Source: Escherichia phage vB_EcoM-G3F7 | Sequence record: MZ234035.1 | Direction: 5' to 3' (one strand) | Length of the DNA stretch: 64,000 nucleotides | Shown: one piece after another, positions 1-64,000 of the stretch | Layout: the number at the start of each line of letters is the position of its first letter | Numbering within the stretch: the stretch's first letter is position 1 | Made by a program: the position numbers and the translations under genes | The notes under the pieces: generated by a model | Seen by the model: the letters and a program-made list of their open reading frames with translations, nothing else | Told to the model about the DNA's origin: nothing | The model's database searches: none

Positions 1-1152
1 GAAACAGAAAAATATGTTCAGCAAAGGGCGATGTTTAATGCTACGTCTAAAATAATCGAAATTCAAACTAATGCTGAGCTTCCTCCGGAAAAACGAAATA
101 AGAAAATGCCAGATGTAGGTGCTATTCCTGACATCATGCGCCAAGCATTATCAATTTCATTTGATAGTTACGTTGGTCATGATTGGATGGATGACTACGA
201 AGCACGCTGGCTATCTTATATGAATAAAGCTCGTAAAGTTCCATTTAAACTCAGAATTCTAAACAAAATTACGAAAGGCGGAGCTGAAACTGGAACACTG
301 AACGTTTTAATGGCTGGCGTTAACGTTGGTAAGTCATTAGGTCTGTGTTCATTGGCAGCAGATTATTTGCAGCTCGGACATAATGTTCTTTACATTTCCA
401 TGGAAATGGCAGAAGAAGTCTGTGCTAAGCGTATTGACGCTAACATGCTTGATGTTTCTCTTGATGACATTGATGATGGGCATATTTCTTACGCTGAGTA
501 TAAAGGAAAAATGGAAAAATGGCGTGAGAAATCTACTCTCGGCCGTTTAATCGTTAAACAGTATCCTACTGGTGGAGCAGATGCTAATACATTTCGGTCG
601 CTTTTAAATGAATTAAAGCTCAAGAAGAATTTTGTTCCAACAATCATTATTGTTGACTATCTAGGTATTTGTAAATCTTGCCGCATTAGAGTTTATTCAG
701 AAAATAGTTACACAACTGTTAAAGCCATCGCAGAAGAATTGCGTGCTCTGGCTGTTGAAACTGAAACTGTTCTTTGGACTGCAGCACAGGTTGGTAAACA
801 AGCTTGGGACTCTTCCGATGTTAACATGAGTGATATCGCAGAATCTGCTGGTCTTCCAGCGACAGCTGATTTTATGCTTGCGGTCATTGAAACCGAGGAG
901 TTAGCAGCTGCTGAACAACAACTCATTAAGCAAATCAAATCACGATATGGTGATAAGAATAAATGGAATAAGTTTTTGATGGGTGTTCAAAAAGGAAATC
1001 AGAAATGGGTAGAAATTGAACAAGATTCTACTCCAACTGAAGTGAACGAAGTAGCAGGTTCACAACAGATTCAGGCTGAACAGAATCGCTATCAAAGAAA
1101 CGAATCGACTCGAGCTCAGTTAGATGCTTTGGCGAATGAATTAAAATTTTAG
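1..1152 (+). CDS. 41: Replicative DNA helicase gp41 (DnaB-like), 5'-truncated by window edge
   Basis: Frame open from nt 1; track ORF 31..1152 with P-loop-like GVNVGKS; matches my recollection of T4 gp41 C-terminal ~380 aa; followed by dmd/sp/61 as in T4. Confidence 0.93.
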   Translation, partial: ETEKYVQQRAMFNATSKIIEIQTNAELPPEKRNKKMPDVGAIPDIMRQALSISFDSYVGHDWMDDYEARWLSYMNKARKVPFKLRILNKITKGGAETGTLNVLMAGVNVGKSLGLCSLAADYLQLGHNVLYISMEMAEEVCAKRIDANMLDVSLDDIDDGHISYAEYKGKMEKWREKSTLGRLIVKQYPTGGADANTFRSLLNELKLKKNFVPTIIIVDYLGICKSCRIRVYSENSYTTVKAIAEELRALAVETETVLWTAAQVGKQAWDSSDVNMSDIAESAGLPATADFMLAVIETEELAAAEQQLIKQIKSRYGDKNKWNKFLMGVQKGNQKWVEIEQDSTPTEVNEVAGSQQIQAEQNRYQRNESTRAQLDALANELKF

Positions 1153-1181
1153 TTTACAAGCTGACAAGACTATGGTATAGT
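1152..1181 (+). promoter_or_regulatory. T4-type early promoter (GTTTAC -35, TATAGT -10) upstream of dmd
   Basis: GTTTAC at 1152-1157, 18-nt spacer, TATAGT at 1176-1181, then GGAG SD and ATG 1211. Confidence 0.5.
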
Positions 1182-1210
1182 AGTCTTGTTGGTTAAATGA
1201 GGAGATTGTT

Positions 1211-1393
1211 ATGGAATTGGTAAAGGTAGTTTTTATGGGGTGGTTTAAGAATGAAAGCACGTTTACTAAAGAAACCACAATGATGAAAGATGACGTTCAA
1301 TGGGCTACTACTCAGTATGCTGAAGTTAATAAAGCATTAGTTAAAGCTTTCATTGATGACAAGAAAGTATGTGAAGTGGATTGCCGAGGATAA
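1211..1393 (+). CDS. dmd: Dmd, discriminator of mRNA degradation (antitoxin against host RnlA/LsoA)
   Basis: 60-aa ORF MELVKVVFMGWFKNES...CEVDCRG, near-identical to T4 Dmd as I recall it; position next to gene 41. Confidence 0.88.
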   Translation: MELVKVVFMGWFKNESTFTKETTMMKDDVQWATTQYAEVNKALVKAFIDDKKVCEVDCRG

Positions 1394-1394
1394 T

Positions 1395-1652
1395 ATGCAT
1401 ATTGTTTTATTTAAACCTACTCCGTATAACGTCAGGAAAAATACACAATTCAAAGCACTTATTGCCGATACGTGGGAATTGGTGTTAGATATTCCAGCAG
1501 AAGAAAGTCCTCCATTTGGTCGAGTGGAATTTATTAAGTTTGCTGTTCGCCCTACGAAGCGGCAGATTCGTCAGTGTAAAAGGTATTTTCGTAAGATCGT
1601 TAAGCTAGAGAAACAGTTTGTAACATGTGATTACGCAAAAGTTTTAAAATAA
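1395..1652 (+). CDS. Hypothetical early protein (T4 61.4-like position)
   Basis: Track ORF 1353..1652 starts with TTG inside dmd; in-frame ATG at 1395 lies 4 nt after GAGGA and 2 nt after the dmd stop, so 1395 is preferred. Confidence 0.5.
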   Translation: MHIVLFKPTPYNVRKNTQFKALIADTWELVLDIPAEESPPFGRVEFIKFAVRPTKRQIRQCKRYFRKIVKLEKQFVTCDYAKVLK

Positions 1653-1710
1653 CTGTTTACTTTTATTGGAAATTGAGATACTATAAACATAAACTACTGA
1701 GGAGATTATC

Positions 1711-2004
1711 ATGAAAAAATTTATCTTTGCTACAATTTTTGCTTTAGCTTCTTGTGCTGCTCAGCCTGCTATGGCAGGTTATGATAAAGATTTGTGCGAA
1801 TGGTCTATGACTGCGGATCAGACTGAGGTTGAAACTCAAATTGAAGCAGATATTATGAATATCGTTGAGCGTGATCGTCCTGAAATGAAAGCTGAAGTGC
1901 AAAAACAGCTTAAGTCTGGTGGTGTAATGCAGTATAATTACGTTCTGTATTGTGATAAAAACTTTAATAATAAAAATATCATCGCTGAAGTGGTAGGTGA
2001 ATAA
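1711..2004 (+). CDS. sp: Spackle (Sp), periplasmic protein with signal peptide
   Basis: 97 aa, N-terminal signal peptide MKKFIFATIFALASCAAQPAMA; matches T4 Sp size and sequence as recalled; GGAGA SD. Confidence 0.82.
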   Translation: MKKFIFATIFALASCAAQPAMAGYDKDLCEWSMTADQTEVETQIEADIMNIVERDRPEMKAEVQKQLKSGGVMQYNYVLYCDKNFNNKNIIAEVVGE

Positions 2005-2016
2005 TTAGAGGCTAAT

Positions 2017-2181
2017 ATGAAAACGTTTAAAGAATTTATCAAAGAAGATATGGTCGCTGGAGATTCAGGTGGTAGTCCTGAAAATATCTCTACTGGAACA
2101 ACGTCAGGCGCTGTAGTAAATAAAGGTCCTGAACAGATTCCTAAAAAGAAAAAAGAGGAATCTAAAGAAAAAGAAGAGTAA
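2017..2181 (+). CDS. Hypothetical small Lys/Glu-rich protein (54 aa)
   Basis: ATG 2017 to TAA 2179-2181, hand-translated MKTFKEFIKEDMVAGDSGG...KEESKEKEE; ends 2 nt before the gene 61 ATG. Confidence 0.45.
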   Translation: MKTFKEFIKEDMVAGDSGGSPENISTGTTSGAVVNKGPEQIPKKKKEESKEKEE

Positions 2182-2183
2182 AA

Positions 2184-3212
2184 ATGTCATCAATACCTTG
2201 GATTGATAATGAGTTTGCATACCGTGCATTAGCTCATTTACCTAAATTCACACAAGTAAATAATAGTTCAACTTTTAAATTACGGTTTAGATGCCCAGTT
2301 TGTGGAGATTCAAAAACCGACCAGAATAAAGCCCGTGGATGGTATTATGGTGATAATAATGAAGGAAATATTCATTGTTATAACTGTAACTATCATGCAC
2401 CAATCGGAATATATTTAAAGGAGTTTGAACCTGATTTATATCGTGAGTATATCTTTGAAATAAGAAAAGAAAAAGGTAAAAGTCGTCCAGTAGAAAAACC
2501 TAAAGAACTTCCTAAACAACCTGAGAAGAAAATAATTAAATCTCTTCCGTCATGTGTTAGATTAGATAAACTGGCGGAAGACCATCCAATTATAAAATAT
2601 GTAAAAGCTCGTTGTATTCCAAAGGATAAATGGAAATATCTTTGGTTTACAACCGAATGGCCTAAATTAGTTAATAGCATAGCACCGGGAACATATAAAA
2701 AGGAAATTTCTGAGCCTCGTCTTGTTATTCCAATTTATAATGCTAATGGAAAAGCTGAGTCTTTTCAAGGACGCGCATTAAAGAAAGATGCTCCTCAAAA
2801 ATATATCACCATCAAAGCTTATCCTGAAGCAACAAAAATTTATGGAGTCGAACGAGTTAAAGATGGTGATGTATATGTTCTAGAAGGACCTATAGATTCA
2901 CTTTTTATTGAAAATGGTATAGCTATTACGGGTGGTCAATTAGACCTAGAAGTTGTTCCATTTAAAGATAGACGAGTGTGGGTTTTAGATAATGAACCTC
3001 GTCACCCTGACACTATTAAACGAATGACTAAATTAGTTGATGCAGGAGAAAGGGTTATGTTTTGGGATAAATCTCCCTGGAAATCAAAAGATGTTAATGA
3101 TATGATTAGAAAGGAAGGTGCAACCACTGAACAAATTATGGAATATATGAAAAATAATATTGCCCAGGGGTTAATGGCTAAAATGCGGCTATCTAAATAT
3201 GCTAAGATTTAA
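2184..3212 (+). CDS. 61: DNA primase gp61
   Basis: 342 aa, zinc-ribbon CPVCGDS...CYNC plus TOPRIM-like region; matches T4 gp61 as recalled. Confidence 0.93.
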   Translation: MSSIPWIDNEFAYRALAHLPKFTQVNNSSTFKLRFRCPVCGDSKTDQNKARGWYYGDNNEGNIHCYNCNYHAPIGIYLKEFEPDLYREYIFEIRKEKGKSRPVEKPKELPKQPEKKIIKSLPSCVRLDKLAEDHPIIKYVKARCIPKDKWKYLWFTTEWPKLVNSIAPGTYKKEISEPRLVIPIYNANGKAESFQGRALKKDAPQKYITIKAYPEATKIYGVERVKDGDVYVLEGPIDSLFIENGIAITGGQLDLEVVPFKDRRVWVLDNEPRHPDTIKRMTKLVDAGERVMFWDKSPWKSKDVNDMIRKEGATTEQIMEYMKNNIAQGLMAKMRLSKYAKI

Positions 3213-3409
3213 ATTAACCCAACTAAAGCAAATGCTAAATCTACGAATGTATCAAGAGTAACTACTGGAATACTAACGCCATGAGCAATAGCAACTGGCG
3301 ATAAAACAAAATTCCAAAGTAAAATTCCTATCATAGCAGTAATAGTAAAAGCTATACGTTTCTTATTACCTTTTATGGCATTAACAAGTGCCATTAATTT
3401 TTGTACCAT
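3209..3409 (-). CDS. Hypothetical small membrane protein, antisense to the early gene block
   Basis: 66-aa hydrophobic ORF; ATG at 3409 preceded on the minus strand by AAGGAGG with a 4-nt spacer; its stop overlaps the gene 61 stop tail-to-tail. Confidence 0.4.
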   Translation of the reverse strand: MVQKLMALVNAIKGNKKRIAFTITAMIGILLWNFVLSPVAIAHGVSIPVVTLDTFVDLAFALVGLI

Positions 3410-3421
3410 ATGTCCTCCTTA

Positions 3422-3446
3422 TTGCTTTATATATTTATTGTATAAT
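3422..3446 (+). promoter_or_regulatory. Candidate MotA-dependent middle promoter upstream of gene 56
   Basis: MotA-box-like TTGCTTTA at 3422-3429, 11-nt gap, TATAAT at 3441-3446. Confidence 0.4.
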
Positions 3447-3482
3447 TAATCTACTAACCCATGAATTGAAAGGAAAAATAAC

Positions 3483-3998
3483 ATGCCACATTTCAACGAA
3501 TGTAGTCAACTGATCGAAGGCGCTGATAAAGCTCAAAATGAATATTGGGATATTCTCGGTGATGAAAAAGACCCGCTGCAGGTAATGCTTGATATGCAGA
3601 AATCTTTACAGATTCGTTTAGCAAATGACCGCGAATACTGTTATCATCCAGATAAATTAGAAACTGCCGGTGATGTTGTTTCTTGGATGCGTGAACAAAA
3701 AGACTGTATTGATGATGAATTCCGCGAACTTCTGACTTCTCTTGGTGAAATGTCACGTGGTGAAAAAGATGCATCGGCAGTTTGGAAAAAATGGAAAGCA
3801 CGTTATATTGAAGCGCAAGAAAAACGCATTGATGAAATGTCCCCAGAAGATCAGCTCGAAATTAAATTTGAGCTTGTGGATATATTTCATTTCGTATTAA
3901 ATATGTTTGCTGGCCTTGGAATGAATGCGGAAGAAATCTTTAAACTTTATTATTTGAAAAATAAACATAATTTTGAACGTCAAGATAATGGGTATTAA
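3483..3998 (+). CDS. 56: dCTPase/dCTP pyrophosphatase gp56 (MazG-like)
   Basis: 171 aa MPHFNECSQLIEGADKAQNEYWDILGDEKDPLQVMLDMQ...; near-identical to T4 gp56 as recalled. Confidence 0.93.
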   Translation: MPHFNECSQLIEGADKAQNEYWDILGDEKDPLQVMLDMQKSLQIRLANDREYCYHPDKLETAGDVVSWMREQKDCIDDEFRELLTSLGEMSRGEKDASAVWKKWKARYIEAQEKRIDEMSPEDQLEIKFELVDIFHFVLNMFAGLGMNAEEIFKLYYLKNKHNFERQDNGY

Positions 3999-4662
3999 AC
4001 AAAAATTTTATAGAACATATATCGTAAAAGTTAGGACGCCGAAAGGCGTCTTTTGGTACGCTGGGAAACATGAATCATTTATTGTAAATCCATATGATGA
4101 TAAATATCCGGGGTCAGGCAAAATACTATGGAACATATATCGTAAGTATGGTTTTAATTATAAAATACGTTGGTCAAAATGCCATGGTTCTAGAGAAAAA
4201 TCATATGAAGTTGAACGCGAGCTAATATCTGCATTAAAACGTAAACACCCAGATACTTGCATTAATATTTCTCCTGGTGGTCAGGGTGGAGAAGGAAGAA
4301 AATGGACTGAGCAACAACGATTAGAACATAAACTTAGATTAAACAATCCTGAAACAAAAACTCGGATGAAGAATTCACAACGTATAGCCCAAAATAGAGC
4401 AGAACGAAAAGCTCGGCAATCTGAAGTAATGAAAAAGTTTTATTCGAATGGCGGAAATAAAAAGATTTCAGAAGGAACTTCAAGGGCGCAAAGAAAAGCG
4501 CCGCATTGGCATGAACCGCTTAAAAGCGAAATACATGAGTTATGGGTTTCTTTAGGTAAACCAGCAACAGGCCCGGTTGTAAAGGCGCTTAAAGGAAAAT
4601 ATGATGTAACAAGTTCAGCTCTTAAGAATTTAATTTACTTATTCAGAAAAGAAGATGTATAA
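3973..4662 (+). mobile_element. Free-standing GIY-YIG homing endonuclease (SegF-like position between 56 and soc)
   Basis: 229-aa ORF with GIY-YIG-like motifs (TYIVKV...WYAGKH; NISPGGQGGEGRKW); overlaps 3' end of gene 56; alternative ATG at 3988. Confidence 0.6.
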
Positions 4663-4665
4663 ATA
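4658..4665 (+). promoter_or_regulatory. T4 late promoter TATAAATA upstream of soc
   Basis: Exact TATAAATA overlapping the stop of the upstream ORF, about 30 nt before soc ATG. Confidence 0.55.
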
Positions 4666-4695
4666 ATCATGTAATTTAAATAAAAGGAGAATTAC

Positions 4696-4941
4696 ATGGC
4701 TAGTACTCGCGGTTATGTTAATATTAAAACATTTGAGCAGAAATTAGATGGAAATAAGAAAATTGAAGGAAAGGAAATTTCTGTAGCTTTCCCTCTTTAT
4801 TCTGACGTTCACAAAATTTCTGGTGCTCATTACCAGACGTTCCCTTCAGAAAAAGCAGCATATACTACTGTATATGAAGAAAATCAGCGTACTGAATGGA
4901 TTGCTGCAAACGAAGATTTGTGGAAAGTAACTGGTGGTTAA
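4696..4941 (+). CDS. soc: Small outer capsid protein Soc
   Basis: 81-codon ORF MASTRGYVNIKTFEQKLDGNKKIEGKEISVAFPLYSDVHKISGAHYQTFPSEKAAY...; matches T4 Soc as recalled. Confidence 0.93.
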   Translation: MASTRGYVNIKTFEQKLDGNKKIEGKEISVAFPLYSDVHKISGAHYQTFPSEKAAYTTVYEENQRTEWIAANEDLWKVTGG

Positions 4942-4947
4942 TAATTC

Positions 4948-4973
4948 AAGGACTCCTTCGGGAGTCCTTTTTT
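4948..4973 (+). terminator. Rho-independent terminator after soc
   Basis: aaGGACTCC-TTCG-GGAGTCCtt stem-loop with UUCG loop followed by T-run; same hairpin recurs at 58550-58574. Confidence 0.6.
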
Positions 4974-4983
4974 CATTTAAATG

Positions 4984-5013
4984 GTTTACTTTCCAAAATG
5001 AGTATGGTATAAT
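4984..5013 (+). promoter_or_regulatory. T4-type early promoter
   Basis: GTTTAC 4984-4989, 18-nt spacer, TGGTATAAT with TATAAT at 5008-5013. Confidence 0.5.
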
Positions 5014-5039
5014 AGAATTATCTTATAGAGGAGAGCGCT

Positions 5040-5246
5040 ATGTTAAATCGTTGGATTAAACCGAATGAAGATTTAGATATTATCATTTCACGACACGTAA
5101 TGAAGAAATATGAATTGCAACCATGGTCTACAGAAGTTGTTGTGCATTCATTTATGATGTACGCAGATGGTTCTGTTGAATTTAATGCAGAGATTCGATA
5201 CGATTATGGCGAGAAGCAAGTTGAATTCAAAAGAGGCTTTTTGTAA
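5040..5246 (+). CDS. Hypothetical protein (68 aa)
   Basis: ATG with GAGGAGAG SD; follows early promoter. Confidence 0.5.
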   Translation: MLNRWIKPNEDLDIIISRHVMKKYELQPWSTEVVVHSFMMYADGSVEFNAEIRYDYGEKQVEFKRGFL

Positions 5247-5587
5247 TGTTTATCTTTAATTGGTTTAAAAATTTCTTTACGGATTTTTTCTCTACAGTTC
5301 CTGGGGAAGGTGTAGTTCCTATTTCAAATGACGACCTTCCTTTAACTGTAGTTGAGTATGTTTATATGGGAGATGGAACAGTAGAAGCAGTCACTATGAC
5401 TTATGAAGAAGCCCAAGAATATTATAAAAATCCTTGGCGCTGGTCAGTACCTACTACATCATCTAATGCACAGAATACACAGTCTAGTTCTGATTCATAT
5501 GATACTAATGTTCCTGTTCATGTATGGACGGGCGATTCATGTGGAAGTTCTTGTGATTCTAGTTGTTCATCTACATCTTGTGATTGA
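5246..5587 (+). CDS. Hypothetical protein with Ser/Cys-rich C-terminal tail
   Basis: 113 aa; TAATG start overlap; C-terminus [18 protein letters not shown]. Confidence 0.5.
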
Positions 5588-5595
5588 GGAAAATT

Positions 5596-6081
5596 ATGGA
5601 AGCAATTTTGTTTGAAATGTCTATCAATAGTATTAGTATGGCGTTTGTCAAGGATGTTCCAATTACCGTAGCAGTAATGATTGATAAAAGATATGACAAT
5701 GACATGTATCTAGTAGAAGATTTTATTTCAATGCCAGTTCCAGAAGATGTTGAAATAAAACTTAAAAAGATCGGAATTATTGAAACTGTACAAAATTCTC
5801 CATTTATGGCAATTCAAGCATTTACTAAATCTAACTATATTGATGTTGCTGAAGCATACTATAATAATAAACCGTTATCCTTCTATTCATATGATTCAAT
5901 ATATGACTGGAAAATTGATAAGGGAAATAAATTTATAATTACGGACGAAAGTGCGCTATCATATTTTATTACCTCTTTATGGAATAATTTAAATCCTAAT
6001 TTGCTAAAAATTCATGAATTTGACGGTGTCCATACTATTGTTTTAGGTAAAATAAATGAAAGCTCTCAAGAAGATTCTTGA
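5596..6081 (+). CDS. Hypothetical protein (161 aa from ATG 5596; possible Mrh by size only)
   Basis: Track ORF 5584..6081 begins with TTG; ATG at 5596 follows GAGGAAAA. Confidence 0.45.
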
Positions 6082-6259
6082 ATGGTTCAATAGACCAAAC
6101 TCAATGTACATTGATGATGGTTGGGTTGAACAAGCAAATAAAGAAATGCAGAACGAATCAGAAGAATGGATGAAATCAATGATTAGTGCTGAGAAAGAAA
6201 AGAAATTAGAACGCTCAGCGCTTAAATTAATGAGAGACATCTATGGGGATAAATCGTGA
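6056..6259 (+). CDS. Hypothetical protein (67 aa)
   Basis: Track ORF overlapping end of previous gene; charged/coiled-coil-like composition. Confidence 0.4.
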
Positions 6260-6267
6260 ACAAAGAT

Positions 6268-6420
6268 ATGACGTTAGAAGAGGCTAAAGCAAAAGCAAAT
6301 GAAGCATTGGATTTGCTTCTTAAAATTGGCAGTAAAATGATGGAAGAAAATGAGAAATATATCCAGGAAAACAAAATTCCTGACGGCCCATTAGTAGGCA
6401 AGAGGAAATCACATGATTGA
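6268..6420 (+). CDS. Hypothetical small protein (50 aa)
   Basis: Hand-translated [50 protein letters not shown]; stop overlaps next ATG (ATGATTGA). Confidence 0.3.
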
Positions 6421-6883
6421 AGTAGCAAAACATTATTCAATAGAATTTATGTCTAAAGAAGGTAAATCAGTAAATACACTTGACAAAAAGTGCTCGTTAA
6501 TTATTCCTTTAGCAGAAAATCCGGATATTTTAATTAAAGATATAAAAGAAAGAAAATACCCAGAAAATGTTATTCTAATTATAAAGCATACTGAAGATAT
6601 TTTGCAGAATACTGATTCACCGTTTTCTTCTTCTGAAGCTTTAACTATTAAAGGCTATAAAAGAGCTCATGAATATGGTCTTTTTGACCTGTTTGAAGAC
6701 GATAAAGTTAAATTAGCGAGTCAACCTTCTAAAAGTAAAACATTCATTATTGAAGATATTAAAGATATAAATGCATTCGTTAAGATGGTCTGGGCTCATT
6801 TTGATGTTGGACTACGCTGGAGAATGTCCGAAGAAGAAAGAAAGATTATTGAAGCTAATCGTCAATTTGGTTTTTATCGCTAG
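6413..6883 (+). CDS. Hypothetical protein (156 aa)
   Basis: Track ORF with ATG start; no recognisable motif. Confidence 0.5.
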
Positions 6884-6891
6884 GAATTAAT

Positions 6892-7074
6892 ATGGATTTA
6901 TTTGAGATGTTAGAAGATAATCATTCTACGAATATCCAGAATGATTCTAGTGATTATAAGAAAGAGTACCGTATAGTATTACAGAATTATGGAATTGAAG
7001 CCCCAGATGCTCTTCTAGAAGAACTAGCTTCATACCATCTTGACCCTCCGCCTTGGGCTCCTTGGGCAAAATAA
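6892..7074 (+). CDS. Hypothetical protein (60 aa)
   Basis: Track ORF with ATG start. Confidence 0.4.
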   Translation: MDLFEMLEDNHSTNIQNDSSDYKKEYRIVLQNYGIEAPDALLEELASYHLDPPPWAPWAK

Positions 7075-7085
7075 TTCAAAAAGTT

Positions 7086-7115
7086 GTTTACTTTCCTTTC
7101 TAACGATGATATGAT
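7086..7115 (+). promoter_or_regulatory. T4-type early promoter upstream of modB
   Basis: GTTTAC 7086-7091, 18-nt spacer, TATGAT at 7110-7115. Confidence 0.4.
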
Positions 7116-7141
7116 AGCTTCTGAAGTATACGGAGGCTATC

Positions 7142-7765
7142 ATGATTATTAATCTTGCAGATGTTGAACAGTTATCTATAAAAGCTGAAAGCGTTGATTT
7201 TCAATATGATATGTATAAAAAGGTCTGTGAAAAATTTACTGACTTTGAGCAGTCTGTTCTTTGGCAATGTATGGAAGCTAAAAAGAATGAAGAGCTTCAT
7301 CGGCAATTGAATAAAATCATTAAAAAGCATTTAACTAAATCGCCTTATCAGTTATATCGTGGTATATCAAAATCGACAAAAGAACTTATTAAAGATTTAC
7401 AAGTTGGAGAAGTGTTTTCAACGAACAGGGTAGATTCATTTACTACTAGTTTGCATACAGCGTGTTCTTTTTCTTATGCTGAATATTTTACTAAAATAAT
7501 ACTTCGTTTAAAAACTAATAAAGCTTTTAATTATTCTGACCATATCAGCGATATTATACTTTCTTCTCCTAATACTGAGTTTAAGTACACGTATGAAGAT
7601 ACTGATGGGCTAGATTCAGAGCGTACTGATAACTTAATGATGATTGTGCGTGAACAAGAATGGATGATTCCAATTGGAAAGTATAGAATAACTTCTATTT
7701 CAAAAGAAAAATTACACGATTCATTTGGAACATTTAAAGTTTATGATATTGAGGTAGTTGAATGA
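7142..7765 (+). CDS. modB: ADP-ribosyltransferase ModB
   Basis: 207 aa; ART-like motifs (YRG, S-T-x, EQEWMIP); paralog of the next ORF; size and synteny as in T4. Confidence 0.7.
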   Translation: MIINLADVEQLSIKAESVDFQYDMYKKVCEKFTDFEQSVLWQCMEAKKNEELHRQLNKIIKKHLTKSPYQLYRGISKSTKELIKDLQVGEVFSTNRVDSFTTSLHTACSFSYAEYFTKIILRLKTNKAFNYSDHISDIILSSPNTEFKYTYEDTDGLDSERTDNLMMIVREQEWMIPIGKYRITSISKEKLHDSFGTFKVYDIEVVE

Positions 7766-8364
7766 AATACTCAGTAATGCAACTAAAAGATTTTAAAATA
7801 AAATCAATGGATGCATCGGTGCGTGCTTCTATTCGTGAAGAATTACTTTCTGAAGGGTTTAATTTATCTGAAATTGAACTTTTAATTCATTGTATTACTA
7901 ATAAGCCAGATGACCATACTTGGTTAAATGAAATAATCAAATCTCGTTTGGTTCCAAACGATAAACCTCTTTGGAGAGGTGTTCCAGCTGAGACTAAACA
8001 AGTATTAAATCAAGGAATTGATATTATTACATTTGATAAAGTCGTATCAGCTTCATATGATAAAAATATAGCTCTACATTTTGCTTCCGGTTTAGAGTAT
8101 AACACACAAGTTATTTTTGAATTCAAAGCTCCTATGGTATTCAATTTCCAGGAGTATGCTATAAAAGCTCTGCGCTGTAAAGAATACAATCCAAACTTTA
8201 AGTTTCCGGATAGCCATCGTTATCGTAATATGGAATTAGTTTCAGATGAACAAGAAGTAATGATACCAGCTGGAAGTGTATTTAGAATTGCAGATAGATA
8301 TGAGTATAAAAAGTATTCAACATACACTATCTATACTCTTGATTTTGAAGGATTTAATCTATAA
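7762..8364 (+). CDS. modA: ADP-ribosyltransferase ModA
   Basis: 200 aa; WRG, SAS, EQEVMIP motifs; size and synteny as in T4. Confidence 0.7.
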   Translation: MKYSVMQLKDFKIKSMDASVRASIREELLSEGFNLSEIELLIHCITNKPDDHTWLNEIIKSRLVPNDKPLWRGVPAETKQVLNQGIDIITFDKVVSASYDKNIALHFASGLEYNTQVIFEFKAPMVFNFQEYAIKALRCKEYNPNFKFPDSHRYRNMELVSDEQEVMIPAGSVFRIADRYEYKKYSTYTIYTLDFEGFNL

Positions 8365-8420
8365 TGGAAGGACTTAGATTCATTATACCATGAAATTTTT
8401 GAAGCATTTTTCATAAAATT

Positions 8421-8450
8421 GTTTACAAGCCAAGGTAAAAATGTTATAGT
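8421..8450 (+). promoter_or_regulatory. T4-type early promoter upstream of srd
   Basis: GTTTAC 8421-8426, spacer, TATAGT 8445-8450. Confidence 0.45.
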
Positions 8451-8485
8451 ATAGTAGTCAATCGTCCGTAAGATGTGAGAAAAAT

Positions 8486-9232
8486 ATGAAACTGTCTAAT
8501 AATCAAATTCGTAAAATTAAACGTCGTTTAGAGCACACTCAGGCATCTGCAAAAAGACGTTCTAAAGATTTTAACTTAGACTTCAATTACATTAAGAATA
8601 TTTTAGATCAAAAAGTTTGTGCCTATTCAGGAGAACCTTTTGATAATCGTATTGAAGGAGAGAAATTATCATTAGAACGTTTTGATAATAACATTGGATA
8701 CATTAAAGGGAATGTTATTGCAGTAAAGAAAAAGTATAATACATTTCGTTCTGATTATACTTTAGAAGAGTTGATTGAAAAACGGGATTTATTTGCTTTG
8801 CGAATTGGTCGTTCATCTGCGAAAAAAGTTCATAAACTAAATTTAGATGAAAAGAAATGGGCTAAAATCAAAAAGACTTATAATCAAATTAAAGCTATAC
8901 AGAAAAAGCGTGAAAATCGAATTGAACACATTTCTCAGCTTTCTAAATCAAAACAGACCTCTGACATTAAGCTAAGAATTATAGCACTTAAAGCTCGTAT
9001 TGATGGTTCTCGCATAGCAGAAGGCGCTGAAGTTGTTAAACTGAACGTTCTTCTTAAAGGCTCGGATTGGAAAATTGTGAAAAAGTTGTCAGAAGCAGAA
9101 ATGCAATATGATGTGTGTGATAAAATTATTCAAGGTGTAGAGCGGTATCAAAACTTGTCTTTTATTGATAAACTTAAACTGAAAAGAGGATACCCGCTAA
9201 ATTGTTCAATTTTTAAACTTATCCGAGGATAA
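8486..9232 (+). CDS. srd: Srd-like protein (sigma decoy), assigned by size and synteny
   Basis: 248 aa between modA and dda as in T4; no motif independently recognised. Confidence 0.55.
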   Translation: MKLSNNQIRKIKRRLEHTQASAKRRSKDFNLDFNYIKNILDQKVCAYSGEPFDNRIEGEKLSLERFDNNIGYIKGNVIAVKKKYNTFRSDYTLEELIEKRDLFALRIGRSSAKKVHKLNLDEKKWAKIKKTYNQIKAIQKKRENRIEHISQLSKSKQTSDIKLRIIALKARIDGSRIAEGAEVVKLNVLLKGSDWKIVKKLSEAEMQYDVCDKIIQGVERYQNLSFIDKLKLKRGYPLNCSIFKLIRG

Positions 9233-9233
9233 T

Positions 9234-9545
9234 ATGGTTTATGTATATGCGATAGTTTACCGAGACAAAGACGGATTTACGGCGCCAGTTCCACTTGATG
9301 AACATCGTCCTGCTGTGTTTTTTGAAAGAGAGATTGCTGATAGAGTTTTTACTACTCTCAAAGACCAATATAAACTAGCTTTAGGTATGGGAATTCCAAG
9401 ACTAGTTGAGACTCCACGCAAGTTTTGGTTTAATAAAATAGAAGTTAAACATGTTAAGCCTGATGTAGATACACAAAGATTATATCAACGAATTCTAGAT
9501 ACTGGGCGTATTGTTAGTATTCCAATTGCAGGGACTTTCCGATGA
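9234..9545 (+). CDS. Hypothetical protein (dda.1 position)
   Basis: 103 aa, ATG start, immediately upstream of dda. Confidence 0.5.
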   Translation: MVYVYAIVYRDKDGFTAPVPLDEHRPAVFFEREIADRVFTTLKDQYKLALGMGIPRLVETPRKFWFNKIEVKHVKPDVDTQRLYQRILDTGRIVSIPIAGTFR

Positions 9546-10861
9546 CATTTGATGATTTGACAGAAGGCCAGAAAAATGCCTTTAACATCGTTATGAGGGC
9601 TATTAAAGAAAAGAAACATCATGTAACTATTAATGGACCTGCTGGTACTGGTAAGACTACTCTTACTAAGTTCATCATTGAAGCTTTAATATCTACGGGT
9701 GAAACTGGTATTATTTTAGCAGCTCCTACACATGCAGCTAAAAAGATTCTTTCAAAACTGTCGGGGAAAGAAGCGAGTACTATTCACAGTATTCTTAAAA
9801 TTAACCCAGTTACGTATGAAGAAAACGTTCTTTTTGAACAGAAGGAAGTACCAGATTTAGCTAAATGCAGGGTATTAATCTGCGACGAAGCGTCAATGTA
9901 TGATAGAAAGCTATTTAAAATTCTGCTTTCAACTATTCCACCTTGGTGTACTATAATTGGAATAGGTGATAATAAGCAAATTAGACCTGTTGATCCAGGA
10001 GAAAATACTGCTTATATCAGTCCATTCTTTACACATAAAGATTTTTATCAGTGTGAACTCACTGAAGTTAAACGCAGTAATGCTCCTATTATTGATGTAG
10101 CTACTGACGTTCGTAACGGTAAGTGGATTTATGATAAAGTTGTTGACGGGCATGGAGTACGTGGATTTACTGGTGATACCGCTTTACGCGATTTTATGGT
10201 AAATTATTTTTCAATCGTCAAATCTCTAGATGATTTGTTTGAAAATCGCGTAATGGCATTTACGAATAAATCTGTTGACAAGTTAAATAGCATTATTCGT
10301 AAAAAGATTTTTGAAACTGATAAAGATTTTATTGTCGGTGAAATTATTGTAATGCAGGAACCATTAATTAAAACATATAAAATTGATGGAAAGCCTGTGT
10401 CAGAAATTATTTTTAATAACGGACAATTAGTTCGTATTATAGAAGCAGAGTATACATCAACATTTGTTAAAGCTCGTGGTGTTTCTGGAGAATACTTAAT
10501 TCGTCATTGGGATTTAACAGTAGAAACTTACGGCGATGATGAATATTATCGTGAAAAGATTAAAATAATTTCATCTGATGAAGAGCTATATAAGTTTAAC
10601 CTATTTTTAGGTAAAACAGCAGAAACTTATAAAAACTGGAATAAGGGTGGAAAAGCTCCATGGAGTGATTTTTGGGATGCTAAATCACAGTTTAGTAAAG
10701 TGAAAGCACTTCCTGCATCAACATTCCATAAAGCGCAGGGTATGTCTGTAGACCGTGCTTTCATCTATACACCTTGTATTCATTATGCAGATGCTGAATT
10801 GGCTCAACAACTTCTTTATGTTGGTGTTACCCGTGGTCGTTATGACGTATTTTATGTGTGA
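9542..10861 (+). CDS. dda: Dda 5'-3' DNA helicase (SF1B)
   Basis: 439 aa; Walker A GPAGTGKTT; matches T4 Dda as recalled. Confidence 0.93.
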   Translation: MTFDDLTEGQKNAFNIVMRAIKEKKHHVTINGPAGTGKTTLTKFIIEALISTGETGIILAAPTHAAKKILSKLSGKEASTIHSILKINPVTYEENVLFEQKEVPDLAKCRVLICDEASMYDRKLFKILLSTIPPWCTIIGIGDNKQIRPVDPGENTAYISPFFTHKDFYQCELTEVKRSNAPIIDVATDVRNGKWIYDKVVDGHGVRGFTGDTALRDFMVNYFSIVKSLDDLFENRVMAFTNKSVDKLNSIIRKKIFETDKDFIVGEIIVMQEPLIKTYKIDGKPVSEIIFNNGQLVRIIEAEYTSTFVKARGVSGEYLIRHWDLTVETYGDDEYYREKIKIISSDEELYKFNLFLGKTAETYKNWNKGGKAPWSDFWDAKSQFSKVKALPASTFHKAQGMSVDRAFIYTPCIHYADAELAQQLLYVGVTRGRYDVFYV

Positions 10862-10867
10862 GGATAT

Positions 10868-11128
10868 ATGATTAACATCAATTCAAAATATTTAAATCGT
10901 CTAATAGATTGTATAAGGAAGCATACTAATAAGCAAGATAATCTCGATGTTATGGTAACAGGAGCTGAGCTCCTTCATAAGCTTTATCTTATAAGTGATA
11001 CTATATTAGCAATTAAACGAATTGAAAAACAATCATATCACAGTAATACAGATACGGTAATTACACTAGATGAAAGTGTCTGTAAATTACTAATTAAATT
11101 TGAGGAAGCTATTCGTGGAAATAACTAA
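10868..11128 (+). CDS. Hypothetical small protein (86 aa)
   Basis: ATG with GAGGA SD. Confidence 0.45.
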   Translation: MININSKYLNRLIDCIRKHTNKQDNLDVMVTGAELLHKLYLISDTILAIKRIEKQSYHSNTDTVITLDESVCKLLIKFEEAIRGNN

Positions 11129-11360
11129 AGACCAGTTTTATCTGCTTCAAGATAAAGTGAGCGAAATTTATGAAATAGCTTATAGTAAAAATCGTGAAAC
11201 TGTAAAAATTGAATCTAGTAAGTTGATGCTTCAATTAGAAGAAATTGAACGAGATTTAATTGCGTTAGAATTCTTTTGTGGTGAAGTGAAAACTGTCACA
11301 ATCAGTGATTATGTTTTAGGTGAAATTAGCTATCTTTATAAGGCGATTATTAATGATTGA
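11100..11360 (+). CDS. Hypothetical small protein; paralog of next ORF; start uncertain (TTG 11100 or GTG 11115)
   Basis: Track ORF begins with TTG; shares L.EE...D......V.I.DY.LG.I..L pattern with 11353..11595. Confidence 0.4.
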   Translation: MRKLFVEITKDQFYLLQDKVSEIYEIAYSKNRETVKIESSKLMLQLEEIERDLIALEFFCGEVKTVTISDYVLGEISYLYKAIIND

Positions 11361-11595
11361 ATTAAGTTGGTGTCAGTTTAAATCTCTTATGACAAATGTT
11401 AAAGCTGTCATTGAGAAAAATTCTGGTCCTGAAAATATTACTATTCGCGAAAAAGCTTTAAAGATAATATACAGTCTTGAAGAGATGCAAAAAGATATTG
11501 AATCTATGGCAAAATTTATTGATGAACCTATTAATAAAGTTTATATTCAAGACTATACTGTAGGCCAAATTCGCGATTTAGCGAGGAAAATTTAA
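11353..11595 (+). CDS. Hypothetical small protein; paralog of previous ORF
   Basis: Track ORF 11320..11595; ATG at 11353 overlaps upstream stop; similarity to preceding ORF. Confidence 0.45.
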   Translation: MIELSWCQFKSLMTNVKAVIEKNSGPENITIREKALKIIYSLEEMQKDIESMAKFIDEPINKVYIQDYTVGQIRDLARKI

Positions 11596-12278
11596 TGTTT
11601 GATTTTATTATAGATTTTGAAACAATGGGAAGTGGTGAAAAAGCAGCTGTTATTGATTTAGCTGTAATTGCTTTTGACCCTAACCCAGAAGTAGTTGAAA
11701 CATTTGATGAATTAGTTTCACGCGGCATTAAAATCAAATTTGATTTAAAAAGCCAAAAAGGACATCGTCTTTTTACTAAAAGCACTATCGAATGGTGGAA
11801 AAATCAGTCTCCTGAAGCTCGAAAAAATATTGCACCGTCCGATGAAGATGTAAGCACTATCGACGGTATTGCGAAATTTAATGATTACATCAATGCACAT
11901 AATATCGATCCTTGGAAATCTCAAGGCTGGTGCCGTGGAATGTCGTTTGATTTTCCAATTTTAGTCGATCTCATTCGTGATATTCAACGTCTTAATGGTG
12001 TTTCTGAGAATGAACTTGACACATTTAAGTTAGAACCATGTAAATTCTGGAATCAGCGTGATATTCGTACCAGAATTGAAGCACTTCTGCTTGTTCGTGA
12101 TATGACCACGTGTCCTCTTCCAAAAGGAACTTTAGATGGATTCGTTGCGCATGATTCTATTCATGACTGCGCGAAAGACATCCTGATGATGAAGTACGCT
12201 TTGCGATATGCTATGGGTCTTGAAGATGCTCCATCAGAGGAAGATTGCGATCCTCTATCTCTTCCAACAAAACGATAA
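11595..12278 (+). CDS. dexA: Exonuclease A DexA (DnaQ-like 3'-5' exonuclease)
   Basis: 227 aa MFDFIIDFETMG...; matches T4 DexA as recalled. Confidence 0.88.
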   Translation: MFDFIIDFETMGSGEKAAVIDLAVIAFDPNPEVVETFDELVSRGIKIKFDLKSQKGHRLFTKSTIEWWKNQSPEARKNIAPSDEDVSTIDGIAKFNDYINAHNIDPWKSQGWCRGMSFDFPILVDLIRDIQRLNGVSENELDTFKLEPCKFWNQRDIRTRIEALLLVRDMTTCPLPKGTLDGFVAHDSIHDCAKDILMMKYALRYAMGLEDAPSEEDCDPLSLPTKR

Positions 12279-12284
12279 AAAGTT

Positions 12285-12314
12285 GTTTACTTCCTCGGTT
12301 AGTTGTGGTATTAT
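12285..12314 (+). promoter_or_regulatory. T4-type early promoter
   Basis: GTTTAC 12285-12290, 18-nt spacer, TATTAT 12309-12314. Confidence 0.4.
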
Positions 12315-12341
12315 AACACCATAGCTACTGAGGATAATAAA

Positions 12342-12842
12342 ATGAAAATTTATCGTGTTGAATCATCGTTTAGTATTCTTGATTATGAAGATGCTATAAC
12401 AATACGTCGAAATCTTTGTGTTCAAATAACGCCGTACAGGAGTATAATAGATTCATGGAGCGAAGAGTGGCTATTACACGTAGGTTATGACAGACCTAAT
12501 TTTATGCATCATAGCGATAATAATAAAAGAATTCCTTTACCACACGAAGATAAACTATTAGTTAAAAACGCTAATATAGTAATTAATACTAAGTTCAAGA
12601 AAGATTATGTTGGAGTAGAATATCATATTCCAGGATGGTTTATAGCTCTTTATCATTTTGCTTTCGCTAGCGAATATGATATGATGAGATGGTTCACACG
12701 AGAAGAGCGTGAAGAATTAGCTTCGAAAGGATTTTATCTTGCTGTATACGAAGTACCAGATGACCAAGTTATCGTTGGCGGGCATCAAGTAATGTTCCGT
12801 AAATCCCATGCTGAACTTGTAGATTTTATTGAAATGAGATAA
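12342..12842 (+). CDS. Hypothetical protein (166 aa)
   Basis: Track ORF 12303..12842 begins with TTG inside the promoter; ATG 12342 follows GAGGA. Confidence 0.5.
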   Translation: MKIYRVESSFSILDYEDAITIRRNLCVQITPYRSIIDSWSEEWLLHVGYDRPNFMHHSDNNKRIPLPHEDKLLVKNANIVINTKFKKDYVGVEYHIPGWFIALYHFAFASEYDMMRWFTREEREELASKGFYLAVYEVPDDQVIVGGHQVMFRKSHAELVDFIEMR

Positions 12843-12844
12843 TT

Positions 12845-13390
12845 ATGAAATTTAATTATAATCCTGAATACACACCGAATCCGGCAGCTAAACTGATTGA
12901 TTTTGACGTTGTAAGTACTTATGTATGCCCTGTTAAACCACTGGAAATTAAGGAACCTACTATGACTACCGCTATTGAAATCGGCAAAACCTACAAACTG
13001 GTTGAACCTAAAATTAAAACTAATGCCTTGATTTCTGGTCATAAAACTCTGACTGATGTTTTTGGCGAAGGCGAATTTATTGTTGAAGAATTTGCCAAAA
13101 GTGAGTGGTTTGACAAATCTTACGTCATCCACGGTCGCCGGTTAGATAATAACAAAATAAAGAAAAACCTGGTTTATGAAGATGAGTTCATCCTGTTCCA
13201 AGAAGTTGAAGAACAAGACCCTACAGACCTGTTGTGTGCTGCTGTGTCTATCCGTCGTCCTTTTGATAATCCTATCTGTGGTTGGGTAACAGACCAGTGG
13301 ATTGAAGATGGTGTTGAGCTTCTGAACGTTGTCCATGCAGGAGATTTTAGTGTAGTACCTCGTAGTGCGGTGGTAGCTATTTTGAATTAA
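12845..13390 (+). CDS. MotB-paralog protein (motB.1 position)
   Basis: 181 aa; C-terminal CGWVTDQWIEDGVELLNVVHAGDFSVVP is clearly paralogous to CGYITDQWVEDGVKLYNVVFLGTYKVIP in the next ORF. Confidence 0.5.
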   Translation: MKFNYNPEYTPNPAAKLIDFDVVSTYVCPVKPLEIKEPTMTTAIEIGKTYKLVEPKIKTNALISGHKTLTDVFGEGEFIVEEFAKSEWFDKSYVIHGRRLDNNKIKKNLVYEDEFILFQEVEEQDPTDLLCAAVSIRRPFDNPICGWVTDQWIEDGVELLNVVHAGDFSVVPRSAVVAILN

Positions 13391-13393
13391 TAG

Positions 13394-13422
13394 TTTACAA
13401 ACTCTTGGGACCAGAGTATAAT
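13394..13422 (+). promoter_or_regulatory. T4-type early promoter
   Basis: GTTTAC 13394-13399, 17-nt spacer, TATAAT 13417-13422. Confidence 0.5.
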
Positions 13423-13466
13423 GGTCCTGTGGAGTATAAAATCTTTTTAACAAGTGAGAGATAACT

Positions 13467-13955
13467 ATGATTATTAATATTGGTGAAATTGCTCGTGTAT
13501 CTGATAAATCCCGTTCTAAAGCAGCAGGAAAATTGGTCGAAGTTGTAAGCATTCAGCTTAAACACGGTGTTAAAGATGAAGATTCTGAAGTAAAAGTACG
13601 TATCATTGCTAAAGATGGAATGTCTAAGCCCCAGTTTGGTTATGTTCGATGGAAATTTCTTGAGCCTGCGTTTTTGAAAGCTGTTCCTGCTAAAGGAATT
13701 GAAACGATTGATACTTCGCATGTAGGTGTAGACTTTAAGTGGAAACTCGGTCAAGCTATCAAGTTCATTGCTCCTTGTGAATTTAAATTTATCAAAGATG
13801 ATGGAAAGGCTGTTTATACTCGCGCTATGTGTGGATACATTACCGATCAATGGGTAGAAGATGGCGTTAAGTTGTACAACGTGGTATTTTTAGGAACATA
13901 TAAAGTCATTCCTGAAAGTTGGATTAAACACTACAGCAATGCTCTCTATGCATAA
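13467..13955 (+). CDS. motB: MotB-like protein, assigned by size (162 aa) and synteny
   Basis: 162 aa; position between dexA and gene 39 as T4 motB; paralog of upstream ORF. Confidence 0.45.
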   Translation: MIINIGEIARVSDKSRSKAAGKLVEVVSIQLKHGVKDEDSEVKVRIIAKDGMSKPQFGYVRWKFLEPAFLKAVPAKGIETIDTSHVGVDFKWKLGQAIKFIAPCEFKFIKDDGKAVYTRAMCGYITDQWVEDGVKLYNVVFLGTYKVIPESWIKHYSNALYA

Positions 13956-13985
13956 AGTTTAAAATTTTTTCATAAAACTATATAC

Positions 13986-14028
13986 ATCAGTAGTTGATTA
14001 TGGTACTATATCAATATCAACTACTGAT
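13986..14028. repeat. 13-bp perfect inverted repeat bracketing a promoter-like -10 region
   Basis: ATCAGTAGTTGAT (13986-13998) and ATCAACTACTGAT (14016-14028) flank TATGGTACTATATCAAT. Confidence 0.5.
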
Positions 14029-14129
14029 ACAGAAAACAACTTGGAGAATAAAATGGATAATTCGTTAAAGGTGCGCTGATACTCTTCTGAAACGCATCGC
14101 TCCAATGTTCAATTAATGAGGAAATTATG

Positions 14130-14345
14130 ATGAAACGTAAAATTGTTCAGAATTGCACTAATGATGAATTTGAAGATGTATTATTCGATCCAGATTTGGT
14201 AGTAGTTCAAAAGGAACACACTATCAAGTTTACTCACTTGACTTCGGTTTATGTGTATGAAAAGGTTGGGGATAAACAACCAATTTACGGTGTATTTCGT
14301 GAAATCACTGAAGATGGTACAACTTACTGGAAGGAAATTTATTAA
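14130..14345 (+). CDS. cef: Cef-like protein, by size and synteny
   Basis: Track ORF 14127..14345 starts ATGATG; second ATG gives 71 aa, the size I recall for T4 Cef; GAGGA SD. Confidence 0.4.
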
Positions 14346-14758
14346 TGGCTATTAAATTTGAAGTTAATAAATGGTATCAATTTAAAAATAAACAAGCTCA
14401 AGAAAATTTTATTAAAGACCATACTGATAACGGAATCTATGCACGCCGTTTAGGTATGCATCCTTTTAAAATTTTAGATGTGGATGCTCTTGGGCGTCCT
14501 ATTAAAATTATGTCATTTGCTGGAAATTTAGTACTATCTTCTGGTAAAGATATTTTGGATGAAGATTTTATTTGGCTTTCATCGAATGAAGCTGAATTCT
14601 TTAATGAAGTTGAAAATCCATACCAGGCAGCTGAAGAGCAGGAAGAATCTGCACCGATAACTGATCAATCTAAATTCCCTGTAATGAAAGTTACTATTGA
14701 AAATGATGAACAGGCATGGTCCTTGTATCAGATGTTGAAAGCTCACTTTAAGGAATAA
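14345..14758 (+). CDS. goF: GoF-like protein, by synteny
   Basis: 137 aa, adjacent to cef-like ORF as in T4. Confidence 0.35.
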
Positions 14759-14760
14759 TT

Positions 14761-14937
14761 ATGCCGCTTTATGATTATAAATGTCAATCAAAAGACTGCG
14801 CAAAAGAATACGAAAAAATCAAGAAAATTTCTGAAAGAGATACTGATGTATGTCCTGATTGTCATCGGATTGCTATTCGGTTAGTCTCTGCCCCTAAGCA
14901 TGTGAATGGCGGATTTTACGACTTACTTAAAGGGTAA
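14761..14937 (+). CDS. Small zinc-ribbon protein (FmdB-like CxxC...CxxC)
   Basis: Hand-translated MPLYDYKCQSKDCAKEYEKIKKISERDTDVCPDCHRIAIRLVSAPKHVNGGFYDLLKG; AAGGA SD. Confidence 0.45.
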   Translation: MPLYDYKCQSKDCAKEYEKIKKISERDTDVCPDCHRIAIRLVSAPKHVNGGFYDLLKG

Positions 14938-14939
14938 TT

Positions 14940-15311
14940 ATGTTTAAAATCGGTAAGAAATATCGCATTCGCGAAGGTGAAGAAAAGAAATATCTATTTT
15001 CTGCTATTTATAGGAATGGTTCTATTAATGCTGTAATATCTACAAGCGAATTTATCGTTGAAGATATGAAAGGTAATAATGTTACAATGATTAGTACAGC
15101 ATCTGGAAATGACGGAAAAATTCTTCACAGTTTTCAGAGTAATGTTCTAATTTATGATGAAGAATTTGACTTCTTCGAAGAAGTTCCCGAAGGTTTTGCT
15201 TTTGAATGCACTATCACTATGAAATCTGGTGACCCTCTTTCTTTTACAGTTAAAGATGAAGGAAGTCGCTTGAGAATTATTAGTCTTCTTCAAGCCATTA
15301 AATTTAAGTGA
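14940..15311 (+). CDS. Hypothetical protein (123 aa)
   Basis: Track ORF, ATG start. Confidence 0.5.
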   Translation: MFKIGKKYRIREGEEKKYLFSAIYRNGSINAVISTSEFIVEDMKGNNVTMISTASGNDGKILHSFQSNVLIYDEEFDFFEEVPEGFAFECTITMKSGDPLSFTVKDEGSRLRIISLLQAIKFK

Positions 15312-15316
15312 AAATT

Positions 15317-15577
15317 ATGAAATATATTAATCGTTCTATCGCGGCATTAGTATTAGCAGTGTCTTTAGTAGGATGTACTGATGCTGATAATGCAACCAAA
15401 GTTTTGTCTTCAAGCGGTTTTACTAATATTGAAATCACTGGATATAACTGGTTCGGTTGTTCTGAAAATGATTTCCAACATACTGGATTTCGTGCTATTG
15501 GACCTACTGGGCAGAAAGTAGAAGGAACAGTATGTTCTGGGCTGTTCTTTAAGGATTCAACTATTCGTTTTAAATAA
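15317..15577 (+). CDS. Putative lipoprotein (signal peptide with lipobox LVGC)
   Basis: Track ORF 15308..15577 starts GTG; ATG at 15317 gives MKYINRSIAALVLAVSLVGCTD... Confidence 0.45.
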   Translation: MKYINRSIAALVLAVSLVGCTDADNATKVLSSSGFTNIEITGYNWFGCSENDFQHTGFRAIGPTGQKVEGTVCSGLFFKDSTIRFK

Positions 15578-15594
15578 AAGGCCTTCGGGCCTTT
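15577..15594 (+). terminator. Stem-loop terminator upstream of gene 39
   Basis: AAAGGCC-TTCG-GGCCTTT; same hairpin recurs at 63349-63366. Confidence 0.45.
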
Positions 15595-15619
15595 AGCTTT
15601 ATGATTACCGGAGTATAAT
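15595..15619 (+). promoter_or_regulatory. Candidate middle promoter for gene 39
   Basis: MotA-box-like AGCTTTA followed by TATAAT at 15614-15619. Confidence 0.3.
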
Positions 15620-15646
15620 ATTCCCGAAACCAAACGAGGATAAGTG

Positions 15647-17464
15647 ATGATTAAGAATGAAATTAAAATTCTGAGCGATATTGAACATATCAAAAAGCGT
15701 AGCGGCATGTACATTGGCTCTTCTGCTAATGAAATGCATGAGCGCTTTCTGTTTGGTAAATGGGAAAGTGTTCAGTATGTACCTGGTCTTGTTAAGCTTA
15801 TTGATGAAATTATCGATAACTCAGTAGATGAAGGTATTCGTACTAAGTTTAAATTCGCAAATAAAATTAATGTTACTATTAAAAACAATCAAGTAACAGT
15901 TGAAGATAACGGTCGTGGTATTCCACAAGCGATGGTTAAAACACCTACCGGTGAAGAAATTCCTGGTCCAGTTGCTGCATGGACTATTCCAAAAGCGGGT
16001 GGTAACTTCGGTGATGATAAAGAACGCGTCACCGGCGGTATGAATGGTGTTGGTTCTAGTTTGACAAACATTTTTTCTGTGATGTTTGTCGGTGAAACTG
16101 GTGATGGTCAAAATAATATTGTAGTTCGTTGTTCAAATGGCATGGAAAATAAATCATGGGAAGATATTCCTGGAAAATGGAAAGGAACTCGTGTTACTTT
16201 CATTCCAGATTTTATGTCATTTGAAACTAATGAATTATCTCAAGTTTATCTTGACATTACACTAGATCGTCTCCAGACACTTGCTGTTGTTTATCCTGAT
16301 ATTCAATTTACCTTTAATGGTAAAAAGGTTCAGGGCAATTTTAAGAAATATGCACGACAGTATGATGAACATGCTATCGTTCAAGAACAAGAAAATTGTT
16401 CTATTGCGGTTGGTCGTTCACCCGACGGTTTTCGTCAATTAACATACGTCAATAACATTCATACTAAGAATGGTGGCCATCACATTGACTGTGTTATGGA
16501 TGATATTTGTGAAGACCTTATTCCACAAATCAAACGCAAGTTCAAAATTGATGTAACTAAAGCACGCGTTAAAGAATGTTTGACTATCGTTATGTTTGTT
16601 CGTGATATGAAAAACATGCGATTTGATTCTCAAACTAAAGAGCGTTTGACTTCTCCATTTGGTGAAATCCGTAGTCATATTCAGCTTGATGCTAAAAAGA
16701 TTTCACGTGCTATTTTGAATAATGAAGCAATTCTGATGCCAATTATTGAAGCTGCTTTGGCTCGTAAATTGGCGGCAGAAAAAGCAGCAGAAACTAAAGC
16801 AGCTAAAAAGGCATCTAAAGCTAAGGTTCATAAACATATCAAAGCGAATCTTTGTGGTAAAGATGCTGATACTACATTGTTCTTGACTGAGGGTGATTCT
16901 GCTATCGGATATCTTATTGATGTTCGTAATAAAGAACTTCATGGTGGTTATCCATTACGTGGTAAAGTTCTCAACAGTTGGGGTATGTCATATGCTGATA
17001 TGCTTAAAAACAAAGAACTATTTGATATTTGCGCAATCACTGGATTAGTTCTTGGTGAAAAAGCTGAAAACTTGAATTATCATAATATTGCTATTATGAC
17101 TGATGCTGACCATGATGGTCTAGGAAGCATTTATCCTTCTCTGCTTGGATTTTTTAGTAATTGGCCAGAACTGTTTGAGCAAGGAAGAATTCGCTTCGTC
17201 AAAACTCCTGTAATCATCGCTCAGGTCGGTAAAAAACAAGAATGGTTTTATACAGTCGCTGAATATGAGAGTGCCAAAGATGCTCTACCTAAACATAGCA
17301 TCCGTTATATTAAAGGACTTGGCTCTTTGGAAAAATCTGAATATCGTGAGATGATTCAAAACCCAGTATATGATGTTGTTAAACTTCCTGAGAACTGGAA
17401 AGAGCTTTTTGAAATGCTCATGGGAGATAATGCTGACCTTCGTAAAGAATGGATGAGCCAGTAG
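15647..17464 (+). CDS. 39: DNA topoisomerase II large (ATPase, GyrB-like) subunit, uninterrupted 39+60-type fusion
   Basis: 605 aa from ATG 15647 (track ORF starts at GTG 15644); GHKL ATPase plus TOPRIM region in a single ORF. Confidence 0.9.
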   Translation: MIKNEIKILSDIEHIKKRSGMYIGSSANEMHERFLFGKWESVQYVPGLVKLIDEIIDNSVDEGIRTKFKFANKINVTIKNNQVTVEDNGRGIPQAMVKTPTGEEIPGPVAAWTIPKAGGNFGDDKERVTGGMNGVGSSLTNIFSVMFVGETGDGQNNIVVRCSNGMENKSWEDIPGKWKGTRVTFIPDFMSFETNELSQVYLDITLDRLQTLAVVYPDIQFTFNGKKVQGNFKKYARQYDEHAIVQEQENCSIAVGRSPDGFRQLTYVNNIHTKNGGHHIDCVMDDICEDLIPQIKRKFKIDVTKARVKECLTIVMFVRDMKNMRFDSQTKERLTSPFGEIRSHIQLDAKKISRAILNNEAILMPIIEAALARKLAAEKAAETKAAKKASKAKVHKHIKANLCGKDADTTLFLTEGDSAIGYLIDVRNKELHGGYPLRGKVLNSWGMSYADMLKNKELFDICAITGLVLGEKAENLNYHNIAIMTDADHDGLGSIYPSLLGFFSNWPELFEQGRIRFVKTPVIIAQVGKKQEWFYTVAEYESAKDALPKHSIRYIKGLGSLEKSEYREMIQNPVYDVVKLPENWKELFEMLMGDNADLRKEWMSQ

Positions 17465-17493
17465 TTTACTTTACCACAAGGATGTGGTATAAT
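17464..17493 (+). promoter_or_regulatory. T4-type early promoter
   Basis: GTTTAC 17464-17469, 18-nt spacer, TATAAT 17488-17493. Confidence 0.5.
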
Positions 17494-17518
17494 TAATTGG
17501 GCAAATGAGGATATTGAA

Positions 17519-17722
17519 ATGAAATCATATAAAGTAAATTTAGAACTTTTTGATAAAGCAGTTCATCGAGAATATAGAATCATTCAACGCTTTTTCGATA
17601 TGGGAGAAGCTGAAGAGTTTAAAAACCGCTTTAAGGATATTAGAGATAAAATTCAATCCGACACCGCAACTAAAGATGAACTACTAGAAGTTGCTGAAGT
17701 TATTAAACGCAATATGAATTAA
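17519..17722 (+). CDS. Hypothetical protein (rIIA.1 position)
   Basis: 67 aa, ATG with GAGGA SD. Confidence 0.5.
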
Positions 17723-17732
17723 TGAGGAAATT

Positions 17733-19910
17733 ATGATTATCACCACTGAAAAAGAAACAATTCTTGGTAATGGTTCTAAATCAAAAGCATTTAGCATCAC
17801 AGCATCTCCTAAAGTATTTAAAATTCTATCATCTGATTTGTACACAAACAAGATTCGCGCAGTAGTCCGTGAATTGATTACCAACATGATTGATGCCCAT
17901 GCTCTCAATGGAAATCCTGAAAAATTTATCATTCAAGTTCCTGGACGTTTAGACCCACGATTTGTTTGTCGAGATTTTGGTCCGGGTATGAGTGATTTTG
18001 ATATTCAGGGTGATGATAATTCTCCTGGGTTGTATAATTCATACTTCAGTTCATCTAAAGCTGAATCTAATGACTTTATTGGCGGATTTGGTTTAGGTTC
18101 TAAATCTCCGTTTAGTTATACTGATACGTTTAGTATTACTTCGTATCATAAAGGTGAAATTCGTGGTTATGTAGCTTACATGGATGGTGATGGCCCACAG
18201 ATTAAACCTACATTCGTAAAAGAAATGGGTCCAGATGATAAAACTGGTATTGAAATCGTAGTTCCAGTTGAAGAAAAAGACTTTAGAAACTTTGCTTATG
18301 AAGTTTCTTATATCATGCGACCATTCAAAGATTTGGCTATCATTAATGGTCTTGACCGCGAAATTGATTATTTTCCGGATTTTGATGATTATTACGGCAT
18401 AAATCCAGAAAGATACTGGCCTGATCGTGGTGGATTATATGCTATCTATGGCGGTATTGTTTATCCTATCGATGGTGTTATTAAAGACCGTAACTGGCTA
18501 AGCATTCGTAATGAAGTGAATTACATTAAGTTTCCAATGGGTTCGCTTGATATTGCTCCATCACGCGAAGCTCTTTCACTAGATGATCGTACTCGTAAAA
18601 ATATTATTGAACGAGTTAAAGAACTCAGTGAGAAAGCATTTAATGAAGATGTAAAACGATTTAAAGAATCTACATCTCCTCGTCACACATATCGTGAATT
18701 GATGAAGATGGGATATTCTGCTCGAGATTATATGATTAGTAATTCAGTCAAATTCACGACTAAAAATCTGTCATATAAAAAGATGCAGAGCATGTTTGAA
18801 CCTGACAATAAGTTATGTAATGCAGGAGTTGTGTATGAAGTAAATCTTGATCCTCGACTGAAGCGCATTAAGCAAAGTCATGAAACTTCAGCCGTTGCAT
18901 CAAGTTATCGTCTGTTTGGTATTAATACAACAAAAATTAATATCGTTATTGATAATATTAAAAATCGTGTTAATATTGTTCGTGGATTAGCACGAGCGTT
19001 AGATGATAGTGAATTTAATAACACTTTGAATATTCATCATAATGAGCGTCTTCTGTTTATTAATCCAGAAGTAGAATCGCAGATTGATTTGCTTCCTGAT
19101 ATTATGGCGATGTTTGAAAGTGATGAAGTTAACATTCATTATTTGTCAGAAATTGAAGCTTTAGTTAAAAGCTATATTCCAAAGGTAGTTAAAAGTAAAG
19201 CTCCTCGTCCTAAAGCTGCTACAGCATTTAAGTTTGAAATTAAAGACGGGCGCTGGGAAAAAGAGGAATTATTTACGCTCACATCAGAAGCAGATGAAAT
19301 TACTGGGTATGTAGCGTATATGCATCGTTCTGATATTTTCTCTATGGATGGTACTACATCTCTTTGTCATCCATCTATGAATATTTTGATTCGTATGGCT
19401 AATCTTATTGGCATTAATGAGTTTTATGTTATTCGTCCGCTTTTGCAGAAAAAGGTAAAAGAACTCGGTCAGTGCCAATGTATTTTTGAAACTCTGCGTG
19501 ATTTATATGTAGATGCTTTTGATGATGTAGATTATGATAAGTACGTAGGTTATTCAAGTTCAGCTCAACGATATATTGATAAAATTATCAAGTATCCTGA
19601 ACTAGATTTTATGATGAAGTACTTCAGTACAGATGAAGTTTCTGAAGAATATACACGACTCGCTAATATAGTTAGTTCATTGCGCGGTGTATATTTTAAT
19701 GGTGGAAAAGATACCATCGGTCATGATATCTGGACAGTAACTAATCTTTTTGATGTATTATCAAATAATGCTTCAAAAAACAGTGATAAAATGGTTGCTG
19801 AGTTTACCAAGAAATTCCGTATTGTTTCCGACTTCATCGGATATCGCAACTCTTTAAGTGATGATGAAGTTTCCCAAATCGCTAAAACTATGAAGGCCCT
19901 TGCGGCCTAA
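17733..19910 (+). CDS. rIIA: rIIA membrane-associated protein
   Basis: 725 aa, [20 protein letters not shown]...; matches T4 rIIA as recalled. Confidence 0.93.
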
Positions 19911-19921
19911 TAAGGAAAATT

Positions 19922-20860
19922 ATGTACAATATTAAATGCCTGACCAAAAACGAACAAGCTGAAATTGTTAAACTGTATTCAAGTGGTAATTACACCCAGC
20001 AGGAATTGGCTGATTGGCAAGGTGTATCGGTTGACACAATCCGTCGTGTTTTGAAAAATGCTGAAGAAGCAGAACGCTCTAAAGTTACTATTAGCGGTGA
20101 CATTACAGTTAAAGTTAATAGCGATGCAGTTATTGCTCCAGTTGCTAAATCTGACATTATTTGGAATGCATCTAAAAAATTCATTTCAATTACTGTTGAC
20201 GGTGTAACTTATAACGCAACTCCTAATACTCATTCAAACTTCCAGGAAATTCTTAATCTGCTTGTAGCGGATAAGTTGGAAGAAGCGGCACAAAAAATTA
20301 ATGTTCGTCGCGCTGTTGAAAAATATATTTCCGGCGATGTTCGAATTGAAGGTGGAAGCTTATTCTATCAAAATATTGAATTGCGGTCTGGTTTGGTTGA
20401 TCGTATTCTTGATTCGATGGAAAAAGGCGAAAACTTTGAATTTTATTTTCCGTTCTTGAAAAATCTGCTGGAAAACCCAAGCCAGAAAGCGGTATCTCGA
20501 CTCTTTGATTTCTTGGTAGCAAACGATATTGAAATTACAGAAGATGGTTACTTCTATGCTTGGAAAGTAGTTCGTAGCAATTACTTTGATTGTCACTCAA
20601 ACACTTTTGATAACAGTCCTGGTAAAGTAGTTAAAATGCCGCGTACTCGTGTGAATGACGATGATACGCAAACTTGTTCCCGCGGTTTGCATGTATGTTC
20701 TAAATCTTATATTCGTCACTTTGGCAGTTCAACCAGCCGAGTCGTAAAAGTTAAAGTACATCCGCGTGATGTAGTATCAATTCCGATTGATTACAACGAT
20801 GCTAAAATGCGTACCTGCCAATACGAAGTAGTTGAAGACGTTACTGAACAATTTAAATAA
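19922..20860 (+). CDS. rIIB: rIIB protein
   Basis: 312 aa MYNIKCLTKNEQAEIVKLYSSGNYTQQELADWQGVS...; matches T4 rIIB as recalled. Confidence 0.93.
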   Translation: MYNIKCLTKNEQAEIVKLYSSGNYTQQELADWQGVSVDTIRRVLKNAEEAERSKVTISGDITVKVNSDAVIAPVAKSDIIWNASKKFISITVDGVTYNATPNTHSNFQEILNLLVADKLEEAAQKINVRRAVEKYISGDVRIEGGSLFYQNIELRSGLVDRILDSMEKGENFEFYFPFLKNLLENPSQKAVSRLFDFLVANDIEITEDGYFYAWKVVRSNYFDCHSNTFDNSPGKVVKMPRTRVNDDDTQTCSRGLHVCSKSYIRHFGSSTSRVVKVKVHPRDVVSIPIDYNDAKMRTCQYEVVEDVTEQFK

Positions 20861-20874
20861 GGGCTTCGGCCCTT
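20859..20874 (+). terminator. Stem-loop after rIIB
   Basis: AAGGGC-TTCG-GCCCTT; weak T-tract. Confidence 0.4.
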
Positions 20875-20888
20875 AACTAAGGAAAATT

Positions 20889-21083
20889 ATGTTAGGTTAT
20901 CAAGCACGAGTAAAAGAAGAATACGATCAATTAATGCTCAAAATTAATGCACTTAGCAATTTTTTAGAAAGCACAAAGTTTCTAACGGTTAGTGCAGTTG
21001 AGCAAGAATTGCTACTTTCGCAGTTTATCTCAATGAAATCTTACGCAGATTGTTTAGAAAAAAGAATTGCACAATTCAAATAA
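20889..21083 (+). CDS. Hypothetical protein (64 aa)
   Basis: Track ORF with ATG, flanked by two GGGCTTCGGCCC hairpins. Confidence 0.5.
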   Translation: MLGYQARVKEEYDQLMLKINALSNFLESTKFLTVSAVEQELLLSQFISMKSYADCLEKRIAQFK

Positions 21084-21086
21084 AAT

Positions 21087-21108
21087 AAGGGCTTCGGCCC
21101 TTTTGTTT
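21087..21108 (+). terminator. Rho-independent terminator
   Basis: AAGGGC-TTCG-GCCCTT followed by TTTTGTTTT. Confidence 0.5.
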
Positions 21109-21146
21109 TAAGGGAAATTATGATTCCGACATAAAGGAAAGTTTAA

Positions 21147-21704
21147 ATGCAGAAAACGAATCCGGGTTTGCAGAGACTATTTCAGATTCCGTCATTTACC
21201 CTATCGAACAGTGACTTGACTAGTGAAATGAAGGTCAAAATTGCTGATACTGCAAGATACTCTTTAAAACAAAACCCGAACCAGGATAAAGCAGAAGTTA
21301 TCGAAAGATGTCGTATCGCTGTGTACGCAGAGTTTTTTGTGGCAGATTGGCTAAGAGGGTATGTTAACAAAGGCCAAGAGGATGTTAATGACCCGTATAC
21401 ATACGCATGGGATGTACTGGCGCATCCAAAATACTGCGGGCTTCGTGTAGAAGTTAAGACACATCAAACTGACTCACGTTGGATTTCGGTAACAACAGGA
21501 TGCAGCGGAGAGTATCCATATGGTTCTGGAATAAATCTAGGGCCCATTCTAAATCATCAAGTCGCTGACTGTATAATTATATTCAACACTAAAGAAATTC
21601 ATCCAGGTGTCATCCAGTACACTCCGAAGTTCATCGGTGACAGAGAAGACCTTCGTAAGGTTGTAAGAAAAAGCAACTACAATGGATGGTATCTTTCCAT
21701 TTAA
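21147..21704 (+). CDS. denB: Endonuclease IV DenB
   Basis: 185 aa, size and synteny (after rIIB) as in T4. Confidence 0.8.
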   Translation: MQKTNPGLQRLFQIPSFTLSNSDLTSEMKVKIADTARYSLKQNPNQDKAEVIERCRIAVYAEFFVADWLRGYVNKGQEDVNDPYTYAWDVLAHPKYCGLRVEVKTHQTDSRWISVTTGCSGEYPYGSGINLGPILNHQVADCIIIFNTKEIHPGVIQYTPKFIGDREDLRKVVRKSNYNGWYLSI

Positions 21705-21720
21705 AAATTTTCACAAAACG

Positions 21721-21750
21721 GTTTACATACCACAAGGACTGTGGTACTAT
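21721..21750 (+). promoter_or_regulatory. T4-type early promoter (member of repeated promoter cassette)
   Basis: GTTTAC 21721-21726, 18-nt spacer, TACTAT 21745-21750. Confidence 0.5.
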
Positions 21751-21777
21751 ACAACTATCAGCTACGGAGGAGTAAAA

Positions 21778-22041
21778 ATGAAATTTAAATTTTATTACGC
21801 TAAACATAAAATTACCGGTGAATTTATTGCATTTACGACTTCAACTACAGATGAAGGAGATATTTTTACTGCAGTATTTTTATCAAAATGGGAATCAGAT
21901 CAACCTTACTTATCATCACGTGAAGATCTCCAACGATTAGTTAATGGAGAATATAATGATTCATGGTCATATTTAGTCCATGATTGTGTTAAAAAGGCAA
22001 TAAAACAAAAACACTTGGAAATCGTTGAGATTGAACTATGA
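21778..22041 (+). CDS. Hypothetical protein (87 aa)
   Basis: Track ORF 21682..22041 runs through the promoter; ATG 21778 follows GGAGG with 7-nt spacer. Confidence 0.5.
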   Translation: MKFKFYYAKHKITGEFIAFTTSTTDEGDIFTAVFLSKWESDQPYLSSREDLQRLVNGEYNDSWSYLVHDCVKKAIKQKHLEIVEIEL

Positions 22042-22120
22042 GTTCATTATGGTGGTGTTTCGTTTGGTTAATTAGTATTCCATTAATTTGTTTAACATTT
22101 ACTTTTGTGATGAGGTTATT

Positions 22121-22219
22121 ATGAAAATTTTGAATTCTGTGCTTATTGCTTGTGCGTGGTGGGTTGCGCAAGTTTCAGCAGTAGTAGTTGGTATTCACAT
22201 TTATTACGAATATTTTTAA
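22121..22219 (+). CDS. Tiny hydrophobic peptide (32 aa)
   Basis: Hand-translated MKILNSVLIACAWWVAQVSAVVVGIHIYYEYF. Confidence 0.3.
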   Translation: MKILNSVLIACAWWVAQVSAVVVGIHIYYEYF

Positions 22220-22284
22220 AAAAGTTGTTTACAAGACTGTTCTTCCGTGGTATTATTACCCTATCAACTACGGAGGAACAGAAA

Positions 22285-22398
22285 ATGAAAAAGATTGTTA
22301 AAGCTATATGGAATGTAGTTATAATACTAATAGTTTTGAGTATATTCCCAATCGTTTTAATGATTGATGTATTAAACGCTTACTTTGGATTTATGTGA
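22285..22398 (+). CDS. Tiny transmembrane peptide (37 aa)
   Basis: Track ORF 22150..22398 N-terminus overlaps a promoter; ATG 22285 follows GGAGG; MKKIVKAIWNVVIILIVLSIFPIVLMIDVLNAYFGFM. Confidence 0.4.
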   Translation: MKKIVKAIWNVVIILIVLSIFPIVLMIDVLNAYFGFM

Positions 22399-22405
22399 GG
22401 AAAAT

Positions 22406-22603
22406 ATGAAGCGTAAACGCAGTGCTTTTACATTTATTGAATGGTTTTTCGATAATATTTTTCCGGCTTTATTCATTTTCATGCTGATTTTTGCTTTAGG
22501 TTCAGTTGTAGTTGGAATCTATTTGATGACAGTAGTCGGAATTGATATTCATCAAAATGGTTTAAAATCCGTAGTTGAAACAATTTGGAACGGTGTAAAA
22601 TGA
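22406..22603 (+). CDS. Small transmembrane protein (65 aa)
   Basis: Track ORF 22385..22603; ATG 22406 follows GAGGAAAA. Confidence 0.4.
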   Translation: MKRKRSAFTFIEWFFDNIFPALFIFMLIFALGSVVVGIYLMTVVGIDIHQNGLKSVVETIWNGVK

Positions 22604-22710
22604 TGAATTTGCTGAGCGGTTGGTTTTATATTCTTATGTTTTACATTGGCGCAAATTTTCCATATTGGATGGGATGGTCAACAACTGCGTTTGGATTTTA
22701 TACTCCTTGA
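22600..22710 (+). CDS. Tiny hydrophobic peptide (36 aa)
   Basis: Hand-translated MMNLLSGWFYILMFYIGANFPYWMGWSTTAFGFYTP; ATGATGA overlap with upstream stop. Confidence 0.3.
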   Translation: MMNLLSGWFYILMFYIGANFPYWMGWSTTAFGFYTP

Positions 22711-22718
22711 GGTGAATT

Positions 22719-22934
22719 ATGAAAATCTTTAAAGATGTAAAAGTTGGTGAAATTTTCTGTTTAGATAACGGTGATCAGTTAATTCGTATTTCACCTCTTA
22801 AGAGCACTAGCGAGAAACCGACAGTTAACGCTACTTTAGCAAACAATAGTAATGAACGTTTCTGTATTGAAAATGATACTGAAACTTATACCGTAGAAGA
22901 GTTTTGGGAATTGAGCGTCGACTGCGACGATTAA
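22719..22934 (+). CDS. Hypothetical protein (71 aa)
   Basis: Track ORF, ATG after GAGGTG. Confidence 0.45.
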   Translation: MKIFKDVKVGEIFCLDNGDQLIRISPLKSTSEKPTVNATLANNSNERFCIENDTETYTVEEFWELSVDCDD

Positions 22935-22994
22935 TTTAATGGCCGTGTGTATTCATGCGGCCTTGGAGTAGAAAATAATTTAGAGGAAATTAAT

Positions 22995-23453
22995 ATGAAA
23001 TACATGACTGTTACTGATCTGAATAATGCAGGCGCTACCGTTATTGGTACAATCAAGAACGGTGAATGGTTTTTGGGAGTTCCACATAAAGATATTTTAT
23101 CTAAACCTGGATTTTACTTTTTAGTAAGTAAATTAGATGGTCGTCCATTTAGTAATCCATGTGTGTCTGCACGATTTTATGTAGGTAATCAGCGTTCTAA
23201 GCAAGGATTTAGTGCGGTTCTAAGTCATATTCGTCAACGTCGGTCTCAGCTTGCGCGTACTATTGCAAATAACAATGTTCCATACACAGTATTTTATCTG
23301 CCTGCTTCTAAGATGAAACCTCTGACTACGGGATTTGGAAAAGGTCAGTTAGCTTTGGCGTTTATTCGTAATCATCATTCTGAGTATCAAACACTTGAAG
23401 AAATGAACCGTATGTTGGCTGATAACTTTAAATTCGTTTTGCAGGCATATTAA
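22995..23453 (+). CDS. ndd: Nucleoid disruption protein Ndd
   Basis: Track ORF 22947..23453; from ATG 22995 the sequence [18 protein letters not shown]... matches T4 Ndd as recalled. Confidence 0.85.
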
Positions 23454-23533
23454 TGAGTAATTTCCACAACGAACATGTGATGCAGTTCTATCGTAATAAT
23501 TTTAAAACTAAAGGCGTCTTCGGACGCCAGTGA
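23453..23533 (+). CDS. stp: Stp peptide (26 aa), activator of the host PrrC anticodon nuclease system
   Basis: Hand-translated [26 protein letters not shown], identical to T4 Stp as I recall it; TAATG overlap with ndd stop; contains GGCGTC-TTCG-GACGCC hairpin. Confidence 0.8.
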
Positions 23534-23540
23534 GGAAAAT

Positions 23541-23699
23541 ATAAATATTGCAAAATTATTAGGAGTTATTTCATTTATTTGTTGGATAGTAGCATGTGTT
23601 TTAACTATCTGTATTGATGTCAGCAGTGTGTTTTCGCAAGCTTTAGCTCAGGGTATGTGTGCATATTTAACATTTGTGTTGTTATCTACTAATGATTAA
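23541..23699 (+). CDS. ac: ac-like small membrane protein ORF without an in-frame AUG at its 5' end
   Basis: 52-codon hydrophobic frame INIAKLLGVISFICWIVACVLTICIDVSS...LSTND after GAGGA; possible AUA/AUU initiation or an inactivated gene; position between stp and 52 as T4 ac. Confidence 0.3.
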   Translation: MNIAKLLGVISFICWIVACVLTICIDVSSVFSQALAQGMCAYLTFVLLSTND

Positions 23700-23832
23700 G
23701 AAAATCTTGGGCTATTCATTAGCCCTTGCTATTTTATTGATAGCATTATATTACGGAATAATGTTCGGATTAATTCAAGTCGTGCTTTTCATTTCTGATG
23801 TTATTATGGCACTACATTCACTAGTATGGTAA
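23692..23832 (+). CDS. Small membrane protein (46 aa)
   Basis: Hand-translated MIKKILGYSLALAILLIALYYGIMFGLIQVVLFISDVIMALHSLVW; ends 4 nt before gene 52. Confidence 0.4.
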   Translation: MIKKILGYSLALAILLIALYYGIMFGLIQVVLFISDVIMALHSLVW

Positions 23833-23836
23833 ATTT

Positions 23837-25165
23837 ATGCAACTGAATAATCGTGATTTAAAAAGTATCATTGATAATGAAGCATTGGCTTATGCTATGT
23901 ACACGGTTGAAAATCGTGCCATTCCAAATATGATTGACGGATTTAAGCCAGTTCAACGATTTGTTATTGCTCGAGCTCTTGATTTGGCACGAGGAAATAA
24001 AGATAAGTTTCACAAACTCGCTTCTATCGCAGGCGGTGTAGCGGACCTTGGATATCATCATGGTGAAAACTCTGCGCAAGACGCAGGTGCTTTGATGGCT
24101 AACACTTGGAATAATAACTTTCCTCTGTTAGACGGTCAAGGAAACTTTGGTTCTCGTACTGTCCAAAAGGCAGCAGCAAGTCGTTATATTTTTGCTCGTG
24201 TAAGTAAAAATTTCTATAACGTATATAAAGATACTGAATATGCTCCAGTACATCAAGATAAAGAACACATTCCGCCTGCTTTCTATTTGCCTATTATTCC
24301 TACTGTTCTTCTTAATGGCGTTTCCGGTATTGCAACTGGTTATGCAACTTACATTCTTCCTCATAGTGTTTCTTCTGTCAAGAAAGCTGTACTGCAAGCT
24401 CTTCAAGGAAAGAAAGTAACTAAACCGAAGGTAGAATTCCCAGAATTTCGTGGTGAAGTCGTTGAAATTGATGGGCAATATGAAATTCGTGGAACATATA
24501 AGTTTACTTCACGAACTCAAATGCATATCACTGAGATTCCATATAAGTATGATCGTGAAACTTATGTGAGTAAAATCTTAGACCCGCTTGAAGATAAAGG
24601 CTTCATTACATGGGATGATGCTTGTGGTGAGCATGGCTTTGGCTTCAAAGTTAAATTCCGAAAAGAATACTCTTTGAGCGATAATGAAGAAGAACGCCAT
24701 GCAAAAATTATGAAAGACTTCGGGTTGATTGAGCGTCGTTCCCAGAATATTACCGTCATTAATGAGAAAGGAAAGCTGCAAGTTTACGATAATGTAGTTG
24801 ATTTAATCAAAGACTTCGTTGAAGTTCGTAAAACTTATGTCCAAAAACGAATTGATAACAAAATCAAAGAAACTGAATCAGCATTTCGTTTAGCTTTTGC
24901 CAAGGCACATTTCATTAAGAAAGTAATTTCAGGTGAAATTGTTGTACAAGGTAAAACTCGCAAAGAACTGACCGAAGAACTTTCTAAAATTGATATGTAT
25001 TCTTCTTATGTTGATAAACTAGTTGGAATGAACATTTTTCATATGACTTCCGACGAAGCAAAGAAACTTGCTGAAGAAGCTAAAGCCAAAAAAGAAGAAA
25101 ACGAATATTGGAAAACTACTGATGTAGTTACAGAATACACCAAAGATTTAGAGGAAATCAAATGA
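23837..25165 (+). CDS. 52: DNA topoisomerase II medium subunit gp52 (GyrA-like)
   Basis: 442 aa; matches T4 gp52 as recalled. Confidence 0.93.
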   Translation: MQLNNRDLKSIIDNEALAYAMYTVENRAIPNMIDGFKPVQRFVIARALDLARGNKDKFHKLASIAGGVADLGYHHGENSAQDAGALMANTWNNNFPLLDGQGNFGSRTVQKAAASRYIFARVSKNFYNVYKDTEYAPVHQDKEHIPPAFYLPIIPTVLLNGVSGIATGYATYILPHSVSSVKKAVLQALQGKKVTKPKVEFPEFRGEVVEIDGQYEIRGTYKFTSRTQMHITEIPYKYDRETYVSKILDPLEDKGFITWDDACGEHGFGFKVKFRKEYSLSDNEEERHAKIMKDFGLIERRSQNITVINEKGKLQVYDNVVDLIKDFVEVRKTYVQKRIDNKIKETESAFRLAFAKAHFIKKVISGEIVVQGKTRKELTEELSKIDMYSSYVDKLVGMNIFHMTSDEAKKLAEEAKAKKEENEYWKTTDVVTEYTKDLEEIK

Positions 25166-25311
25166 GTCCATTCATTGGTATCACAAGCGCTGCATTAGTA
25201 TCTGGTGGCATTTTACTGGCGGGTTTAGGTGTTGTTCCTGCCGTAGCAGGAGGTCTTCTTGCGTTCGGAATTCAACGTGTTATCATGACAGTTATCACAG
25301 TCATGCAGTAA
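25162..25311 (+). CDS. Small membrane protein (49 aa)
   Basis: Hand-translated MSPFIGITSAALVSGGILLAGLGVVPAVAGGLLAFGIQRVIMTVITVMQ; ATGA overlap with gene 52 stop. Confidence 0.4.
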   Translation: MSPFIGITSAALVSGGILLAGLGVVPAVAGGLLAFGIQRVIMTVITVMQ

Positions 25312-25316
25312 TTTTA

Positions 25317-25341
25317 GGGAGAGCCTCGGCTCTCCCTTTTT
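25317..25341 (+). terminator. Rho-independent terminator
   Basis: GGGAGAG...CTCTCCC stem-loop followed by TTTTT. Confidence 0.55.
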
Positions 25342-25366
25342 ATTTCAAAAATTTTTTCACAAAACG

Positions 25367-25396
25367 GTTTACAACCAAAGCATACTGTGGTACTAT
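25367..25396 (+). promoter_or_regulatory. T4-type early promoter (repeated cassette)
   Basis: GTTTAC 25367-25372, 18-nt spacer, TACTAT 25391-25396; cassette shared with 42716-42769. Confidence 0.5.
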
Positions 25397-25445
25397 ACAA
25401 CTATCAAATAAATGAACTGAAACAAACAACCCGGAGATACAAAAA

Positions 25446-25673
25446 ATGAAATTTAAAATCGAAAACGAAATCGTTAAAGCTAAAAATGCTCTGACTGCTA
25501 ACAAACTGGTTGTAGATGGTATTGAATATGATATCTGTGGAGTTCGTGAAGAAAAACCTGGTGTTCTGACTTTCTTCACAATGATTTTTAAATTTAAAGG
25601 TGACACAGAATTCAAACAGTTTGATTTTGCCCATGAAGACGAAATCGAAGTTCGTAATCTGAACATTAAGTAA
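25446..25673 (+). CDS. Hypothetical protein (75 aa)
   Basis: Track ORF, ATG start after promoter. Confidence 0.5.
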   Translation: MKFKIENEIVKAKNALTANKLVVDGIEYDICGVREEKPGVLTFFTMIFKFKGDTEFKQFDFAHEDEIEVRNLNIK

Positions 25674-25778
25674 GTACTTTATTAGAGCTCTTGAAAAAGA
25701 GTGCAAAAAAGTGTTTACTTCTGCTTTAAACATGATACTATAGACCTATCAAATAAATGAACTGAAACGGAGATTAAA

Positions 25779-26414
25779 ATGTCTAAAGTAACTTACATCA
25801 TCAAAGCTTCTAACGATATTCTGAATGAAAAAACTGCTGCGATTTTAATTACCATTGCTAAGAAAGATTTCATTACAGCTGCAGAAGTTCGTGAGGTGCA
25901 TCCAGATTTAGGCAATGCAGTAGTTAATAGTAATATTGGGGTATTGATTAAAAAAGGCCTGGTGGAGAAATCTGGTGATGGATTAATCATTACTGGTGAA
26001 GCTCAGGATATTATTTCAAATGCAGCAACTTTATACGCACAGGAAAACGCTCCGGAACTGCTGAAAAAACGAGCAACTCGTAAAGCTCGCGAAATTACTT
26101 CTGATATGGAAGAAGATAAAGACTTCATGTTAAAACTTTTAGATGAAAATGGATTTGTTCTTAAAAAGGTTGAAACTTACCGCAGTAACTATCTCGCTAT
26201 TTTAGAAAAACGCACTCACGGAATTCGTAATTTTGAAATTAACAACAATGGAAATATGCGAATTTTTGGATACAAAATGATGGAACATCATATTCAGAAA
26301 TTTACTGACATCGGAATGTCATGTAAAATCGCTAAAAACGGTAATGTGTATCTTGACATTAAACGTTCGGCAGAAAACATTGAAGCTGTAATCACTGTAG
26401 CATCTGAACTGTGA
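25779..26414 (+). CDS. motA: MotA, activator of middle transcription
   Basis: 211 aa MSKVTYIIKASNDILNEKTAAILITIAKKDFITAAEVREVHPDLGNAVV...; matches T4 MotA as recalled. Confidence 0.9.
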   Translation: MSKVTYIIKASNDILNEKTAAILITIAKKDFITAAEVREVHPDLGNAVVNSNIGVLIKKGLVEKSGDGLIITGEAQDIISNAATLYAQENAPELLKKRATRKAREITSDMEEDKDFMLKLLDENGFVLKKVETYRSNYLAILEKRTHGIRNFEINNNGNMRIFGYKMMEHHIQKFTDIGMSCKIAKNGNVYLDIKRSAENIEAVITVASEL

Positions 26415-26424
26415 GGAATAAATA

Positions 26425-26754
26425 ATGAACAAGTTAGAAATTGTCAATGAACTTCGTCGTTGTGTAGAACCTACTCAAGAGGGTTGGGACATCTGGTACC
26501 ATGGAGCTTATCTTGGAACTATCGTAAAGATTAAGACTGGCAAATACATGATTATTCGTGAAAGTAAAGATGCTCCAGTAGGTATTCGCAATAATTTCAT
26601 GGCAGCTATAAGTTCCTTTATGGATTCAGCTTACGAAATTTACCTTGCTGATTATAAAGAATTCCATGAATCTCAACCAGTTATTCGCTCAATTGGTGTT
26701 AACAAAGCTCAACAGAAAACTTTATGGCAACGTATTAAAGGATGGTTTAAATGA
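26425..26754 (+). CDS. Hypothetical protein (109 aa)
   Basis: Track ORF, ATG after GAGGA. Confidence 0.5.
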   Translation: MNKLEIVNELRRCVEPTQEGWDIWYHGAYLGTIVKIKTGKYMIIRESKDAPVGIRNNFMAAISSFMDSAYEIYLADYKEFHESQPVIRSIGVNKAQQKTLWQRIKGWFK

Positions 26755-26906
26755 AAACATTTAAAATTGTCGTAGAATTTTATAACGGCGAAGGTGTAGT
26801 CCATCTTAAAGCGGCCAACCAGTTTGATGCGGTAAGAGTATATTGTCAATGCTTTGAAAGTTCTAAACAAGCTATAAAAATTAAAAGTGTTGAGGAAACC
26901 AAATGA
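26751..26906 (+). CDS. Hypothetical small protein (51 aa)
   Basis: Hand-translated [51 protein letters not shown]; ATGA overlaps at both ends. Confidence 0.35.
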
Positions 26907-27370
26907 AAACCTTCAAAGAGCGTCTTGAATTATTAGACCTGGCTTTATTACGTGAAACTCCAGAAAGTCTAGCAGCTAAATTACAGGCCTATGGCGACTA
27001 CACCGAATATACGGAAGAGGATGTTTTAGAAGAGGTTCCTGAAATCTGTTGGCAAGTAGCTCATTGGAACAATAATGAAAAATATCAACGTCGAATTGTG
27101 TGTGCAGCCAACCGCTTTAAGTTAAAAGATGGTGGGACTCTGGTTATTCCTGGTGCTCGTCATTATTCTAAAGATATGGCTGAAGTTCTTGACCAGGTAA
27201 GTGATAAACTTGTATCAGACCATGTTTGTGGTGAAGACCAAGGATTTATTGACCAGTATAGCAATTACTGGACACGTGAAGAAGCAATGATTATTGCAAC
27301 TTACGCTGGACAAGTGCGTATTGAACGTGGTGGTAGTGAAAAAGAACTTTACTCTGAGGACCTTTACTAA
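26903..27370 (+). CDS. Hypothetical protein (155 aa)
   Basis: Track ORF, ATG after GAGGAAA. Confidence 0.5.
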
Positions 27371-27666
27371 TGAATATTAAAAAGTTTCAAATTGATGGAA
27401 TTAAGAATCAAATCCAGGCGTTGGAATATGCCAATAAAATGATGTCAACTAATTGGGGAATTTATACAAATGAACCGGCATTTCAGTTCTGTGATATGGA
27501 ATTCACTAAAAAGCTCGTAGGAAAAGATTATGTATGCCCATTTAGTTTTCCGGTAAATGGAATGCTAAAACCTGCTTTACGCGATCTTTATATTGCGATG
27601 AACGAAGAAATGATAAAAGAATTAAAACGTCAACTGAAGGTGATTCAATTTGGCCAGGGAAATTAA
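27370..27666 (+). CDS. Hypothetical protein (98 aa)
   Basis: Track ORF, TAATG overlap. Confidence 0.5.
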   Translation: MNIKKFQIDGIKNQIQALEYANKMMSTNWGIYTNEPAFQFCDMEFTKKLVGKDYVCPFSFPVNGMLKPALRDLYIAMNEEMIKELKRQLKVIQFGQGN

Positions 27667-27868
27667 TTCAAAATCTGATTATTTTAATTCTCTCAATGAT
27701 AAAGATAAAAATCTAATACGGCATTTTATTGTTGAGATGGGATATACTGATACACGTGATTTAAGAGAACATATATTTGAATGTGGTGTAGCTAAAAAGT
27801 TTTCATTCACATGCAAATGTTTAAGAGAGGTAATTCAGCATTATGAACAATTTAGTCGCAAAACATAA
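27650..27868 (+). CDS. Hypothetical Cys-containing small protein; start uncertain (TTG 27650 or ATG 27737)
   Basis: Track ORF begins with TTG overlapping the upstream gene. Confidence 0.3.
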   Translation: MAREINSKSDYFNSLNDKDKNLIRHFIVEMGYTDTRDLREHIFECGVAKKFSFTCKCLREVIQHYEQFSRKT

Positions 27869-27951
27869 TTTTAATAAAGCTTCTGTCCATAAAGATAAGA
27901 AGAAAGCGTTTAAAGAATCTAATCGCAAACAGAAACATAAGGGGAAGGTCT

Positions 27952-28230
27952 ATGATTATTGATTCTCAATCTGTGGTTCAATATACAATCAAAATTGATA
28001 TTCTAGAAAAGCTATATAAGTTTCTACCAAATTTATACCACTCAATTGTTAATGAATTAGTTGAAGAACTACATCTTGAGAATAATGATTTCTTGATTGG
28101 AACTTATAAAGACCTCTCAAAAGCAGGATATTTTTACGTAATTCCAGCTCCAGGAAAAAGTATTGATGATGTATTAAAAACTATAATGATTTATGTCCAT
28201 GATTATGAAATTGAAGATTATTTCGAATGA
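27952..28230 (+). CDS. arn: Acidic protein, candidate Arn (anti-restriction DNA mimic) by size and position
   Basis: 92 aa, Asp/Glu-rich, between motA and asiA where T4 arn lies; AAGGGGAAGG SD. Confidence 0.4.
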   Translation: MIIDSQSVVQYTIKIDILEKLYKFLPNLYHSIVNELVEELHLENNDFLIGTYKDLSKAGYFYVIPAPGKSIDDVLKTIMIYVHDYEIEDYFE

Positions 28231-28379
28231 GTTATAATCTTGAAATGGTAATCGAGCATAATGTAGCTCAGGAACGTGAGTCGTTCAAGGAATTCGTAGA
28301 AAAAATTTTTGAAGAAAATAACACAGACCAGTTTACAAATCAAACGTCTGATGATATTATAACAAAGTCAACTAATTGA
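28227..28379 (+). CDS. Hypothetical small acidic protein (50 aa)
   Basis: Hand-translated MSYNLEMVIEHNVAQERESFKEFVEKIFEENNTDQFTNQTSDDIITKSTN; ATGA overlap. Confidence 0.35.
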   Translation: MSYNLEMVIEHNVAQERESFKEFVEKIFEENNTDQFTNQTSDDIITKSTN

Positions 28380-28392
28380 GTGGTATAAGTTA

Positions 28393-28665
28393 ATGAATAA
28401 AAATATTGATACAGTTCGTGAAATTATTACTGTTGCGTCTATTTTGATTAAATTTTCCAGAGAAGATATTGTTGAGAATCGCGCTAATTTTATTGCATTT
28501 CTGAATGAGATTGGAGTAACGCATGAAGGTAGAAAGTTAAATCAGAATTCATTCCGTAAAATTGTTTCTGAATTAACTCAAGAAGATAAGAAAACCCTCA
28601 TCGACGAATTCAACGAGGGTTTTGAGGGTGTATATCGATATCTAGAGATGTATACGAACAAATAA
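28393..28665 (+). CDS. asiA: AsiA anti-sigma-70 factor
   Basis: 90 aa MNKNIDTVREIITVASILIKFSREDIVENRANFIAFLNEIG...; matches T4 AsiA as recalled. Confidence 0.9.
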   Translation: MNKNIDTVREIITVASILIKFSREDIVENRANFIAFLNEIGVTHEGRKLNQNSFRKIVSELTQEDKKTLIDEFNEGFEGVYRYLEMYTNK

Positions 28666-29322
28666 TTATTTAGCCCTTCCTAATATTCTGGCCGCCTGAG
28701 CACATATTGATTCAAGGCGGTCATTACTTATATGATCATTTCTATACCAGTACATGGTTATTGTTCCAGCATAGATATTATCCAAATTAAAATATGGACA
28801 ACTGTACATGTAGTTTATTTCGGGAGTAGGCTTTTTAGTTGGTAAAAAAGCAAATTTTGAGTCGGAATAATAATGACGTCCATTTAAATGAACTGTATAT
28901 TCATCCATAGTTTTATCAACAGGATATCCTCCAAGTGATTTTTCACTTATTGTTGAAGGTAATTTTCCTTCATATGCTATAATATCAACAAAATAGTTTA
29001 AGTTTTTAGGGCGGAAAGAATACACCGCACTAAAGTCTGCCTCAGATGATATATGAACTATCTGGAGTTGTTCCAGGGCGACAGATTCAAAGCGTGCATT
29101 TCTTTCCTTTTCAATAATTTCACTGTATGTTTCATACTTTGATTGCTTATAGTACTCAAAGAAACTATCTCCCCTATACCAAACAATCGCCATCATAAAT
29201 AAAAGAATTACGACAGCTACCCGGGAAGCAAGAACTTTCCCGGTAGCGTTATCTTTGAACAAGCGATCTAGAACACCAAACAGAATACCAGAGGGCGAAA
29301 ATGATATTCTAGGTGCTGCCAT
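28666..29322 (-). CDS. t: Holin T
   Basis: 218 aa with N-terminal TMD and large periplasmic domain; matches T4 T as recalled; AGGAGGG SD. Confidence 0.9.
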   Translation of the reverse strand: MAAPRISFSPSGILFGVLDRLFKDNATGKVLASRVAVVILLFMMAIVWYRGDSFFEYYKQSKYETYSEIIEKERNARFESVALEQLQIVHISSEADFSAVYSFRPKNLNYFVDIIAYEGKLPSTISEKSLGGYPVDKTMDEYTVHLNGRHYYSDSKFAFLPTKKPTPEINYMYSCPYFNLDNIYAGTITMYWYRNDHISNDRLESICAQAARILGRAK

Positions 29323-29355
29323 AGACCCTCCTTTTAAGGGTATTTATTCACATTA

Positions 29356-29552
29356 TACTCTTGGACCATATATTGCTCCAACATTTTGCCATGTTGGAGC
29401 GGACCCTATGACAGCATAACCAGCAGCGCCGCCATTATATTCAGATCCTTGACCGCGAATATTGCATCTACCTCCCGCGGAACCTACTTCACCACCGTTT
29501 CCACCATTATAGATACCATTCACGGATCCTGAGCCAGGTGCAGAAATAGAAT
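29356..29552 (-). other. 38: gp38 C-terminal coding segment lying in a different frame from the main gp38 ORF
   Basis: Minus-strand frame offset by one nt encodes ...[63 protein letters not shown] with stop at 29353-29355. Confidence 0.55.
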
Positions 29553-30107
29553 AGATCCTCCTGGCGCACCAAAAGGACGACCGCCACCACCACCAAAGGT
29601 CAATCTCATTCGTGAAAAAGGAGAATAATATCCGCCGCCGCCACCGCCGCCACCGCCTGCAATAGCTCCGCCATTATTAATTCTTAGTCTCCCACCAATA
29701 TCGTTTTGAATACAATGACCTCCAGCTGAGCCAGGACTATTGCTACCGCCATTACCTCCACGACCATACATCGTTACGCCATGTATATTTAACTGAACAT
29801 ATTCATTTGGTGTATCTCCGTACATGAAGAATAAAGGAACATCTTTAGAATAAGAAACGATATCACCAACAATATTGAATACAATAGGTGCACCGCCAGC
29901 TTCAAAGCATCTATCACGGAACCACTGACCATTAAAATTGTGGTTTGCTCCTACAGTATGAATAATTTCTCGTGAGCGACCTGCAAATTGACTCATCCAG
30001 CAAGGAACACCCAATCTTAATTGACCAGCCGCTTGACTCATCCAGCGCTGTCCTGTTTCATTTGCGGCTGAACTTCCAATCCAACCAGGAACACCAACTA
30101 CTGCCAT
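29520..30107 (-). CDS. 38: Tail-fibre adhesin gp38, T2-type with glycine-rich motifs; ORF ends prematurely at an apparent frameshift
   Basis: 195-codon [16 protein letters not shown]...[35 protein letters not shown] then out-of-frame tail; not the T4-type gp38 chaperone. Confidence 0.7.
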
Positions 30108-30120
30108 AATTTATACTCCA

Positions 30121-30139
30121 AAGGGGGCATTTCCCCCTT
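30121..30139 (-). other. Perfect 7-bp stem-loop between genes 37 and 38
   Basis: AAGGGGG-CATTT-CCCCCTT between gp37 stop and gp38 SD; no U-tract, so more likely an RNA structure than a terminator. Confidence 0.35.
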
Positions 30140-30143
30140 GTTG

Positions 30144-33092
30144 TTAGAATTTAAAATATTTACTAATTTTGCGAGCAATTTTAGTAAAGAGAGGCGTTTT
30201 CAATTCTTTAATTTCTTCACTCATTTCCTGAATAGCCTTAATTAAAAGAGCATTCACAGCAGAGTTAGAAATTGTCAGAACATCAGATCCATCAACTTCA
30301 ACTTTAGATACAGCTTCCGGTAATTCCTTTTCAAGGTCCTGAGCAATAATACCAACTTCACGTTTAATAACACTACGGTCTTTAATAGACTTAACTTTAT
30401 CGTAAATATAAACTTTCAGTCGGCAAACTTTTTCGACTGCTCCATATTCTAATTCTTCTTTATTAATCTTGAGACGGGAGTCAGAACGAATATACACATC
30501 GCTAAAGCTACCATTTCCTGGTGTATAAAAGAATCCATCATGATGGAATTCAAACACAGCTTGTGGGTGTCCAGCATCAGGAGAAGCCTCCGTGGATCCG
30601 ACACGAATGATTGCTTGCCCCCACTGTGATGGAATACGACGCATACCAAAGTCAACAGCGGTGCTATATCCTTGATTGGTTATAACGCTTCTTGCTTTAA
30701 GAATAGGATAATAACTATCTTGACCAACATAACCATGATCAACGAATAATGGAGCTTCTACTCGCCATTGGTTGCCCCAATCACCCGGTTGTCTAGCAAT
30801 CCATCCAGAACCGTTAATGTGTACACGGTCACGGTTAACGTTAACCATTGCGGTATTTTGCGGGTTTAACGCAATCTCACCATTGTTTGTGATATGTACT
30901 GCCGCCTGAGAAGCATAGCTATAAAATGCTAGCGAATTATCAGCACCACCCTTGCCAATATACCAGTTACCAGTCCCGTCTATGTCACCGCGAATATGCA
31001 AAGAATTACTAGCAGTTGTTGATAATACAATAGAATCATTAGGTGCATTGATTGTTAACCGACCTGTCATCGTATCACCGCCTTTACCTAGGCGAGTATT
31101 CAAGGCAGCATCTAAATTGGTTGCATCGTTGTATTTCTTCCAGATTGAACCAGCAATGTTACCATCAGTGTTCAAGAATGCTGCGCCAGCATAAACTCGG
31201 CTTTGTGACATGAATCGGCCAGACGGCAAGAAACGCCATATAGCTAATTCAGTGGCTGTAGTTCCAGTAGCGGATAAATCACCCTGAGCAACGATACGAT
31301 ATTCTGAACTAGCAATATCCATACCAGAAGCCATAGTAATATTTGTTACAGTGTTTTTCTGTTTAACAATTGGCGCAAACTGGTTTTTATTTGAATCGTC
31401 AATAGCCTGATATAATGGCGCAATGGTAGTATTCTGATTTGCGTAAGTATTAGAACCAGAACCGCTAGCAGGGGCTTGAATATATGCTCCTGGAGCAAGT
31501 GAAATTTTCTGATTAGCACCAAGATTAACAGCAGCAGTGATATTCAGCAATCCCCTAAAGTTTTGTTGAGCAGTCCAAGTGTGTGATCCGTCTTCAAGAA
31601 CAACACGACGACAAGTATTAGTCCTACTTCCTGGATTACCAGCGATACGAACAACGAAATAACGATAGTTCGCCTGAGATACAGTACCGCGCCACACTTG
31701 AACAGTTCGACCCGTTCCGGTATGTTCGCTAGGACCGACAGAAAACATAACCAGGTTTCCATCAATCGTGCCCCAATCCATATTTGCTGGCATATTCTTT
31801 ATTTTGTTCAAAGGAACACTAAACATACTACCAGGGACAAAATCAAAGGTTTGCCAATCTAACTCCGCTAATTGAGCTTTAATACCACCCATACCCAAAG
31901 TAATTGGCAGAGAATAAGATGTATATACTTCGTTCCATGCACCCCACGCACCACCAGTATATGCACGCTCAAAAATACGATCGCGAGTAGTTGCACCCGT
32001 TCCTGCGGTAGTGAAACGTTGGAAAATAGCACCGCCAGAAGCACGCTGTTTAACTTCCAGCAAACCAACAATAACAGTCGGCAAACCTTCACCTGTAGGA
32101 CAGTTAATAACGGCATCAGTGCCTAAAATATTATATAACCCGGGAGTTTTAAAATCATTCAGATCTCCATCATAGAAAGTCGCTGGTGTGCCATGACCAA
32201 CCTGCTTCCATTCCTCCCACTTAGGTGCACTAGCATCCCATGCAGCAGCGAGACAACGAGTATAAACCATACCCATGCGGGTAGTATAACGCTGAGTTCT
32301 CGTGTATAAACCACCTTCAAATATTTCTAAAAATCCTTGTGCGGCTGATCCTTCTTCTGGATAATGGCGATCAAATGATGCGATTGCGCTTGAACTGTTT
32401 CGCCATAAGCCACAATGTTCTAATTTTCCCAAGCTATCAAGGTCAATCGTTTGTGAAAGTGGACGAGTTGACGCTTGAACATTACGCCACACACCCCATG
32501 GACCATCGACGCCATTCCATTTAGCAGATAAGGAACGAATATAGACGTTACCAGATCTTACAGTATAACGCTGAGTGCCAGCAAATTGGCCGGCCACAAA
32601 CACTTCTAGTACACCTACGGCATTTTCTTCTGGGAATTTATTTGCTGGTTGCGCATTTGTTGAAGTAGATTTCGACCAAACACCAAGATATTCTTCAATG
32701 GGCCCATACGTATCTAAATTAGCATCAGTAGGTAATTCGCCATTATTTTTTATAAATGTTGTGCTATTGACATTTATGTCAGATGGAGTTAAGGTAATGT
32801 CCTTTGACCCATCAAAAGATATACCATTAATTTTCCTAGGTGTTTGCAATTTAGTAGCTGTGCTAGAATTTCCAATTAAAGTTCCAGTTATATTTTCTGT
32901 AACCTCTAAAGACCCATTTATAGTTCCTCCATATTTTAAACCTAATTCTATAACACTACCTGAGTCATCTTTTGTGAAAATTGTTTTATCTTTTAAGTTT
33001 ATAGCCAATTCACCTTCGGCTAATACTGAAGCAGCAGGACGTTGACCTGCAGTTTTGCTTCTTTTAAATTGTATTTGTTTTAAAGTAGCCAT
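30144..33092 (-). CDS. 37: Long tail fibre distal subunit gp37 (T2-type)
   Basis: 982 aa; N-terminus [13 protein letters not shown] conserved with T4 gp37, remainder divergent from T4 as I recall it. Confidence 0.88.
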
Positions 33093-33100
33093 AAGTCCTC

Positions 33101-33751
33101 TTAATAATAGCCGAAATCTTGAACAGAATCCTTAATTACGATTTGGTCAAATCGTGGAACGTGTGAAGGTTGAGATGCAGGATTCTGTGAAAAAAGGTTT
33201 GGCGCAGTTAAATTTCCTGTCATAGTGTCTCCAGAGCGTAATACCCTAGAGTTTGCATTTGCTGTAACAGTATTTATTGCTCCATCAACATAATCTTTGC
33301 GAGTAACATCAGATGCTGCGGAAGGAGTAGATGTAACAGTTACCGATGGAGCCGTTACAGCCCTGGTAAATGTTGTCAAACCTTCTGGCGTAATAGTAAT
33401 TTGTCCAGTAGTGATTTCACTACCTGCAGGTCTAAAACTAATACCACCGGAAGAGCCGCCAACTACAAGAGTATTACCAGTGCCGCCACCAGAACGAATT
33501 CGGATAGGGGTTTCATTATTACTTAATTGAAGATAACTATTTACCCCGTAATTAATAGTAATTGGACCGGCGTAAGTACCACCATTAGCTTTAGAAACGA
33601 AATCGTTATCAGCTGCCTGCGGTTTATTATATTCTGAATATATTTTAAATGATTTGTAGAGTACATCGTCACCGGCTGAATTCAATGGAAAATTTCCTTG
33701 ATGCCAAATGACAGATCCACCCACAGTTGAACCTACTTTTAAATCAGCCAT
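33101..33751 (-). CDS. 36: Long tail fibre hinge protein gp36
   Basis: 216 aa; N- and C-termini match T4 gp36 as recalled, central part divergent. Confidence 0.88.
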
Positions 33752-33774
33752 TATATGCCCCTTTATTTTAATAT

Positions 33775-33782
33775 TATTTATA
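33775..33782 (-). promoter_or_regulatory. T4 late promoter TATAAATA (minus strand) upstream of gene 36
   Basis: Plus-strand TATTTATA is the reverse complement of TATAAATA, ~25 nt upstream of gene 36 ATG. Confidence 0.55.
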
Positions 33783-33790
33783 AAGAAAAA

Positions 33791-33808
33791 GGGAACCCGA
33801 AGGCTCCC
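33791..33808 (-). terminator. Stem-loop terminator after gene 35 (minus strand)
   Basis: Minus strand GGGAGCC-UUCG-GGUUCCC followed by U-rich tract. Confidence 0.5.
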
Positions 33809-33813
33809 TCAGT

Positions 33814-34929
33814 TTAAACTTCTCTAAATTCCTGTCCAAACACTTTGCCAGTTTTAGAAGAGGCTTGTGTAGGAAGTACCATTATATCTGGAGGTGAAGC
33901 CGATTCACAGACATAATTAACGCGAATACCGTTGACGCCAAATTCGGCAGGTTTTGAAATGCCGCCATTTCTTGATACTTCAGAAAAACTTAAATTTCTC
34001 ATGCCGCCTTGACCTGCTTGAGCAGTTCTTTGTGCATATATCGTAAATCCTACGGCGTTTTCTGGAACAACTACATAGTCTTCTTTTAATTCCCAAGACC
34101 CAGCTTGCCCAGTAAACTCAGCTTGGGTCGAGGAAATATATCCATTTGATGCATCATAAAAACGAATGGATATGTTTGTAGTTCCAAGATCAAGTAAATC
34201 AGCATCAGCATATAACTGTGCTTTAAGATAAAGAACATCACCGGGAATTAAATTATAGTCAGAAAGTTTACTTATAGCAGCTGAAGTTGGCAATCGCGCA
34301 ATTTCGTTATTAGTTCCACCAACTGCTGACATGAATTGCTCTACACTTTCATAAGTTCTTTTTGGAAATCCTGTCGCTCCGACGTCTTCTAAACTATCAA
34401 ATACAACATCTAAAATAGTTTGATAATCATCTGTGCTTTTTCTATTACTTAGTTTAACATGCTCTAATGCAATAGCTCTTTTAGAAGAAGTATAAAAAGC
34501 AGCATATGATACGTCAAATCTTGACAATACTGAATCTGATGGAAAAACTGAAGTTCCTGCTCCCCTTAACCAAGATACCACTTCAGGAGGAAAATTAACC
34601 TTTCCGCTAGTTAATATAGCAACAAGTCTATTGTTTGACAAAGAATTCATGAAACTGACAAAAGCGGCAGATGTTGTATTGTTTGAAGCAGAAAAAGCAT
34701 ATGACTTGCTATCAACTAATGCTCCCGTAGAAGGGTCAAAAACTCTTAAATGAAGACCTGCACTAAATGTTTGATTTCCAACGGGATTATCCTGAAATTT
34801 AACATATGGCCCCGCAGTAGAAAGCGGGCAAGAACCCGCTATGCTTATTTTGTATCTTACTGAATTACTTTCCGATAAAAATGGCGTTTGGACGTATCCT
34901 TGTCCAAACTCTGCCATAAATTTTTCCAT
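33814..34929 (-). CDS. 35: Long tail fibre proximal connector gp35
   Basis: 371 aa MEKFMAEFGQGYVQTPFLSESNSVRYKISIAGSCPLSTAGP...; near-identical to T4 gp35 as recalled. Confidence 0.9.
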   Translation of the reverse strand: MEKFMAEFGQGYVQTPFLSESNSVRYKISIAGSCPLSTAGPYVKFQDNPVGNQTFSAGLHLRVFDPSTGALVDSKSYAFSASNNTTSAAFVSFMNSLSNNRLVAILTSGKVNFPPEVVSWLRGAGTSVFPSDSVLSRFDVSYAAFYTSSKRAIALEHVKLSNRKSTDDYQTILDVVFDSLEDVGATGFPKRTYESVEQFMSAVGGTNNEIARLPTSAAISKLSDYNLIPGDVLYLKAQLYADADLLDLGTTNISIRFYDASNGYISSTQAEFTGQAGSWELKEDYVVVPENAVGFTIYAQRTAQAGQGGMRNLSFSEVSRNGGISKPAEFGVNGIRVNYVCESASPPDIMVLPTQASSKTGKVFGQEFREV

Positions 34930-34937
34930 AATACCTC

Positions 34938-37900
34938 TTATTCAACCCATTCAAATTTAACAGTTTTATTCACTGGGTCAGGAATAATGCGAACATTACC
35001 AATTCGTAAGAAATCACGAATAGTAAGATTACCTATTATTCCATTATCAGATGGGATTGCTCCTATATCCGAAGGTTGAGGAGGGTTACCTCCATCAAAT
35101 ACCTGAACAAAACTTGACCAAGAATTTTTAGTTTTCTGCCATGTACGCGTCCAGCGAGTGGTACGTGCTTCTGGAGTCGTTGGATAAGTAATCCAATCTT
35201 GGTAAAGCGAATCAAGTGTGTTACCAAACTGAGTCAATGTACCAGGAGATTTAACTTCTTCGCCACGTTCTAAGTATGGAAGTCCAGTCACTTCATTAGT
35301 TTTTTCAACCATTTTAAAATAACCTGGGAACTGATTATAAGTGGCTGAATCGTTAATATCAATTGACCAGAATCCTACAGTATCAGATGTTGGAGCGCGG
35401 GTGTATAAATCAGATGTTTTAGTGCCCTGAGAACGAATTCTCGAGTTAACAGTTAAACCACCTGAATTTATAGTAGCACCTTTGGCAATGATTAAGCTTT
35501 CACCAATCGTTACTTGGCCAGATGCATTATTAATAGCTAAAGGACGTAATCCATTAAATCCACCAGTCTGATCACCCGATGCAGTAAGCATAAAATTCGT
35601 TACTGATCCATCATTGCGAACAATGAAACCATAATTTCCGTTAATAGCACGGAAAGCATTTGCGCTTCGAGAAATAATTTCACCAGTTGCAGTGACTGAA
35701 TTACCAAATGTTGCTACACCATTTGCATTCAATGTTCCTGAAGCATTAACATTTATCGGTGTTACTGTACCGTTGATATTAAATGTTATATTTCCAGCTT
35801 TATTACGCTGAGAATAAAAATGACTAGACGTTTCATCACTAACTTCAAATACGGTAGAACGTGTTGTGTCTGATTCCCCGCTAAATTGATTTCCCCACAC
35901 TCTGACTGTCATCGTTTGAGCCGGGTTTGTTCCAGTTTGAGGTCCTTTCTCAAAAATCAGACGAGTTGCCGTTCCAGTATTAGAAATAGTTAATGTACTA
36001 TTTGCTGAAACTGATCCACCGAATGTAGCAGTACTAGATGATACAAGAGGGGCACCCAGATTCGTTTGTTGGGTTAAGGTTAGTGAACCATTAACTGTTT
36101 GTGCAATGTCCCTACGAATGAACTGGAGCGAATCTAGACCATCTAATAAATTACTATCTACAGCTTTTGCTTTTAATGGCAAATAATTTGCTAATACGCG
36201 ATTTAATTCATATGGTGATACTGCATAACCATTTTTCTCATATGATTCTAATGGCTGTGTTGAACCTACCGTATCATTACCAACAAACGTTAATGAACCA
36301 GAAGAAGTTTTAACAAACCCTCTTATCAGAGTAGTTGCTGCCCAAGTTGGTTCACTCTGCACAATCCATTTTAAATTTTTTGGAGATACAGCAGTATTTG
36401 CTGACGTTCCAGTCACAGTTTCAGACTGAGTTGCAACTTTAATAACACCTTCTTGCGATTCGGTAGATTTAGTACCTAAAAGCTTTTTAGGAGTTATTAA
36501 AACATTATCTAATGTTCCTGCAGCAGCTTCAACTTGTGTAGCTACACGAAGTGTACCACGCTGTGTCTCATTTGCTTCAAGAATATTAAGGGTATAATGG
36601 TCCCAGAGAGTTCCTGATTCAACTAATCCAGATAGAGCAACAACAGAAGTACGATCAGTACTATTAAATCTGGTTTTAATTTTTAATGGTGTAGAGATAC
36701 GAGTATCGTCGACGCCTGCGTCGAATTCAACTTGCGTAGCAATTTCAGCTATACCACTTAAACTTTCAGTTGCTCTACGGTCATTTAAAGTTTTAGGAGT
36801 GACTGCGCGAGTATAATCAGTTCCTGTATTAACTTCGCTTTGCGTAGCAATTTCAATTAAACCAATTCTTCCATCAGTTGATGTCTTTTTATGTAACGTT
36901 TCTGGTGTTACAACCGCATTTGCCCATCCTTCTTGGCTTTGTCCAGCAATTACTTCACTTTCAACTGCTAAAATTACTGCGCCTTGTTGCGTTGGAGTAG
37001 CTTTATACTGATCCAAAGCTTTAGGTGAAACAACTAAATTATTAGTGTTTTTATTATAAACATTCGTACCATTTAATTCACGACTAGAAGCTGGAGTAGC
37101 TCCTGCGGTAGATACAAAAGTTACAATACCAGATAATGATTCAGAACCTTGACGAGCTTGAAGCTTTTTAGGAGTGATGATTGTAGTATCATCAGTACCT
37201 GTATTAGTTTCCTGCTGCGTAGCAATTTCAGCGACACCTCTACGAGTTTCTGTAGCAGTTCTTTCATTCAGCTTTTTAGGAGTGATGATAAGGTCATCTG
37301 CAAAAGAGAATGTGGTGTTCTGATTTACTTGAGCAGTAGTTGCTATTCTTGCAATACCTCTGCGAGTTTCAGTAGCAGTACGATTAGCTAACGTTTCTGG
37401 AGTAATTGCCAATTCTTTTTGCGGAGAATTTTCTAAATCAGCATTTGCTTGAGCTTGTGTAGCTAAAGCAATTACGCCTAATCTTGCTCTAGTAGAAGCA
37501 TTTAAAGAGTCTACTCTTTCTACAGTTGGAACGTTTTGCTGTACAACCCAGTATTTTCCATCAGAATCTTCTATATAAGCAAGTTGTAAAACTGGAACAT
37601 AATTAGTTTCACCGTTAAAAACTAATTCTTGAACTGTTACCCATTCAGCTTCAGGCGGATATTCTGAACGTTTTGGGAATTGCAGCAATTGAACTGAAGA
37701 AGCAATTTTATCTTCACCAGCAGCTTTGATTTTAACTGTTTGTCCTTTTCTCATGTAATTCATGGAAATTTTAACAGTATCACCAACAGAAATATCAGTC
37801 GGAAGCTGAAGTTCAATTGTTTGGGTTGTTCCATTATTCGCGCCAAATACCATGACTTCTTCATTTGGACGAATATTTGAATTAGTTGTTATAATGCGTA

Positions 37901-38807
37901 AACGTGCTTTACTATCCCCGTCAAACAATCTCCACAATTTCTCATTATCGTCAAACATCAAGAAACCGTCAATCGATGTACGGCCTTCAATGGAATGAGT
38001 TCCAACTTCTTGTACTGAAGTCGTTTCATCGTATGTAGTAACAATTGTATGATAAAGTGGATTCAGTTTATCTAAATCAACGAAATTAATAATATCGCCA
38101 TGATTAGCAAATCTCGGAAGTTTAACATTAATTGGTGCAGCAGAAGTAAATCTACGTACGATAAAATCATTAGATTGTGCTTGATACGCAGTCGATGGAG
38201 TAACAATCGCAGCTTCTCTGCTATAATCAGCAACATACATTTGCCACAAACGATTATTAAAAATGAATATCATCTGTGACTTTGGATGAGTCATTAAAAC
38301 TGAACGTACTTGTTCACCTCTAAAATTGACAATACTCTGATTTGAAGAATTTATTTTAACCTGATTTATGCCAGGTTTTCCACCGATATCTTGAATTATT
38401 ACGGTTTCTCCATCAAGCGGAGAAGGTGGTAAAGTAAACTCAATGTCATTGCCAACTGATGTATCTACTGAAATTGCTTCTCCGGATTTTAATTGATATG
38501 GTCCAGATGATACAGTTGTATATACAGCATCAGTACGTAATGCTTTCCAACGAATTCTATTAAAATTTCCAGCAGGTTTTGGAATATTATCCGTTGCTGC
38601 CCAAAAACGATTATTATAAATGATTACAAAATCTTTTAAATATCCACGAGTTGGATCATATTGCTGAACTGTGTTTTCTTGAATTAAGTAATCAACGTTA
38701 ACACCGTCAGTTCCTACGGTACGATCAGCTAAAGCTACGTTGATTATTTTATCGCCACCTGCGTCCAGACCATCTTCTGCTCTGAACTTTCTTTTAATCT
38801 CGGCCAT
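34938..38807 (-). CDS. 34: Long tail fibre proximal subunit gp34
   Basis: 1289 aa, same length as T4 gp34; repeated TPKKL/ATQ motifs. Confidence 0.93.
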   Translation of the reverse strand: MAEIKRKFRAEDGLDAGGDKIINVALADRTVGTDGVNVDYLIQENTVQQYDPTRGYLKDFVIIYNNRFWAATDNIPKPAGNFNRIRWKALRTDAVYTTVSSGPYQLKSGEAISVDTSVGNDIEFTLPPSPLDGETVIIQDIGGKPGINQVKINSSNQSIVNFRGEQVRSVLMTHPKSQMIFIFNNRLWQMYVADYSREAAIVTPSTAYQAQSNDFIVRRFTSAAPINVKLPRFANHGDIINFVDLDKLNPLYHTIVTTYDETTSVQEVGTHSIEGRTSIDGFLMFDDNEKLWRLFDGDSKARLRIITTNSNIRPNEEVMVFGANNGTTQTIELQLPTDISVGDTVKISMNYMRKGQTVKIKAAGEDKIASSVQLLQFPKRSEYPPEAEWVTVQELVFNGETNYVPVLQLAYIEDSDGKYWVVQQNVPTVERVDSLNASTRARLGVIALATQAQANADLENSPQKELAITPETLANRTATETRRGIARIATTAQVNQNTTFSFADDLIITPKKLNERTATETRRGVAEIATQQETNTGTDDTTIITPKKLQARQGSESLSGIVTFVSTAGATPASSRELNGTNVYNKNTNNLVVSPKALDQYKATPTQQGAVILAVESEVIAGQSQEGWANAVVTPETLHKKTSTDGRIGLIEIATQSEVNTGTDYTRAVTPKTLNDRRATESLSGIAEIATQVEFDAGVDDTRISTPLKIKTRFNSTDRTSVVALSGLVESGTLWDHYTLNILEANETQRGTLRVATQVEAAAGTLDNVLITPKKLLGTKSTESQEGVIKVATQSETVTGTSANTAVSPKNLKWIVQSEPTWAATTLIRGFVKTSSGSLTFVGNDTVGSTQPLESYEKNGYAVSPYELNRVLANYLPLKAKAVDSNLLDGLDSLQFIRRDIAQTVNGSLTLTQQTNLGAPLVSSSTATFGGSVSANSTLTISNTGTATRLIFEKGPQTGTNPAQTMTVRVWGNQFSGESDTTRSTVFEVSDETSSHFYSQRNKAGNITFNINGTVTPINVNASGTLNANGVATFGNSVTATGEIISRSANAFRAINGNYGFIVRNDGSVTNFMLTASGDQTGGFNGLRPLAINNASGQVTIGESLIIAKGATINSGGLTVNSRIRSQGTKTSDLYTRAPTSDTVGFWSIDINDSATYNQFPGYFKMVEKTNEVTGLPYLERGEEVKSPGTLTQFGNTLDSLYQDWITYPTTPEARTTRWTRTWQKTKNSWSSFVQVFDGGNPPQPSDIGAIPSDNGIIGNLTIRDFLRIGNVRIIPDPVNKTVKFEWVE

Positions 38808-38841
38808 TCTCCCGGGCTCCTATTGTGTTTTCAATAATAAG

Positions 38842-38849
38842 TATTTATA
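38842..38849 (-). promoter_or_regulatory. T4 late promoter TATAAATA (minus strand) for gene 34
   Basis: Plus-strand TATTTATA ~35 nt upstream of gene 34 ATG. Confidence 0.55.
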
Positions 38850-38852
38850 CCT

Positions 38853-38882
38853 GTTTACTTTAAGATTTAGATAGTATATAAT
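38853..38882 (+). promoter_or_regulatory. T4-type early promoter for rnh, divergent from the gene 34 late promoter
   Basis: GTTTAC 38853-38858, 18-nt spacer, TATAAT 38877-38882. Confidence 0.45.
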
Positions 38883-38911
38883 AGAAATCTCACTAATTGA
38901 ACGAGGTTCAT

Positions 38912-39829
38912 ATGGATTTAGAAATGATGCTGGATGAAGATTACAAAGAAGGAATTTGCTTTATTGACTTTAGTCAAATTGCTCTTTCAACTGCTCTGGT
39001 AAACTTCCCAGATAAAGAAAAAATTAATTTATCGATGGTTCGTCATTTGATATTGAACTCAATTAAGTTTAATGTCAAAAAAGCAAAAACGCTTGGATAC
39101 ACTAAAATTGTGCTGTGTATTGATAACGCGAAATCTGGATACTGGCGTCGTGATTTTGCTTACTATTACAAGAAAAACCGTGGAAAAGCACGAGAAGAAT
39201 CTACTTGGGACTGGGAAGGTTATTTTGAATCCAGTCATAAAGTTATAGATGAATTGAAAGCTTATATGCCATACATTGTTATGGATATTGATAAGTATGA
39301 AGCAGATGACCACATTGCTGTTCTTGTTAAAAAGTTCTCTTTAGAAGGACATAAGATTTTAATCATTTCATCGGACGGTGACTTTACACAGCTTCACAAA
39401 TATCCAAATGTTAAGCAATGGTCACCGATGCATAAGAAATGGGTTAAAATTAAAAGCGGTTCTGCTGAAATTGACTGTATGACTAAAATCCTTAAAGGCG
39501 ACAAAAAGGATAACGTTGCTTCAGTTAAAGTACGATCTGACTTTTGGTTTACCAGAGTTGAAGGTGAACGAACCCCTTCAATGAAAACTTCAATCGTTGA
39601 AGCTATTGCTAATGACCGTGAGCAAGCTAAGGTGCTTCTCACAGAATCTGAATATAATCGTTATAAAGAAAATTTAGTTCTAATTGATTTTGATTATATT
39701 CCTGATAATATTGCTTCAAACATTGTGAATTACTATAATTCATATAAATTACCACCGCGTGGCAAAATTTATTCATATTTTGTAAAAGCGGGTCTTTCTA
39801 AATTAACTAATAGCATTAATGAATTTTGA
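38912..39829 (+). CDS. rnh: RNase H (5'-3' exonuclease, FEN-1 family)
   Basis: Track ORF 38897..39829 starts with TTG; from ATG 38912 the 305-aa product MDLEMMLDEDYKEGIC... matches T4 RNase H as recalled. Confidence 0.9.
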   Translation: MDLEMMLDEDYKEGICFIDFSQIALSTALVNFPDKEKINLSMVRHLILNSIKFNVKKAKTLGYTKIVLCIDNAKSGYWRRDFAYYYKKNRGKAREESTWDWEGYFESSHKVIDELKAYMPYIVMDIDKYEADDHIAVLVKKFSLEGHKILIISSDGDFTQLHKYPNVKQWSPMHKKWVKIKSGSAEIDCMTKILKGDKKDNVASVKVRSDFWFTRVEGERTPSMKTSIVEAIANDREQAKVLLTESEYNRYKENLVLIDFDYIPDNIASNIVNYYNSYKLPPRGKIYSYFVKAGLSKLTNSINEF

Positions 39830-39837
39830 GGTGAATA

Positions 39838-40107
39838 ATGGCTAAAAAAGAAATGGTTGAATTTGATGAAGCTATCCACGGCGAAGACTTGGCTAAATTT
39901 ATTAAAGAAGCATCTGATCATAAACTGAAAATTTCTGGTTATAATGAATTGATTAAAGATATTCGAATTCGTGCCAAAGATGAACTTGGCGTTGATGGTA
40001 AGATGTTTAATCGTCTATTAGCTTTGTATCATAAAGATAATCGTGATGTGTTTGAAGCTGAAACTGAAGAGGTAGTTGAACTTTATGACACAGTTTTCTC
40101 TAAATGA
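39838..40107 (+). CDS. dsbA: DsbA, dsDNA-binding late-transcription enhancer
   Basis: 89 aa, size and position between rnh and gene 33 as in T4. Confidence 0.7.
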   Translation: MAKKEMVEFDEAIHGEDLAKFIKEASDHKLKISGYNELIKDIRIRAKDELGVDGKMFNRLLALYHKDNRDVFEAETEEVVELYDTVFSK

Positions 40108-40423
40108 TATTCGCCCGGTCGATGAGACCGGTCTTTCAGAAAAAGAACTTTCAATCAAGAAAGAAAAGGATGAAATAGCAAAGCTTCTTGATCGTCAAGA
40201 AAATGGATTTATTATTGAAAAAATGGTAGAAGAGTTTGGAATGAGTTATCTTGAAGCTACAACAGCATTCTTGGAAGAAAATTCTATTCCTGAAACTCAA
40301 TTTGCTAAATTTATTCCTTCTGGTATAATTGAAAAAATTCAGTCAGAAGCTATTGACGAAAATCTTTTACGTCCTTCTGTTGTTCGTTGTGAAAAAACTA
40401 ATACATTAGATTTTCTACTATGA
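40085..40423 (+). CDS. 33: Late transcription co-activator gp33
   Basis: Track ORF 40076..40423 starts TTG; from ATG 40085 the 112-aa product MTQFSLNDIRPVDETG... matches T4 gp33 as recalled. Confidence 0.85.
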   Translation: MTQFSLNDIRPVDETGLSEKELSIKKEKDEIAKLLDRQENGFIIEKMVEEFGMSYLEATTAFLEENSIPETQFAKFIPSGIIEKIQSEAIDENLLRPSVVRCEKTNTLDFLL

Positions 40424-41073
40424 TTAAACTCCGCATGCCTGCTGGTGGTGAAAGATACATTGATGGTAAATCAGTTTATAAATTATACTTAATGATAAAA
40501 CAGCATATGAATGGAAAGTATGATGTAATTAAGTATAATTGGTGCATGCGGGTGTCTGATGCCGCTTATCAAAAGCGAAGGGATAAGTATTTTTTCCAGA
40601 AGTTATCAGAAAAATATAAATTAAAGGAACTTGCTTTAATTTTTATAAGTAATTTGGTTGCTAACCAAGATGCTTGGATTGGTGACATCTCTGACGCTGA
40701 TGCACTTGTGTTTTATCGTGAATATATCGGACGCTTAAAACAAATTAAATTTAAGTTTGAAGAAGATATTCGCAACATTTATTATTTTAGTAAAAAAGTT
40801 GAAGTTTCTGCTTTTAAAGAAATCTTTGAGTATAATCCAAAGGTTCAATCAAGTTATATTTTTAAACTTCTGCAATCGAACATAATTTCGTTTGAGACGT
40901 TTATCTTGCTTGATTCGTTTTTAAATATAATTGATAAACACGATGAACAGACTGATAATTTAGTCTGGAATAATTATTCTATAAAGTTAAAGGCTTATAG
41001 AAAAATTTTAAATATTGATTCACAGAAAGCTAAAAATGTTTTCATTGAAACTGTGAAATCTTGCAAGTATTGA
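40420..41073 (+). CDS. 59: Helicase loader gp59
   Basis: 217 aa MIKLRMPAGGERYIDGKSVYKLYLMIKQHMNGKYD...; matches T4 gp59 as recalled. Confidence 0.9.
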   Translation: MIKLRMPAGGERYIDGKSVYKLYLMIKQHMNGKYDVIKYNWCMRVSDAAYQKRRDKYFFQKLSEKYKLKELALIFISNLVANQDAWIGDISDADALVFYREYIGRLKQIKFKFEEDIRNIYYFSKKVEVSAFKEIFEYNPKVQSSYIFKLLQSNIISFETFILLDSFLNIIDKHDEQTDNLVWNNYSIKLKAYRKILNIDSQKAKNVFIETVKSCKY

Positions 41074-41074
41074 T

Positions 41075-41707
41075 ATGAATATAGTATATTGGTTTACATT
41101 TGAAGACCGTGTCAAAAATAAGACTCCGCCATACTACTATATCGGTAGTAAATTAAATTGCTCATTTGAGAACGGAATAATATATGACTCTTCCGGAAAG
41201 GAATACTGGAGCTCATGTAAACAAAAAAGATTTTTGAATGCGCTAATGCTTCAAAAACCGAGCGTTAAAATAATTCAAATTGATGATGACTTGGATGTTA
41301 TTGAAGCAGAACGAAAATACCAACTTGAAGTAAATGCCAGAGATAATCCAGACTATTTTAATCTGGTATATGCTGGTGGTGGATTTGGTGTGAGTGGTGA
41401 AACTCATCCAGCCAAAGACTCGGAAGTTAGAGAGCATATGAGATTGGCTAATTATATGAACCGTGACGATTTTAGACCTTGGAAAACATCACGAGCTAAT
41501 ATAGAGTCTTGGAAATTATCTCATATTGCTTACGAGAATTATGTGTTATTATTATCCTCTAATCTGTACGGTAAAACTCCTGGATGGCGAAGAGTTAAAG
41601 GTAATATAAATATAACTGATACAACTGCTAAATCGATGGTAAAGTATTTCAACTCAGGTTGGATACCTCTCGAAGACCCAGAGTATTGCGAATTATGCCA
41701 GCTATGA
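41075..41707 (+). mobile_element. Free-standing GIY-YIG homing endonuclease (SegG-like position between 59 and 32)
   Basis: 210 aa; GIY-YIG-like N-terminus IVYWFTF...PYYYIGSK and downstream E/N region (YQLEVNARDNPDYFNLVYAGGGFG). Confidence 0.55.
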
Positions 41708-41761
41708 GGTAAAGTGTCATAGCACCAACTGTTAATTAAATTAAATTAAAAAGGAAATAAA

Positions 41762-42667
41762 ATGTTTAAACGTAAATCTACTGCTGAACTTGCTGCACAA
41801 ATGGCTAAACTGAATGGCAATAAAGGTTTTTCTTCTGAAGATAAAGGCGAGTGGAAACTGAAACTCGATAATGCGGGTAACGGTCAAGCAGTAATTCGTT
41901 TTCTTCCGTCTAAAAATGATGAACAAGCACCATTCGCAATTCTTGTAAATCACGGTTTCAAGAAAAATGGTAAATGGTATATTGAAACATGTTCATCTAC
42001 CCATGGTGATTACGATTCTTGCCCAGTATGTCAGTACATCAGTAAAAATGATCTGTACAACACTGACAATAAAGAGTACAGTCTTGTTAAACGTAAAACT
42101 TCTTACTGGGCTAATATTCTTGTAGTAAAAGACCCAGCTGCTCCAGAAAACGAAGGTAAAGTATTTAAATACCGTTTCGGTAAGAAAATCTGGGATAAAA
42201 TTAATGCAATGATTGCAGTTGATGTTGAAATGGGTGAAACTCCGGTTGATGTAACTTGTCCGTGGGAAGGTGCTAACTTTGTACTGAAAGTTAAACAGGT
42301 TTCTGGATTTAGTAACTACGATGAATCTAAATTCCTGAATCAATCTGCGATTCCAAACATTGACGATGAATCTTTCCAGAAAGAACTGTTCGAACAAATG
42401 GTTGACCTTTCTGAAATGACTTCTAAAGATAAATTCAAATCGTTTGAAGAACTGAGCACTAAGTTCAGTCAAGTTATGGGAACTGCTGCTATGGGTGGTG
42501 CCGCAGCAACTGCCGCTAAGAAAGCTGATAAAGTTGCTGATGATTTGGATGCATTCAATGTTGATGACTTCAATGCAAAAACTGAAGATGATTTTATGAG
42601 CTCAAGCTCTGGCAGTTCATCTAGTGTTGATGACACGGACCTGGATGACCTTTTGAATGACCTTTAA
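41762..42667 (+). CDS. 32: Single-stranded DNA-binding protein gp32
   Basis: 301 aa [49 protein letters not shown]...; matches T4 gp32 as recalled. Confidence 0.95.
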
Positions 42668-42689
42668 TAGATTATATTACTAATTAATT

Positions 42690-42714
42690 GGGGACCTCTA
42701 GGGTCCCCTTTTTT
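42690..42714 (+). terminator. Rho-independent terminator after gene 32
   Basis: GGGGACC-TCTAG-GGTCCCC followed by TTTTTT. Confidence 0.65.
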
Positions 42715-42739
42715 ATTTCAAAAATTTTTTCACAAAACG

Positions 42740-42769
42740 GTTTACATCCTTGTCCTTCCATGGTACTAT
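42740..42769 (+). promoter_or_regulatory. T4-type early promoter (repeated cassette)
   Basis: GTTTAC 42740-42745, 18-nt spacer, TACTAT 42764-42769. Confidence 0.5.
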
Positions 42770-42812
42770 ACAACTATCGGCAATACTGCTGATGATTAAA
42801 GAGGAAAATAAT

Positions 42813-43040
42813 ATGGCTAAAGTTGATATTGACATCGTTGATTTTGAATATATCGAAGAAATTATTCGTAATCGTTATCCTGAACTTAGTATCACAAGCG
42901 TGCAAGATTCTAAGTTTTGGAGTATTCAAATCGTTATTGAAGGTCCTCTTGAAGACCTCACCCGCTTTATGGCTAATGAATATTGTGATGGTATGGATTC
43001 TGAAGACGCAGAATTTTACATGGGATTGATTGAACAATAA
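42813..43040 (+). CDS. Hypothetical acidic protein (75 aa)
   Basis: Track ORF 42750..43040 starts TTG in the promoter; ATG 42813 follows AGAGGA. Confidence 0.5.
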
Positions 43041-43084
43041 TTATCAAGGGGCTATTACAGCCCCGTTAAAATGAGGAAAACATA

Positions 43085-43450
43085 ATGTATATCGGTAAAA
43101 AGTATGAACTTGTTCCAAGACTTATTGATACATTTATTAATTATCGCCCACGTTCTAATTCAGCAATAGTTAAAATTATTCAAGAAAATGGCGGATGGTT
43201 TGAAGTTAAAGAAGCTTTCTTTGTTGATGGATTTAGAGTAATAAAACACATTGAATGCGCAAATGGAAAGCATTTTTACTTTAACGTTTGTGAAGACGAA
43301 TTTCATTGTTTTCGTGAGTATAAAGAACCGACTTCTGAAGAAGATGAAGTCAAAGACAAAGTTTCTGGCGTAACAAAAATTCACTGCATTGTTGACGAAA
43401 ACAATGTAGATGAAATCATTGAACTTTTGCGAAAAACTTTCAAAAAGTAG
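43085..43450 (+). CDS. Hypothetical protein (121 aa)
   Basis: Track ORF, ATG after GAGGAAAA. Confidence 0.5.
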   Translation: MYIGKKYELVPRLIDTFINYRPRSNSAIVKIIQENGGWFEVKEAFFVDGFRVIKHIECANGKHFYFNVCEDEFHCFREYKEPTSEEDEVKDKVSGVTKIHCIVDENNVDEIIELLRKTFKK

Positions 43451-43588
43451 TTTACAGAAGGGTAGTAGTGTGATACTATTACCCTATCAAAACTAATGGA
43501 GAAAAGAAAATGTTCGCACCTTATATTATGGCAGCAGTTATGTTGGTCTGTTTATATCTTTTGATTAAAGCTTGCTAAGGAGAATAAA

Positions 43589-43831
43589 ATGAGATTACAA
43601 CGCCAGAGCATCAAAGATTCAGAAGTTAGAGGTAAATGGTATTTTAATATCATCGGTAAAGATTCTGAACTTGTTGAAAAAGCTGAACACCTTTTACGTG
43701 GCATGGGATGGGAAGATGAATGTGATGGGTGTCCGCTTTATGAAGACGGTGAAAGCGCAGGATTTTGGATTTATCACTCTGACGTCGATCAGTTTAAAGC
43801 TGATTGGAAAATTGTGAAAAAGTCTGTTTAA
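43589..43831 (+). CDS. Hypothetical protein (80 aa)
   Basis: Track ORF, ATG after AAGGAGA. Confidence 0.5.
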   Translation: MRLQRQSIKDSEVRGKWYFNIIGKDSELVEKAEHLLRGMGWEDECDGCPLYEDGESAGFWIYHSDVDQFKADWKIVKKSV

Positions 43832-43841
43832 GGAAAATAAT

Positions 43842-44671
<830 letters not shown>

Positions 44672-44691
44672 AATAACACGTGGCGGAAAAT

Positions 44692-45039
44692 ATGAATTTT
44701 AATTATTACCCTATTCTATTAGAAAAAGACACGAAACAGCCAAAGTGGCAGGGTCCTCAGTTTATTAAAGGTGTCTATCAATTAGTAGTTCCTAAAGACA
44801 AGATTTATAGCAGTTGTTTCACTGAATCCGCTTGCAGTATTTTCGGTAATAGTTCTCTGTATTGGAATTTTGACATAAAGCTGGATAGAAATATCGATAT
44901 TTGGTTGAAAGCTATGGATATTGGTAATATCACGTTTGATGAGAATAATTATCATATTATTGGTCGCTTTTCCAAACGCGGTAAAGAATTATATTTCACG
45001 CCTGAAATTGAGAGAAAATTTGATGCTAAACCGTATTGA
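44692..45039 (+). CDS. Hypothetical protein inserted between frd and td (115 aa)
   Basis: Track ORF 44680..45039 starts GTG; ATG at 44692; no recognisable domain. Confidence 0.5.
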   Translation: MNFNYYPILLEKDTKQPKWQGPQFIKGVYQLVVPKDKIYSSCFTESACSIFGNSSLYWNFDIKLDRNIDIWLKAMDIGNITFDENNYHIIGRFSKRGKELYFTPEIERKFDAKPY

Positions 45040-45084
45040 TTATTTAGCTTCATAAAATGTATTATAATTTATATAAGGTACTAA

Positions 45085-45945
45085 ATGAAACAATACCAAG
45101 ATTTAATTAAAGACATTTTTGAAAATGGCTATGAAACCGATGACCGAACAGGCACAGGAACAATTGCTTTGTTCGGTACTAAATTACGTTGGGATTTAAC
45201 TAAAGGTTTTCCTGCGGTAACAACTAAGAAGCATGCATGGAATGCATGCATTGCTGAGCTTCTATGGTTTATTTCCGGTTCTACCAATGTTAATGATTTA
45301 CGTCTTCGCACACATGGTAGTCTTATTCAAGGTAAAACTATTTGGGACGATAACTATGAAAACCAGGCTAAAGACCTAGGATATCATAGTGGTGAACTTG
45401 GTCCTATATACGGTAAACAATGGCGTGATTTCGGCGGCGTGGATCAATTAGTTGAAACTATTGATCGTATTAAAAAATTACCAACTGATCGACGTCAAAT
45501 CGTTTCAGCATGGAATCCAGCTGAAATCAATCAAATGGCATTACCACCCTGTCATATGTTCTATCAGTTTAATGTGCGTAATGGTTATTTGGATTTGCAG
45601 TGGTATCAACGATCAGTAGATGTTTTCTTGGGCTTGCCATTCAACATTGCCTCGTACGCTGCCTTGACGCATATTGTGGCTAAGATGTGTAATCTTATCC
45701 CAGGAGATTTGATATTTTCCGGTGGTAATACTCACATCTATATGAATCATACTGAGCAATGTAAAGAAATTTTACGTCGTGAGCCTAAAGAACTGTGTGA
45801 ACTTAAAATTGATTGGCCTATAGAGTTTGGAAATTGTGACACCGAAACGCAGCTTTACTGGTTAACTGAATACATGAAACCGAAAGATTTTATCCTTGAA
45901 AATTATGAATCGCATCCAGCAATTAAAGGGAAAATGGCAATATGA
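45085..45945 (+). CDS. td: Thymidylate synthase Td, uninterrupted (no group I intron)
   Basis: 286 aa continuous ORF with TS active-site region PPCH; matches spliced T4 Td as recalled. Confidence 0.93.
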
Positions 45946-46205
45946 TTTTACGATTTAAAGATACTTCTGGCGTTGTTCTTTTTACACTTCCTAACCCAAG
46001 CGAGTTAGAAGTTCCAGGACCAGAACAGCCTATTACCATTTATGGTAAAAAATACTATACTCATAAAATGACTCGTGAGTATTTTGATAATAAAATTTCC
46101 ACAGTTAAAACTTCTTCTGACTGTTACTACGATATTACTGTTTTAACGGAAAAACAATATGACGAATTATTCCAGCGTGGGCCGTCTATGCCGGGTAGTG
46201 AATAA
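45942..46205 (+). CDS. Hypothetical protein (87 aa)
   Basis: Track ORF, ATGA overlap with td stop. Confidence 0.5.
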
Positions 46206-46485
46206 ATACAAATCCGACTTTGATGTTAATATTCACCGCGGTACATTTTGGGGAAATTACGTCGGTAAAGATGCTGGCAGCCGGGAGGCTGCCATTGAAT
46301 TATTCAAAAAAGATTTTATACGTCGAATTAAATCTGGAGAAATAACTAAAGCACATTTAGAGCCTTTACGTGGAATGAGGCTAGGATGCACATGTAAACC
46401 AAAGCCGTGTCATGGTGATATAATAGCTCATATAGTTAACCGATTGTTTAAAGACGATTTTCAAGTTGAGGACTTATGCAATTAA
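46159..46485 (+). CDS. Hypothetical protein (108 aa); start uncertain
   Basis: Track ORF overlaps upstream gene by ~47 nt. Confidence 0.4.
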
Positions 46486-48740
46486 TTAATGTTATCAAAA
46501 GTAGTGGTGTTTCTCAGAGCTTTGACCCGCAAAAAATTATTAAAGTTTTATCTTGGGCAGCTGAAGGAACATCAGTAGATCCTTATGAATTATATGAAAA
46601 TATTAAATCTTATCTCCGTGATGGAATGACAACTAATGATATTCAGACTATTGTCATTAAGGCTGCTGCGAATTCTATTTCGGTTGAAGAGCCTGATTAT
46701 CAATATGTAGCTGCACGTTGTTTAATGTTTGCTCTTCGTAAGCATGTTTATGGACAGTATGAACCACGTTCATTTATTGACCATATTTCTTACTGTGTAA
46801 ATGAAGGTAAATACGACCCTGAATTATTGTCAAAATATTCAGCAGAAGAAATTACATTTTTAGAATCAAAAATTAAGCACGAGCGGGATATGGAATTTAC
46901 TTATTCCGGGGCGATGCAATTAAAAGAAAAATATCTTGTTAAAGATAAAACCACTGGTCAAATTTATGAAACTCCACAGTTTGCATTTATGACTATTGGA
47001 ATGGCACTGCATCAAGATGAACCTGTTGATAGATTAAAACATGTTATCCGTTTTTATGAAGCAGTATCTACTCGACAGATTTCATTGCCAACTCCTATTA
47101 TGGCTGGTTGTCGTACTCCGACTCGACAGTTTAGTTCATGCGTTGTTATTGAGGCAGGTGATTCGCTGAAGTCTATCAATAAAGCTTCTGCTTCAATTGT
47201 TGAATATATTTCTAAACGCGCTGGAATTGGAATTAACGTAGGTATGATTCGTGCTGAAGGTTCTAAGATTGGCATGGGTGAAGTACGCCATACTGGTGTT
47301 ATTCCTTTTTGGAAACATTTTCAGACTGCAGTTAAATCATGTTCACAGGGTGGAATTCGTGGCGGCGCTGCTACTGCTTATTATCCTATTTGGCATTTGG
47401 AAGTTGAAAATCTTCTCGTTTTGAAAAATAACAAAGGCGTAGAAGAAAACCGCATTCGTCACATGGATTATGGTGTTCAGCTGAATGATCTAATGATGGA
47501 ACGATTCGGAAAGAACGATTACATTACTTTGTTCAGTCCACATGAAATGGGTGGCGAGCTTTATTATTCTTATTTTAAAGATCAAGACCGTTTCCGTGAA
47601 TTATACGAAGCAGCAGAAAAAGACCCTAATATTCGTAAAAAGCGTATTAAAGCCCGTGAACTATTTGAATTGCTCATGACTGAACGTTCAGGAACAGCAA
47701 GGATTTATGTGCAGTTCATTGATAATACGAATAACTATACTCCGTTTATTCGTGAAAAGGCACCTATTCGTCAGAGTAACTTGTGCTGTGAAATTGCTAT
47801 TCCAACAAATGATGTGAATAGCCCTGATGCTGAAATTGGATTGTGTACTCTTTCTGCATTCGTATTAGATAATTTTGACTGGCAAGACCAAGATAAAATT
47901 AATGAATTGGCAGAAGTTCAAGTTCGTGCTCTTGATAATCTTTTGGATTATCAAGGATATCCAGTTCCTGAAGCAGAAAAAGCTAAAAAGCGTCGTAACC
48001 TCGGTGTAGGTGTTACCAACTATGCAGCTTGGCTGGCAAGTAACTTTGCTTCTTATGAAGATGCTAACGATTTAACACATGAACTATTTGAGAGATTACA
48101 GTATGGACTCATTAAAGCATCCATTAAGCTCGCCAAAGAAAAAGGACCTTGCGAATATTATTCAGACACTCGTTGGTCTCGAGGCGAATTACCTATCGAC
48201 TGGTACAATAAAAAGATTGACCAAATCGCAGCTCCAAAATACGTTTGTGACTGGTCGTCGCTGCGGGAAGACCTTAAGCTCTTTGGCATCCGTAATAGCA
48301 CATTATCAGCACTTATGCCATGTGAGTCATCTTCCCAAGTTTCTAACAGTACAAACGGTATCGAGCCTCCACGTGGACCAGTCTCTGTTAAAGAATCAAA
48401 AGAGGGCTCCTTTAATCAAGTCGTGCCCAATATTGAGCATAACATAGACCTTTACGACTATACATGGAAATTAGCTAAGAAAGGTAATAAACCTTATCTT
48501 ACGCAGGTAGCTATTATGCTGAAATGGGTTTGTCAATCAGCTTCGGCGAATACATACTATGACCCCCAAATCTTCCCTAAAGGCAAGGTTCCAATGTCAA
48601 TAATGATTGATGACCTTTTGTATTTTTGGTATTTTGGCGGAAAAAATTTCTATTATCATAATACCCGCGATGGTTCTGGTACTGATGATTATGAAATAGA
48701 AACTCCAAAAGCTGAAGAGTGTTCATCCTGTAAATTATGA
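46476..48740 (+). CDS. nrdA: Aerobic ribonucleotide reductase large subunit NrdA
   Basis: 754 aa, class Ia RNR; matches T4 NrdA size and sequence as recalled. Confidence 0.93.
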   Translation: MQLINVIKSSGVSQSFDPQKIIKVLSWAAEGTSVDPYELYENIKSYLRDGMTTNDIQTIVIKAAANSISVEEPDYQYVAARCLMFALRKHVYGQYEPRSFIDHISYCVNEGKYDPELLSKYSAEEITFLESKIKHERDMEFTYSGAMQLKEKYLVKDKTTGQIYETPQFAFMTIGMALHQDEPVDRLKHVIRFYEAVSTRQISLPTPIMAGCRTPTRQFSSCVVIEAGDSLKSINKASASIVEYISKRAGIGINVGMIRAEGSKIGMGEVRHTGVIPFWKHFQTAVKSCSQGGIRGGAATAYYPIWHLEVENLLVLKNNKGVEENRIRHMDYGVQLNDLMMERFGKNDYITLFSPHEMGGELYYSYFKDQDRFRELYEAAEKDPNIRKKRIKARELFELLMTERSGTARIYVQFIDNTNNYTPFIREKAPIRQSNLCCEIAIPTNDVNSPDAEIGLCTLSAFVLDNFDWQDQDKINELAEVQVRALDNLLDYQGYPVPEAEKAKKRRNLGVGVTNYAAWLASNFASYEDANDLTHELFERLQYGLIKASIKLAKEKGPCEYYSDTRWSRGELPIDWYNKKIDQIAAPKYVCDWSSLREDLKLFGIRNSTLSALMPCESSSQVSNSTNGIEPPRGPVSVKESKEGSFNQVVPNIEHNIDLYDYTWKLAKKGNKPYLTQVAIMLKWVCQSASANTYYDPQIFPKGKVPMSIMIDDLLYFWYFGGKNFYYHNTRDGSGTDDYEIETPKAEECSSCKL

Positions 48741-48791
48741 TATAATTTGACTCATGGACGAGTCACCAACTATTAACTAAGCGGAAAATTT

Positions 48792-49961
48792 ATGAGCACA
48801 GTTTTTAATACAAATCCAGTTGATGTTTTAAAAGAACCTATGTTCTTCGGTTCAGGTCTTGGTATTGCGCGTTATGATATTCAACGCCATAAAGTTTTTG
48901 AAGATTTGACTGAAAAGCAATTATCATTTTTCTGGCGTCCTGAAGAAGTAAACTTGATGATGGATGCTGCACAATTTAATAAACTTCCTCAGTATCAACA
49001 GAATATTTTTACTAATAACCTGAAGTATCAATCACTTTTGGATAGCATTCAGGGTCGCGCGCCATCTGCTGTACTTATGTCATTAATTTCAGACCCAAGC
49101 CTTGATACATGGGTTGCTACGTGGACTTTTAGTGAAACTATTCACAGCCGTTCATATACACATATCATGCGAAATCTTTATACTGATCCATCGAAGGTGT
49201 TTGATGAGATTGTATTAGATGAAGCTATTATGAAACGTGCTGAGTCCATTGGGCGATATTACGATGATGTCTTGGTTAAAACCCGTGAATGGGAAAACGC
49301 TAAAGAAGAATACGAAGGAATTTTGTCTGAAGGTTGGCGCAAAGATGAACTTGGTAAAGTCGTTGAATACGCCAAACGAGAGCTAATGAAATCTCTTTAC
49401 CTCTGTTTGCACGTTATTAATGCCTTAGAAGCTATTCGTTTTTATGTATCTTTCGCATGTACCTTTAACTTCCACAAGAATATGGAAATCATGGAAGGTA
49501 ATGCCAAGATTATGAAGTTCATTGCACGTGATGAACAGCTTCACCTTAAAGGCACCCAATATATTATTCGTCAGCTTCAATCCGGTACTGATGGTGATGA
49601 ATGGGTTAAAATTGCTCAAGAGTGTGAACAAGAAGCAGTTGATATTTTCATGGAAGTTAACCGCCAAGAAAAAGATTGGGCAGTTCATTTATTTAAAGAT
49701 GGCGATGTTCCTGGATTAAATACAAATAGCATGTGGAGCTTTATTGATTACTTAACTGTATCTCGTATGAAACAGTGCGGTCTTCCATGCCCAATTACCG
49801 ATGCTCCGGTTAAACATCCATATCCTTGGATTCGTGAATATCTTAATTCTGATAATGTTCAATCCGCGCCACAAGAAGTAGAACTGTCATCTTACCTTGT
49901 TGCACAGATTGATAATGATGTTGATGATAAAGTTATGATGAGTTTTAAAAAATACTTTTAA
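48792..49961 (+). CDS. nrdB: Ribonucleotide reductase small subunit NrdB, uninterrupted (no intron)
   Basis: 389 aa continuous ORF; T4 NrdB-like. Confidence 0.93.
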   Translation: MSTVFNTNPVDVLKEPMFFGSGLGIARYDIQRHKVFEDLTEKQLSFFWRPEEVNLMMDAAQFNKLPQYQQNIFTNNLKYQSLLDSIQGRAPSAVLMSLISDPSLDTWVATWTFSETIHSRSYTHIMRNLYTDPSKVFDEIVLDEAIMKRAESIGRYYDDVLVKTREWENAKEEYEGILSEGWRKDELGKVVEYAKRELMKSLYLCLHVINALEAIRFYVSFACTFNFHKNMEIMEGNAKIMKFIARDEQLHLKGTQYIIRQLQSGTDGDEWVKIAQECEQEAVDIFMEVNRQEKDWAVHLFKDGDVPGLNTNSMWSFIDYLTVSRMKQCGLPCPITDAPVKHPYPWIREYLNSDNVQSAPQEVELSSYLVAQIDNDVDDKVMMSFKKYF

Positions 49962-49966
49962 GGAGT

Positions 49967-49985
49967 GGGCCGCAAGGCCCATTTT
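49967..49985 (+). terminator. Rho-independent terminator after nrdB
   Basis: GGGCC-GCAA-GGCCC followed by ATTTT. Confidence 0.5.
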
Positions 49986-49988
49986 ATT

Positions 49989-51576
<1,588 letters not shown>

Positions 51577-51579
51577 GCT

Positions 51580-51611
51580 GTTTACAAGTCCCTCGTGTTG
51601 TGTTATAGTAG
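51580..51611 (+). promoter_or_regulatory. T4-type early promoter upstream of alc
   Basis: GTTTAC 51580-51585, spacer, TGTTATAGT -10. Confidence 0.45.
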
Positions 51612-51640
51612 TCTTACTGACATAACATGAGGACTTTATG

Positions 51641-52144
51641 ATGGATTTACAACTTATTACTACTGAAATGGTCGTTGAAGCATACGGTGATACTACAGAT
51701 GGGATTTCTGTATTCAAAGGAAATCGTCGAGTTGGATATATCACCGATCTTAAGAAAGATTTAGCTAAGCAAGTCAAGCGGAAAACGACCATTAAAGAAT
51801 ATCGAAATCGTCGTCTTGAGCAAGCCCGTGATATGCTTCCTGATGCGGTTGAGGAGATGAAAGTCTTTTTAGAAAATCAGCTTGCGAAATATGATTGTGA
51901 TGTGTTCATTAATCAGACTCAACCTAATGTTCATATTAACAACTGTAAATGCTATATCATCGTTAATCCTTTAACGGGAAAACACCGCCTTGGGATTAGT
52001 AATCCAAATCGTAGTGCATCAGATATGGCAGAAGATGTTGCGGCATGCTTTAAAATTTCTAAATCTCCGGCGGAACATCATATTTTAATTAACGGTCTTT
52101 CTCAAGACGATATTATAGAGGTTATTAAAACTTTATGCAATTAA
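51641..52144 (+). CDS. alc: Alc, inhibitor of host transcription elongation
   Basis: Track ORF 51638..52144 starts ATGATG; second ATG gives 167 aa, the size I recall for T4 Alc; synteny. Confidence 0.75.
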   Translation: MDLQLITTEMVVEAYGDTTDGISVFKGNRRVGYITDLKKDLAKQVKRKTTIKEYRNRRLEQARDMLPDAVEEMKVFLENQLAKYDCDVFINQTQPNVHINNCKCYIIVNPLTGKHRLGISNPNRSASDMAEDVAACFKISKSPAEHHILINGLSQDDIIEVIKTLCN

Positions 52145-52488
52145 GTAATACGACAACAGGTTTGCTATTAATTGTAATTGCATTGGGCGGAACTTCTTTA
52201 ATTTTAAAAAATAAAATTGAAAGATTAGAAACGTCTGTTGTAGAAATTACAAAAACGGCCAATGAAAACGCTTTAGCATTAAACAATTTGCGAATTCAGT
52301 ATAATTATATTGATGCGATGAATAATAAAAATCGTGAGGCAATTGCTGCTATTGAGCGTGAAAATGAAAAACTGCGCAAAGACGCAAAGAAGGCGGATGT
52401 GGTGGCTCATAAGCCAGGATTGGTTGAAAAACAAATCAACAACTCCTTCAACAAGTTCGCAGAAGACATCCAGGACCTTTCTAAATGA
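52135..52488 (+). CDS. Inner-membrane spanin (Rz-like; T4 pseT.3 equivalent)
   Basis: 117 aa with N-terminal TMD then coiled coil; paired with downstream lipoprotein. Confidence 0.6.
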   Translation: MQLSNTTTGLLLIVIALGGTSLILKNKIERLETSVVEITKTANENALALNNLRIQYNYIDAMNNKNREAIAAIERENEKLRKDAKKADVVAHKPGLVEKQINNSFNKFAEDIQDLSK

Positions 52489-52784
52489 TTAAACTATCAG
52501 CAGTAATATTATCTATTGGTCTTCTAGTTGGTTGTTCGACAAAGCCTCTAGAAGTAAAGAAAGAAACAGTTCATCCTAATTGGCCTGTACAAATAAAGTC
52601 ATATGATGAAGCTAAACTATCTTGGCAAGTTAAAGTTATTGATGGTAAAGCTTGGGTCGGTATGCCATTTGAAGATTCCCAGGAATTTCGTATTTGGCTT
52701 AATGATGTAAAACGATATGTACATGACCAAAAAACTATGATATGTTATTATCGTCAAGAGCTAAAAGAGGATAAATGCAAATGA
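52485..52784 (+). CDS. Outer-membrane lipoprotein spanin (Rz1-like; T4 pseT.2 equivalent)
   Basis: 99 aa, signal peptide with lipobox LLVGCS; ATGA overlap with i-spanin. Confidence 0.6.
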   Translation: MIKLSAVILSIGLLVGCSTKPLEVKKETVHPNWPVQIKSYDEAKLSWQVKVIDGKAWVGMPFEDSQEFRIWLNDVKRYVHDQKTMICYYRQELKEDKCK

Positions 52785-53005
52785 TTTCATGGCATCAATT
52801 TGAACATCTCAAAGGATTGATTTATGAATCCGAGATGGCTGCAATGATTTATGGACGCCAGATTCAACGGTTAGAATCTTTACCTCCAACTAATGATGTT
52901 TTATTAGCTCAATCTCGGGCTAATCTTAAAAATGAATACCAAAATAAGTGGGGTAAAGCATCTAAAGACCTGCATGATTATATTCAATCATTGGTTGAGA
53001 AATAA
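52781..53005 (+). CDS. Hypothetical protein (74 aa)
   Basis: Track ORF 52775..53005; ATG 52781 overlaps upstream stop (ATGA). Confidence 0.45.
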   Translation: MISWHQFEHLKGLIYESEMAAMIYGRQIQRLESLPPTNDVLLAQSRANLKNEYQNKWGKASKDLHDYIQSLVEK

Positions 53006-53008
53006 TAA

Positions 53009-54233
<1,225 letters not shown>

Positions 54234-54234
<1 letters not shown>

Positions 54235-54431
54235 TGGCGTGGCATCATGAAACTTGGTCTATTGTTATTGTAAATAGTGGTTTAGTTGGTACTAGTAATG
54301 GGCAATTTTGTGTATTCACTAGTGAAATCAGAGCTTGGGAGGAATGCCTTAAATTAAGAGAAAAGAATCCTGATATTGAACTAACAGTAAAGAAAACTAA
54401 ACTGCCTTTACCATGGAAAACTTATGAATAA
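54234..54431 (+). CDS. Hypothetical protein (65 aa)
   Basis: Track ORF, TAATG overlap. Confidence 0.45.
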
Positions 54432-54624
54432 TATAGAAAAGATTTATCGTCTTTGTGATAAAATTGAAAAAGAAAAGAAATATCTATTTTGTTTATGGCC
54501 TATTGTTGACGGAAGAGTAGGCCTAGATGTTCTTGATTATGAAACAGAAGACAAAGTAGATGGTTCAACTTTTGATAACGCTTTGGATGTTATTGATTGG
54601 CTCGAAGAAAATTATGTGAGGTAA
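54424..54624 (+). CDS. Hypothetical acidic protein (66 aa)
   Basis: Track ORF, ATGA overlap. Confidence 0.45.
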   Translation: MNNIEKIYRLCDKIEKEKKYLFCLWPIVDGRVGLDVLDYETEDKVDGSTFDNALDVIDWLEENYVR

Positions 54625-54626
54625 AT

Positions 54627-54902
54627 ATGTTTCCGACTTACTCTAAAATCGTAGAAGTAGTGTTTAGCCAAATTATCGCTAATAACATGTTTGAAAAGCT
54701 TGATAATGCAGCTGAACTTCGAATCCACGCTCAAGTGACTCATGTATTGAATACTTTGCTTCCAGATCAGGTGGATTCTGTTGCCATCACGTTGTATCCA
54801 GGTTCAGCGCATATCATTGTTGTATTCGGTCTTGATGCTGAGCTAGTCATCAAAGGCGATATTCGCTTTGAATCACAGACATCAGAATTCAAAGCAATTT
54901 AA
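54627..54902 (+). CDS. Hypothetical protein (91 aa)
   Basis: Track ORF 54597..54902 starts TTG; ATG 54627 follows GAGG. Confidence 0.45.
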   Translation: MFPTYSKIVEVVFSQIIANNMFEKLDNAAELRIHAQVTHVLNTLLPDQVDSVAITLYPGSAHIIVVFGLDAELVIKGDIRFESQTSEFKAI

Positions 54903-54904
54903 TA

Positions 54905-54934
54905 GTTTACTTTACGGTAGAGTTGTGATATTAT
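54905..54934 (+). promoter_or_regulatory. T4-type early promoter with -10 inside an inverted repeat
   Basis: GTTTAC 54905-54910, 18-nt spacer, TATTAT 54929-54934. Confidence 0.45.
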
Positions 54935-54943
54935 AGCTCTACC
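54916..54943. repeat. 7-bp inverted repeat bracketing the -10 element
   Basis: GGTAGAG (54916-54922) and CTCTACC (54937-54943). Confidence 0.45.
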
Positions 54944-54964
54944 AAAACAAATGAGGAAATTGAA

Positions 54965-55492
54965 ATGAGCGAATGGTTTGAAGAAGATAAGGTTTATCGC
55001 TTTAAAGCTGGATATAAAGATATTTTTAATGAAACTTGCGGGGCTAATAAACGAATTGCCCAGTTTATTGGGGAAAATTCATTTAAAGTAAAAATAGATC
55101 CTGCGAAAAATGTTATTAGCATTAAACGCGAAATTGATGATTGTTGGTATAAAGCTGTTGATGTAATGGGCGAATCTTATAAAGTTAGCCCGTTATTTTC
55201 AATTGCTTATATGTTAGAATATTCTTTTTTCGAAGAAGTTCAAAAAGATGATTCTGTCAGTAAATTTGAAATTAAAACTGATAAAGAAATTAAGTGGAAA
55301 GTAGTAGGTATTACTGGTTGTATGTTTTATATCTATGCTCAAACTGATACGAAGGAAGAAGCTAAAAAGAAAGCTCTAGAATATCTTGAAGAGTATGAAG
55401 AAGGCCCGGTAATGATTACTCAAGATGCTGAATTAGTTTCTGTCAAATTAGTTAAAAACGTTGAAAGTAAGGAGCTGGGATCAACATGCTAA
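54965..55492 (+). CDS. Hypothetical protein (175 aa)
   Basis: Track ORF, ATG after GAGGAAA. Confidence 0.5.
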   Translation: MSEWFEEDKVYRFKAGYKDIFNETCGANKRIAQFIGENSFKVKIDPAKNVISIKREIDDCWYKAVDVMGESYKVSPLFSIAYMLEYSFFEEVQKDDSVSKFEIKTDKEIKWKVVGITGCMFYIYAQTDTKEEAKKKALEYLEEYEEGPVMITQDAELVSVKLVKNVESKELGSTC

Positions 55493-55722
55493 GTGAAAAA
55501 CCAATTACTGTTAAAGAATTCCAAGAAAAAGTTAAACTATTTGCGCAGGAATTGGTAAATAAGGTTTCTGAACGATTTCCTGAAACATCGGTTCGTGTTA
55601 TTACCGAAACTCCTCGTTCAGTATTAGTAATTGTGAATCCAGGTGATGGCGATCAAATATCGCATCTTAAACTGGATTTTGATGGATTAGTTGAAGCACA
55701 AAGGGTGTATGGCGTACTATGA
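55486..55722 (+). CDS. Hypothetical protein (78 aa)
   Basis: Track ORF. Confidence 0.45.
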   Translation: MLSEKPITVKEFQEKVKLFAQELVNKVSERFPETSVRVITETPRSVLVIVNPGDGDQISHLKLDFDGLVEAQRVYGVL

Positions 55723-56057
55723 TGAATTTAACTGATATAATTGATAATTGTCTTGAAAATGATACTGGTGATCATAGAGCGCTTGACTCTGAAACAGCAA
55801 AGTTCATTAGAATAACTTTAATGAATGATACTCTGGTGAATAGTATTCATCCTTCTGTGTATGATGCTATTATTGTGACGAAGTATCCAGTTGAGCTTCA
55901 CAAAAAGATGACTGGTGCAGTTTTTATTGATAAGAAAAACCGCTTTAAAGATGGGCAGAATATAATTAGTTCTGTTATTAAAAGTATAACTAAACTTCGT
56001 CACGAAATTTATCGTGTTGAAACTGCTAAATCTGCTTATCTGGTGATTATGAAATGA
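55719..56057 (+). CDS. Hypothetical protein (112 aa)
   Basis: Track ORF, ATGATGA overlap. Confidence 0.45.
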   Translation: MMNLTDIIDNCLENDTGDHRALDSETAKFIRITLMNDTLVNSIHPSVYDAIIVTKYPVELHKKMTGAVFIDKKNRFKDGQNIISSVIKSITKLRHEIYRVETAKSAYLVIMK

Positions 56058-56635
56058 AAGCGAGTACAGTACTTCAAATTGCATATTTAGTATCGCAGGA
56101 ATCAAAATGTTGCTCCTGGAAGGTAGGAGCAGTAATTGAAAAGAATGGACGTATTATTTCTACTGGGTATAATGGTTCACCCGCAGGGGGTGTGAACTGT
56201 TGTGATTATGCTGCTGAGCAAGGTTGGTTGTTGAATAAGCCTAAACATACTATCATTCAAGGTCATAAGCCTGAATGCGTATCATTTGGTTCAACTGATC
56301 GTTTTGTTTTGGCGAAAGAACATCGTAGTGCTCACTCGGAATGGTCATCTAAAAATGAAATTCATGCTGAACTAAATGCAATTTTGTTTGCTGCACGAAA
56401 TGGTTCTTCTATTGAAGGTGCTACTATGTATGTAACACTTTCTCCTTGCCCAGATTGCGCAAAAGCGATAGCTCAATCTGGTATTAAAAAGCTGGTTTAT
56501 TGTGAAACATACGACAAAAATAAACCTGGTTGGGATGATATTCTGCGAAATGCAGGTATTGAAGTGTTTAATGTTCCTAAGAAAAACTTGAATAAGTTAA
56601 ACTGGGAAAATATCAACGAATTCTGCGGTGAATAA
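56054..56635 (+). CDS. cd: dCMP deaminase Cd
   Basis: 193 aa with zinc-binding HAE and PCxxC motifs; matches T4 Cd as recalled. Confidence 0.9.
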   Translation: MKASTVLQIAYLVSQESKCCSWKVGAVIEKNGRIISTGYNGSPAGGVNCCDYAAEQGWLLNKPKHTIIQGHKPECVSFGSTDRFVLAKEHRSAHSEWSSKNEIHAELNAILFAARNGSSIEGATMYVTLSPCPDCAKAIAQSGIKKLVYCETYDKNKPGWDDILRNAGIEVFNVPKKNLNKLNWENINEFCGE

Positions 56636-56871
56636 TGAAATTTCGTTTGGTAAAGCTCACAGCAATTAGTTCTTATTCTAACGAGAACATCTCATTTGCT
56701 GTAGAGTATAAGAAATATTTTTTCTCTAAATGGAAACAGTATTATAAGACAAATTGGGTTTGTATTGATAAACCATATAGTTGGAAATCTGATTTAGAAA
56801 AATGCCAAAAATTACTTTCCACCCTTAAAGAACGTGGAACAACTCATATTAAAACTGTGATAGGTAAATAA
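56635..56871 (+). CDS. Hypothetical protein (78 aa)
   Basis: Track ORF, TAATG overlap. Confidence 0.45.
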   Translation: MKFRLVKLTAISSYSNENISFAVEYKKYFFSKWKQYYKTNWVCIDKPYSWKSDLEKCQKLLSTLKERGTTHIKTVIGK

Positions 56872-57180
56872 ATGAAACTAACAACTGAGCAGAAAGTAGC
56901 AATTCGTGAAATTTTGAAAACTAAATTGTCCATGGGTGTTTCAAACGTAGTTTTTGAAAAGTCTGATGGTACTATTCGTACTATGAAAGGTACTCGTGAT
57001 GCAGACTTTATGCCAACCATGCAAACCGGTAAATTGACTGAATCTACTCGGAAAGAATCTACGGATATGATTCCAGTATTTGATGTTGAGCTCGGTGCAT
57101 GGCGAGGTTTTTCTATTGACAAATTGATTTCTGTTAATGGTATGAAAGTTGAGCATTTGCTTCAATTTATTGGTAAATAA
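56872..57180 (+). CDS. Hypothetical protein (102 aa)
   Basis: Track ORF, ATG start. Confidence 0.45.
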   Translation: MKLTTEQKVAIREILKTKLSMGVSNVVFEKSDGTIRTMKGTRDADFMPTMQTGKLTESTRKESTDMIPVFDVELGAWRGFSIDKLISVNGMKVEHLLQFIGK

Positions 57181-57236
57181 ATGCTTTAAGAATTATTTGT
57201 TATTATTAACTCATCTGTTAACAAAAAGGAAAAACG

Positions 57237-57572
57237 ATGTCTGAAGTACAACAGCTACCAATTCGTGCTGTCGGTGAATATGTTATTTTAGTTTCTGAAC
57301 CTGCACAAGCCGGTGATGAAGAAGTTACAGAATCAGGACTTATTATCGGTAAACGTGTTCAAGGTGAAGTTCCTGAACTGTGTGTAATTCACTCTGTCGG
57401 TCCTGATGTTCCTGAAGGTTTCTGCGAAGTTGGTGATTTGACTTCTCTCCCAGTTGGTCAAATTCGAAATGTTCCGCATCCTTTTGTAGCTCTGGGTCTT
57501 AAGCAGCCAAAAGAAATTAAACAAAAATTTGTTACCTGTCACTATAAAGCTATTCCGTGTCTTTATAAGTGA
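57237..57572 (+). CDS. 31: Co-chaperonin gp31 (GroES-like)
   Basis: 111 aa [49 protein letters not shown]...; matches T4 gp31 as recalled. Confidence 0.9.
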
Positions 57573-57580
57573 TATAAATA
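57573..57580 (+). promoter_or_regulatory. T4 late promoter TATAAATA upstream of rIII
   Basis: Exact TATAAATA directly after the gene 31 stop, ~140 nt before rIII ATG. Confidence 0.45.
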
Positions 57581-57719
57581 ATAATATGAATTGGGTGTCG
57601 GAATAATAAGTTAACCGAACAATTCTATGTGGTAGTCTACAACTGAGAGATCTGTCGAAAGAAGATGAAATTCAGAAGAACGTGACTACCGAGTTTTAAT
57701 CTCTAACGAGAATTTTTAA

Positions 57720-57968
57720 ATGATTAAACAATTACAACACGCTCTTGAACTGCAACGAAACGCATGGAATAATGGTCACGAAAACTATGGCGCATCTATT
57801 GATGTTGAAGCCGAAGCTCTTGAAATCCTGCGTTATTTCAAACATCTGAATCCTGCTCAAACTGCATTAGCTGCTGAGCTTCAGGAAAAAGATGAACTTA
57901 AATATGCTAAGCCTTTGGCTTCTGCTGCACGAAAAGCAGTTCGTCACTTTGTGGTAACACTGAAGTAA
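57720..57968 (+). CDS. rIII: rIII lysis-inhibition accessory protein
   Basis: 82 aa MIKQLQHALELQRNAWNNGHENYGASIDVEAEALEILRYFKHLNPAQTAL...; matches T4 rIII as recalled. Confidence 0.85.
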   Translation: MIKQLQHALELQRNAWNNGHENYGASIDVEAEALEILRYFKHLNPAQTALAAELQEKDELKYAKPLASAARKAVRHFVVTLK

Positions 57969-58368
57969 TTTACTGGAGATTCACTGCCTTAGTGTGAGCT
58001 AAAATCGAGGAGCCGTCGAACTGTCTGATTAATGATTTGCGAATCATTATAGTTTTAAGACCCCGGCAGTTTTACGGTGTACCTCTTGAATGTTATTCTT
58101 ATAGCGGCAAGTGCATGCTACCCCGAGGTGATGGCCAATCGGGAGTACGCCTCAAGGCCTATATATATCCATCAGTATATATCTTATCCTCGAGAAATCG
58201 AACCCGGAACCTTTAAGCTAACGGTGTGCAACAGATAAGAGCTATAAGGTATGATGACGGGTTTATGGTTATCCTGGTCGTTAAATATCCAAAAACCTAT
58301 GTTCCCCTTGAGGGCTTGCGCAGGCAATGCCAATAAGTCCTGCATTTTCATTTAAAAGAGAATTTATA
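57969..58368. other. ORF-free, G+C-enriched intergenic island; candidate structured RNA or decayed element
   Basis: No ORF of 60 aa or more on either strand; hand count ~45% G+C over 58051-58330 against AT-rich flanks; stable hairpin TAATGATT-TGCG-AATCATTA at 58030-58049. Confidence 0.4.
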
Positions 58369-58545
58369 ATGGCAAAACAAGCTAAAGCAAAGAAAGCAGT
58401 TGAAAAGAAAGTTGGTGATTCTAAACGCGCTGGCTACAAGCGTGGGTCGAACTCTCGTATCAATCAAACTGTTGAGAAGATCATGCGCCGAGCACGTGCG
58501 GTTCTTCGAGATGATGCTTCTCGTTTTGGTAAGCAGAAAGCATAA
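58369..58545 (+). CDS. Small highly basic protein (58 aa)
   Basis: Track ORF 58327..58545 extends into the island; internal ATG 58369 gives MAKQAKAKKAVEKKVGDSKRAGYKRGSNSRINQTVEKIMRRARAVLRDDASRFGKQKA. Confidence 0.45.
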   Translation: MAKQAKAKKAVEKKVGDSKRAGYKRGSNSRINQTVEKIMRRARAVLRDDASRFGKQKA

Positions 58546-58549
58546 GTTG

Positions 58550-58574
58550 AGGACTCCTTCGGGAGTCCTTTTTT
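58550..58574 (+). terminator. Rho-independent terminator (second copy of the soc terminator hairpin)
   Basis: AGGACTCC-TTCG-GGAGTCCT followed by TTTTT. Confidence 0.6.
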
Positions 58575-58598
58575 ATTTTCCAAAGATTGCATAAAGTT

Positions 58599-58631
58599 GT
58601 TTACAGTATGGTTCCTTTGTGATAGTATTAT
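58599..58631 (+). promoter_or_regulatory. T4-type early promoter
   Basis: GTTTAC 58599-58604, spacer, TGATAGTATTAT -10 region. Confidence 0.45.
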
Positions 58632-58655
58632 CTTACACAAACAAAGGAGAATAAA

Positions 58656-58988
58656 ATGAAAACGATTAATCTGAACGCTACAGTTAAAACTAAATGCTTC
58701 AATGGTAAATATGATGAAACTATGTGGTTCTTAATGGCAGTTGAAGGTGATATCATTGAAGTAGAAACAACAGAAGGTATGGGAACAGATTTCACCTTTA
58801 CAATTCAAGTTCATAATTTCTTTACTGGTTGGATTTATGAATTGAATACAGTAATCGTTGGAAAAATTGAACAAAATGAATTAGGTGAATGGTATTATGT
58901 TACAGCTCGCCAACGTGCCGAACGCTTAATTGAGAAGATGAAAAAAGTTGGTAAACTTGACATGCAGCATTGGAAAGTAGTAAAATAA
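58656..58988 (+). CDS. Hypothetical protein (110 aa)
   Basis: Track ORF, ATG after AAGGAGA. Confidence 0.5.
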   Translation: MKTINLNATVKTKCFNGKYDETMWFLMAVEGDIIEVETTEGMGTDFTFTIQVHNFFTGWIYELNTVIVGKIEQNELGEWYYVTARQRAERLIEKMKKVGKLDMQHWKVVK

Positions 58989-58990
58989 TT

Positions 58991-59019
58991 GTTTACTTTG
59001 GTACAGGATATGATATTAT
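58991..59019 (+). promoter_or_regulatory. T4-type early promoter with -10 inside an inverted repeat
   Basis: GTTTAC 58991-58996, 17-nt spacer, TATTAT 59014-59019. Confidence 0.45.
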
Positions 59020-59030
59020 ATACCTGTACC
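59000..59030. repeat. 8-bp inverted repeat bracketing the -10 element
   Basis: GGTACAGG (59000-59007) and CCTGTACC (59023-59030). Confidence 0.45.
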
Positions 59031-59055
59031 GCAATTAAACATCTTGGAGAATAAA

Positions 59056-59421
59056 ATGAACTACATCAACTTTGAACGTAAATATGTTTCTAATGGTATT
59101 GCAGGTTCTATTGATACTATTTGCCTTTGGAAACATCAAAATGGATCAGTATGCGAAATTGAGCAGTATATGACTCCTAATTACGTTTATATGCGATTTG
59201 AAAACGGTATCACGGTTTCAATCACGATGGAAGGTTCCAACTTTAAAATCGCTCTGGATGATGATTTCCGTGAACGCGATTTAGGGACTCATCCTTGCTG
59301 GAATGGCGTTAATCGCAAGCTTTTGGTTAAAACTTGGATTCGTCATATTCTGAGTAACAGAGCTAAACCTGAGCATCTTGAAGCAATCTTTGATGTAGTT
59401 CTTAACGAATTTGATATTTAA
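59056..59421 (+). CDS. Hypothetical protein (121 aa)
   Basis: Track ORF 59044..59421 starts TTG; ATG 59056 follows GGAGA. Confidence 0.5.
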   Translation: MNYINFERKYVSNGIAGSIDTICLWKHQNGSVCEIEQYMTPNYVYMRFENGITVSITMEGSNFKIALDDDFRERDLGTHPCWNGVNRKLLVKTWIRHILSNRAKPEHLEAIFDVVLNEFDI

Positions 59422-59461
59422 AATAAATGAGGGGCTTTGGCCCCTTACTGAGGAAAATGTT

Positions 59462-59749
59462 ATGTTTATGACTACTTATTTTGATACCCGTAAAAACTTC
59501 TGCGAAGTAGTTTTCTCAAAGGCGCCTAAAGACCTTCCTGCACATTTGCAACCTACCAGTGAATCGATTAAAAACTACGTTAATGTAGTCTGCCCTTTAG
59601 AGTTCCGTACTGTAAATGGGCGCGATACTTTAGCTATCACTAAACTCAATCGCGAAATTGACATTGACCCTTCAATTGCGCGTGAAATTAACATTTCTGA
59701 TATTGGCGGCGGTAATGTTAAATCGCACGGTTTTCAGATGAGGTTTTAA
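59462..59749 (+). CDS. Hypothetical protein (95 aa)
   Basis: Track ORF 59411..59749; ATG 59462 follows GAGGAAAA and a GGGGC-TTTG-GCCCC hairpin. Confidence 0.45.
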   Translation: MFMTTYFDTRKNFCEVVFSKAPKDLPAHLQPTSESIKNYVNVVCPLEFRTVNGRDTLAITKLNREIDIDPSIAREINISDIGGGNVKSHGFQMRF

Positions 59750-59946
59750 TGAAATTCTTTTTAGGTCAAACCGTTGAATTAAAGGGAGTTGGTATACCTG
59801 GATTAATTTCTAAGGTTTTACCTCCATTTAAATGGAGTGGTATTCAAATAAAAGAGGCTTATATTGTTTCCTGGGTAGATGGAAATGAAGACCTTCGTAT
59901 GGGTGATGAATTATCTCCTATCTACGGATTAAAGGAAATAGTATGA
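59749..59946 (+). CDS. Hypothetical protein (65 aa)
   Basis: Track ORF, TAATG overlap. Confidence 0.45.
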   Translation: MKFFLGQTVELKGVGIPGLISKVLPPFKWSGIQIKEAYIVSWVDGNEDLRMGDELSPIYGLKEIV

Positions 59947-60149
59947 ATATAATTAATAAGATTTTTGGAATTCAGTACATTAAGGTCACATATAAAGTAA
60001 CAGATAAAAATCCGTATACTGATGAACATGAAGAACCGCAAGTTGAGTCTATTATATTAGAAAAGGACCCTAACTGGCCAGTTGAATTTCGTCTTCCTTG
60101 CTATGGTCATTGGGCTGATGTTGAAATTATAAGCATTGAAAATGTCTGA
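59943..60149 (+). CDS. Hypothetical protein (68 aa)
   Basis: Track ORF, ATGA overlap. Confidence 0.45.
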   Translation: MNIINKIFGIQYIKVTYKVTDKNPYTDEHEEPQVESIILEKDPNWPVEFRLPCYGHWADVEIISIENV

Positions 60150-60600
60150 GTTAGAGATTAGAAGCAATTTTAGGTGGCCATCATGTGCATTAAGTAATTT
60201 CGCCCATTGGCCTTTCGTTATGGATGGCATTCAATTTGGAGGTCTTGAAGGATTCCTCCAAGGATGCAAAGTGAAAAATGTTGAACAACAACGTCGTATA
60301 TTTGGGTTATCCGGGCTTGCCGCCCAACAAGCTGGAAGGTCTTATGCAAGAGCTCAGGACCGTGGGACCCTCTTCTGGCTTGGAGTTCCATTTTCAAGAT
60401 ACTCCCCGGCGTGGAAAGAATTATACACAAATGCATATTTTGAAGCAGCGATCCAAAACAAGGGCTTCCGTGATGCATTACAAGCCTCGAAAGGAAAAGT
60501 TTTGAAGCACAGCATGGCTAGTGGTCTAACAAAAGATGATACAATACTAACCGAAGCTGAATTTATTGATGTGTTAAACCTATTAAGAGACTCTCTATGA
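60142..60600 (+). CDS. NADAR/YbiA-like domain protein (candidate ADP-ribosyl hydrolase)
   Basis: Track ORF 60136..60600 starts TTG; ATG 60142; motif LSNFAHWPFVMDGIQFGGLEGFLQGCK resembles the YbiA/NADAR signature and C-terminal FIDVLNLLRDSL resembles the YbiA C-terminus as I recall them. Confidence 0.55.
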   Translation: MSELEIRSNFRWPSCALSNFAHWPFVMDGIQFGGLEGFLQGCKVKNVEQQRRIFGLSGLAAQQAGRSYARAQDRGTLFWLGVPFSRYSPAWKELYTNAYFEAAIQNKGFRDALQASKGKVLKHSMASGLTKDDTILTEAEFIDVLNLLRDSL

Positions 60601-61436
60601 AGCCTACTATTTTAACTGATATTGATGGAGTGTGTTTAAGCTGGCAATCAGGCCTTCCTTATTTTGCTCAGAAATATAATCTTCCGTTGGAACATATTTT
60701 AAAAATGATCCAAGATGAAAAATTTATTTCTCCTGGTAAACTTTTTAATTGTGATGAAGAACTTGGTGTCAAGTTAATTGAAAAATACAATCGTTCAGAT
60801 TTTATTCGTTACTTGTCTCCATATAAAGATGCTCTGTGTGTAATTAACAAATTAAAAGAAGATTATAATTTTGTAGCTGTTACAGCGCTGGGTGATTCTA
60901 TTGACGCTCTGCTGAATCGTCAATTTAATTTGAATGCTCTTTTTCCTGGTGCCTTCTCAGAAGTACTGATGTGTGGTCATGATTCTTCAAAAGAAGAGTT
61001 GTTCAAAAAGGCAAAAGAGAAATATAACGTAATTTGTTATATTGACGATCTCGCTCACCACTGCGATCACGCGAGTGAAATATTAAGTGTTCCTGTTTAT
61101 TGGATGGCTCGAGGGGAACGTGACAGTATTCCAAAAACTGCTCAGCGAGTTTATACATGGAACGATGTAGAGAATAAGCTTTTTTCACCAAAGGAAAATA
61201 AAGAAAGTTTTGATAGTGAAAAAACTATAAAAGATGTAATTGAAAAGATGATTAAAAACGATTCTTTTCGTTGGAACACTACCTGGAGAACTCCTGGATT
61301 TAATCCTTATAATCATCTATATCATCCATATCAGACACATCCGTTTCAGACATGGAACTATATTAAACCCGGCGGTATAGAGTATTTGTATAATAGACCT
61401 ACTTGTGGTGATAATATTTTCCAAGGAGCATTCTAA
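60597..61436 (+). CDS. HAD-superfamily hydrolase-like protein
   Basis: 279 aa; N-terminal motif I ILTDIDGV typical of HAD phosphatases/nucleotidases. Confidence 0.5.
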   Translation: MKPTILTDIDGVCLSWQSGLPYFAQKYNLPLEHILKMIQDEKFISPGKLFNCDEELGVKLIEKYNRSDFIRYLSPYKDALCVINKLKEDYNFVAVTALGDSIDALLNRQFNLNALFPGAFSEVLMCGHDSSKEELFKKAKEKYNVICYIDDLAHHCDHASEILSVPVYWMARGERDSIPKTAQRVYTWNDVENKLFSPKENKESFDSEKTIKDVIEKMIKNDSFRWNTTWRTPGFNPYNHLYHPYQTHPFQTWNYIKPGGIEYLYNRPTCGDNIFQGAF

Positions 61437-61705
61437 TGTTTGTTGTTCACACTATTTATGAAAATGAAGGTAATACTACACGTGATTACGGTCACGTAAA
61501 TCAATTTTTTAGATGCAATCCAGAATTCCGAGCTCAAAAAGACGAACGAATTTTTAAAAAATGCGTAGAGCAAGGTTTCATTTATATCAAGCACTGGATG
61601 CAAGGAAATAAAGTTAGAACCACATATCATAAGTCTTTGACTGAGCTTAATGATGAATTGATTTATAATAGAGCTGTAAACCAAACTCTGAAGGATGAAC
61701 AATGA
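61436..61705 (+). CDS. Hypothetical protein (89 aa)
   Basis: Track ORF, TAATG overlap; immediately upstream of ligase. Confidence 0.5.
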   Translation: MFVVHTIYENEGNTTRDYGHVNQFFRCNPEFRAQKDERIFKKCVEQGFIYIKHWMQGNKVRTTYHKSLTELNDELIYNRAVNQTLKDEQ

Positions 61706-63165
61706 TTCTTAAAATTCTGAACGAAATAGCATCTATTGGTTCAACTAAGCAGAAGCAAGCAATTCTTGAAAAGAATAAAGATAATGAATTGCTTAAACGA
61801 GTATATCGTCTGACTTATTCTCGTGGGTTACAGTATTATATCAAGAAATGGCCTAAACCTGGTATTGCTACCCAGAGTTTTGGAATGTTGACTCTTACCG
61901 ATATGCTTGACTTCATTGAATTCACGTTAGCTACTCGGAAATTGACTGGAAATGCGGCAATTGAGGAATTAACTGGATATATCACCGATGGTAAAAAAGA
62001 TGATGTTGAAGTTTTGCGTCGAGTGATGATGCGAGACCTTGAATGTGGTGCTTCAGTATCTATTGCAAACAAAGTTTGGCCAGGTTTAATTCCTGAACAA
62101 CCTCAAATGCTTGCAAGTTCTTATGATGAAAAAGGCATTAATAAGAATATCAAGTTTCCAGCCTTTGCGCAGTTAAAAGCAGATGGAGCTCGGTGTTTTG
62201 CTGAAGTCCGAGGCGATGAATTAGATGATGTTCGTCTTTTATCACGAGCTGGTAATGAATATCTAGGATTAGATCTTCTTAAGGAAGAGTTAATCAAAAT
62301 GACTGCAGAAGCTCGCCAGATTCATCCAGAAGGTGTGTTAATTGATGGCGAATTGGTATACCATGAGCAAGTTGAAAAGGAGCCAGAAGGCCTAGATTTT
62401 CTTTTTGATGCTTATCCTGAAATTAGTAAAGCTAAAGAATTCGCCGAAGTAGCTGAATCACGTACTGCATCTAATGGCATCGCCAATAAATCTTTAAAGG
62501 GAACCATTTCTGAAAAAGAAGCTCAATGCATGAAGTTTCAGGTCTGGGATTATGTCCCGTTGGTAGAAATATACGGTCTTCCTGCATTTCGTTTGAAATA
62601 TGATGTACGTTTTTCTAAACTAGAACAAATGACATCAGGTTATGATAAAGTAATTTTAATTGAAAACCAGGTAGTAAATAACCTAGATGAAGCTAAGGTA
62701 ATTTATAAAAAGTATATTGACCAAGGTCTTGAAGGTATTATTCTCAAAAATACCGATGGATTGTGGGAAAATGCTCGTTCAAAAAATCTCTATAAATTTA
62801 AAGAAGTAATTGATGTTGATTTAAAAATTGTAGGAATTTATCCTCACCGTAAAGACCCTACTAAAGCGGGTGGATTTATTCTTGAATCAGAGTGTGGAAA
62901 AATTAAGGTAAATGCTGGTTCAGGCTTAAAAGATAAAGCCGGTGTAAAATCGCATGAACTTGACCGTACTCGCATTATGGAAAACCAAAATTATTATATT
63001 GGAAAAATTCTAGAGTGCGAATGCAACGGTTGGTTAAAATCTGATGGCCGCACTGATTACGTTAAATTATTTCTTCCGATTGCGATTCGTTTACGTGAAG
63101 ATAAAACTAAAGCTAATACATTCGAGGATGTATTTGGTGATTTTCATGAGGTAACTGGTTTATGA
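61702..63165 (+). CDS. 30: ATP-dependent DNA ligase gp30
   Basis: 487 aa; adenylation motif region KADGAR; matches T4 ligase as recalled. Confidence 0.93.
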   Translation: MILKILNEIASIGSTKQKQAILEKNKDNELLKRVYRLTYSRGLQYYIKKWPKPGIATQSFGMLTLTDMLDFIEFTLATRKLTGNAAIEELTGYITDGKKDDVEVLRRVMMRDLECGASVSIANKVWPGLIPEQPQMLASSYDEKGINKNIKFPAFAQLKADGARCFAEVRGDELDDVRLLSRAGNEYLGLDLLKEELIKMTAEARQIHPEGVLIDGELVYHEQVEKEPEGLDFLFDAYPEISKAKEFAEVAESRTASNGIANKSLKGTISEKEAQCMKFQVWDYVPLVEIYGLPAFRLKYDVRFSKLEQMTSGYDKVILIENQVVNNLDEAKVIYKKYIDQGLEGIILKNTDGLWENARSKNLYKFKEVIDVDLKIVGIYPHRKDPTKAGGFILESECGKIKVNAGSGLKDKAGVKSHELDRTRIMENQNYYIGKILECECNGWLKSDGRTDYVKLFLPIAIRLREDKTKANTFEDVFGDFHEVTGL

Positions 63166-63350
63166 AAGCTTACTTAGAAACAATTGTCATTGCTCAAAAA
63201 GAAGGTGGAGATGTTTCTACTTCTGTATCACAAGTCATTCTCGAATTTGTAGATGCATACGCTTATAATAAATTTACAGAAACATTTGATGCCTATGAAA
63301 AAGGACCAAAGTTTGAAATATATCGTACTCTCTTACCACTAGATTACTAA
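63162..63350 (+). CDS. Hypothetical protein (62 aa)
   Basis: Track ORF, ATGA overlap with ligase stop. Confidence 0.45.
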   Translation: MKAYLETIVIAQKEGGDVSTSVSQVILEFVDAYAYNKFTETFDAYEKGPKFEIYRTLLPLDY

Positions 63351-63366
63351 AGGCCTTCGGGCCTTT
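63349..63366 (+). terminator. Stem-loop terminator (second copy of AAAGGCC-TTCG-GGCCTTT)
   Basis: Same hairpin as at 15577-15594. Confidence 0.5.
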
Positions 63367-63371
63367 AATTT

Positions 63372-63379
63372 TATAAATA
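63372..63379 (+). promoter_or_regulatory. T4 late promoter TATAAATA upstream of alt
   Basis: Exact TATAAATA ~25 nt before the alt ATG. Confidence 0.5.
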
Positions 63380-63402
63380 GAATAAACACTAGAGAGGCTA
63401 TG

Positions 63403-64000
63403 ATGGAACTTATTACAGAATTATTTGACGAAGATACTACTCTTCCGATTACAAACTTAAATCCAAAGAAGAAAATACCGCAAATTTTTTCAGTTCATGT
63501 TGATGATGCAATTGAACAACCAGGCTTTCGTTTATGTACCTATACATCTGGAGGTGATACTAATCGCGATTTAAAAATGGGCGATAAAATGATGCATATT
63601 GTTCCTTTTACATTAACCGCTAAAGGTTCAATTGCTAAATTAAAAGGTCTTGGTCCAAGCCCAATTAATTATATCAATTCAGTTTTTACTGTTGCAATGC
63701 AAACAATGCGTCAGTATAAAATTGATGCTTGTATGCTTCGTATTCTTAAGTCTAAAACCGCTGGTCAAGCTCGACAAATTCAAGTTATTGCTGATAGACT
63801 TATCCGTAGTCGTTCAGGTGGCAGATACGTCCTTCTTAAGGAACTCTGGGATTATGATAAAAAGTATGCATATATTCTTATACATCGCAAAAATGTATCA
63901 CTAGAAGACATTCCAGGAGTTCCGGAAATTAGTACCGAGCTCTTTACTAAAGTTGAATCGAAGGTCGGTGATGTTTATATCAATAAAGATACCGGAGCTC
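63403..64000 (+). CDS. alt: Alt ADP-ribosyltransferase (head-packaged), 3'-truncated by window edge
   Basis: Open frame from ATG 63403 to window end; MELITELFDEDTTLPITNLNPKKKIPQIFSVHVDD... matches T4 Alt N-terminus as I recall it; position after ligase. Confidence 0.7.
   Translation, partial: MELITELFDEDTTLPITNLNPKKKIPQIFSVHVDDAIEQPGFRLCTYTSGGDTNRDLKMGDKMMHIVPFTLTAKGSIAKLKGLGPSPINYINSVFTVAMQTMRQYKIDACMLRILKSKTAGQARQIQVIADRLIRSRSGGRYVLLKELWDYDKKYAYILIHRKNVSLEDIPGVPEISTELFTKVESKVGDVYINKDTGA

Follow-up and report, generated by a model that had tools for sequence, protein, structure and literature searches.

A block of small early genes between denB and ndd in the T-even phage vB_EcoM-G3F7, encoding hydrophobic, probably inner-membrane peptides and the soluble protein Ndd.1

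The group of tiny open reading frames (ORFs) lying between denB and ndd in Escherichia phage vB_EcoM-G3F7 very probably represents the ndd.6 to ndd.1 accessory early genes of the T-even phages, encoding early inner-membrane peptides of conditional benefit together with the soluble Ndd.1. The window, that is, the whole stretch of 64,000 nucleotides analysed here (MZ234035.1), is of Tequatrovirus origin and its DNA is 100% identical to that of phage vB_EcoM-CHD94UKE2. An earlier reading of the letters alone (the sequence-only reading) had pointed to five consecutive ORFs of 32-71 codons upstream of ndd. These were found again, with corrected coordinates, as plus-strand ORFs of 32, 37, 65, 36 and 71 codons between positions 22121 and 22934, flanked by denB (21147-21704) and ndd (22995-23453). 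By sequence comparison they are the T4/T2 genes ndd.5, ndd.4, ndd.3 plus ndd.2a (one gene of 65 aa), ndd.2 and ndd.1, and gene order and strand between denB and ndd correspond one-to-one to the annotations of T2 and T4 as well as to 13 further genomes. The ndd.x ORFs are therefore already known: T4 records have carried them for decades, they proved dispensable in recent genome-wide screens, and as long-annotated, dispensable early genes they make for an ordinary finding. The sequence-only reading did not recognise ndd.1-ndd.5 under these names; it also overlooked two further ORFs, the 28-aa ndd.6 and an ORF of 87 aa whose stop overlaps the ndd.6 start.

All genes of the block lie on the plus strand. 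Counting from denB, the first is the 87-aa ORF (orf87, 21778..22041), predicted to be soluble, whose TGA stop overlaps the ATG of ndd.6 (22038..22124; PHROG 8851, E = 3e-17), a hydrophobic peptide of 28 aa known from the T4/T2 annotation. The gene ndd.5 (22121..22219; PHROG 5011, E = 4e-26) starts in an ATGA overlap with ndd.6, has a GAGG Shine-Dalgarno (SD) sequence and encodes a 32-aa peptide (MKILNSV...) with one predicted transmembrane (TM) segment. It is followed by ndd.4 (22285..22398; PHROG 3098, E = 4e-21), which lies behind a GGAGG SD and encodes a 37-aa peptide whose N-terminus (MKKIVK) is basic and which has one strong TM segment, and by the 65-aa gene (22406..22603; PHROG 2401; Pfam PF23906, DUF7248, E = 6.5e-19), which equals 'ndd.3' plus 'ndd.2a' of T4. 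The last two are ndd.2 (22600..22710; PHROG 4135, E = 2e-24), encoding an uncharged, aromatic-rich hydrophobic peptide of 36 aa and sharing an ATGA overlap with the 65-aa gene, and ndd.1 (22719..22934; PHROG 2183, E = 2e-38), encoding an acidic soluble protein of 71 aa behind a GAGGTG SD. Each ndd.x product matches a PHROG of its own (E = 3e-17 to 2e-38). The corresponding genes of T4 and T2 (AF158101, LC348380) have the same order, lengths, stop/start overlaps and early promoters, at 92-100% amino-acid identity; in contrast to vB_EcoM-G3F7, the T4 reference lacks the 87-aa ORF upstream of ndd.6 and shows ndd.3 and ndd.2a as separate ORFs.

The overlapping start/stop arrangement, which the sequence-only reading had described as typical of real phage genes, was found in part: the ATGA at 22600-22603 is the sole overlapping junction within the five flagged ORFs, and the start of ndd.5 overlaps the stop of ndd.6, but at the remaining junctions the ORFs lie 7, 8 and 65 nt apart. 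The widest of these gaps houses an early promoter, and the ndd.x block is two transcription units rather than one. A first T4-type early promoter (21721..21750, plus strand; GTTTACA as -35, TGn, TACTAT as -10, with an A-rich stretch upstream), kept in 16 relatives, precedes orf87, ndd.6 and ndd.5; a second one (22227..22256, plus strand; GTTTACA-N13-GTGGTATTAT, a 10/12 match with TGn) precedes ndd.4 through ndd.1 and is the best promoter match of the region. Both are strong promoters of the sigma-70 type and match exactly the early-promoter module GTTTAC-N14-GTGGTAYWAT, of which the window contains 14 copies, all on the plus strand, compared with 0.09 expected, and both are consistent with the published description of T4 early promoters (TTTACW-N17-TAYWAT). 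Every ndd.x ORF has either an SD sequence or an ATGA stop/start overlap. In T4, transcriptomic data class the RNA of all ndd.1-ndd.6 genes as 'early', and infection proteomics detected Ndd.1 as an early protein; the five hydrophobic peptides were not detected. Peptides as short and hydrophobic as Ndd.2-Ndd.6 are hard to detect by proteomics.

That the ORFs are real phage genes, as the sequence-only reading had assumed, is borne out by an excess of third-position polymorphism and by the retention of their frames in relatives. The comparison set was built from GenBank phage records, because a scan of IMG/VR with Ndd returned only 5 loci, and polymorphism was counted in a 16-genome alignment. Pooled over the hydrophobic ORFs including ndd.6, polymorphic sites at codon positions 1/2/3 number 18/9/57 (P = 1e-10), and pN/pS lies at 0.05-0.17 in the annotated frames only. 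Purifying selection is supported (P = 5e-5 to 9e-4; pN/pS 0.05-0.12, compared with more than 0.8 in the alternative frames) for ndd.5 (1/0/11 sites by codon position, pN/pS 0.05, P = 5e-5), the 65-aa ORF (5/4/24, pN/pS 0.10), ndd.2 (5/3/16, pN/pS 0.12) and ndd.1 (2/5/21, pN/pS 0.09). In ndd.4 and ndd.6 the substitutions within the genus are too sparse for a selection test, and both are conserved across genera. The ORFs are intact in nearly all of the 16 aligned genomes and in about 490-600 phage records: ndd.4 occurs in 595 records, 100 of them with less than 60% identity in other genera; ndd.6 occurs in 493 and has homologues of 39-44% identity in two other genera, which start at TTG behind a strong SD; ndd.2 occurs in 518, with at least one of its two tandem ATGs retained in every relative; and in a DNA search the ndd.5 region was present in 493. 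A tblastn search with the 32-aa Ndd.5 itself gave no match, which is almost certainly an effect of low-complexity filtering. Homologues of ndd.1 in two other genera share 51-53% identity.

One might object that these short frames are open by chance in AT-rich DNA and are conserved only by virtue of promoters or RNA structure: most are merely 28-37 codons long, their hydrophobic products escaped mass spectrometry in T4, and ndd.4 shows no third-position excess, its synonymous differences in the 16-genome alignment being unusually few. Against this stand the strong third-position excess in ndd.5, the 65-aa ORF and ndd.2, with pN/pS above 0.7 in the alternative frames, and the maintenance of start codons and SDs in relatives. 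Moreover, ndd.4 and ndd.6 keep length, start and hydrophobic pattern in other genera at 58% identity (ndd.4, of equal length in Dhakavirus and Gaprivervirus) and about 40% identity (ndd.6). An RNA structure underlying the low synonymous diversity of ndd.4 was considered and rejected (fold z = -1.16, not significant), and the Rfam search yielded a sub-threshold potC as its sole match. We regard this objection as largely refuted already and give it next to no probability; all six tiny frames, ndd.6 included, are real genes. In the deposited record of vB_EcoM-G3F7 ndd.6 is unannotated, and so it is in the four records analysed from Dhakavirus and Gaprivervirus.

The 65-aa gene deserves separate attention. 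In the T4 reference it appears split into 'ndd.3' and 'ndd.2a' because a base is missing from that record; in re-sequenced T4, in nearly all relatives and in vB_EcoM-G3F7 the two form one 65-aa ORF, and in 493 of 494 records a single open frame covers at least 80% of it. The T4 pair should therefore be read as a single membrane protein of 65 aa belonging to DUF7248. The protein matches this Pfam family across residues 6-63, nearly the full profile, and both DUF7248 and PHROG 2401, to which it likewise belongs, are without an assigned function; neither 'ndd.2a' nor 'DUF7248' was found in the main text of the literature searched. It has KRKR at the N-terminus, a single long TM helix and, towards the C-terminus, the invariant motif NGLKSV..W.G.K; an AF2 model (pLDDT 81) shows a helix at residues 2-51 followed by another at 53-62. 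An exhaustive HMMER search of 1.84 billion representative proteins gave 7 matches: three short proteins (44-69% identity) resemble DUF7248 members, two of which were compared in an alignment with the protein of the window; three matches of 820-6,939 aa were taken as chance, and a further one is a 25-aa fragment. In T2 stocks, two different nonsense mutations are found in this gene, the conserved C-terminus having been lost independently in two stocks.

Regarding the membrane character of the products, four of the five flagged ORFs proved to encode hydrophobic peptides by hydropathy, as had been stated, the fifth being the acidic and soluble Ndd.1; with Ndd.6 included, five of the six ndd.x products are hydrophobic (Ndd.6, Ndd.5, Ndd.4, the 65-aa protein and Ndd.2) and, judging from their hydropathy and charge distribution, probably reside in the inner membrane. 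In three of the five flagged ORFs, 19-residue Kyte-Doolittle windows of 2.2-3.1 predict a TM segment. Ndd.2 (36 aa) contains no charged residues, is one-third aromatic and has a best Kyte-Doolittle window of 1.17. In Ndd.5, residues 8-11 (L-I-A-C) resemble a lipobox, the signal expected of exclusion lipoproteins of the T5 Llp type, preceded by only 7 residues as compared with the longer signal peptides usual there. The labels 'outer membrane' and 'periplasmic', which T4 annotations attach to the ndd.x peptides, were rejected as unsupported: neither a beta-barrel nor a credible cleavable signal peptide is present, and the peptides look like inner-membrane helices. For Ndd.1 the AF2 model is all-beta at low confidence (pLDDT 64), and Foldseek retrieved nothing for it from the PDB (best E = 2.1), so that its structure offers no functional hint.

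In size and architecture, with their basic N-terminus, single TM segment and short tail, the peptides also resemble bacterial type I toxins, and the annotation of the neighbouring ac is that of a membrane protein for acridine resistance; the peptides might accordingly be membrane-damaging host shut-off factors akin to type I toxins or holins, depolarising or permeabilising the inner membrane early in infection. We consider this very unlikely, since infection needs an energised membrane and early depolarisation would be harmful, and since the fitness of T4 is unaffected by knock-down or disruption of the genes. Searches of Pfam and NCBIfam (E <= 1) returned DUF7248 alone besides chance-level matches, and no toxin, holin, lipid-enzyme or exclusion family; matches from NCBIfam and PADLOC, such as KwaA (E = 0.008) on a TM stretch, were dismissed as chance-level.

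Genetic data from T4 agree on dispensability for growth on laboratory E. coli. Each of ndd.1-ndd.6 is non-essential, transposon insertions being tolerated at nearly every TA site; CRISPRi-ART knock-downs of the ndd.x genes were scored 'Not Fit', with no fitness effect; and T4 carrying the deletion saΔ9, which lacks the whole ndd.x block, is viable. In the minimal-medium condition, too, no ndd.1-ndd.6 gene of T4 was depleted. Early, membrane-directed and non-essential products are what would be expected of superinfection-exclusion or anti-defence factors, which would block a second phage or neutralise membrane-associated defences of host or prophage. Such a role would also suit the variable accessory region in which the genes lie, adjoining rIIB (which counteracts RexAB), stp and ac, and the loss of the C-terminus of the 65-aa protein in two T2 stocks, as expected of a protein useful only on natural hosts. 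Nevertheless, T4 transposon libraries under RexAB, RnlAB, CBASS, DarTG1 and DarTG2 gave other genes as hits, with log2 fold changes near 0 and q = 1 for ndd.1-ndd.6 in the tables consulted, and the Bas37 homologues were unchanged in two comparisons from the Bas37 supplementary tables. No PHROG profile matched by an ndd.x product is annotated as superinfection exclusion or anti-defence, the categories being 'other' or 'unknown', and no Pfam or NCBIfam family beyond a DUF is hit. Exclusion in T4 maps to imm and sp, elsewhere in the genome, which also counts against this role. Imm and Sp do resemble the ndd.x peptides in being small early proteins, of the membrane or the periplasm, which the phage can do without in single infection, but the ndd.x products fall into different PHROG families and the ndd region has no known exclusion phenotype. 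Altogether we hold an exclusion or anti-defence role to be doubtful, if conceivable. What stands of the interpretation in the sequence-only reading is that these are real, conserved genes for hydrophobic products, behind T4-type early promoters; the suggested roles in exclusion, host membrane-protein inhibition and anti-defence are no more than plausible.

The only phenotype for the ndd region concerns lipids: with saΔ9, which removes 52.1, ac, stp, ndd, ndd.1-ndd.6 and denB, the phage-induced stimulation of phosphatidylglycerol synthesis is abolished. The partly overlapping deletion rIIΔDD2 likewise lacks the phosphatidylglycerol-specific stimulation, earlier work put the lipid change down to a protein synthesised in the first 5 min of infection, and the original authors list several predicted membrane proteins among the products of the region. 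At least one of the peptides could thus be the early T4 function that sustains phospholipid synthesis and stimulates that of phosphatidylglycerol, via the lipid enzymes of the host inner membrane. The effect, however, was mapped only to a 3.4-kb deletion that takes out denB, ndd, stp, ac and 52.1 as well, and might arise indirectly, for instance from the breakdown of host DNA or disruption of the nucleoid; furthermore, the data are old, one study gave different kinetics, and Pfam and NCBIfam provide no sequence link to lipid enzymes. We therefore judge this role unlikely. In a wider form, the proposal would be that at least one peptide is either the T4 determinant of the phosphatidylglycerol switch or an inhibitor of a membrane-embedded host function or defence absent from K-12, to which we likewise attach only a low probability; if true, it would explain why the genes persist in about 500 isolates from nature, why they have no phenotype in the laboratory and why they were broken twice in T2 stocks. 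Ndd.4 and the 65-aa Ndd.3/2a protein with its invariant C-terminal helix are the most conserved candidates for the phospholipid switch, and the ndd.x block offers a compact candidate set for a question of the T4 literature, namely which early genes alter host phospholipid synthesis.

Returning to the favoured reading, that of accessory early genes with a conditional benefit, the host ribosome would make Ndd.6, Ndd.5, Ndd.4, the 65-aa Ndd.3/2a protein and Ndd.2 within the first minutes of infection, and the five peptides would insert into the inner membrane. Based on simple hydropathy and charge rules, Ndd.4, Ndd.5 and the 65-aa protein are predicted to span it once with the N-terminus inside and the C-terminus outside, as their basic N-termini together with the positive-inside rule suggest; the 65-aa protein would then present its short, invariant, amphipathic C-terminal helix (NGLKSVVETIWNGVK) to the periplasm. 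The most likely mode of action would be that the peptides bind and modulate components of the host inner membrane, be it proteins or the phospholipid-synthesis machinery. Bacterial peptides of 30-65 aa that cross the membrane once, AcrZ, MgtS and KdpF for instance, bind larger membrane proteins in this manner; this is an analogy only, as they share no homology with the ndd.x peptides. The benefit may depend on host or environment, as for the neighbouring small genes rIIB, stp and ac, and Ndd.1 would stand apart as a small soluble protein whose gene is transcribed together with those of the hydrophobic peptides. Ac (51 aa), gp52.1 (46 aa) and Stp (26 aa) are likewise tiny, early and non-essential products of the same accessory region between rIIB and gene 52, and Ac and gp52.1 are, as the hydrophobic ndd.x peptides, predicted membrane proteins; none of them is similar in sequence to ndd.x, and unlike the ndd.x peptides, Ac (acridine response) and Stp (PrrC activation) have genetic phenotypes. 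The start codon of ac in vB_EcoM-G3F7 is ATA.

Which genes lie between denB and ndd varies from genus to genus. Dhakavirus and Gaprivervirus retain ndd.4, ndd.6, ndd.1 and the 87-aa ORF, the latter at about 33% identity and followed in each case by an ndd.6-like ORF, and similarity to other genera at the DNA level begins at the second early promoter (22227..22256). The region has been described as undergoing cassette exchange, mediated by promoters and stem-loops, that involves ndd.4/ndd.5. Alleles of the 87-aa ORF are mosaic, and T2 and ESh26 contain an unrelated 68-aa ORF in its place. At the ndd.1/ndd junction, two stable RNA hairpins without a T-run are predicted on the plus strand (22908-22937 and 22941-22962; MFE -26.5 kcal/mol, z = -3.07), and among relatives the stems in this stretch (22908..22962) are kept while the loops vary.

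The window is a segment of a T-even phage genome. A DNA search with positions 21700-23500 matched Escherichia phage vB_EcoM-CHD94UKE2 (genus Tequatrovirus) at 100% identity and several hundred relatives at 90-97%, and about 490 of the 540 matching records contain the whole ndd.6-ndd.1 block. On the plus strand, rIIB (19922-20860), denB.1 (20889-21083), denB (21147-21704) and an 87-aa ORF (21778-22041) are followed by six small ORFs, which we named by comparison with annotated T2 and T4 records: ndd.6 (22038-22124, 28 aa), ndd.5 (22121-22219, 32 aa), ndd.4 (22285-22398, 37 aa), a 65-aa ORF (22406-22603) corresponding to ndd.3 plus ndd.2a as one frame, ndd.2 (22600-22710, 36 aa) and ndd.1 (22719-22934, 71 aa). 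Downstream lie ndd (22995-23453), stp (23453-23533), ac, 52.1 and gene 52 (from 23837), all again on the plus strand. The TGA of the 87-aa ORF overlaps the ATG of ndd.6, whose own TGA overlaps the ATG of ndd.5. The sequence-only reading had correctly recognised five of these ORFs, ndd.5 through ndd.1, but overlooked ndd.6, which also lacks annotation in the deposited record, and the 87-aa ORF. Each of the six products matches its own PHROG phage protein family (E = 3e-17 to 2e-38), and the 65-aa ORF matches Pfam DUF7248 (E = 6.5e-19). The ORFs are thus the ndd.1-ndd.6 set already known and annotated in T-even phages, each gene of it dispensable under laboratory conditions, and no departure from the expectations of a T4 specialist was found.

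The denB-ndd interval of vB_EcoM-G3F7 was aligned with 15 others (T2, T4, five IMG/VR contigs and eight GenBank phages), and the reading frames are intact in nearly all 16 genomes. Polymorphic sites fall on codon positions 1/2/3 as 1/0/11 in ndd.5 (pN/pS 0.05), 5/4/24 in the 65-aa ORF (0.10), 5/3/16 in ndd.2 (0.12) and 2/5/21 in ndd.1 (0.09), while pN/pS in both alternative frames of the same alignment exceeds 0.8. Taken singly, each of these four has a significant third-position excess (P = 5e-5 to 9e-4), as do the five hydrophobic ORFs pooled (P = 1e-10); ndd.6 (4/1/4) and ndd.4 (3/1/2) differ too little within the genus for a test. Ndd.4 retains its length at 58% identity in Dhakavirus and Gaprivervirus phages and a tblastn search matched it in 595 phage records, with identity below 60% in 100 of these, Edwardsiella and Enterobacter phages included. 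In all four distant genomes of the former two genera, a 29-aa ndd.6-like ORF (L017 1887-1976, L018 1888-1977, L019 1887-1976, L020 1926-2015; 39-44% identity) lies directly 3' of the homologue of the 87-aa ORF, its TTG start overlapping the upstream gene's stop and preceded by a strong Shine-Dalgarno sequence, AGGAGGTG; Ndd.1 has 51-53% identity in the same four. That the small ORFs are chance open frames is contradicted by the third-position excess and by the conservation of ndd.4 and ndd.6 across genera and can be set aside; together with the frames conserved in relatives, this persistence bears out the earlier view of them as real phage genes. The ndd.6-like ORF is unannotated in 4/4 of the Dhakavirus/Gaprivervirus records examined. 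The first ATG of ndd.2 is changed to ATA in some genomes and the second is altered in one, at least one always being kept. Third positions of ndd.4 are much less polymorphic than those of its neighbours (2/37 vs 76/232, Fisher P = 3e-4), which points to a recent sweep by recombination or to additional constraint at the nucleotide level; predicted RNA structure over ndd.4 is not significant (z = -1.16).

The denB-ndd interval is a variable accessory region. Within Tequatrovirus, mean pairwise identity is 0.96 for the well-conserved ndd.6-ndd.1 block vs 0.72 for the mosaic 87-aa ORF. An unrelated ORF of 68 aa takes the place of the latter in T2 and ESh26, and both are present in G28. The pair of 87-aa ORF and ndd.6 is conserved across three genera, though T4 itself is without the 87-aa ORF. 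Dhakavirus and Gaprivervirus retain only some of the peptides, with other ORFs added, and phage PST has ndd.4/ndd.5 swapped for other ORFs, which was attributed to recombination at early-promoter/stem-loop elements. Shigella phage Sf25 encodes a chimera of 62 aa, gp120, that arose by in-frame deletion (equivalent to window 22285-22603): its N-terminal 31 residues are those of Ndd.4, and its other 31, with the conserved tail, are the C-terminal end of the 65-aa protein.

Two sites that fit the T4 early-promoter pattern precede the 87-aa ORF, ndd.6 and ndd.5 (21721-21750, plus strand) and ndd.4 through ndd.1 (22227-22256, plus strand), so the block would form two early transcription units. Judged by sequence, the underlying module, GTTTAC-N14-GTGGTAYWAT, is a putative marker of such units across this genome segment: it occurs 14 times in the window, between 1152 and 58628 and always on the plus strand, with 0.09 expected by chance, and agrees with the published combined UP/-35/TGn/-10 early promoters of T4 and with TTTACW-N17-TAYWAT, published for the T4/PST pair. 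Other sites include 12285, 17464 and 25367. Every ORF starts behind a Shine-Dalgarno sequence of the GAGG/GGAGG type or at an ATGA overlap. Two stable hairpins between ndd.1 and ndd (22908-22937 and 22941-22962; MFE -26.5 kcal/mol, z = -3.07), with stems conserved and loops variable among relatives and no T-run after them, could be an element for RNA processing, stability or attenuation.

The best 19-residue hydropathy windows of Ndd.6, Ndd.5, Ndd.4 and the 65-aa protein score 2.2-3.1, and from the basic N-termini of Ndd.4 (MKKIVK...), Ndd.5 (MK...) and the 65-aa protein (MKRKRS...) the positive-inside rule predicts an N-in/C-out topology. AF2 models the 65-aa protein (pLDDT 81) as a long helix (2-51) and, after it, a short one (53-62). 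Among a few relatives of 41-62% identity, its membrane segment drifts, whereas W13 and, at the C-terminus, N51, G52, L53, K54, S55, V56, W61, G63 and K65 are invariant, and the Gaprivervirus VR20 homologue retains NGLKSVVDVIWNGAK; the C-terminal tail is therefore likely, we infer, to be an interaction surface. Ndd.2 has no charged residues and is one-third aromatic. Ndd.1 is acidic and soluble; its all-beta AF2 model is of low confidence, and no structural neighbour of it was found in the PDB. Database labels of 'outer membrane' or 'periplasmic' for the peptides are supported by nothing computed here. Residues 8-11 of Ndd.5 (22142-22153) read L-I-A-C, lipobox-like and with a cysteine invariant in 16/16 genomes, but are preceded by 7 residues only; Ndd.5 is probably not a lipoprotein.

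The evidence supports a generic mechanism only, in which very small, predicted single-span inner-membrane peptides, made immediate-early, would act on host membrane components and so provide a conditional advantage. Time-resolved studies of T4 class all ndd.1-ndd.6 RNAs as early; in the proteome, Ndd.1 alone was detected, also early, the hydrophobic peptides being given as 'NA'. A saturated T4 transposon library tolerated insertions at nearly all TA sites in each ndd.1-ndd.6 gene, all of them non-essential; in the portion of the comparison tables available, their fold changes are near zero (q = 1), and none of these genes is among the hits reported under RexAB, RnlAB, CBASS, DarTG1, DarTG2 and minimal medium. 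Knocking them down one at a time with dCas13d was scored as without fitness effect. The superinfection-exclusion or anti-defence role proposed from sequence thus faces some negative screening data, with zero positive evidence, and appears doubtful. The classical deletion saΔ9, which removes 52.1, ac, stp, ndd, ndd.1-ndd.6 and denB, still allows about half the yield of wild type; it abolishes T4-induced phospholipid synthesis, the one phenotype that maps to the region, and in rIIΔDD2, a deletion overlapping it in part, stimulation specific to phosphatidylglycerol is lost. The genes behind this effect are an explicitly named open question in the T4 literature, and the review reporting saΔ9 lists the ndd.1-ndd.6 products as unknown. 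We regard a link of the peptides to phospholipid synthesis as quite unlikely, since denB, ndd, ac and 52.1 are lost in these deletions too. The literature searched yielded no mention of ndd.2a or DUF7248 in paper texts.

The T4 reference AF158101 is without one G in codon 2 of the 65-aa gene (ATGAA[G]CGT), so that 'ndd.3' (26 aa) is out-of-frame and 'ndd.2a' no more than the final 40 aa; the ORF is intact in two independent re-sequencings of T4 (MT984581, OL964745). A match in a single frame covers at least 80% of the ORF in 493/494 phage records, the T2 records among these having internal stops. In T2 stocks the gene is interrupted by one of two nonsense mutations, TCA>TAA at codon 33 in two Japanese records and GGA>TGA at codon 45 in a US record (LC348380, AP018813 and PV648363; equivalent to window 22502-22504 and 22538-22540), both eliminating the invariant C-terminal motif, which suggests relaxed selection on the gene, or selection against it, during laboratory propagation. 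Finally, the start codon (23541-23543) of the acridine-resistance gene ac (about 23541-23701) is ATG in T4, T2 and nine other relatives (...ATATGAATATT) and ATA in vB_EcoM-G3F7 (GAGGAAAATATAAATATT), whose deposited record has no ac CDS and in which the remaining frame is intact.

Follow-up and report, generated by a model that had tools for sequence, protein, structure and literature searches.

The ac locus between stp and gene 52

The DNA under study (the window, a stretch of 64,000 nucleotides) stems from a Tequatrovirus, i.e. a T4-like phage, and is identical at the ac locus to the GenBank phages G3F10 and CHD94UKE2. The early genes ndd, stp, ac, 52.1 and 52, a block known from T4, lie in this order on its plus strand (Table 1). 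When annotations and alignments were compared, gene order and spacing at ac were found to be the same in the window, in T4 and in phage WilhelmHis. In the T4 reference genome (NC_000866), ac is located at complement 165342..165497 and comprises 51 codons; stp ends 7 nt before it, and 52.1 overlaps its end. The stp product of the window was recognized by Pfam as PF08133 (Nuclease_act; E 4e-20), and the stp stop codon TGA (23531-23533) is overlapped by the GAGGA motif that precedes ac. At the distal end, the ATG of 52.1 lies 5 bases ahead of the ac stop codon, resulting in an 8-nt overlap of the two genes (ATGATTAA).

Table 1. Positions of genes and sequence elements at the ac locus of the window.
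Feature	Position	Strand	Basis
ndd, nucleoid disruption protein, upstream neighbour	22995..23453	+	annotated there in G3F10 and CHD94UKE2; T4 ndd in same position
stp, 26 aa, activator of host PrrC anticodon nuclease	23453..23533	+	ORF; T4 synteny
ac Shine-Dalgarno sequence GAGGA	23532..23536	+	invariant in T4, WilhelmHis, U115 and PM123
ac mutated initiator codon ATA	23541..23543	+	G-to-A at 23543 relative to ATG in T4 and nearly all relatives
ac coding frame, intact beyond the start codon (52 codons and TAA)	23541..23699	+	T4 Ac homology; phrog_2501
ATT, in-frame weak near-cognate start candidate two codons after ATA	23547..23549	+	codon walk
52.1, 46-aa predicted membrane protein	23692..23832	+	Pfam DUF7396, E 5e-22; T4 52.1 annotation
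Gene 52, DNA topoisomerase II medium subunit, downstream neighbour	23837..25165	+	ORF; T4 and WilhelmHis annotation

Neither stp nor ac is annotated in the GenBank records of G3F10, CHD94UKE2 and PM123. The same three records let 52.1 begin at an upstream TTG (23674), which yields a product of 52 aa, while the annotations of T4 and WilhelmHis use the ATG corresponding to 23692. A single base change, described below, leads annotation pipelines to drop ac and to mis-start 52.1.

A C(UUCG)G tetraloop hairpin on the plus strand (23513..23528; stem GGCGUC/GACGCC, loop UUCG; GGCGUCUUCGGACGCC) is situated within the 3' end of stp and immediately precedes the ribosome-binding site of ac. It has a predicted stability of -11.5 kcal/mol (z -2.3) and is identical in T4. 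A T-run is missing on the plus strand, and a terminator score was obtained for the minus strand only; the element is thus not an intrinsic terminator for the plus-strand transcript. The hairpin may serve to stabilize the mRNA or to shape the coupling of stp and ac.

A separate observation concerns the relationship of the window to G3F10. Along 49 kb, the window departs from G3F10 (record MZ234038 from position 32001) at a single place, a 28-nt deletion at 29549/29550 in the minus-strand gene gp38 for the receptor-recognising adhesin of the long tail fibre. The deletion lies between AATAG direct repeats and splits, by frameshift, a protein of 260 aa into pieces of 195 aa and 56 aa (ORFs 29520..30107 and 29353..29523). 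The 28 nt are present in 12 of the 12 best-matching records listed (two aligned pieces spanning 169 nt). The deletion may mark a host-range variant or a defective one, or it may be due to misassembly or to editing of the source sequence.

Identity of the frame as an ac allele

Translated from 23541, the frame is identical to T4 Ac in 47 of 51 residues (92%); the differences include A27V and an additional threonine near the C-terminus. The 52-residue form with the extra threonine is common among relatives. It is also found in phage PP01, which is reported in a preprint to be acriflavine-sensitive, and this form is hence functional. The frame matched phrog_2501 with an E value of 8e-24, and database homologues, which are 83-100% identical, carry PF26944 and the name 'acridine resistance protein'; a scan with a Pfam copy that lacks PF26944 gave no match. 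The product is strongly hydrophobic (GRAVY 1.46) with two hydrophobic segments, around residues 3-25 and 34-48, and DVSSVFSQ between them, and a two-helix ESMfold model of Ac has been reported in a preprint. Chance resemblance is no issue given 92% identity to T4 Ac in the same position. Similarity and synteny thus identify the frame (23541..23699) as orthologous to T4 ac.

With the T4 Ac family the predicted protein shares similarity over its full length, the location between stp and 52.1 on the early-gene strand, and a hydrophobic two-helix layout of 51-52 aa. It departs from the family in its lack of a canonical start codon behind the Shine-Dalgarno sequence. The locus is a mutant allele of ac and not a normally expressed family member.

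Absence of a canonical start codon

The ac frame is open from 23481, behind an in-frame stop codon at 23478, to the TAA at 23697-23699. Its 5' part reads ATA AAT ATT GCA AAA TTA, and both a codon walk and the mechanically generated ORF list revealed no in-frame ATG, GTG or TTG between 23481 and 23627; the first canonical codon in frame is GTG at 23628. The two near-cognate codons close to the GAGGA motif are the ATA at 23541, spaced by 4 nt, and the ATT at 23547, spaced by 10 nt. For the latter, no evidence was found for use as a start.

The original prediction, which had been made from the letters of the window, agrees with these results in most respects. It had described a 52-codon hydrophobic frame behind GAGGA in the position of T4 ac between stp and gene 52, and this was borne out, with 52 sense codons plus stop counted from 23541. 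The same holds for the lack of ATG, GTG or TTG near the 5' end of the frame, for ATA and ATT as the near-cognate candidates, and for a separate 46-aa ORF with a normal ATG that overlaps the end of the frame and proved to be T4 52.1. Only the limits given for the frame needed revision: the end at 23699 was right, and the start at 23534 is merely the first base past the stp stop codon, the gene proper extending from 23541 to 23699.

Several other explanations of how the frame might be expressed were considered and rejected: (i) a start further upstream within stp, where from 23481 on only ATC, ATA and ATT codons are available in frame, all lacking a Shine-Dalgarno sequence; (ii) an internal restart at GTG 23628, which would yield a fragment of 23 aa and likewise lacks a Shine-Dalgarno sequence; (iii) a restart at ATT 23577, which is placed behind an internal AGGAG but costs 12 residues of the first helix; (iv) an altered mRNA structure, as folds of the ATA and the ATG versions both retain the stp hairpin and show similarly weak structure over the start; and (v) a promoter, for which a consensus scan near ac gave nothing above background.

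The ATA codon is derived and recent

In an alignment of the region, T4 ac was found to begin with ATG AAT ATT GCA (junction gtgaggaaaatATGaatattgca) and the window frame with ATA AAT ATT GCA (junction gtgaggaaaatATAaatattgca). The start codon was ATG in T4, WilhelmHis and U115; within this alignment, ATA was present only in the window and in PM123. The distribution of the two versions was then determined in a phage collection. The ATG version was found in 175 records and in another 172 records of a second common haplotype (AATATC), i.e. in 347 altogether, while the ATA version was confined to three records (CHD94UKE2, G3F10 and PM123). An ATA version of the second haplotype was found in none of the records. 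Environmental matches to the junction had G at the position in question in five of five IMG/VR contigs and in four of four metagenome contigs; a junction scan of bacterial genome contigs found none.

Allele counts are from exact searches of the phage collection with 32-nt words centred on the start codon.

The closest comparison is offered by WilhelmHis, which belongs to the same species (Tequatrovirus gee4498). In the 701 nt surrounding the site, the only mismatch between it and the window is at 23543, and this is the sole difference across 20460..27196 (6.7 kb) within a comparison of 20 kb. The remainder of the ac ORF is identical in both phages; the window thus carries one transition, which affects the initiator codon, in a gene that is intact elsewhere. 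Taken together, the alignments and counts identify ATA as a derived allele that arose recently by a single G-to-A transition at 23543. The absence of secondary decay from the ORF suits a very recent mutation, and it suits continued use equally well.

The original prediction had left a choice between non-canonical initiation as the normal state of the gene and a mutation of the start codon. Since T4 and 347 records have ATG and only three related records have ATA, the choice falls on the mutation. A conserved AUN start in ac was accordingly rejected: T4 ac, which had been named as the gene that might share an AUA or AUU start, begins with ATG, as do all environmental matches.

Inheritance of the allele by PM123

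Phage CHD94UKE2 was isolated from wastewater. Together with CHD16UKE1, G3G7 and 101117BS1 it was subjected to 20 rounds of Appelmans-type breeding, from which PM123 emerged as one of the progeny (PMC8614997). PM123 was aligned with its parents over 3.7 kb. It has CHD94UKE2-specific bases from about 22570 to 23549, among them A23543, and this tract begins between 22495 and 22570. By 23620 PM123 is of the CHD16UKE1/G3G7 type, with GCC instead of GTC at codon 27. The parental type therefore switches between 23549 and 23620, which implies a crossover inside ac. The other two sequenced parents, CHD16UKE1 and G3G7, have ATG. The marker pattern thus identifies A23543 as a real base that PM123 inherited by recombination.

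Expected effects on translation of ac and 52.1

Apart from the initiator codon, the translation signals of the region are those of the wild type, i.e. the GAGGA motif, the ac coding frame and the overlapping 52.1 are unchanged. With AUA in place of AUG, Ac synthesis should fall because fMet-tRNA pairs poorly with AUA at the ribosomal P site. Reports on AUA initiation cover a wide range. In E. coli reporters AUA gave about 1-2% of the activity obtained with AUG (10.1101/063800). When AUG was changed to AUA in T4 rIIB, about 85% of translation was lost at 25 C and about 15% was kept, in a temperature-sensitive manner, as the work of Belin (1979) is cited in PMC5499595. By contrast, AUA equalled AUG in vitro in an optimised initiation region, which indicates that context matters (PMC5499595). 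From these values Ac output would be expected to drop to a few percent of normal, or to about 15% at most, and we infer a strong defect. Some synthesis of Ac could persist owing to the strong Shine-Dalgarno sequence and the stp stop codon 7 nt away, which might permit termination-reinitiation. The phenotype could be partial because AUA can be leaky.

The ATG of 52.1 overlaps the ac stop codon, and no Shine-Dalgarno sequence was found upstream of it (ttgttatctactaATG); 52.1 is therefore probably translationally coupled to ac. If so, expression of 52.1 would decrease along with that of ac by polarity.

Predicted acridine phenotype

Wild-type Ac is known from the literature as an early inner-membrane protein of 51-52 aa that causes infected cells to accumulate acridines and renders them acridine-sensitive. 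The ac gene is non-essential, and resistant mutants are present in T4 stocks at about 1e-5 to 1e-4. T4 phages in which ac is deleted, or carries a single insertion, deletion or substitution, plate on acriflavine about 4 logs better than the wild type, which supports the earlier statement that loss of ac in T4 leads to acridine resistance; E. coli cells that expressed Ac became sensitised, and Ac is proposed to act by blocking AcrAB-TolC efflux (10.1101/2025.06.30.662393).

On this basis we consider it likely that the single recent change from ATG to ATA has produced phages that are ac-deficient or strongly hypomorphic and are predicted to grow on acriflavine, possibly with a leaky or temperature-dependent phenotype. 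The phages with the ATA allele are, by analogy with the T4 mutants, probably acriflavine-resistant.

It is doubtful, by comparison, that AUA, or AUU two codons further on, still supports functional levels of Ac, so that ac would be a tuned-down yet working gene and the phage would be acridine-sensitive. Such initiation would be assisted by the strong GAGGA motif and by ribosomes that terminate at the stp stop codon 7 nt upstream. The unchanged Shine-Dalgarno sequence and spacing, the otherwise intact ORF, the activity of AUA in the optimised in vitro context and the residual 15% quoted for rIIB at 25 C (PMC5499595) are all compatible with it, and the allele has outlasted 20 rounds of breeding and resides in PM123, the most virulent progeny. 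However, ATA is not conserved (three related records versus 347 with ATG), and the in vivo reporters (10.1101/063800) argue for a much lower activity. Only one of six bred progeny carries the allele, so there is no sign of selection, and its survival in the breeding was to be expected anyway because ac is non-essential.

Other ac disruptions and the question of selection

With tblastn, ac was found in 462 phage records, and alleles that disrupt the gene account for about 1-2% of them. In SP21535 the ac ATG is lost through a 12-nt deletion; Sf25 has a deletion that leaves the 5' portion of stp fused to the 3' portion of ac. A +1 G frameshift is present near the C-terminus, at codon 39-40, in the reference genome of T6, and for G4500 an N-terminally truncated Ac product was seen, at the protein-sequence level only.

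In some relatives the sequence that precedes ac differs. Yersinia phage PST has, immediately 5' of the T4-type ac, another ac-like gene that is divergent (...FFCWFFLCIGTVITGETSVFLQASAQG...GSKNS), and the 3' end of stp in SHFML-11 and T6 resembles the end of this paralogue, which suggests recombination between tandem ac paralogues. One database protein of 81 aa from a Logan assembly is an in-frame fusion of stp and ac; it implies a frameshift in the 3' part of stp in that assembly, leading into the open ac frame upstream of the ATG.

There is no evidence for selection of the ATA allele, given its presence in one of the six bred progeny. That loss of ac was positively selected rather than neutral, e.g. 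by DNA intercalators present in wastewater or the isolation host, is improbable. Several independent ac-disrupting alleles among relatives (SP21535, Sf25 and T6, with the truncated product in G4500) are in line with such selection, as is the role of intercalators as antiphage chemicals to which T4 is sensitive because of ac, according to the literature. On the other hand, the disrupting alleles are rare among the 462 records, Ac is otherwise highly conserved, and ac-resistant mutants occur in any T4 stock at 1e-5 to 1e-4, so that one of them could become fixed now and then, during isolation or passage, without selection.

A combination of both ideas, in which ATA is a working and selected hypomorph, was given little credence. 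Here, initiation at AUA or AUU via the strong Shine-Dalgarno sequence and reinitiation from stp would set a low, perhaps temperature-dependent level of Ac and 52.1. If true, the phage would be protected from intercalators while the benefit of Ac is kept, and this may have aided retention of the allele in PM123.

Least probable is a sequencing or assembly error at 23543 in a phage that truly has ATG: the site does lie in an AT-rich stretch (AAAATATAAATATT) and all three ATA records come from one laboratory's sequencing project, but the three genomes were assembled and deposited separately, sister phages sequenced in that project, among them CHD16UKE1, G3G7 and PM105, have ATG, a substitution error repeated only in one related lineage is unlikely, and an artefact is made very unlikely by the inheritance of A23543 with its flanking CHD94UKE2 markers in a separately sequenced descendant. 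The correction to ATG that had been envisaged as an outcome is thus not to be expected, and the reading preferred here remains a start-codon mutation that would lower Ac strongly.

Comparison with known systems

Wang and Ripley (1998) reportedly employed the 51-codon T4 ac gene as a target for scoring forward mutations. More recently, Arvizu Santamaria et al. (2025) examined the knockout and point mutants again. The classical loss-of-function ac mutants of T4 and T2 and the allele of the window have in common the gene, its genomic position, a single-base lesion that removes or cripples function and the expected phenotype. They differ in origin, the classical mutants having been selected on acriflavine whereas the ATA allele comes from natural wastewater isolates and a bred therapeutic candidate. 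They also differ in the site of the lesion, as the ATA allele affects the initiator codon rather than the coding sequence, and its phenotype is a prediction.

With respect to the lesion, the closest parallel is the AUG-to-AUA mutant of T4 rIIB (Belin et al. 1979, PNAS 76:700, as cited in PMC5499595), in which the same third-base transition affects the initiator of an early gene in a T4-type phage. According to that citation, translation in T4-infected cells was reduced and temperature-sensitive rather than abolished. The gene and the context of the ribosome-binding site are different, and the effect was measured for rIIB while it is inferred for ac. The AUU start codons of E. coli infC and pcnB resemble the ATA of ac as near-cognate AUN codons behind a good Shine-Dalgarno sequence. 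In contrast to ac, where ATA is limited to one recent lineage and other relatives have ATG, the AUU codons of infC and pcnB are conserved across species and regulatory.

No new mechanism is involved. The allele is an ordinary knock-down and belongs to a known class, in which a gene that is conserved in general but dispensable has lost its function or become hypomorphic. Together with the natural null alleles of other phages, it indicates that ac has been lost repeatedly in sequenced T-even phages although it is strongly conserved. G3F10, CHD94UKE2 and the therapeutic candidate PM123 are predicted to be acriflavine-resistant, unlike their close relatives. The ATA phages G3F10 and CHD94UKE2 on the one hand and WilhelmHis on the other form a near-isogenic natural pair for studies of what Ac does.

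Follow-up and report, generated by a model that had tools for sequence, protein, structure and literature searches.

T4 Arn is a DNA mimic that inhibits the restriction enzyme McrBC by binding to it (PDB 3WX4). The operon to which arn belongs has also been studied in T2. There its transcript is protected from RNase E by ArcZ, an sRNA of the host that pairs with arn.2 at the 3' end (Collins et al., bioRxiv 10.64898/2026.06.19.733364).

CmdTAC (also designated PD-T4-9) is a toxin-antitoxin-chaperone system that aborts T-even infections, with CmdA as its labile antitoxin (Vassallo et al., 2022, 2024). It restricts T2, T4 and T6 together with 10 of 12 BASEL T-evens, the exceptions being Bas35 and Bas38, whose escape is left unexplained (Vassallo et al., 2022, 2024). 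CmdA is described as two N-terminal helices followed by a poorly ordered part (CmdTAC paper, Vassallo et al.). There is a precedent for a T-even phage answering such a system with an antitoxin of its own, since T4 counters DarTG1 with gp30.3 (AdfN), a DarG1-like orphan antitoxin. T4 Dmd is a further orphan antitoxin used in counter-defence, against RnlA/LsoA.

The locus considered here lies in a 64,000-nucleotide stretch of Escherichia phage vB_EcoM-G3F7 (MZ234035.1), called the window below. It is the arn operon, and the part of it that deserves attention is the N-terminus of Arn.3.

The arn operon between motA and asiA

An initial annotation placed seven small ORFs at 26425-28392, between two transcription-takeover genes, and read them as an accessory early-gene island with an Arn-like protein, at the kind of locus where anti-defence genes cluster. 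All seven exist at those positions on the + strand. The flanking genes are also what they were said to be. On the left is motA, encoding the middle-transcription activator (25779-26414, +; Pfam MotA_activ 1.2e-60 and MotCF 9e-67), and on the right asiA, encoding the anti-sigma-70 factor (28393-28665, +; Pfam AsiA 1e-42). Their products are 97% and 100% identical to T4 MotA and AsiA. Each of the seven ORFs matches a phage protein family (PHROG; E 1e-36 to 1e-71), which puts them far beyond chance reading frames. The count itself was short by one, because a conserved ORF of 39 aa at 27843-27962 had been overlooked.

The island DNA is that of Tequatrovirus, with 100% identity to phage CHD94UKE2 and 99.9% to BASEL phage Bas35. 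The one-strand order motA, arn.4, arn.3, arn.2, arn.1, arn, asiA.1, asiA is the T4 order. However, three differences separate this locus from the arn operon of T4 and T2: a 51-aa gene is added between arn.4 and arn.3, the N-terminal allele of Arn.3 is a different one and, compared with the published description of that operon, a further gene (DUF7230, 39 aa) separates arn.1 from arn. The last of these is an ORF that T4 has in common but without annotation. The + strand carries no terminator-like site from 25338 to 28800; a hairpin resembling a terminator lies at 25316-25337, and after it comes a promoter-like site (25368-25396). Neither the MotA-box middle-promoter pattern nor Rfam gave a match inside the island. 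Eight small early/middle genes make up the arn operon between motA and asiA.

The product of arn itself (27952-28230, +; 92 aa) is a predicted DNA-mimic inhibitor of McrBC. It matches Pfam DM_Arn (PF22134) over profile positions 1-79 of 79 (E 4.4e-54; 181.2 bits, gathering cutoff 26) and phrog_3151, which is annotated as 'inhibitor of MrcBC restriction'. Aligned over its full length with T4 Arn (PDB 3WX4 chain A) it is identical at 90 of 92 residues (98%), and F13I and N69S are the only substitutions read from the alignment. The two proteins share their length, their position upstream of asiA.1/asiA and their acidic character (D+E 16 vs K+R 7 here). Thus, the Asp/Glu-rich ORF that had been likened to T4 Arn is Arn itself, and the reading of the region as a site of anti-defence genes gains support. 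By near-identity, inhibition of McrBC cleavage of hydroxymethylcytosine DNA should be transferable to the protein encoded here.

The neighbours of arn had been left without an assignable motif. They can now be placed in families, as arn.4, an RB32ORF252c type, arn.3, arn.2, arn.1 and asiA.1, although a motif was found only in the N-terminus of Arn.3. Indeed, when Pfam, NCBIfam and PADLOC were searched with all eight proteins, the only matches were for Arn, the DUF7230 protein and that N-terminus. Two of the neighbours are simple counterparts of T4 genes: arn.2 (27370-27666, +; 98 aa; phrog_1844 8e-51), 97% identical in product to T4 Arn.2, and the acidic asiA.1 (28227-28379, +; 50 aa; phrog_3762 8e-37), 92% identical to T4 AsiA.1. 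The first gene, arn.4 (26425-26754, +; 109 aa), is in its full-length form. T4 differs by a start codon mutated from ATG to ATA, which rules out T4 arn.4 as a frameshifted gene. Precomputed tags PF26092 and PF26821 are present on homologues of Arn.3 and Arn.4; no mention of PF26092 was found in the literature searched.

The 51-aa ORF of the RB32ORF252c type (26751-26906, +; phrog_15636 2e-40) is an insertion relative to T4. It is missing from T4, T2, T6 and the other 11 BASEL T-evens examined, and it occurs together with the Arn.3 N-terminal type seen here in 77 phage records, including RB14, RB32, RB33 and Bas35. This ORF and arn.3 have a common opening, ATGAAAAC.TT.AAA (MKTFK).

The identity of the locus, as the arn operon of a T-even phage, and that of Arn are hardly in doubt. 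With ORFs that are Arn, Arn.4, an RB32ORF252c-type insert, Arn.3, Arn.2, Arn.1 and AsiA.1, the island is the well-known arn cluster and is therefore already known. As a textbook T4 locus with a solved Arn structure, it adds nothing by itself. What the eight genes have in common is most likely the neutralising of host defences. We assume from their location that Arn.4, the 51-aa ORF, Arn.2, Arn.1, the DUF7230 peptide and AsiA.1 likewise serve in host interaction or counter-defence.

Arn.1, the ArcZ pairing site and the 39-aa gene

The sequence with which ArcZ pairs in T2, CCAGGGAAAT, is found at 27654-27663 (+), at arn.2 positions +285 to +294 as in the T2 study. It is unchanged in T2, T4, T6 and Bas36 and complementary at every base to AUUUCCCUGG in E. 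coli ArcZ, the sequence of which was verified as RF00081 (117.6 bits). The proposed RNase E site GCATT (27721-27725, +) is likewise 11 nt upstream of the annotated arn.1 ATG, as in T2. Near-identity and the retained pairing site suggest that ArcZ stabilisation of the arn transcript, reported for T2, is transferable to this phage.

Where does arn.1 begin? In T4 and most records it is annotated as a 43-aa gene with an ATG start (27737-27868, +). The initial annotation had it at about 72 aa, and comparative evidence favours that longer form, which starts with TTG (27650-27868, +). The 29 additional N-terminal residues, including YFNSLN, are kept in Dhakavirus VR5, Jiaodavirus KP185, Mosigvirus Bas46 and Bas38, where the ORFs begin with ATG or GTG. 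In the arn.1 frame dN/dS is 0.12-0.15 upstream of the annotated ATG vs 0.16 downstream of it, and across the window, T2, T4 and T6 all seven substitutions in the extension are at synonymous third positions of the long frame. The T2 preprint treats the equivalent of 27667-27736 as a 70-nt intergenic region (Collins et al., bioRxiv 10.64898/2026.06.19.733364). A non-coding arn.2-arn.1 spacer of that kind was not found here: the stretch evolves as coding sequence, and the protein is conserved across four genera. Arn.1 is thus most likely the 72-aa, TTG-started form, in which case the published '70-nt intergenic region' beside the ArcZ site is coding. In other words, the ArcZ pairing sequence and the position of GCATT are the same as in the T2 arn operon of Collins et al., but the supposed intergenic region would here encode the N-terminus of Arn.1. 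The TTG start is 2 nt upstream of the ArcZ pairing site. Pairing would then take place inside the first five arn.1 codons, and the ArcZ/RNase E mechanism would have to be reread.

The overlooked 39-aa ORF (27843-27962, +) overlaps the arn.1 stop and the arn start and encodes a basic protein (K+R 12/39). It belongs to DUF7230 (PF23876; 44.9 bits, gathering cutoff 27, E 1.2e-11) and matches phrog_1359 (5e-23). T4 encodes the identical protein without annotation; the ORF is annotated in T2, T6, KP185 and MX01. Across genera its identity is 62-85%, and it is kept even where arn.1 is absent. The T4 reference annotation thus lacks a conserved basic protein, encoded between arn.1 and arn.

Might the smallest of these ORFs (the 51-, 39- and 50-aa ORFs and the N-terminal extension of arn.1) be chance frames in AT-rich spacer DNA? 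They are short, the 39-aa ORF and the long arn.1 are unannotated in T4 and most records, and the T2 preprint takes 27667-27736 as intergenic. However, all have strong family matches, the 39-aa ORF scores above the Pfam gathering threshold and is conserved across genera, and the arn.1 extension shows the low dN/dS, the synonymous substitutions and the alternative starts given above. This makes chance frames very improbable. Gene models in current work on the arn operon appear incomplete, with Arn.1 probably 72 aa long.

Arn.3 as a two-part protein

No function had been put forward for arn.3 (26903-27370, +; 155 aa) in the years since annotation of the T4 genome. Codons 1-33 (26903-27001, +) encode a two-helix module resembling the CmdA antitoxin, detected with the PADLOC profile PD-T4-9_B (profile positions 1-33 of 77, E 3.3e-6). 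This profile represents the middle gene of the ECOR22 system (proteins RCP66309-311 in listed order), and from that position it is taken to be CmdA. It also matches 14 of 49 Arn.3 homologues, with a best E of 2.5e-10 and always at positions 1-33. Positions 34-77 are never matched by Arn.3 or its homologues.

Pairwise BLASTP of Arn.3 against CmdA gives no alignment, and the similarity, over about 30 residues, is seen by profile methods only. Nevertheless, it is specific. Arn.3 and CmdA profiles match reciprocally (E 2.5e-10 and 1.5e-9), and among 5027 PADLOC models the Arn.3 family has a significant match (E<=0.001) to PD-T4-9_B alone. A profile built from the phage modules alone gives 42.8 bits for genuine E. 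coli CmdA and 7.4 bits for the decoy ranked next, and searching with a module profile that included one CmdA sequence brings up a family of 77-aa proteins from enterobacteria that match CmdA in sequence. Some Arn.3 variants reach about 59% identity to CmdA over 32 residues, by our own count from the sequences. The shared motif is F-x-x-R-[LM]-x-L-L-x-x-A-L-...-P-E-S-L-x-x-K-L-x-x-Y. The AF2 model of Arn.3 has helices at residues 4-15 and 20-29 followed by a low-confidence linker, an arrangement like that described for CmdA. A tblastn search of plasmids with the module gave no match. Residues 1-33 of Arn.3 are very probably homologous to the two-helix N-terminal domain of CmdA, as judged from these profile comparisons.

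The remainder of the protein is a conserved C-terminal core (codons 45-155; 27035-27367, +) that ends in SEDLY, as defined by a homologue search and by the invariant residues R63, R71, R86-H87-Y88, Q113-G114-F115, D117 and the SEDLY C-terminus. The core is found in 2772 cluster representatives at E<=1e-3. Among the 150 best matches it is C-terminal in all, behind variable N-terminal extensions, in proteins of 83-434 aa. Most of the homologues examined have the core without the CmdA-like module. Pfam found no N-terminal domains in the ten longest core proteins, and PADLOC, applied to 60 long members, returned only the CmdA match, once. The core resembles no solved fold, including ADP-ribosylglycohydrolase folds; Foldseek gave weak matches (E 3e-3 to 6e-2) to 'large polyvalent protein associated domain' proteins. 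Arn.3 is, then, a two-part protein, a CmdA-like hairpin joined to a widespread phage domain that is C-terminal in every match examined.

A possible role of Arn.3 in escape from CmdTAC

The homology gives rise to a hypothesis that can be tested by plaque assay. Arn.3 would dock through its CmdA-like hairpin onto mRNA ADP-ribosyltransferase toxins of the CmdT type, persist after the infection-triggered degradation of CmdA and go on neutralising the toxin, a decoy in the manner of an orphan antitoxin. It could outlast CmdA because it lacks the chaperone-dependent, ClpP-sensitive tail. In other TAC antitoxins the C-terminal part is bound by the chaperone. By analogy, the disordered C-terminal tail of CmdA is taken to be its chaperone-addiction part and the N-terminal hairpin would be the part that binds the toxin. 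The CmdTAC paper does not use the term for the chaperone-bound part of TAC antitoxins.

Arn.3 is also a candidate explanation for the CmdTAC escape of the two BASEL phages. The N-terminus of Bas35 Arn.3 is exactly that found here, and Bas38 has a T4-type core with a CmdA-like N-terminus. Conversely, all 11 phages with a degenerate T4-type N-terminus (MNPFINRLKMLNVPL) are restricted; T4's own N-terminus scores only 16 bits with PADLOC against PD-T4-9_B. However, Bas36 and Bas46 have CmdA-like N-termini and yet are restricted by 10^5.3 and 10^4.5. Therefore, the module is not sufficient against the ECOR22 system, and a CmdA-like allele as the sufficient cause of escape is ruled out. Escape is seen in 2/4 phages with the CmdA-like allele vs 0/11 with the T4-type (Fisher p = 0.057), in a set of related phages with many other variable loci. 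The published plaque data fit the Arn.3 hypothesis only loosely.

Other candidates for the cause of escape were considered. The 51-aa ORF is ruled out by its absence from the escaper Bas38. Natural Alt.-3 extensions are ruled out as well, Alt.-3 being 96 aa in Bas35, Bas38, Bas36 and T4; that of Bas35 is identical to T4's and that of Bas38 to Bas36's. An intact Alt2 paralogue is present in restricted Bas36 and is 99.3% identical to that of Bas35, which excludes it too. Thus Alt.-3 and the neighbouring alt paralogue (Alt2), the candidate loci from the CmdTAC work, do not tell escapers from restricted phages. A linker motif, YTEEDVL, occurs only in the two escapers, Bas35 and Bas38.

How should the module be read? 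The joint reading that we favour, with some reservation, is a T-even arn operon of defence neutralisers that includes Arn.3 as a CmdA-like antitoxin decoy. Taken separately, the suggestion from homology that Arn.3 acts against CmdTAC-type systems is tentative. A rather doubtful elaboration makes Arn.3 a modular counter-defence protein, in which the CmdA-derived hairpin would mimic the antitoxin and be stable without a chaperone, hairpin and linker alleles would set which T-evens escape which CmdTAC variants, and so explain Bas35 and Bas38, and the core would be an effector or scaffold with interchangeable targeting modules. It is also possible, if unlikely, that only Arn is anti-defence. The hairpin might then be a shared helical domain with an unrelated role, such as oligomerisation or binding of another host protein, or CmdA might have taken it from phages, with escape of Bas35 and Bas38 due to another locus. 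The restriction of two phages with CmdA-like modules fits such an unrelated role, as do the p value of the allele-escape association, the core's occurrence without the module in most homologues examined and the high variability of the N-terminal extensions, the others of which match no known defence protein. What does not fit is that the similarity is specific and reciprocal, with identity in some variants as high as about 59% across 32 residues and a single significant match in PADLOC. In addition, CmdTAC targets exactly the T-even phage group, no escaper has a degenerate module, and Alt.-3 and its neighbouring paralogue fail to discriminate.

Perhaps Arn.3 counters CmdTAC without binding the toxin, by competing for the protease or stabilising CmdA, or through a core that is enzymatic on ADP-ribosylated mRNA with the hairpin as its targeting device. 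Extended Alt.-3 escape variants do rescue T4 by promoting CmdA accumulation (CmdTAC paper, Vassallo et al.). The invariant polar residues of the core are enzyme-like (R, R-H-Y, Q-G-F-x-D, S-E-D), and AdfN is an earlier example of an enzyme that undoes ADP-ribosylation. However, the core looks like no ADP-ribosylglycohydrolase or other solved fold, and Arn.3 lacks the C-terminal part of CmdA, to which, if other TAC antitoxins are a guide, the chaperone binds. Action of this kind is improbable.

Returning to Arn.3 as an antitoxin decoy, the comparison with genuine systems is instructive. A cmdTAC operon recovered in a P2-like prophage encodes a 192-aa toxin, a 77-aa CmdA beginning MLSFEQRMALLNKALQQYNPESLYEKLSSY and a SecB-like chaperone, and a second operon was found in Citrobacter; genuine cmdTAC operons show this toxin, CmdA and chaperone set in P2-like prophages. 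Variants of CmdTAC include the N2250 and Citrobacter operons recovered in this analysis and the O112ab:H26 system, and the pairing of antitoxin with toxin is usually allele-specific. In contrast, Arn.3 is phage-encoded and has no toxin or SecB-like chaperone nearby; its neighbours are arn.4/51-aa ORF and arn.2. It shares with CmdA the N-terminal ~33 residues, two helices, but is twice as long as CmdA (~77 aa), lacking the disordered C-terminal half and having an unrelated folded C-terminal domain instead. That domain recalls the polyvalent-protein-associated domains of phages and conjugative elements in being combined with many different partners, although the Foldseek matches are weak and proteins of the Arn.3 family are small, with the core C-terminal in the 150 best. 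Arn.3 is a phage-encoded homologue of a host antitoxin without a toxin, at the level of the domain only. In this it is like AdfN, a T-even homologue of a host antitoxin, again without the toxin and from a system that uses an ADP-ribosyltransferase toxin against T-even phages. However, AdfN (NADAR) is an enzyme that reverses the modification, whereas the Arn.3 module is a short domain of putative binding type.

The motA-asiA interval and its genes

The segment from 25700 to 28700 corresponds to the T-even motA-asiA interval. gp52 (topoisomerase) and motA lie upstream of the arn island, and asiA, holin t, gp38 and gp37 lie downstream. It matches Escherichia phage vB_EcoM-CHD94UKE2 and several further Tequatroviruses at 100% identity and the BASEL phage Bas35 (WilhelmHis) at 99.9%. 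Coverage of the segment reaches 80% or more in 476 phage records. The initial annotation had placed seven small ORFs here, all of which are found on the + strand. Comparison with the T4 reference annotation names them arn.4 (26425-26754, 109 aa), an RB32ORF252c-type ORF with no T4 counterpart (26751-26906, 51 aa), arn.3 (26903-27370, 155 aa), arn.2 (27370-27666, 98 aa), arn.1 (27650 or 27737 to 27868, 72 or 43 aa), arn (27952-28230, 92 aa) and asiA.1 (28227-28379, 50 aa). These are genes and not chance frames, because each matches a phage protein family (E 1e-36 to 1e-71).

The acidic 92-aa protein, previously likened to T4 Arn, is indeed Arn. It matches Pfam DM_Arn (E 4.4e-54), is identical over its full length to crystallised T4 Arn (PDB 3WX4) at 90 of 92 positions, and contains 16 Asp and Glu vs 7 Lys and Arg residues. 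Known Arn blocks McrBC through DNA mimicry, and with 98% identity the protein in the window would be expected to do the same. The earlier observation is thus confirmed and its interpretation supported; both the island, as a named locus, and Arn were known before. What the follow-up adds is the homology between Arn.3 and CmdA, a revised arn.1 gene model by the ArcZ site and an unannotated DUF7230 gene.

Consensus matches place a terminator-like hairpin at 25316-25337, a sigma-70-like promoter after it (25368-25396) and a second promoter-like site before asiA (28332-28360). No terminator-like site was found on the + strand between the first promoter and 28800, and a consensus pattern search found no MotA box inside the island. 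Downstream, the T2-type gp38 adhesin (29353-30107, - strand) appears split into two overlapping frames, one of 195 aa (29520-30107) and a glycine-rich one of 56 aa (29353-29523). The split points to a frameshift within or close to the glycine-rich repeats, or else to an error in the source sequence.

Revised gene models

The island has an eighth, conserved gene at 27843-27962 (+ strand). It shares 26 nt with the end of arn.1 and 11 nt with the start of arn, and encodes a strongly basic 39-aa protein, MNNLVAKHNFNKASVHKDKKKAFKESNRKQKHKGKVYDY. The protein passes the gathering score of Pfam DUF7230 (44.9 bits vs 27) and matches phrog_1359 at 5e-23. T4 encodes an identical protein, which is missing from the annotation of its reference record. 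Records of T2, T6, Klebsiella phage KP185 and Dhakavirus MX01 do annotate the ORF, and identity across these genera is 62-85%. In MX01 the gene lies directly 3' of arn.2, and arn.1 is absent. With several longer PHROG families the protein has no more than its first ~25 residues in common.

The second revision concerns arn.1. In T4 and most records Arn.1 has 43 aa and starts at the ATG equivalent to 27737. A frame of ~72 aa opens at TTG 27650, within the end of arn.2, behind a Shine-Dalgarno-like GAAGGTG (27643-27649, + strand). Conservation of the 29 added residues extends to Dhakavirus VR5 and Jiaodavirus KP185: YFNSLN is invariant in a four-way alignment that includes both, and the Mosigvirus Bas46 and Bas38 forms have YFNSVN. 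In all four phages the long ORF opens with ATG or GTG. The extension is conserved as protein, with dN/dS of 0.12-0.15 upstream of the annotated ATG vs 0.16 in the annotated part (counted as the same), and all seven substitutions that separate the window, T2, T4 and T6 there fall at third codon positions and are synonymous when read in the long frame. The long form is therefore favoured, and Arn.1 is probably a 72-aa protein with a TTG start.

This has a bearing on recent work in T2, in which ArcZ-dependent transcript stabilisation was established and an RNase E site was put in a "70-nt intergenic region" (Collins et al., bioRxiv 10.64898/2026.06.19.733364). The ArcZ pairing sequence, CCAGGGAAAT (27654-27663, + strand), is identical in T2, T4, T6 and the window, and AUUUCCCUGG of E. 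coli ArcZ (verified as Rfam RF00081, 117.6 bits) is perfectly complementary to it. A GCATT motif lies at 27721-27725 (+ strand), 11 nt before the annotated arn.1 ATG. On our reading, the "intergenic region" would be arn.1 coding sequence and ArcZ would pair with arn.1 codons 2-5. The pairing site is conserved, and the T2 mechanism of stabilisation would be expected to hold in this phage as well.

At the other end of the island, the annotated T4 arn.4 (68 aa) is the C-terminal part of a 109-aa protein present in nearly all relatives. T4 (NC_000866, 5455-5457, equivalent to window 26425-26427) has ATA where relatives have the ATG start. Its frame is otherwise intact, and the annotated form begins at an internal Met. 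The 51-aa ORF is inserted between arn.4 and arn.3, and 77 records, including RB14, RB32, RB33 and Bas35, carry it together with the Arn.3 allele of the window. Both ORFs start alike (ATGAAAAC.TT.AAA, MKTFK). Their first 15 nt, ATGAAAACATTTAAA and ATGAAAACCTTCAAA (26903-26917 in arn.3), are nearly equal. This points to an origin of the insert in recombination at the arn.3 start or in duplication of that start.

The N-terminus of Arn.3 and the antitoxin CmdA

The neighbours of arn had been described as lacking any assignable motif. This holds for Arn.2, Arn.1 and AsiA.1, for which family, PDB and defence-database searches returned no match, but not for Arn.3. In PADLOC, Arn.3 residues 1-33 match PD-T4-9_B (E 3.3e-6). 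The same profile positions are matched by 14 of 49 Arn.3 homologues (best E 2.5e-10), and T4 Arn.3 reaches only 16 bits. PD-T4-9 is another name for CmdTAC, which is carried by a P2-like prophage and causes T-even infection to abort (Vassallo et al.). This system combines a toxin, CmdT, that modifies mRNA by ADP-ribosylation with an antitoxin and a SecB-like chaperone, CmdC. In ECOR22 the middle gene of the system encodes component B, which is taken to be CmdA.

The cmdTAC operon of E. coli N2250 (locus L016, 1943-3156), located through a primer junction in the supplement of the CmdTAC paper, encodes a 192-aa toxin, a 77-aa CmdA with the N-terminus MLSFEQRMALLNKALQQYNPESLYEKLSSY and a 129-aa SecB-like protein. 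A Citrobacter freundii operon (locus L035, 1934-3126) has the same make-up, with CmdA again of 77 aa and the SecB-like chaperone of 129 aa; the two toxins are 185-192 aa long. Both operons occupy the same P2-like prophage slot, between a replication gene and a portal gene. The N2250 genes are annotated as hypothetical or SecB only, and for the Citrobacter ones no Pfam hit is recorded. The module alignment, with one CmdA sequence among its members, was also searched against a database and recovered enterobacterial proteins of 77 aa that form a family and match CmdA in sequence; one member that was checked has the same prophage context. For Arn.3, the AF2 model has helices at residues 4-15 and 20-29, followed by a low-confidence linker. 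The homology is thus real and reciprocal, but confined to ~33 residues. Arn.3 lacks the C-terminal tail of CmdA, and neither a toxin nor a chaperone gene lies beside it. In other words, Arn.3 shares a domain with CmdA but is not itself a CmdA. No prior mention of this homology was found in the searchable literature.

The remainder of Arn.3 is a ~110-residue C-terminal core common to its homologues, with invariant R63, R71, R86-H87-Y88, Q113-G114-F115, D117 and a C-terminal SEDLY. With the family profile, 2772 cluster representatives were retrieved at E<=1e-3 from 1.84 billion proteins. Among the best 150 of these the core is C-terminal, behind extensions of 0 to ~330 residues. BFVD returned uncharacterised phage proteins and weak matches to polyvalent-protein-associated domains, and nothing else. 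The extensions are modular (homologues P0001, P0021, P0023, P0033, P0041 and P0056): P0001 carries the CmdA-like module in tandem duplicate, a second short module (MLPLEM..GEGF..PIEE) occurs singly or joined to the CmdA-like one, and there are at least two further, unrelated types. Among these extensions, none other than the CmdA-like module matched a known defence protein.

Arn.3 alleles and escape from CmdTAC

CmdTAC restricts T2, T4, T6 and 10 of 12 BASEL T-evens by 10^2.8 to 10^6.3, with Bas35 and Bas38 as unexplained exceptions (CmdTAC paper). The arn locus was compared in all 15 phages. Both escapers have the CmdA-like N-terminus, MK[TS]F[KE]ERL...AL, that of Bas35 being identical to the window's. 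Bas38 Arn.3 has a T4-type core and differs from that of restricted phages only in the N-terminal ~45 residues. T2, T4, T6, Bas37 and Bas39-45 have the T4-type N-terminus, MNPFINRLKMLNVPL, and all 11 are restricted. The idea that the CmdA-like module is sufficient against the tested CmdTAC variant is rejected by Bas36 and Bas46, which carry it and are restricted by 10^5.3 and 10^4.5. Escape is thus seen in two of four phages with the CmdA-like allele vs none of 11 with the T4 type (Fisher p = 0.057, the phages being related), an association that is suggestive at best. A YTEEDVL linker, noticed post hoc, occurs only in the two escapers among the phages compared.

Could another locus account for escape? 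A C-terminal extension of Alt.-3 lets T4 escape CmdTAC (CmdTAC paper). Alt.-3 is 96 aa in T4, Bas35, Bas36 and Bas38 alike, Bas35 being identical to T4 and Bas38 to Bas36, and does not discriminate. A second gene for an Alt-type ADP-ribosyltransferase, annotated Alt2 (2058 nt, 685 codons), is intact in Bas35, Bas38 and Bas36; in T4 the duplication survives only as the alt.-1/alt.-2 remnants. Alt2 fails to discriminate too, as both escapers carry it and so does the restricted Bas36, at 99.3% identity to the Bas35 copy.

Perhaps the CmdA-like hairpin of Arn.3 docks onto CmdT-type toxins. Arn.3, free of the chaperone-dependent, protease-sensitive tail, could then replace CmdA once infection triggers CmdA degradation. 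This proposal is tentative, and we hold it to well below an even chance because the counter-examples, a core domain with no assigned role and the reliance on a presumed toxin-binding CmdA hairpin weigh against it. Arn.3 would then be a further phage-encoded orphan antitoxin homologue, in parallel to AdfN/gp30.3, which acts against DarTG1.

Follow-up and report, generated by a model that had tools for sequence, protein, structure and literature searches.

The question raised by this locus is whether the adhesin gene 38 of Escherichia phage vB_EcoM-G3F7 is a broken gene, a gene whose frame is restored during translation, or an intact gene that was wrongly recorded. We addressed it in a stretch of 64,000 nucleotides from sequence record MZ234035.1, which is referred to here as the window and numbered from its first base. 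In this window gene 38 occupies two reading frames of the minus strand. The ORF 30107..29520 starts with an ATG at 30107 and runs for 195 codons to a TGA at 29522..29520, and the -1 frame is open from 29673, ends with ...GAIYGPRV and stops at a TAA at 29355..29353. Only the GTG-started portion of this second frame (29523..29353, 56 aa) appears in the program-made ORF list.

Both pieces match gp38 profiles in Pfam. The 195-aa ORF matches PF21721 (Gp38_N) over residues 1-42 with an E-value of 5e-20, and PF05268 (GP38) over profile positions 1-142 of 218 with an E-value of 4e-53, while for the 56-aa ORF downstream the match covers GP38 positions 166-218 (E 5e-13). Profile positions from about 143 to 165 are deleted or out of frame, leaving no complete single-frame GP38 domain from GRM1 to the C-terminus. 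The two-frame layout is therefore not a chance arrangement, and the Pfam matches bear out the original prediction that ORF 30107..29520 encodes the front of a T2-type gp38 whose remainder lies in a second frame. Moreover, gene 38 has the standard T2/T6 synteny, being located on the late strand directly downstream of gene 37 and upstream of the holin gene t, in agreement with its earlier assignment as a T2/T6-type adhesin gene between these two neighbours. The closest record found is MZ234038.1 (Escherichia phage vB_EcoM-G3F10, Tequatrovirus gee4498), the remaining records listed giving weaker matches. The features of the region are the following.

33775..33782, minus strand: late-promoter motif TATAAATA upstream of gene 36, found by motif scan.
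30144..33092, minus strand: gene 37, long tail fibre distal subunit, 982 aa, intact, with a Peptidase_S74 domain.
29550..30107, minus strand: 5' part of gene 38, codons 1-186 (M1..I186) in the native frame, 100% identical to gene 38 of G3F10.
29549..29550, no strand: deletion junction, from alignment and base-by-base comparison with MZ234038.1.
29520..29549, minus strand: out-of-frame tail of the truncated gene 38 ORF, 9 missense codons (LFLHLAQDP) followed by TGA 29522..29520.
29353..29547, minus strand: 3' part of gene 38 stranded in the -1 frame, codons I197..V260 of intact gp38 and a TAA, with a Pfam GP38 match.
28666..29322, minus strand: holin gene t, 218 aa, intact, with a Phage_holin_T match and its own Shine-Dalgarno sequence AAGGAGG.

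Codons 1-186 of gene 38 span the Gp38_N attachment domain, most of the β-helix, GRM1-GRM3 and HVS1-HVS2, and the stranded part spans the remainder of HVS3, GRM4, HVS4, GRM5 and the conserved C-terminus. Upstream, the gene 37 product carries the gp38 attachment at its tip, and an identical product was found only in G3F10-type records. The motif TATAAATA is likely to be the start of the 36-37-38 late transcript, judging from what is known of T4; its position is suggestive, and copies of the late-promoter motif are no more numerous in the window than expected by chance. The 36-nt spacer between genes 37 and 38 contains a G5/C5 stem-loop at 30122..30136 (minus strand GGGGGAAATGCCCCC), which scored as terminator-like on the plus strand; the stem in the T6 spacer is shorter (GGGG...CCCC), with a different loop.

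Base-by-base comparison with G3F10 revealed the cause of the split. Window positions 1..29549 correspond to 32001..61549 of MZ234038.1 and positions 29550..64000 to 61578..96028, with zero further mismatches over the 64,000 bases and a common coordinate origin (window base 1 is record base 32001). The 28 nt absent at the junction are GATATGCAATCAGGCGCGACTGGCGGTA (mRNA sense; MZ234038.1 61550..61577), and the window reads TCTATT followed directly by CTATTTCT. Alignment with G3F10, WilhelmHis and T6 shows a single gap of 28 columns: the relatives read GGATCTATT-GATATGCAATCAGGCGCGACTGGCGGTA-CTATTTCTGC and carry the 28 nt in frame, whereas the window reads GGATCTATT-CTATTTCTGC. Similarly, when positions 29300-30150 were compared by megablast with 50,697 phage records (an annotated collection dated August 2025), the best matches spanned the 851-base query with 879 subject bases. 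Codons D187..G195 are missing in full and T196 lacks its first base (DMQSGATGGT). As 27 + 1 nt are lost, the codons past the junction lie in the -1 frame and the zero frame stops after 9 missense codons. We are thus highly confident that gene 38 is interrupted by a single 28-bp deletion private to this sequence.

This result modifies the original prediction in several respects. The frame switch had been placed within 29541-29555, which is right as an approximate location, the exact discontinuity given by the alignment being between 29550 and 29549. It had been described as a one-nucleotide offset, whereas the real cause is a gap of 28 nt (9 codons + 1 nt) with respect to all relatives, and the expected size of about 255 codons has to be corrected to the 260 aa of the intact protein. 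The options listed at that stage included an indel or an inactivating mutation, and the 28-nt deletion is of this kind.

The placement of the deletion is unique, since no base can be moved across either breakpoint. A 1-nt indel or a homopolymer error is ruled out by this one uniquely placed 28-nt gap; moreover, no 1-nt correction would restore the wild-type protein, because the deletion also removes ten residues of a receptor-binding loop. The pentamer CTATT is found on both flanks of the gap, with both copies kept, and reflects a repeat at the protein level (GGSI / GGTI). No microhomology between the breakpoints was found at the junction, and repeat-mediated slippage was rejected as a simple mechanism, slippage from one CTATT to the other being expected to delete 33 nt in frame. 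A hairpin-mediated deletion was rejected as well: neither the local inverted repeats nor the DNA fold stands out (z = -0.8), and the arms lie off the breakpoints. Hence no hairpin or repeat accounting for the breakpoints was found around the site.

In the relatives examined, gene 38 occupies a single frame of about 260 codons. Gene 38 of G3F10 (QZI82673.1, annotated as 'receptor recognizing protein') is a single CDS of 260 codons, whereas the window copy stops after 195; its neighbours are the same as in the window, with gene 37 upstream and holin t downstream. In relatives the gene is annotated as one CDS of 260-261 codons, and the best tblastn matches consist of a single full-length piece in 59 cases out of 60. 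The search for gp38 proteins returned 185 homologues, and nearly all of the 120 listed measure 256-268 aa. Six short or representative homologues were viewed in full, and all six keep the ...TWQNxGAIYGPxV C-terminus (...TWQNVGAIYGPRV or a close variant). Short homologues are either cut at the N-terminus or in-frame GRM2-GRM3 fusions, and none of the homologues examined ends where the 195-codon ORF ends, the counter-evidence to a split that had been specified beforehand. In an alignment of 38 diverse homologues the GRM3-GRM4 segment measures 39-49 aa, bar one frameshifted outlier, and no homologue without the ten deleted residues is present among the 38.

Several of these public sequences call for comment in their own right. 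Four homologues (P0020, P0041, P0053 and P0093) have no HVS2 owing to an in-frame GRM2-GRM3 fusion, whereas deletion of HVS2 was non-viable in the T6 deletion analysis; they could be real short forms or assembly collapses of GGN repeats. P0108, a 272-aa protein from a public Logan assembly, reads ...GSVGEGSLVHIQAVRVVMSVLLEEDVILKV... in its C-terminal part, which looks like an out-of-frame translation of gene 38 and hence like another frameshifted gp38. P0001, from the 155-member gp38 cluster closest to the phage, bears the NCBI source name 'receptor-recognizing protein [Bacillus cereus]'. As the protein is a coliphage adhesin, this label almost certainly reflects a contaminated or mislabelled assembly.

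The lesion was also sought in larger collections. The junction sequence is absent from IMG/VR, from JGI metagenome contigs and from a set of one genome per GTDB species, and no gene on record in a 153-billion-gene index encodes the exact 195-aa product. Only two contigs encode a gp37 identical to that of the window: MZ234031.1, where the adjacent gp38 is intact at 260 aa, and a second one, presumably G3F10 itself. The nearest parallel comes from HP3.2 (OP978391.1), a Tequatrovirus obtained by in vitro directed evolution, which like the window carries a frameshifting deletion in gene 38, in its case with respect to its sibling HP3.1. This deletion measures 11 nt, compared with 28 nt in the window, and lies in the N-terminal part near codon 50 (about 451-452 of the HP3.2 locus against 452-462 of the HP3.1 locus; alignment columns 163-173); the gene is given in GenBank as an N-terminally shortened CDS of 216 aa. 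No literature on G3F10 and no paper describing HP3.2 was found, and gp38 is unmentioned in the HP3.1 paper.

The consequences for the protein can be predicted from the known structures of the family. The gp38 of phage S16 docks on the gp37 trimer through N-terminal helices, which are followed by a five-ring β-helix; two excursions from this β-helix form a three-layer sandwich of ten polyglycine-II (PGII) helices, and five distal hypervariable loops of the sandwich constitute the proposed receptor site (PMC6851490). PGII helices 3-10 belong to the second excursion, after which the chain returns to the β-helix (PMC6851490). The intact protein matches the receptor-binding domain of PP01 gp38 (PDB 9V85) with an E-value of 1e-75 and S16 gp38 (6F45_D) with an E-value of 1e-50. 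An AlphaFold (AF2) model of P0001, a close homologue that represents the top-hit cluster and stands in here for the intact form, has a pLDDT of 87, with values >90 through most of the receptor-binding domain, and is matched by Foldseek to 9v85 (E 5e-27, TM 0.88 normalised to the target) and to 6f45_D (E 2e-21). Thus the S16 gp37-gp38 tip and PP01 gp38 display the architecture of the intact form: an N-terminal helical attachment domain, a β-helix, and a PGII sandwich with distal loops. Differences lie in the hypervariable loops and in the receptor, which is OmpC for S16 and PP01, whereas Tsx is predicted here.

The fold seen in 6F45 and 9V85 cannot be completed by the truncated ORF. The deletion begins directly past GRM3, at the start of HVS3 (numbering of Trojet et al.), and, by alignment, removes the counterpart of loop C in PP01 gp38 (N184-W189; PMC12892980); the Gly-rich stretch that comes after this loop is also lost. 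The BamHI and SacII marker sites of T6 g38 (Trojet et al., PMC3157838) occur in the same segments and in the same order in the window, with BamHI (GGATCC) at 29529..29524 in HVS3 and SacII (CCGCGG) at 29489..29484 in GRM4. The product of the window allele would comprise 186 native residues followed by 9 missense residues. It would retain the N-terminal helices through which gp38 docks on the gp37 trimer and, as predicted from the sequence, would be deprived of the remainder of HVS3, GRM4, HVS4, GRM5 and the conserved C-terminal strands. Alignment to S16 gp38 suggests that PGII helices 6-10 and the receptor loops C, D and E would be lost as well, together with the C-terminal β-strands that close the central β-helix; indeed, strands 242-256 of the P0001 model come after the truncation point, and the truncated product has no residues 187-260. 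With these strands, helices and loops missing, the receptor-binding polyglycine sandwich would be unable to form.

Work on T6 indicates what such a product would mean for the virion. T6 gp38, a T2-type adhesin that binds Tsx, is 95% identical in amino acid sequence to the G3F10 protein. Its five GRMs and four HVSs (PMC3157838) are arranged as in the intact G3F10 protein. By this similarity, the intact allele probably also uses Tsx as its receptor (PMC3157838, PMC12032242). Trojet et al. (2011) have shown that amber mutations directly before GRM3 or GRM5 of T6 g38 give normal-looking virions that neither adsorb nor form plaques, and in-frame deletions of HVS1, HVS2, HVS3, GRM2, GRM3 or GRM4 were recovered in 0/220 screened recombinants (PMC3157838). 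Furthermore, a T4/T2 chimera without gene 38 needs plasmid-encoded gp38 from its host cells in order to form plaques (PMC12892980). The window allele is truncated inside HVS3, between the two T6 amber positions, and resembles the adsorption-defective T6g38am mutants; given this position, it is expected to be null with respect to adsorption. The particles of a phage with this genome should thus look normal and yet be unable to adsorb.

A null allele in an essential adsorption gene, with zero other differences and the same coordinate origin as G3F10, favours an artefact or a defective derivative. The most likely origin of the gap, in our view, is therefore an event at the level of the sequence (assembly, consensus or editing) or a non-propagating or trans-complemented derivative, and we do not believe that a free-living phage has this as its working genotype. 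Within this reading, an artefact or an edit of the sequence has a somewhat better than even chance of being the explanation, and a real but defective or complemented mutant keeps a substantial minority share.

A genuine mutation in a real phage population would have the same biochemical consequences as those described above, its origin alone being different, and we regard it as possible rather than probable. Candidates are a knock-out propagated on a host that provides gp38 in trans, a defective genome maintained with wild-type helpers at high multiplicity, or a variant that lost adsorption under resistance or selection. The ends of the gap are sharp and unambiguous, and a clean gap of 28 nt with no homopolymer or repeat-collapse signature is atypical for a base-calling or assembly error. 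In addition, trans-complemented gene-38 deletion phages have been made and used (PMC12892980), T6 g38 amber stocks exist (PMC3157838), and the deposition of HP3.2 with its 11-nt gene 38 deletion indicates that such genotypes enter databases from real stocks; P0108, with its out-of-frame gp38 C-terminus, also comes from a public assembly. However, on ordinary hosts the allele is expected to abolish plaque formation, neither such a record nor the junction or the product was found in the collections searched, a designed knock-out would normally be larger than 28 nt or in frame, and no other mutation is present in 64 kb.

The recoding event that the original prediction had listed among its options fails every test made: there is no slippery heptamer, the two-frame layout occurs in no relative examined, and G3F10 has a single ORF. 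Functional recoding is granted at most a very small chance. Ribosomes could in principle restore the frame by a -1 frameshift within the 29673..29520 overlap, or by a 5-nt forward hop in which the peptidyl-tRNA-Ile moves from AUU (29552..29550) to an identical AUU (29547..29545), a pair made by the tandem CTATT-CTATT. Either route would yield a gp38 without some 11 residues of loop C, the product of the hop being devoid of D187-I197. The -1 frame is indeed open across the junction, the two AUU codons are 5 nt apart with the moderately rare CUA in the A site, and low-level hops between matched codons, as well as a 'savior indel plus compensatory frameshifting', have been documented (PMC5009743). 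Nevertheless, we judge frame restoration very improbable. A codon-by-codon scan revealed no X_XXY_YYZ heptamer in the overlap 29673..29520 or anywhere in gene 38; the sole U_UUU sites, at 29619 and 29574, are both upstream of the junction, so that a slip there would scramble HVS2, GRM3 or both. CUA accounts for 7.7% of the Leu codons in the long ORFs of the window and is thus uncommon, not starved. Spontaneous hops between matched codons are inefficient.

The relatives argue in the same direction, as a two-frame gene 38 was found in none of those examined (the three aligned at the DNA level, 59/60 of the best tblastn matches in one piece, and nearly all of the 120 listed homologues with 256-268 aa). 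Since the otherwise base-identical G3F10 has a single ORF, any recoding signal would have to arise from the deletion itself. Moreover, not one of the 38 aligned natural homologues lacks the deleted residues, and in T6 no viable phage with HVS3 deleted in frame was obtained (PMC3157838), a deletion that the loop-less product of a hop resembles. A weak terminator-like hairpin at 29578..29555 (minus strand) has a U_UUU site inside it, not upstream, and is followed by CTATTCTATT. Its T-rich tail is a by-product of the deletion junction, and this hairpin is therefore probably meaningless. Transcriptional slippage was also considered and rejected: the longest runs are T5 and T4, which are too short for it.

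Comparison with the bypass of T4 gene 60 leads to a similar picture. Identical codons (AUU ... AUU here) around a short untranslated stretch (CU) are the only shared feature, and a formal one. The conserved arrangement of T4 gene 60 combines a 50-nt insert with a GGA take-off codon beside a stop codon, a take-off stem-loop and a signal in the nascent peptide; the window has 28 nt fewer than its homologues and no such elements, and its arrangement is unique to this sequence. In the window the matched AUU codons flank a 2-nt gap, the A-site codon is the sense codon CUA, and no take-off hairpin is evident. The view that this is a viable phage with a true gap, in which a hop or a low-level frame correction makes enough gp38 without loop C (ΔD187-I197), is therefore one to which we attach hardly any credence. 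If this view were true, receptor binding would be retuned or throttled by a savior indel together with compensatory recoding.

The idea of a two-piece adhesin, in which translation stops at TGA 29522..29520, re-initiates at the overlapping GTG (29523..29521; GTGA, with AGGA just upstream) and yields a 56-aa fragment that joins the 195-aa fragment, is negligible since this fragment is unable to replace the missing segment: residues 187-204, which comprise loop C and part of the PGII helix after it, would remain absent or be replaced by missense residues, PGII helices 3-10 form one continuous excursion by S16 homology (PMC6851490) that is modelled confidently here, only 3 nt separate AGGA from GTG, and no split gp38 was found among the homologues examined.

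The split of gene 38 thus reflects an ordinary knock-out deletion or a sequence error; a deletion, with no recoding signal, accounts for what had looked like a recoding candidate. Nothing new in kind is involved, as we are dealing with a simple disruptive deletion in gene 38 of a T6-like Tequatrovirus, which belongs to a well-characterised adhesin family, and its biological weight is small: the protein is a well-studied T6-type gp38, and the public twin genome has the gene intact. In annotation, the locus should appear as a disrupted gene 38 or a pseudogene (28-bp deletion with respect to MZ234038.1), and neither as two genes nor as a recoding site. For predictions of host range or receptor from this sequence, the intact G3F10 allele is the one to use unless the gap is verified. 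An infectious stock that truly carried the gap would be at odds with the published findings that HVS3 and the C-terminal half of gp38 are essential.
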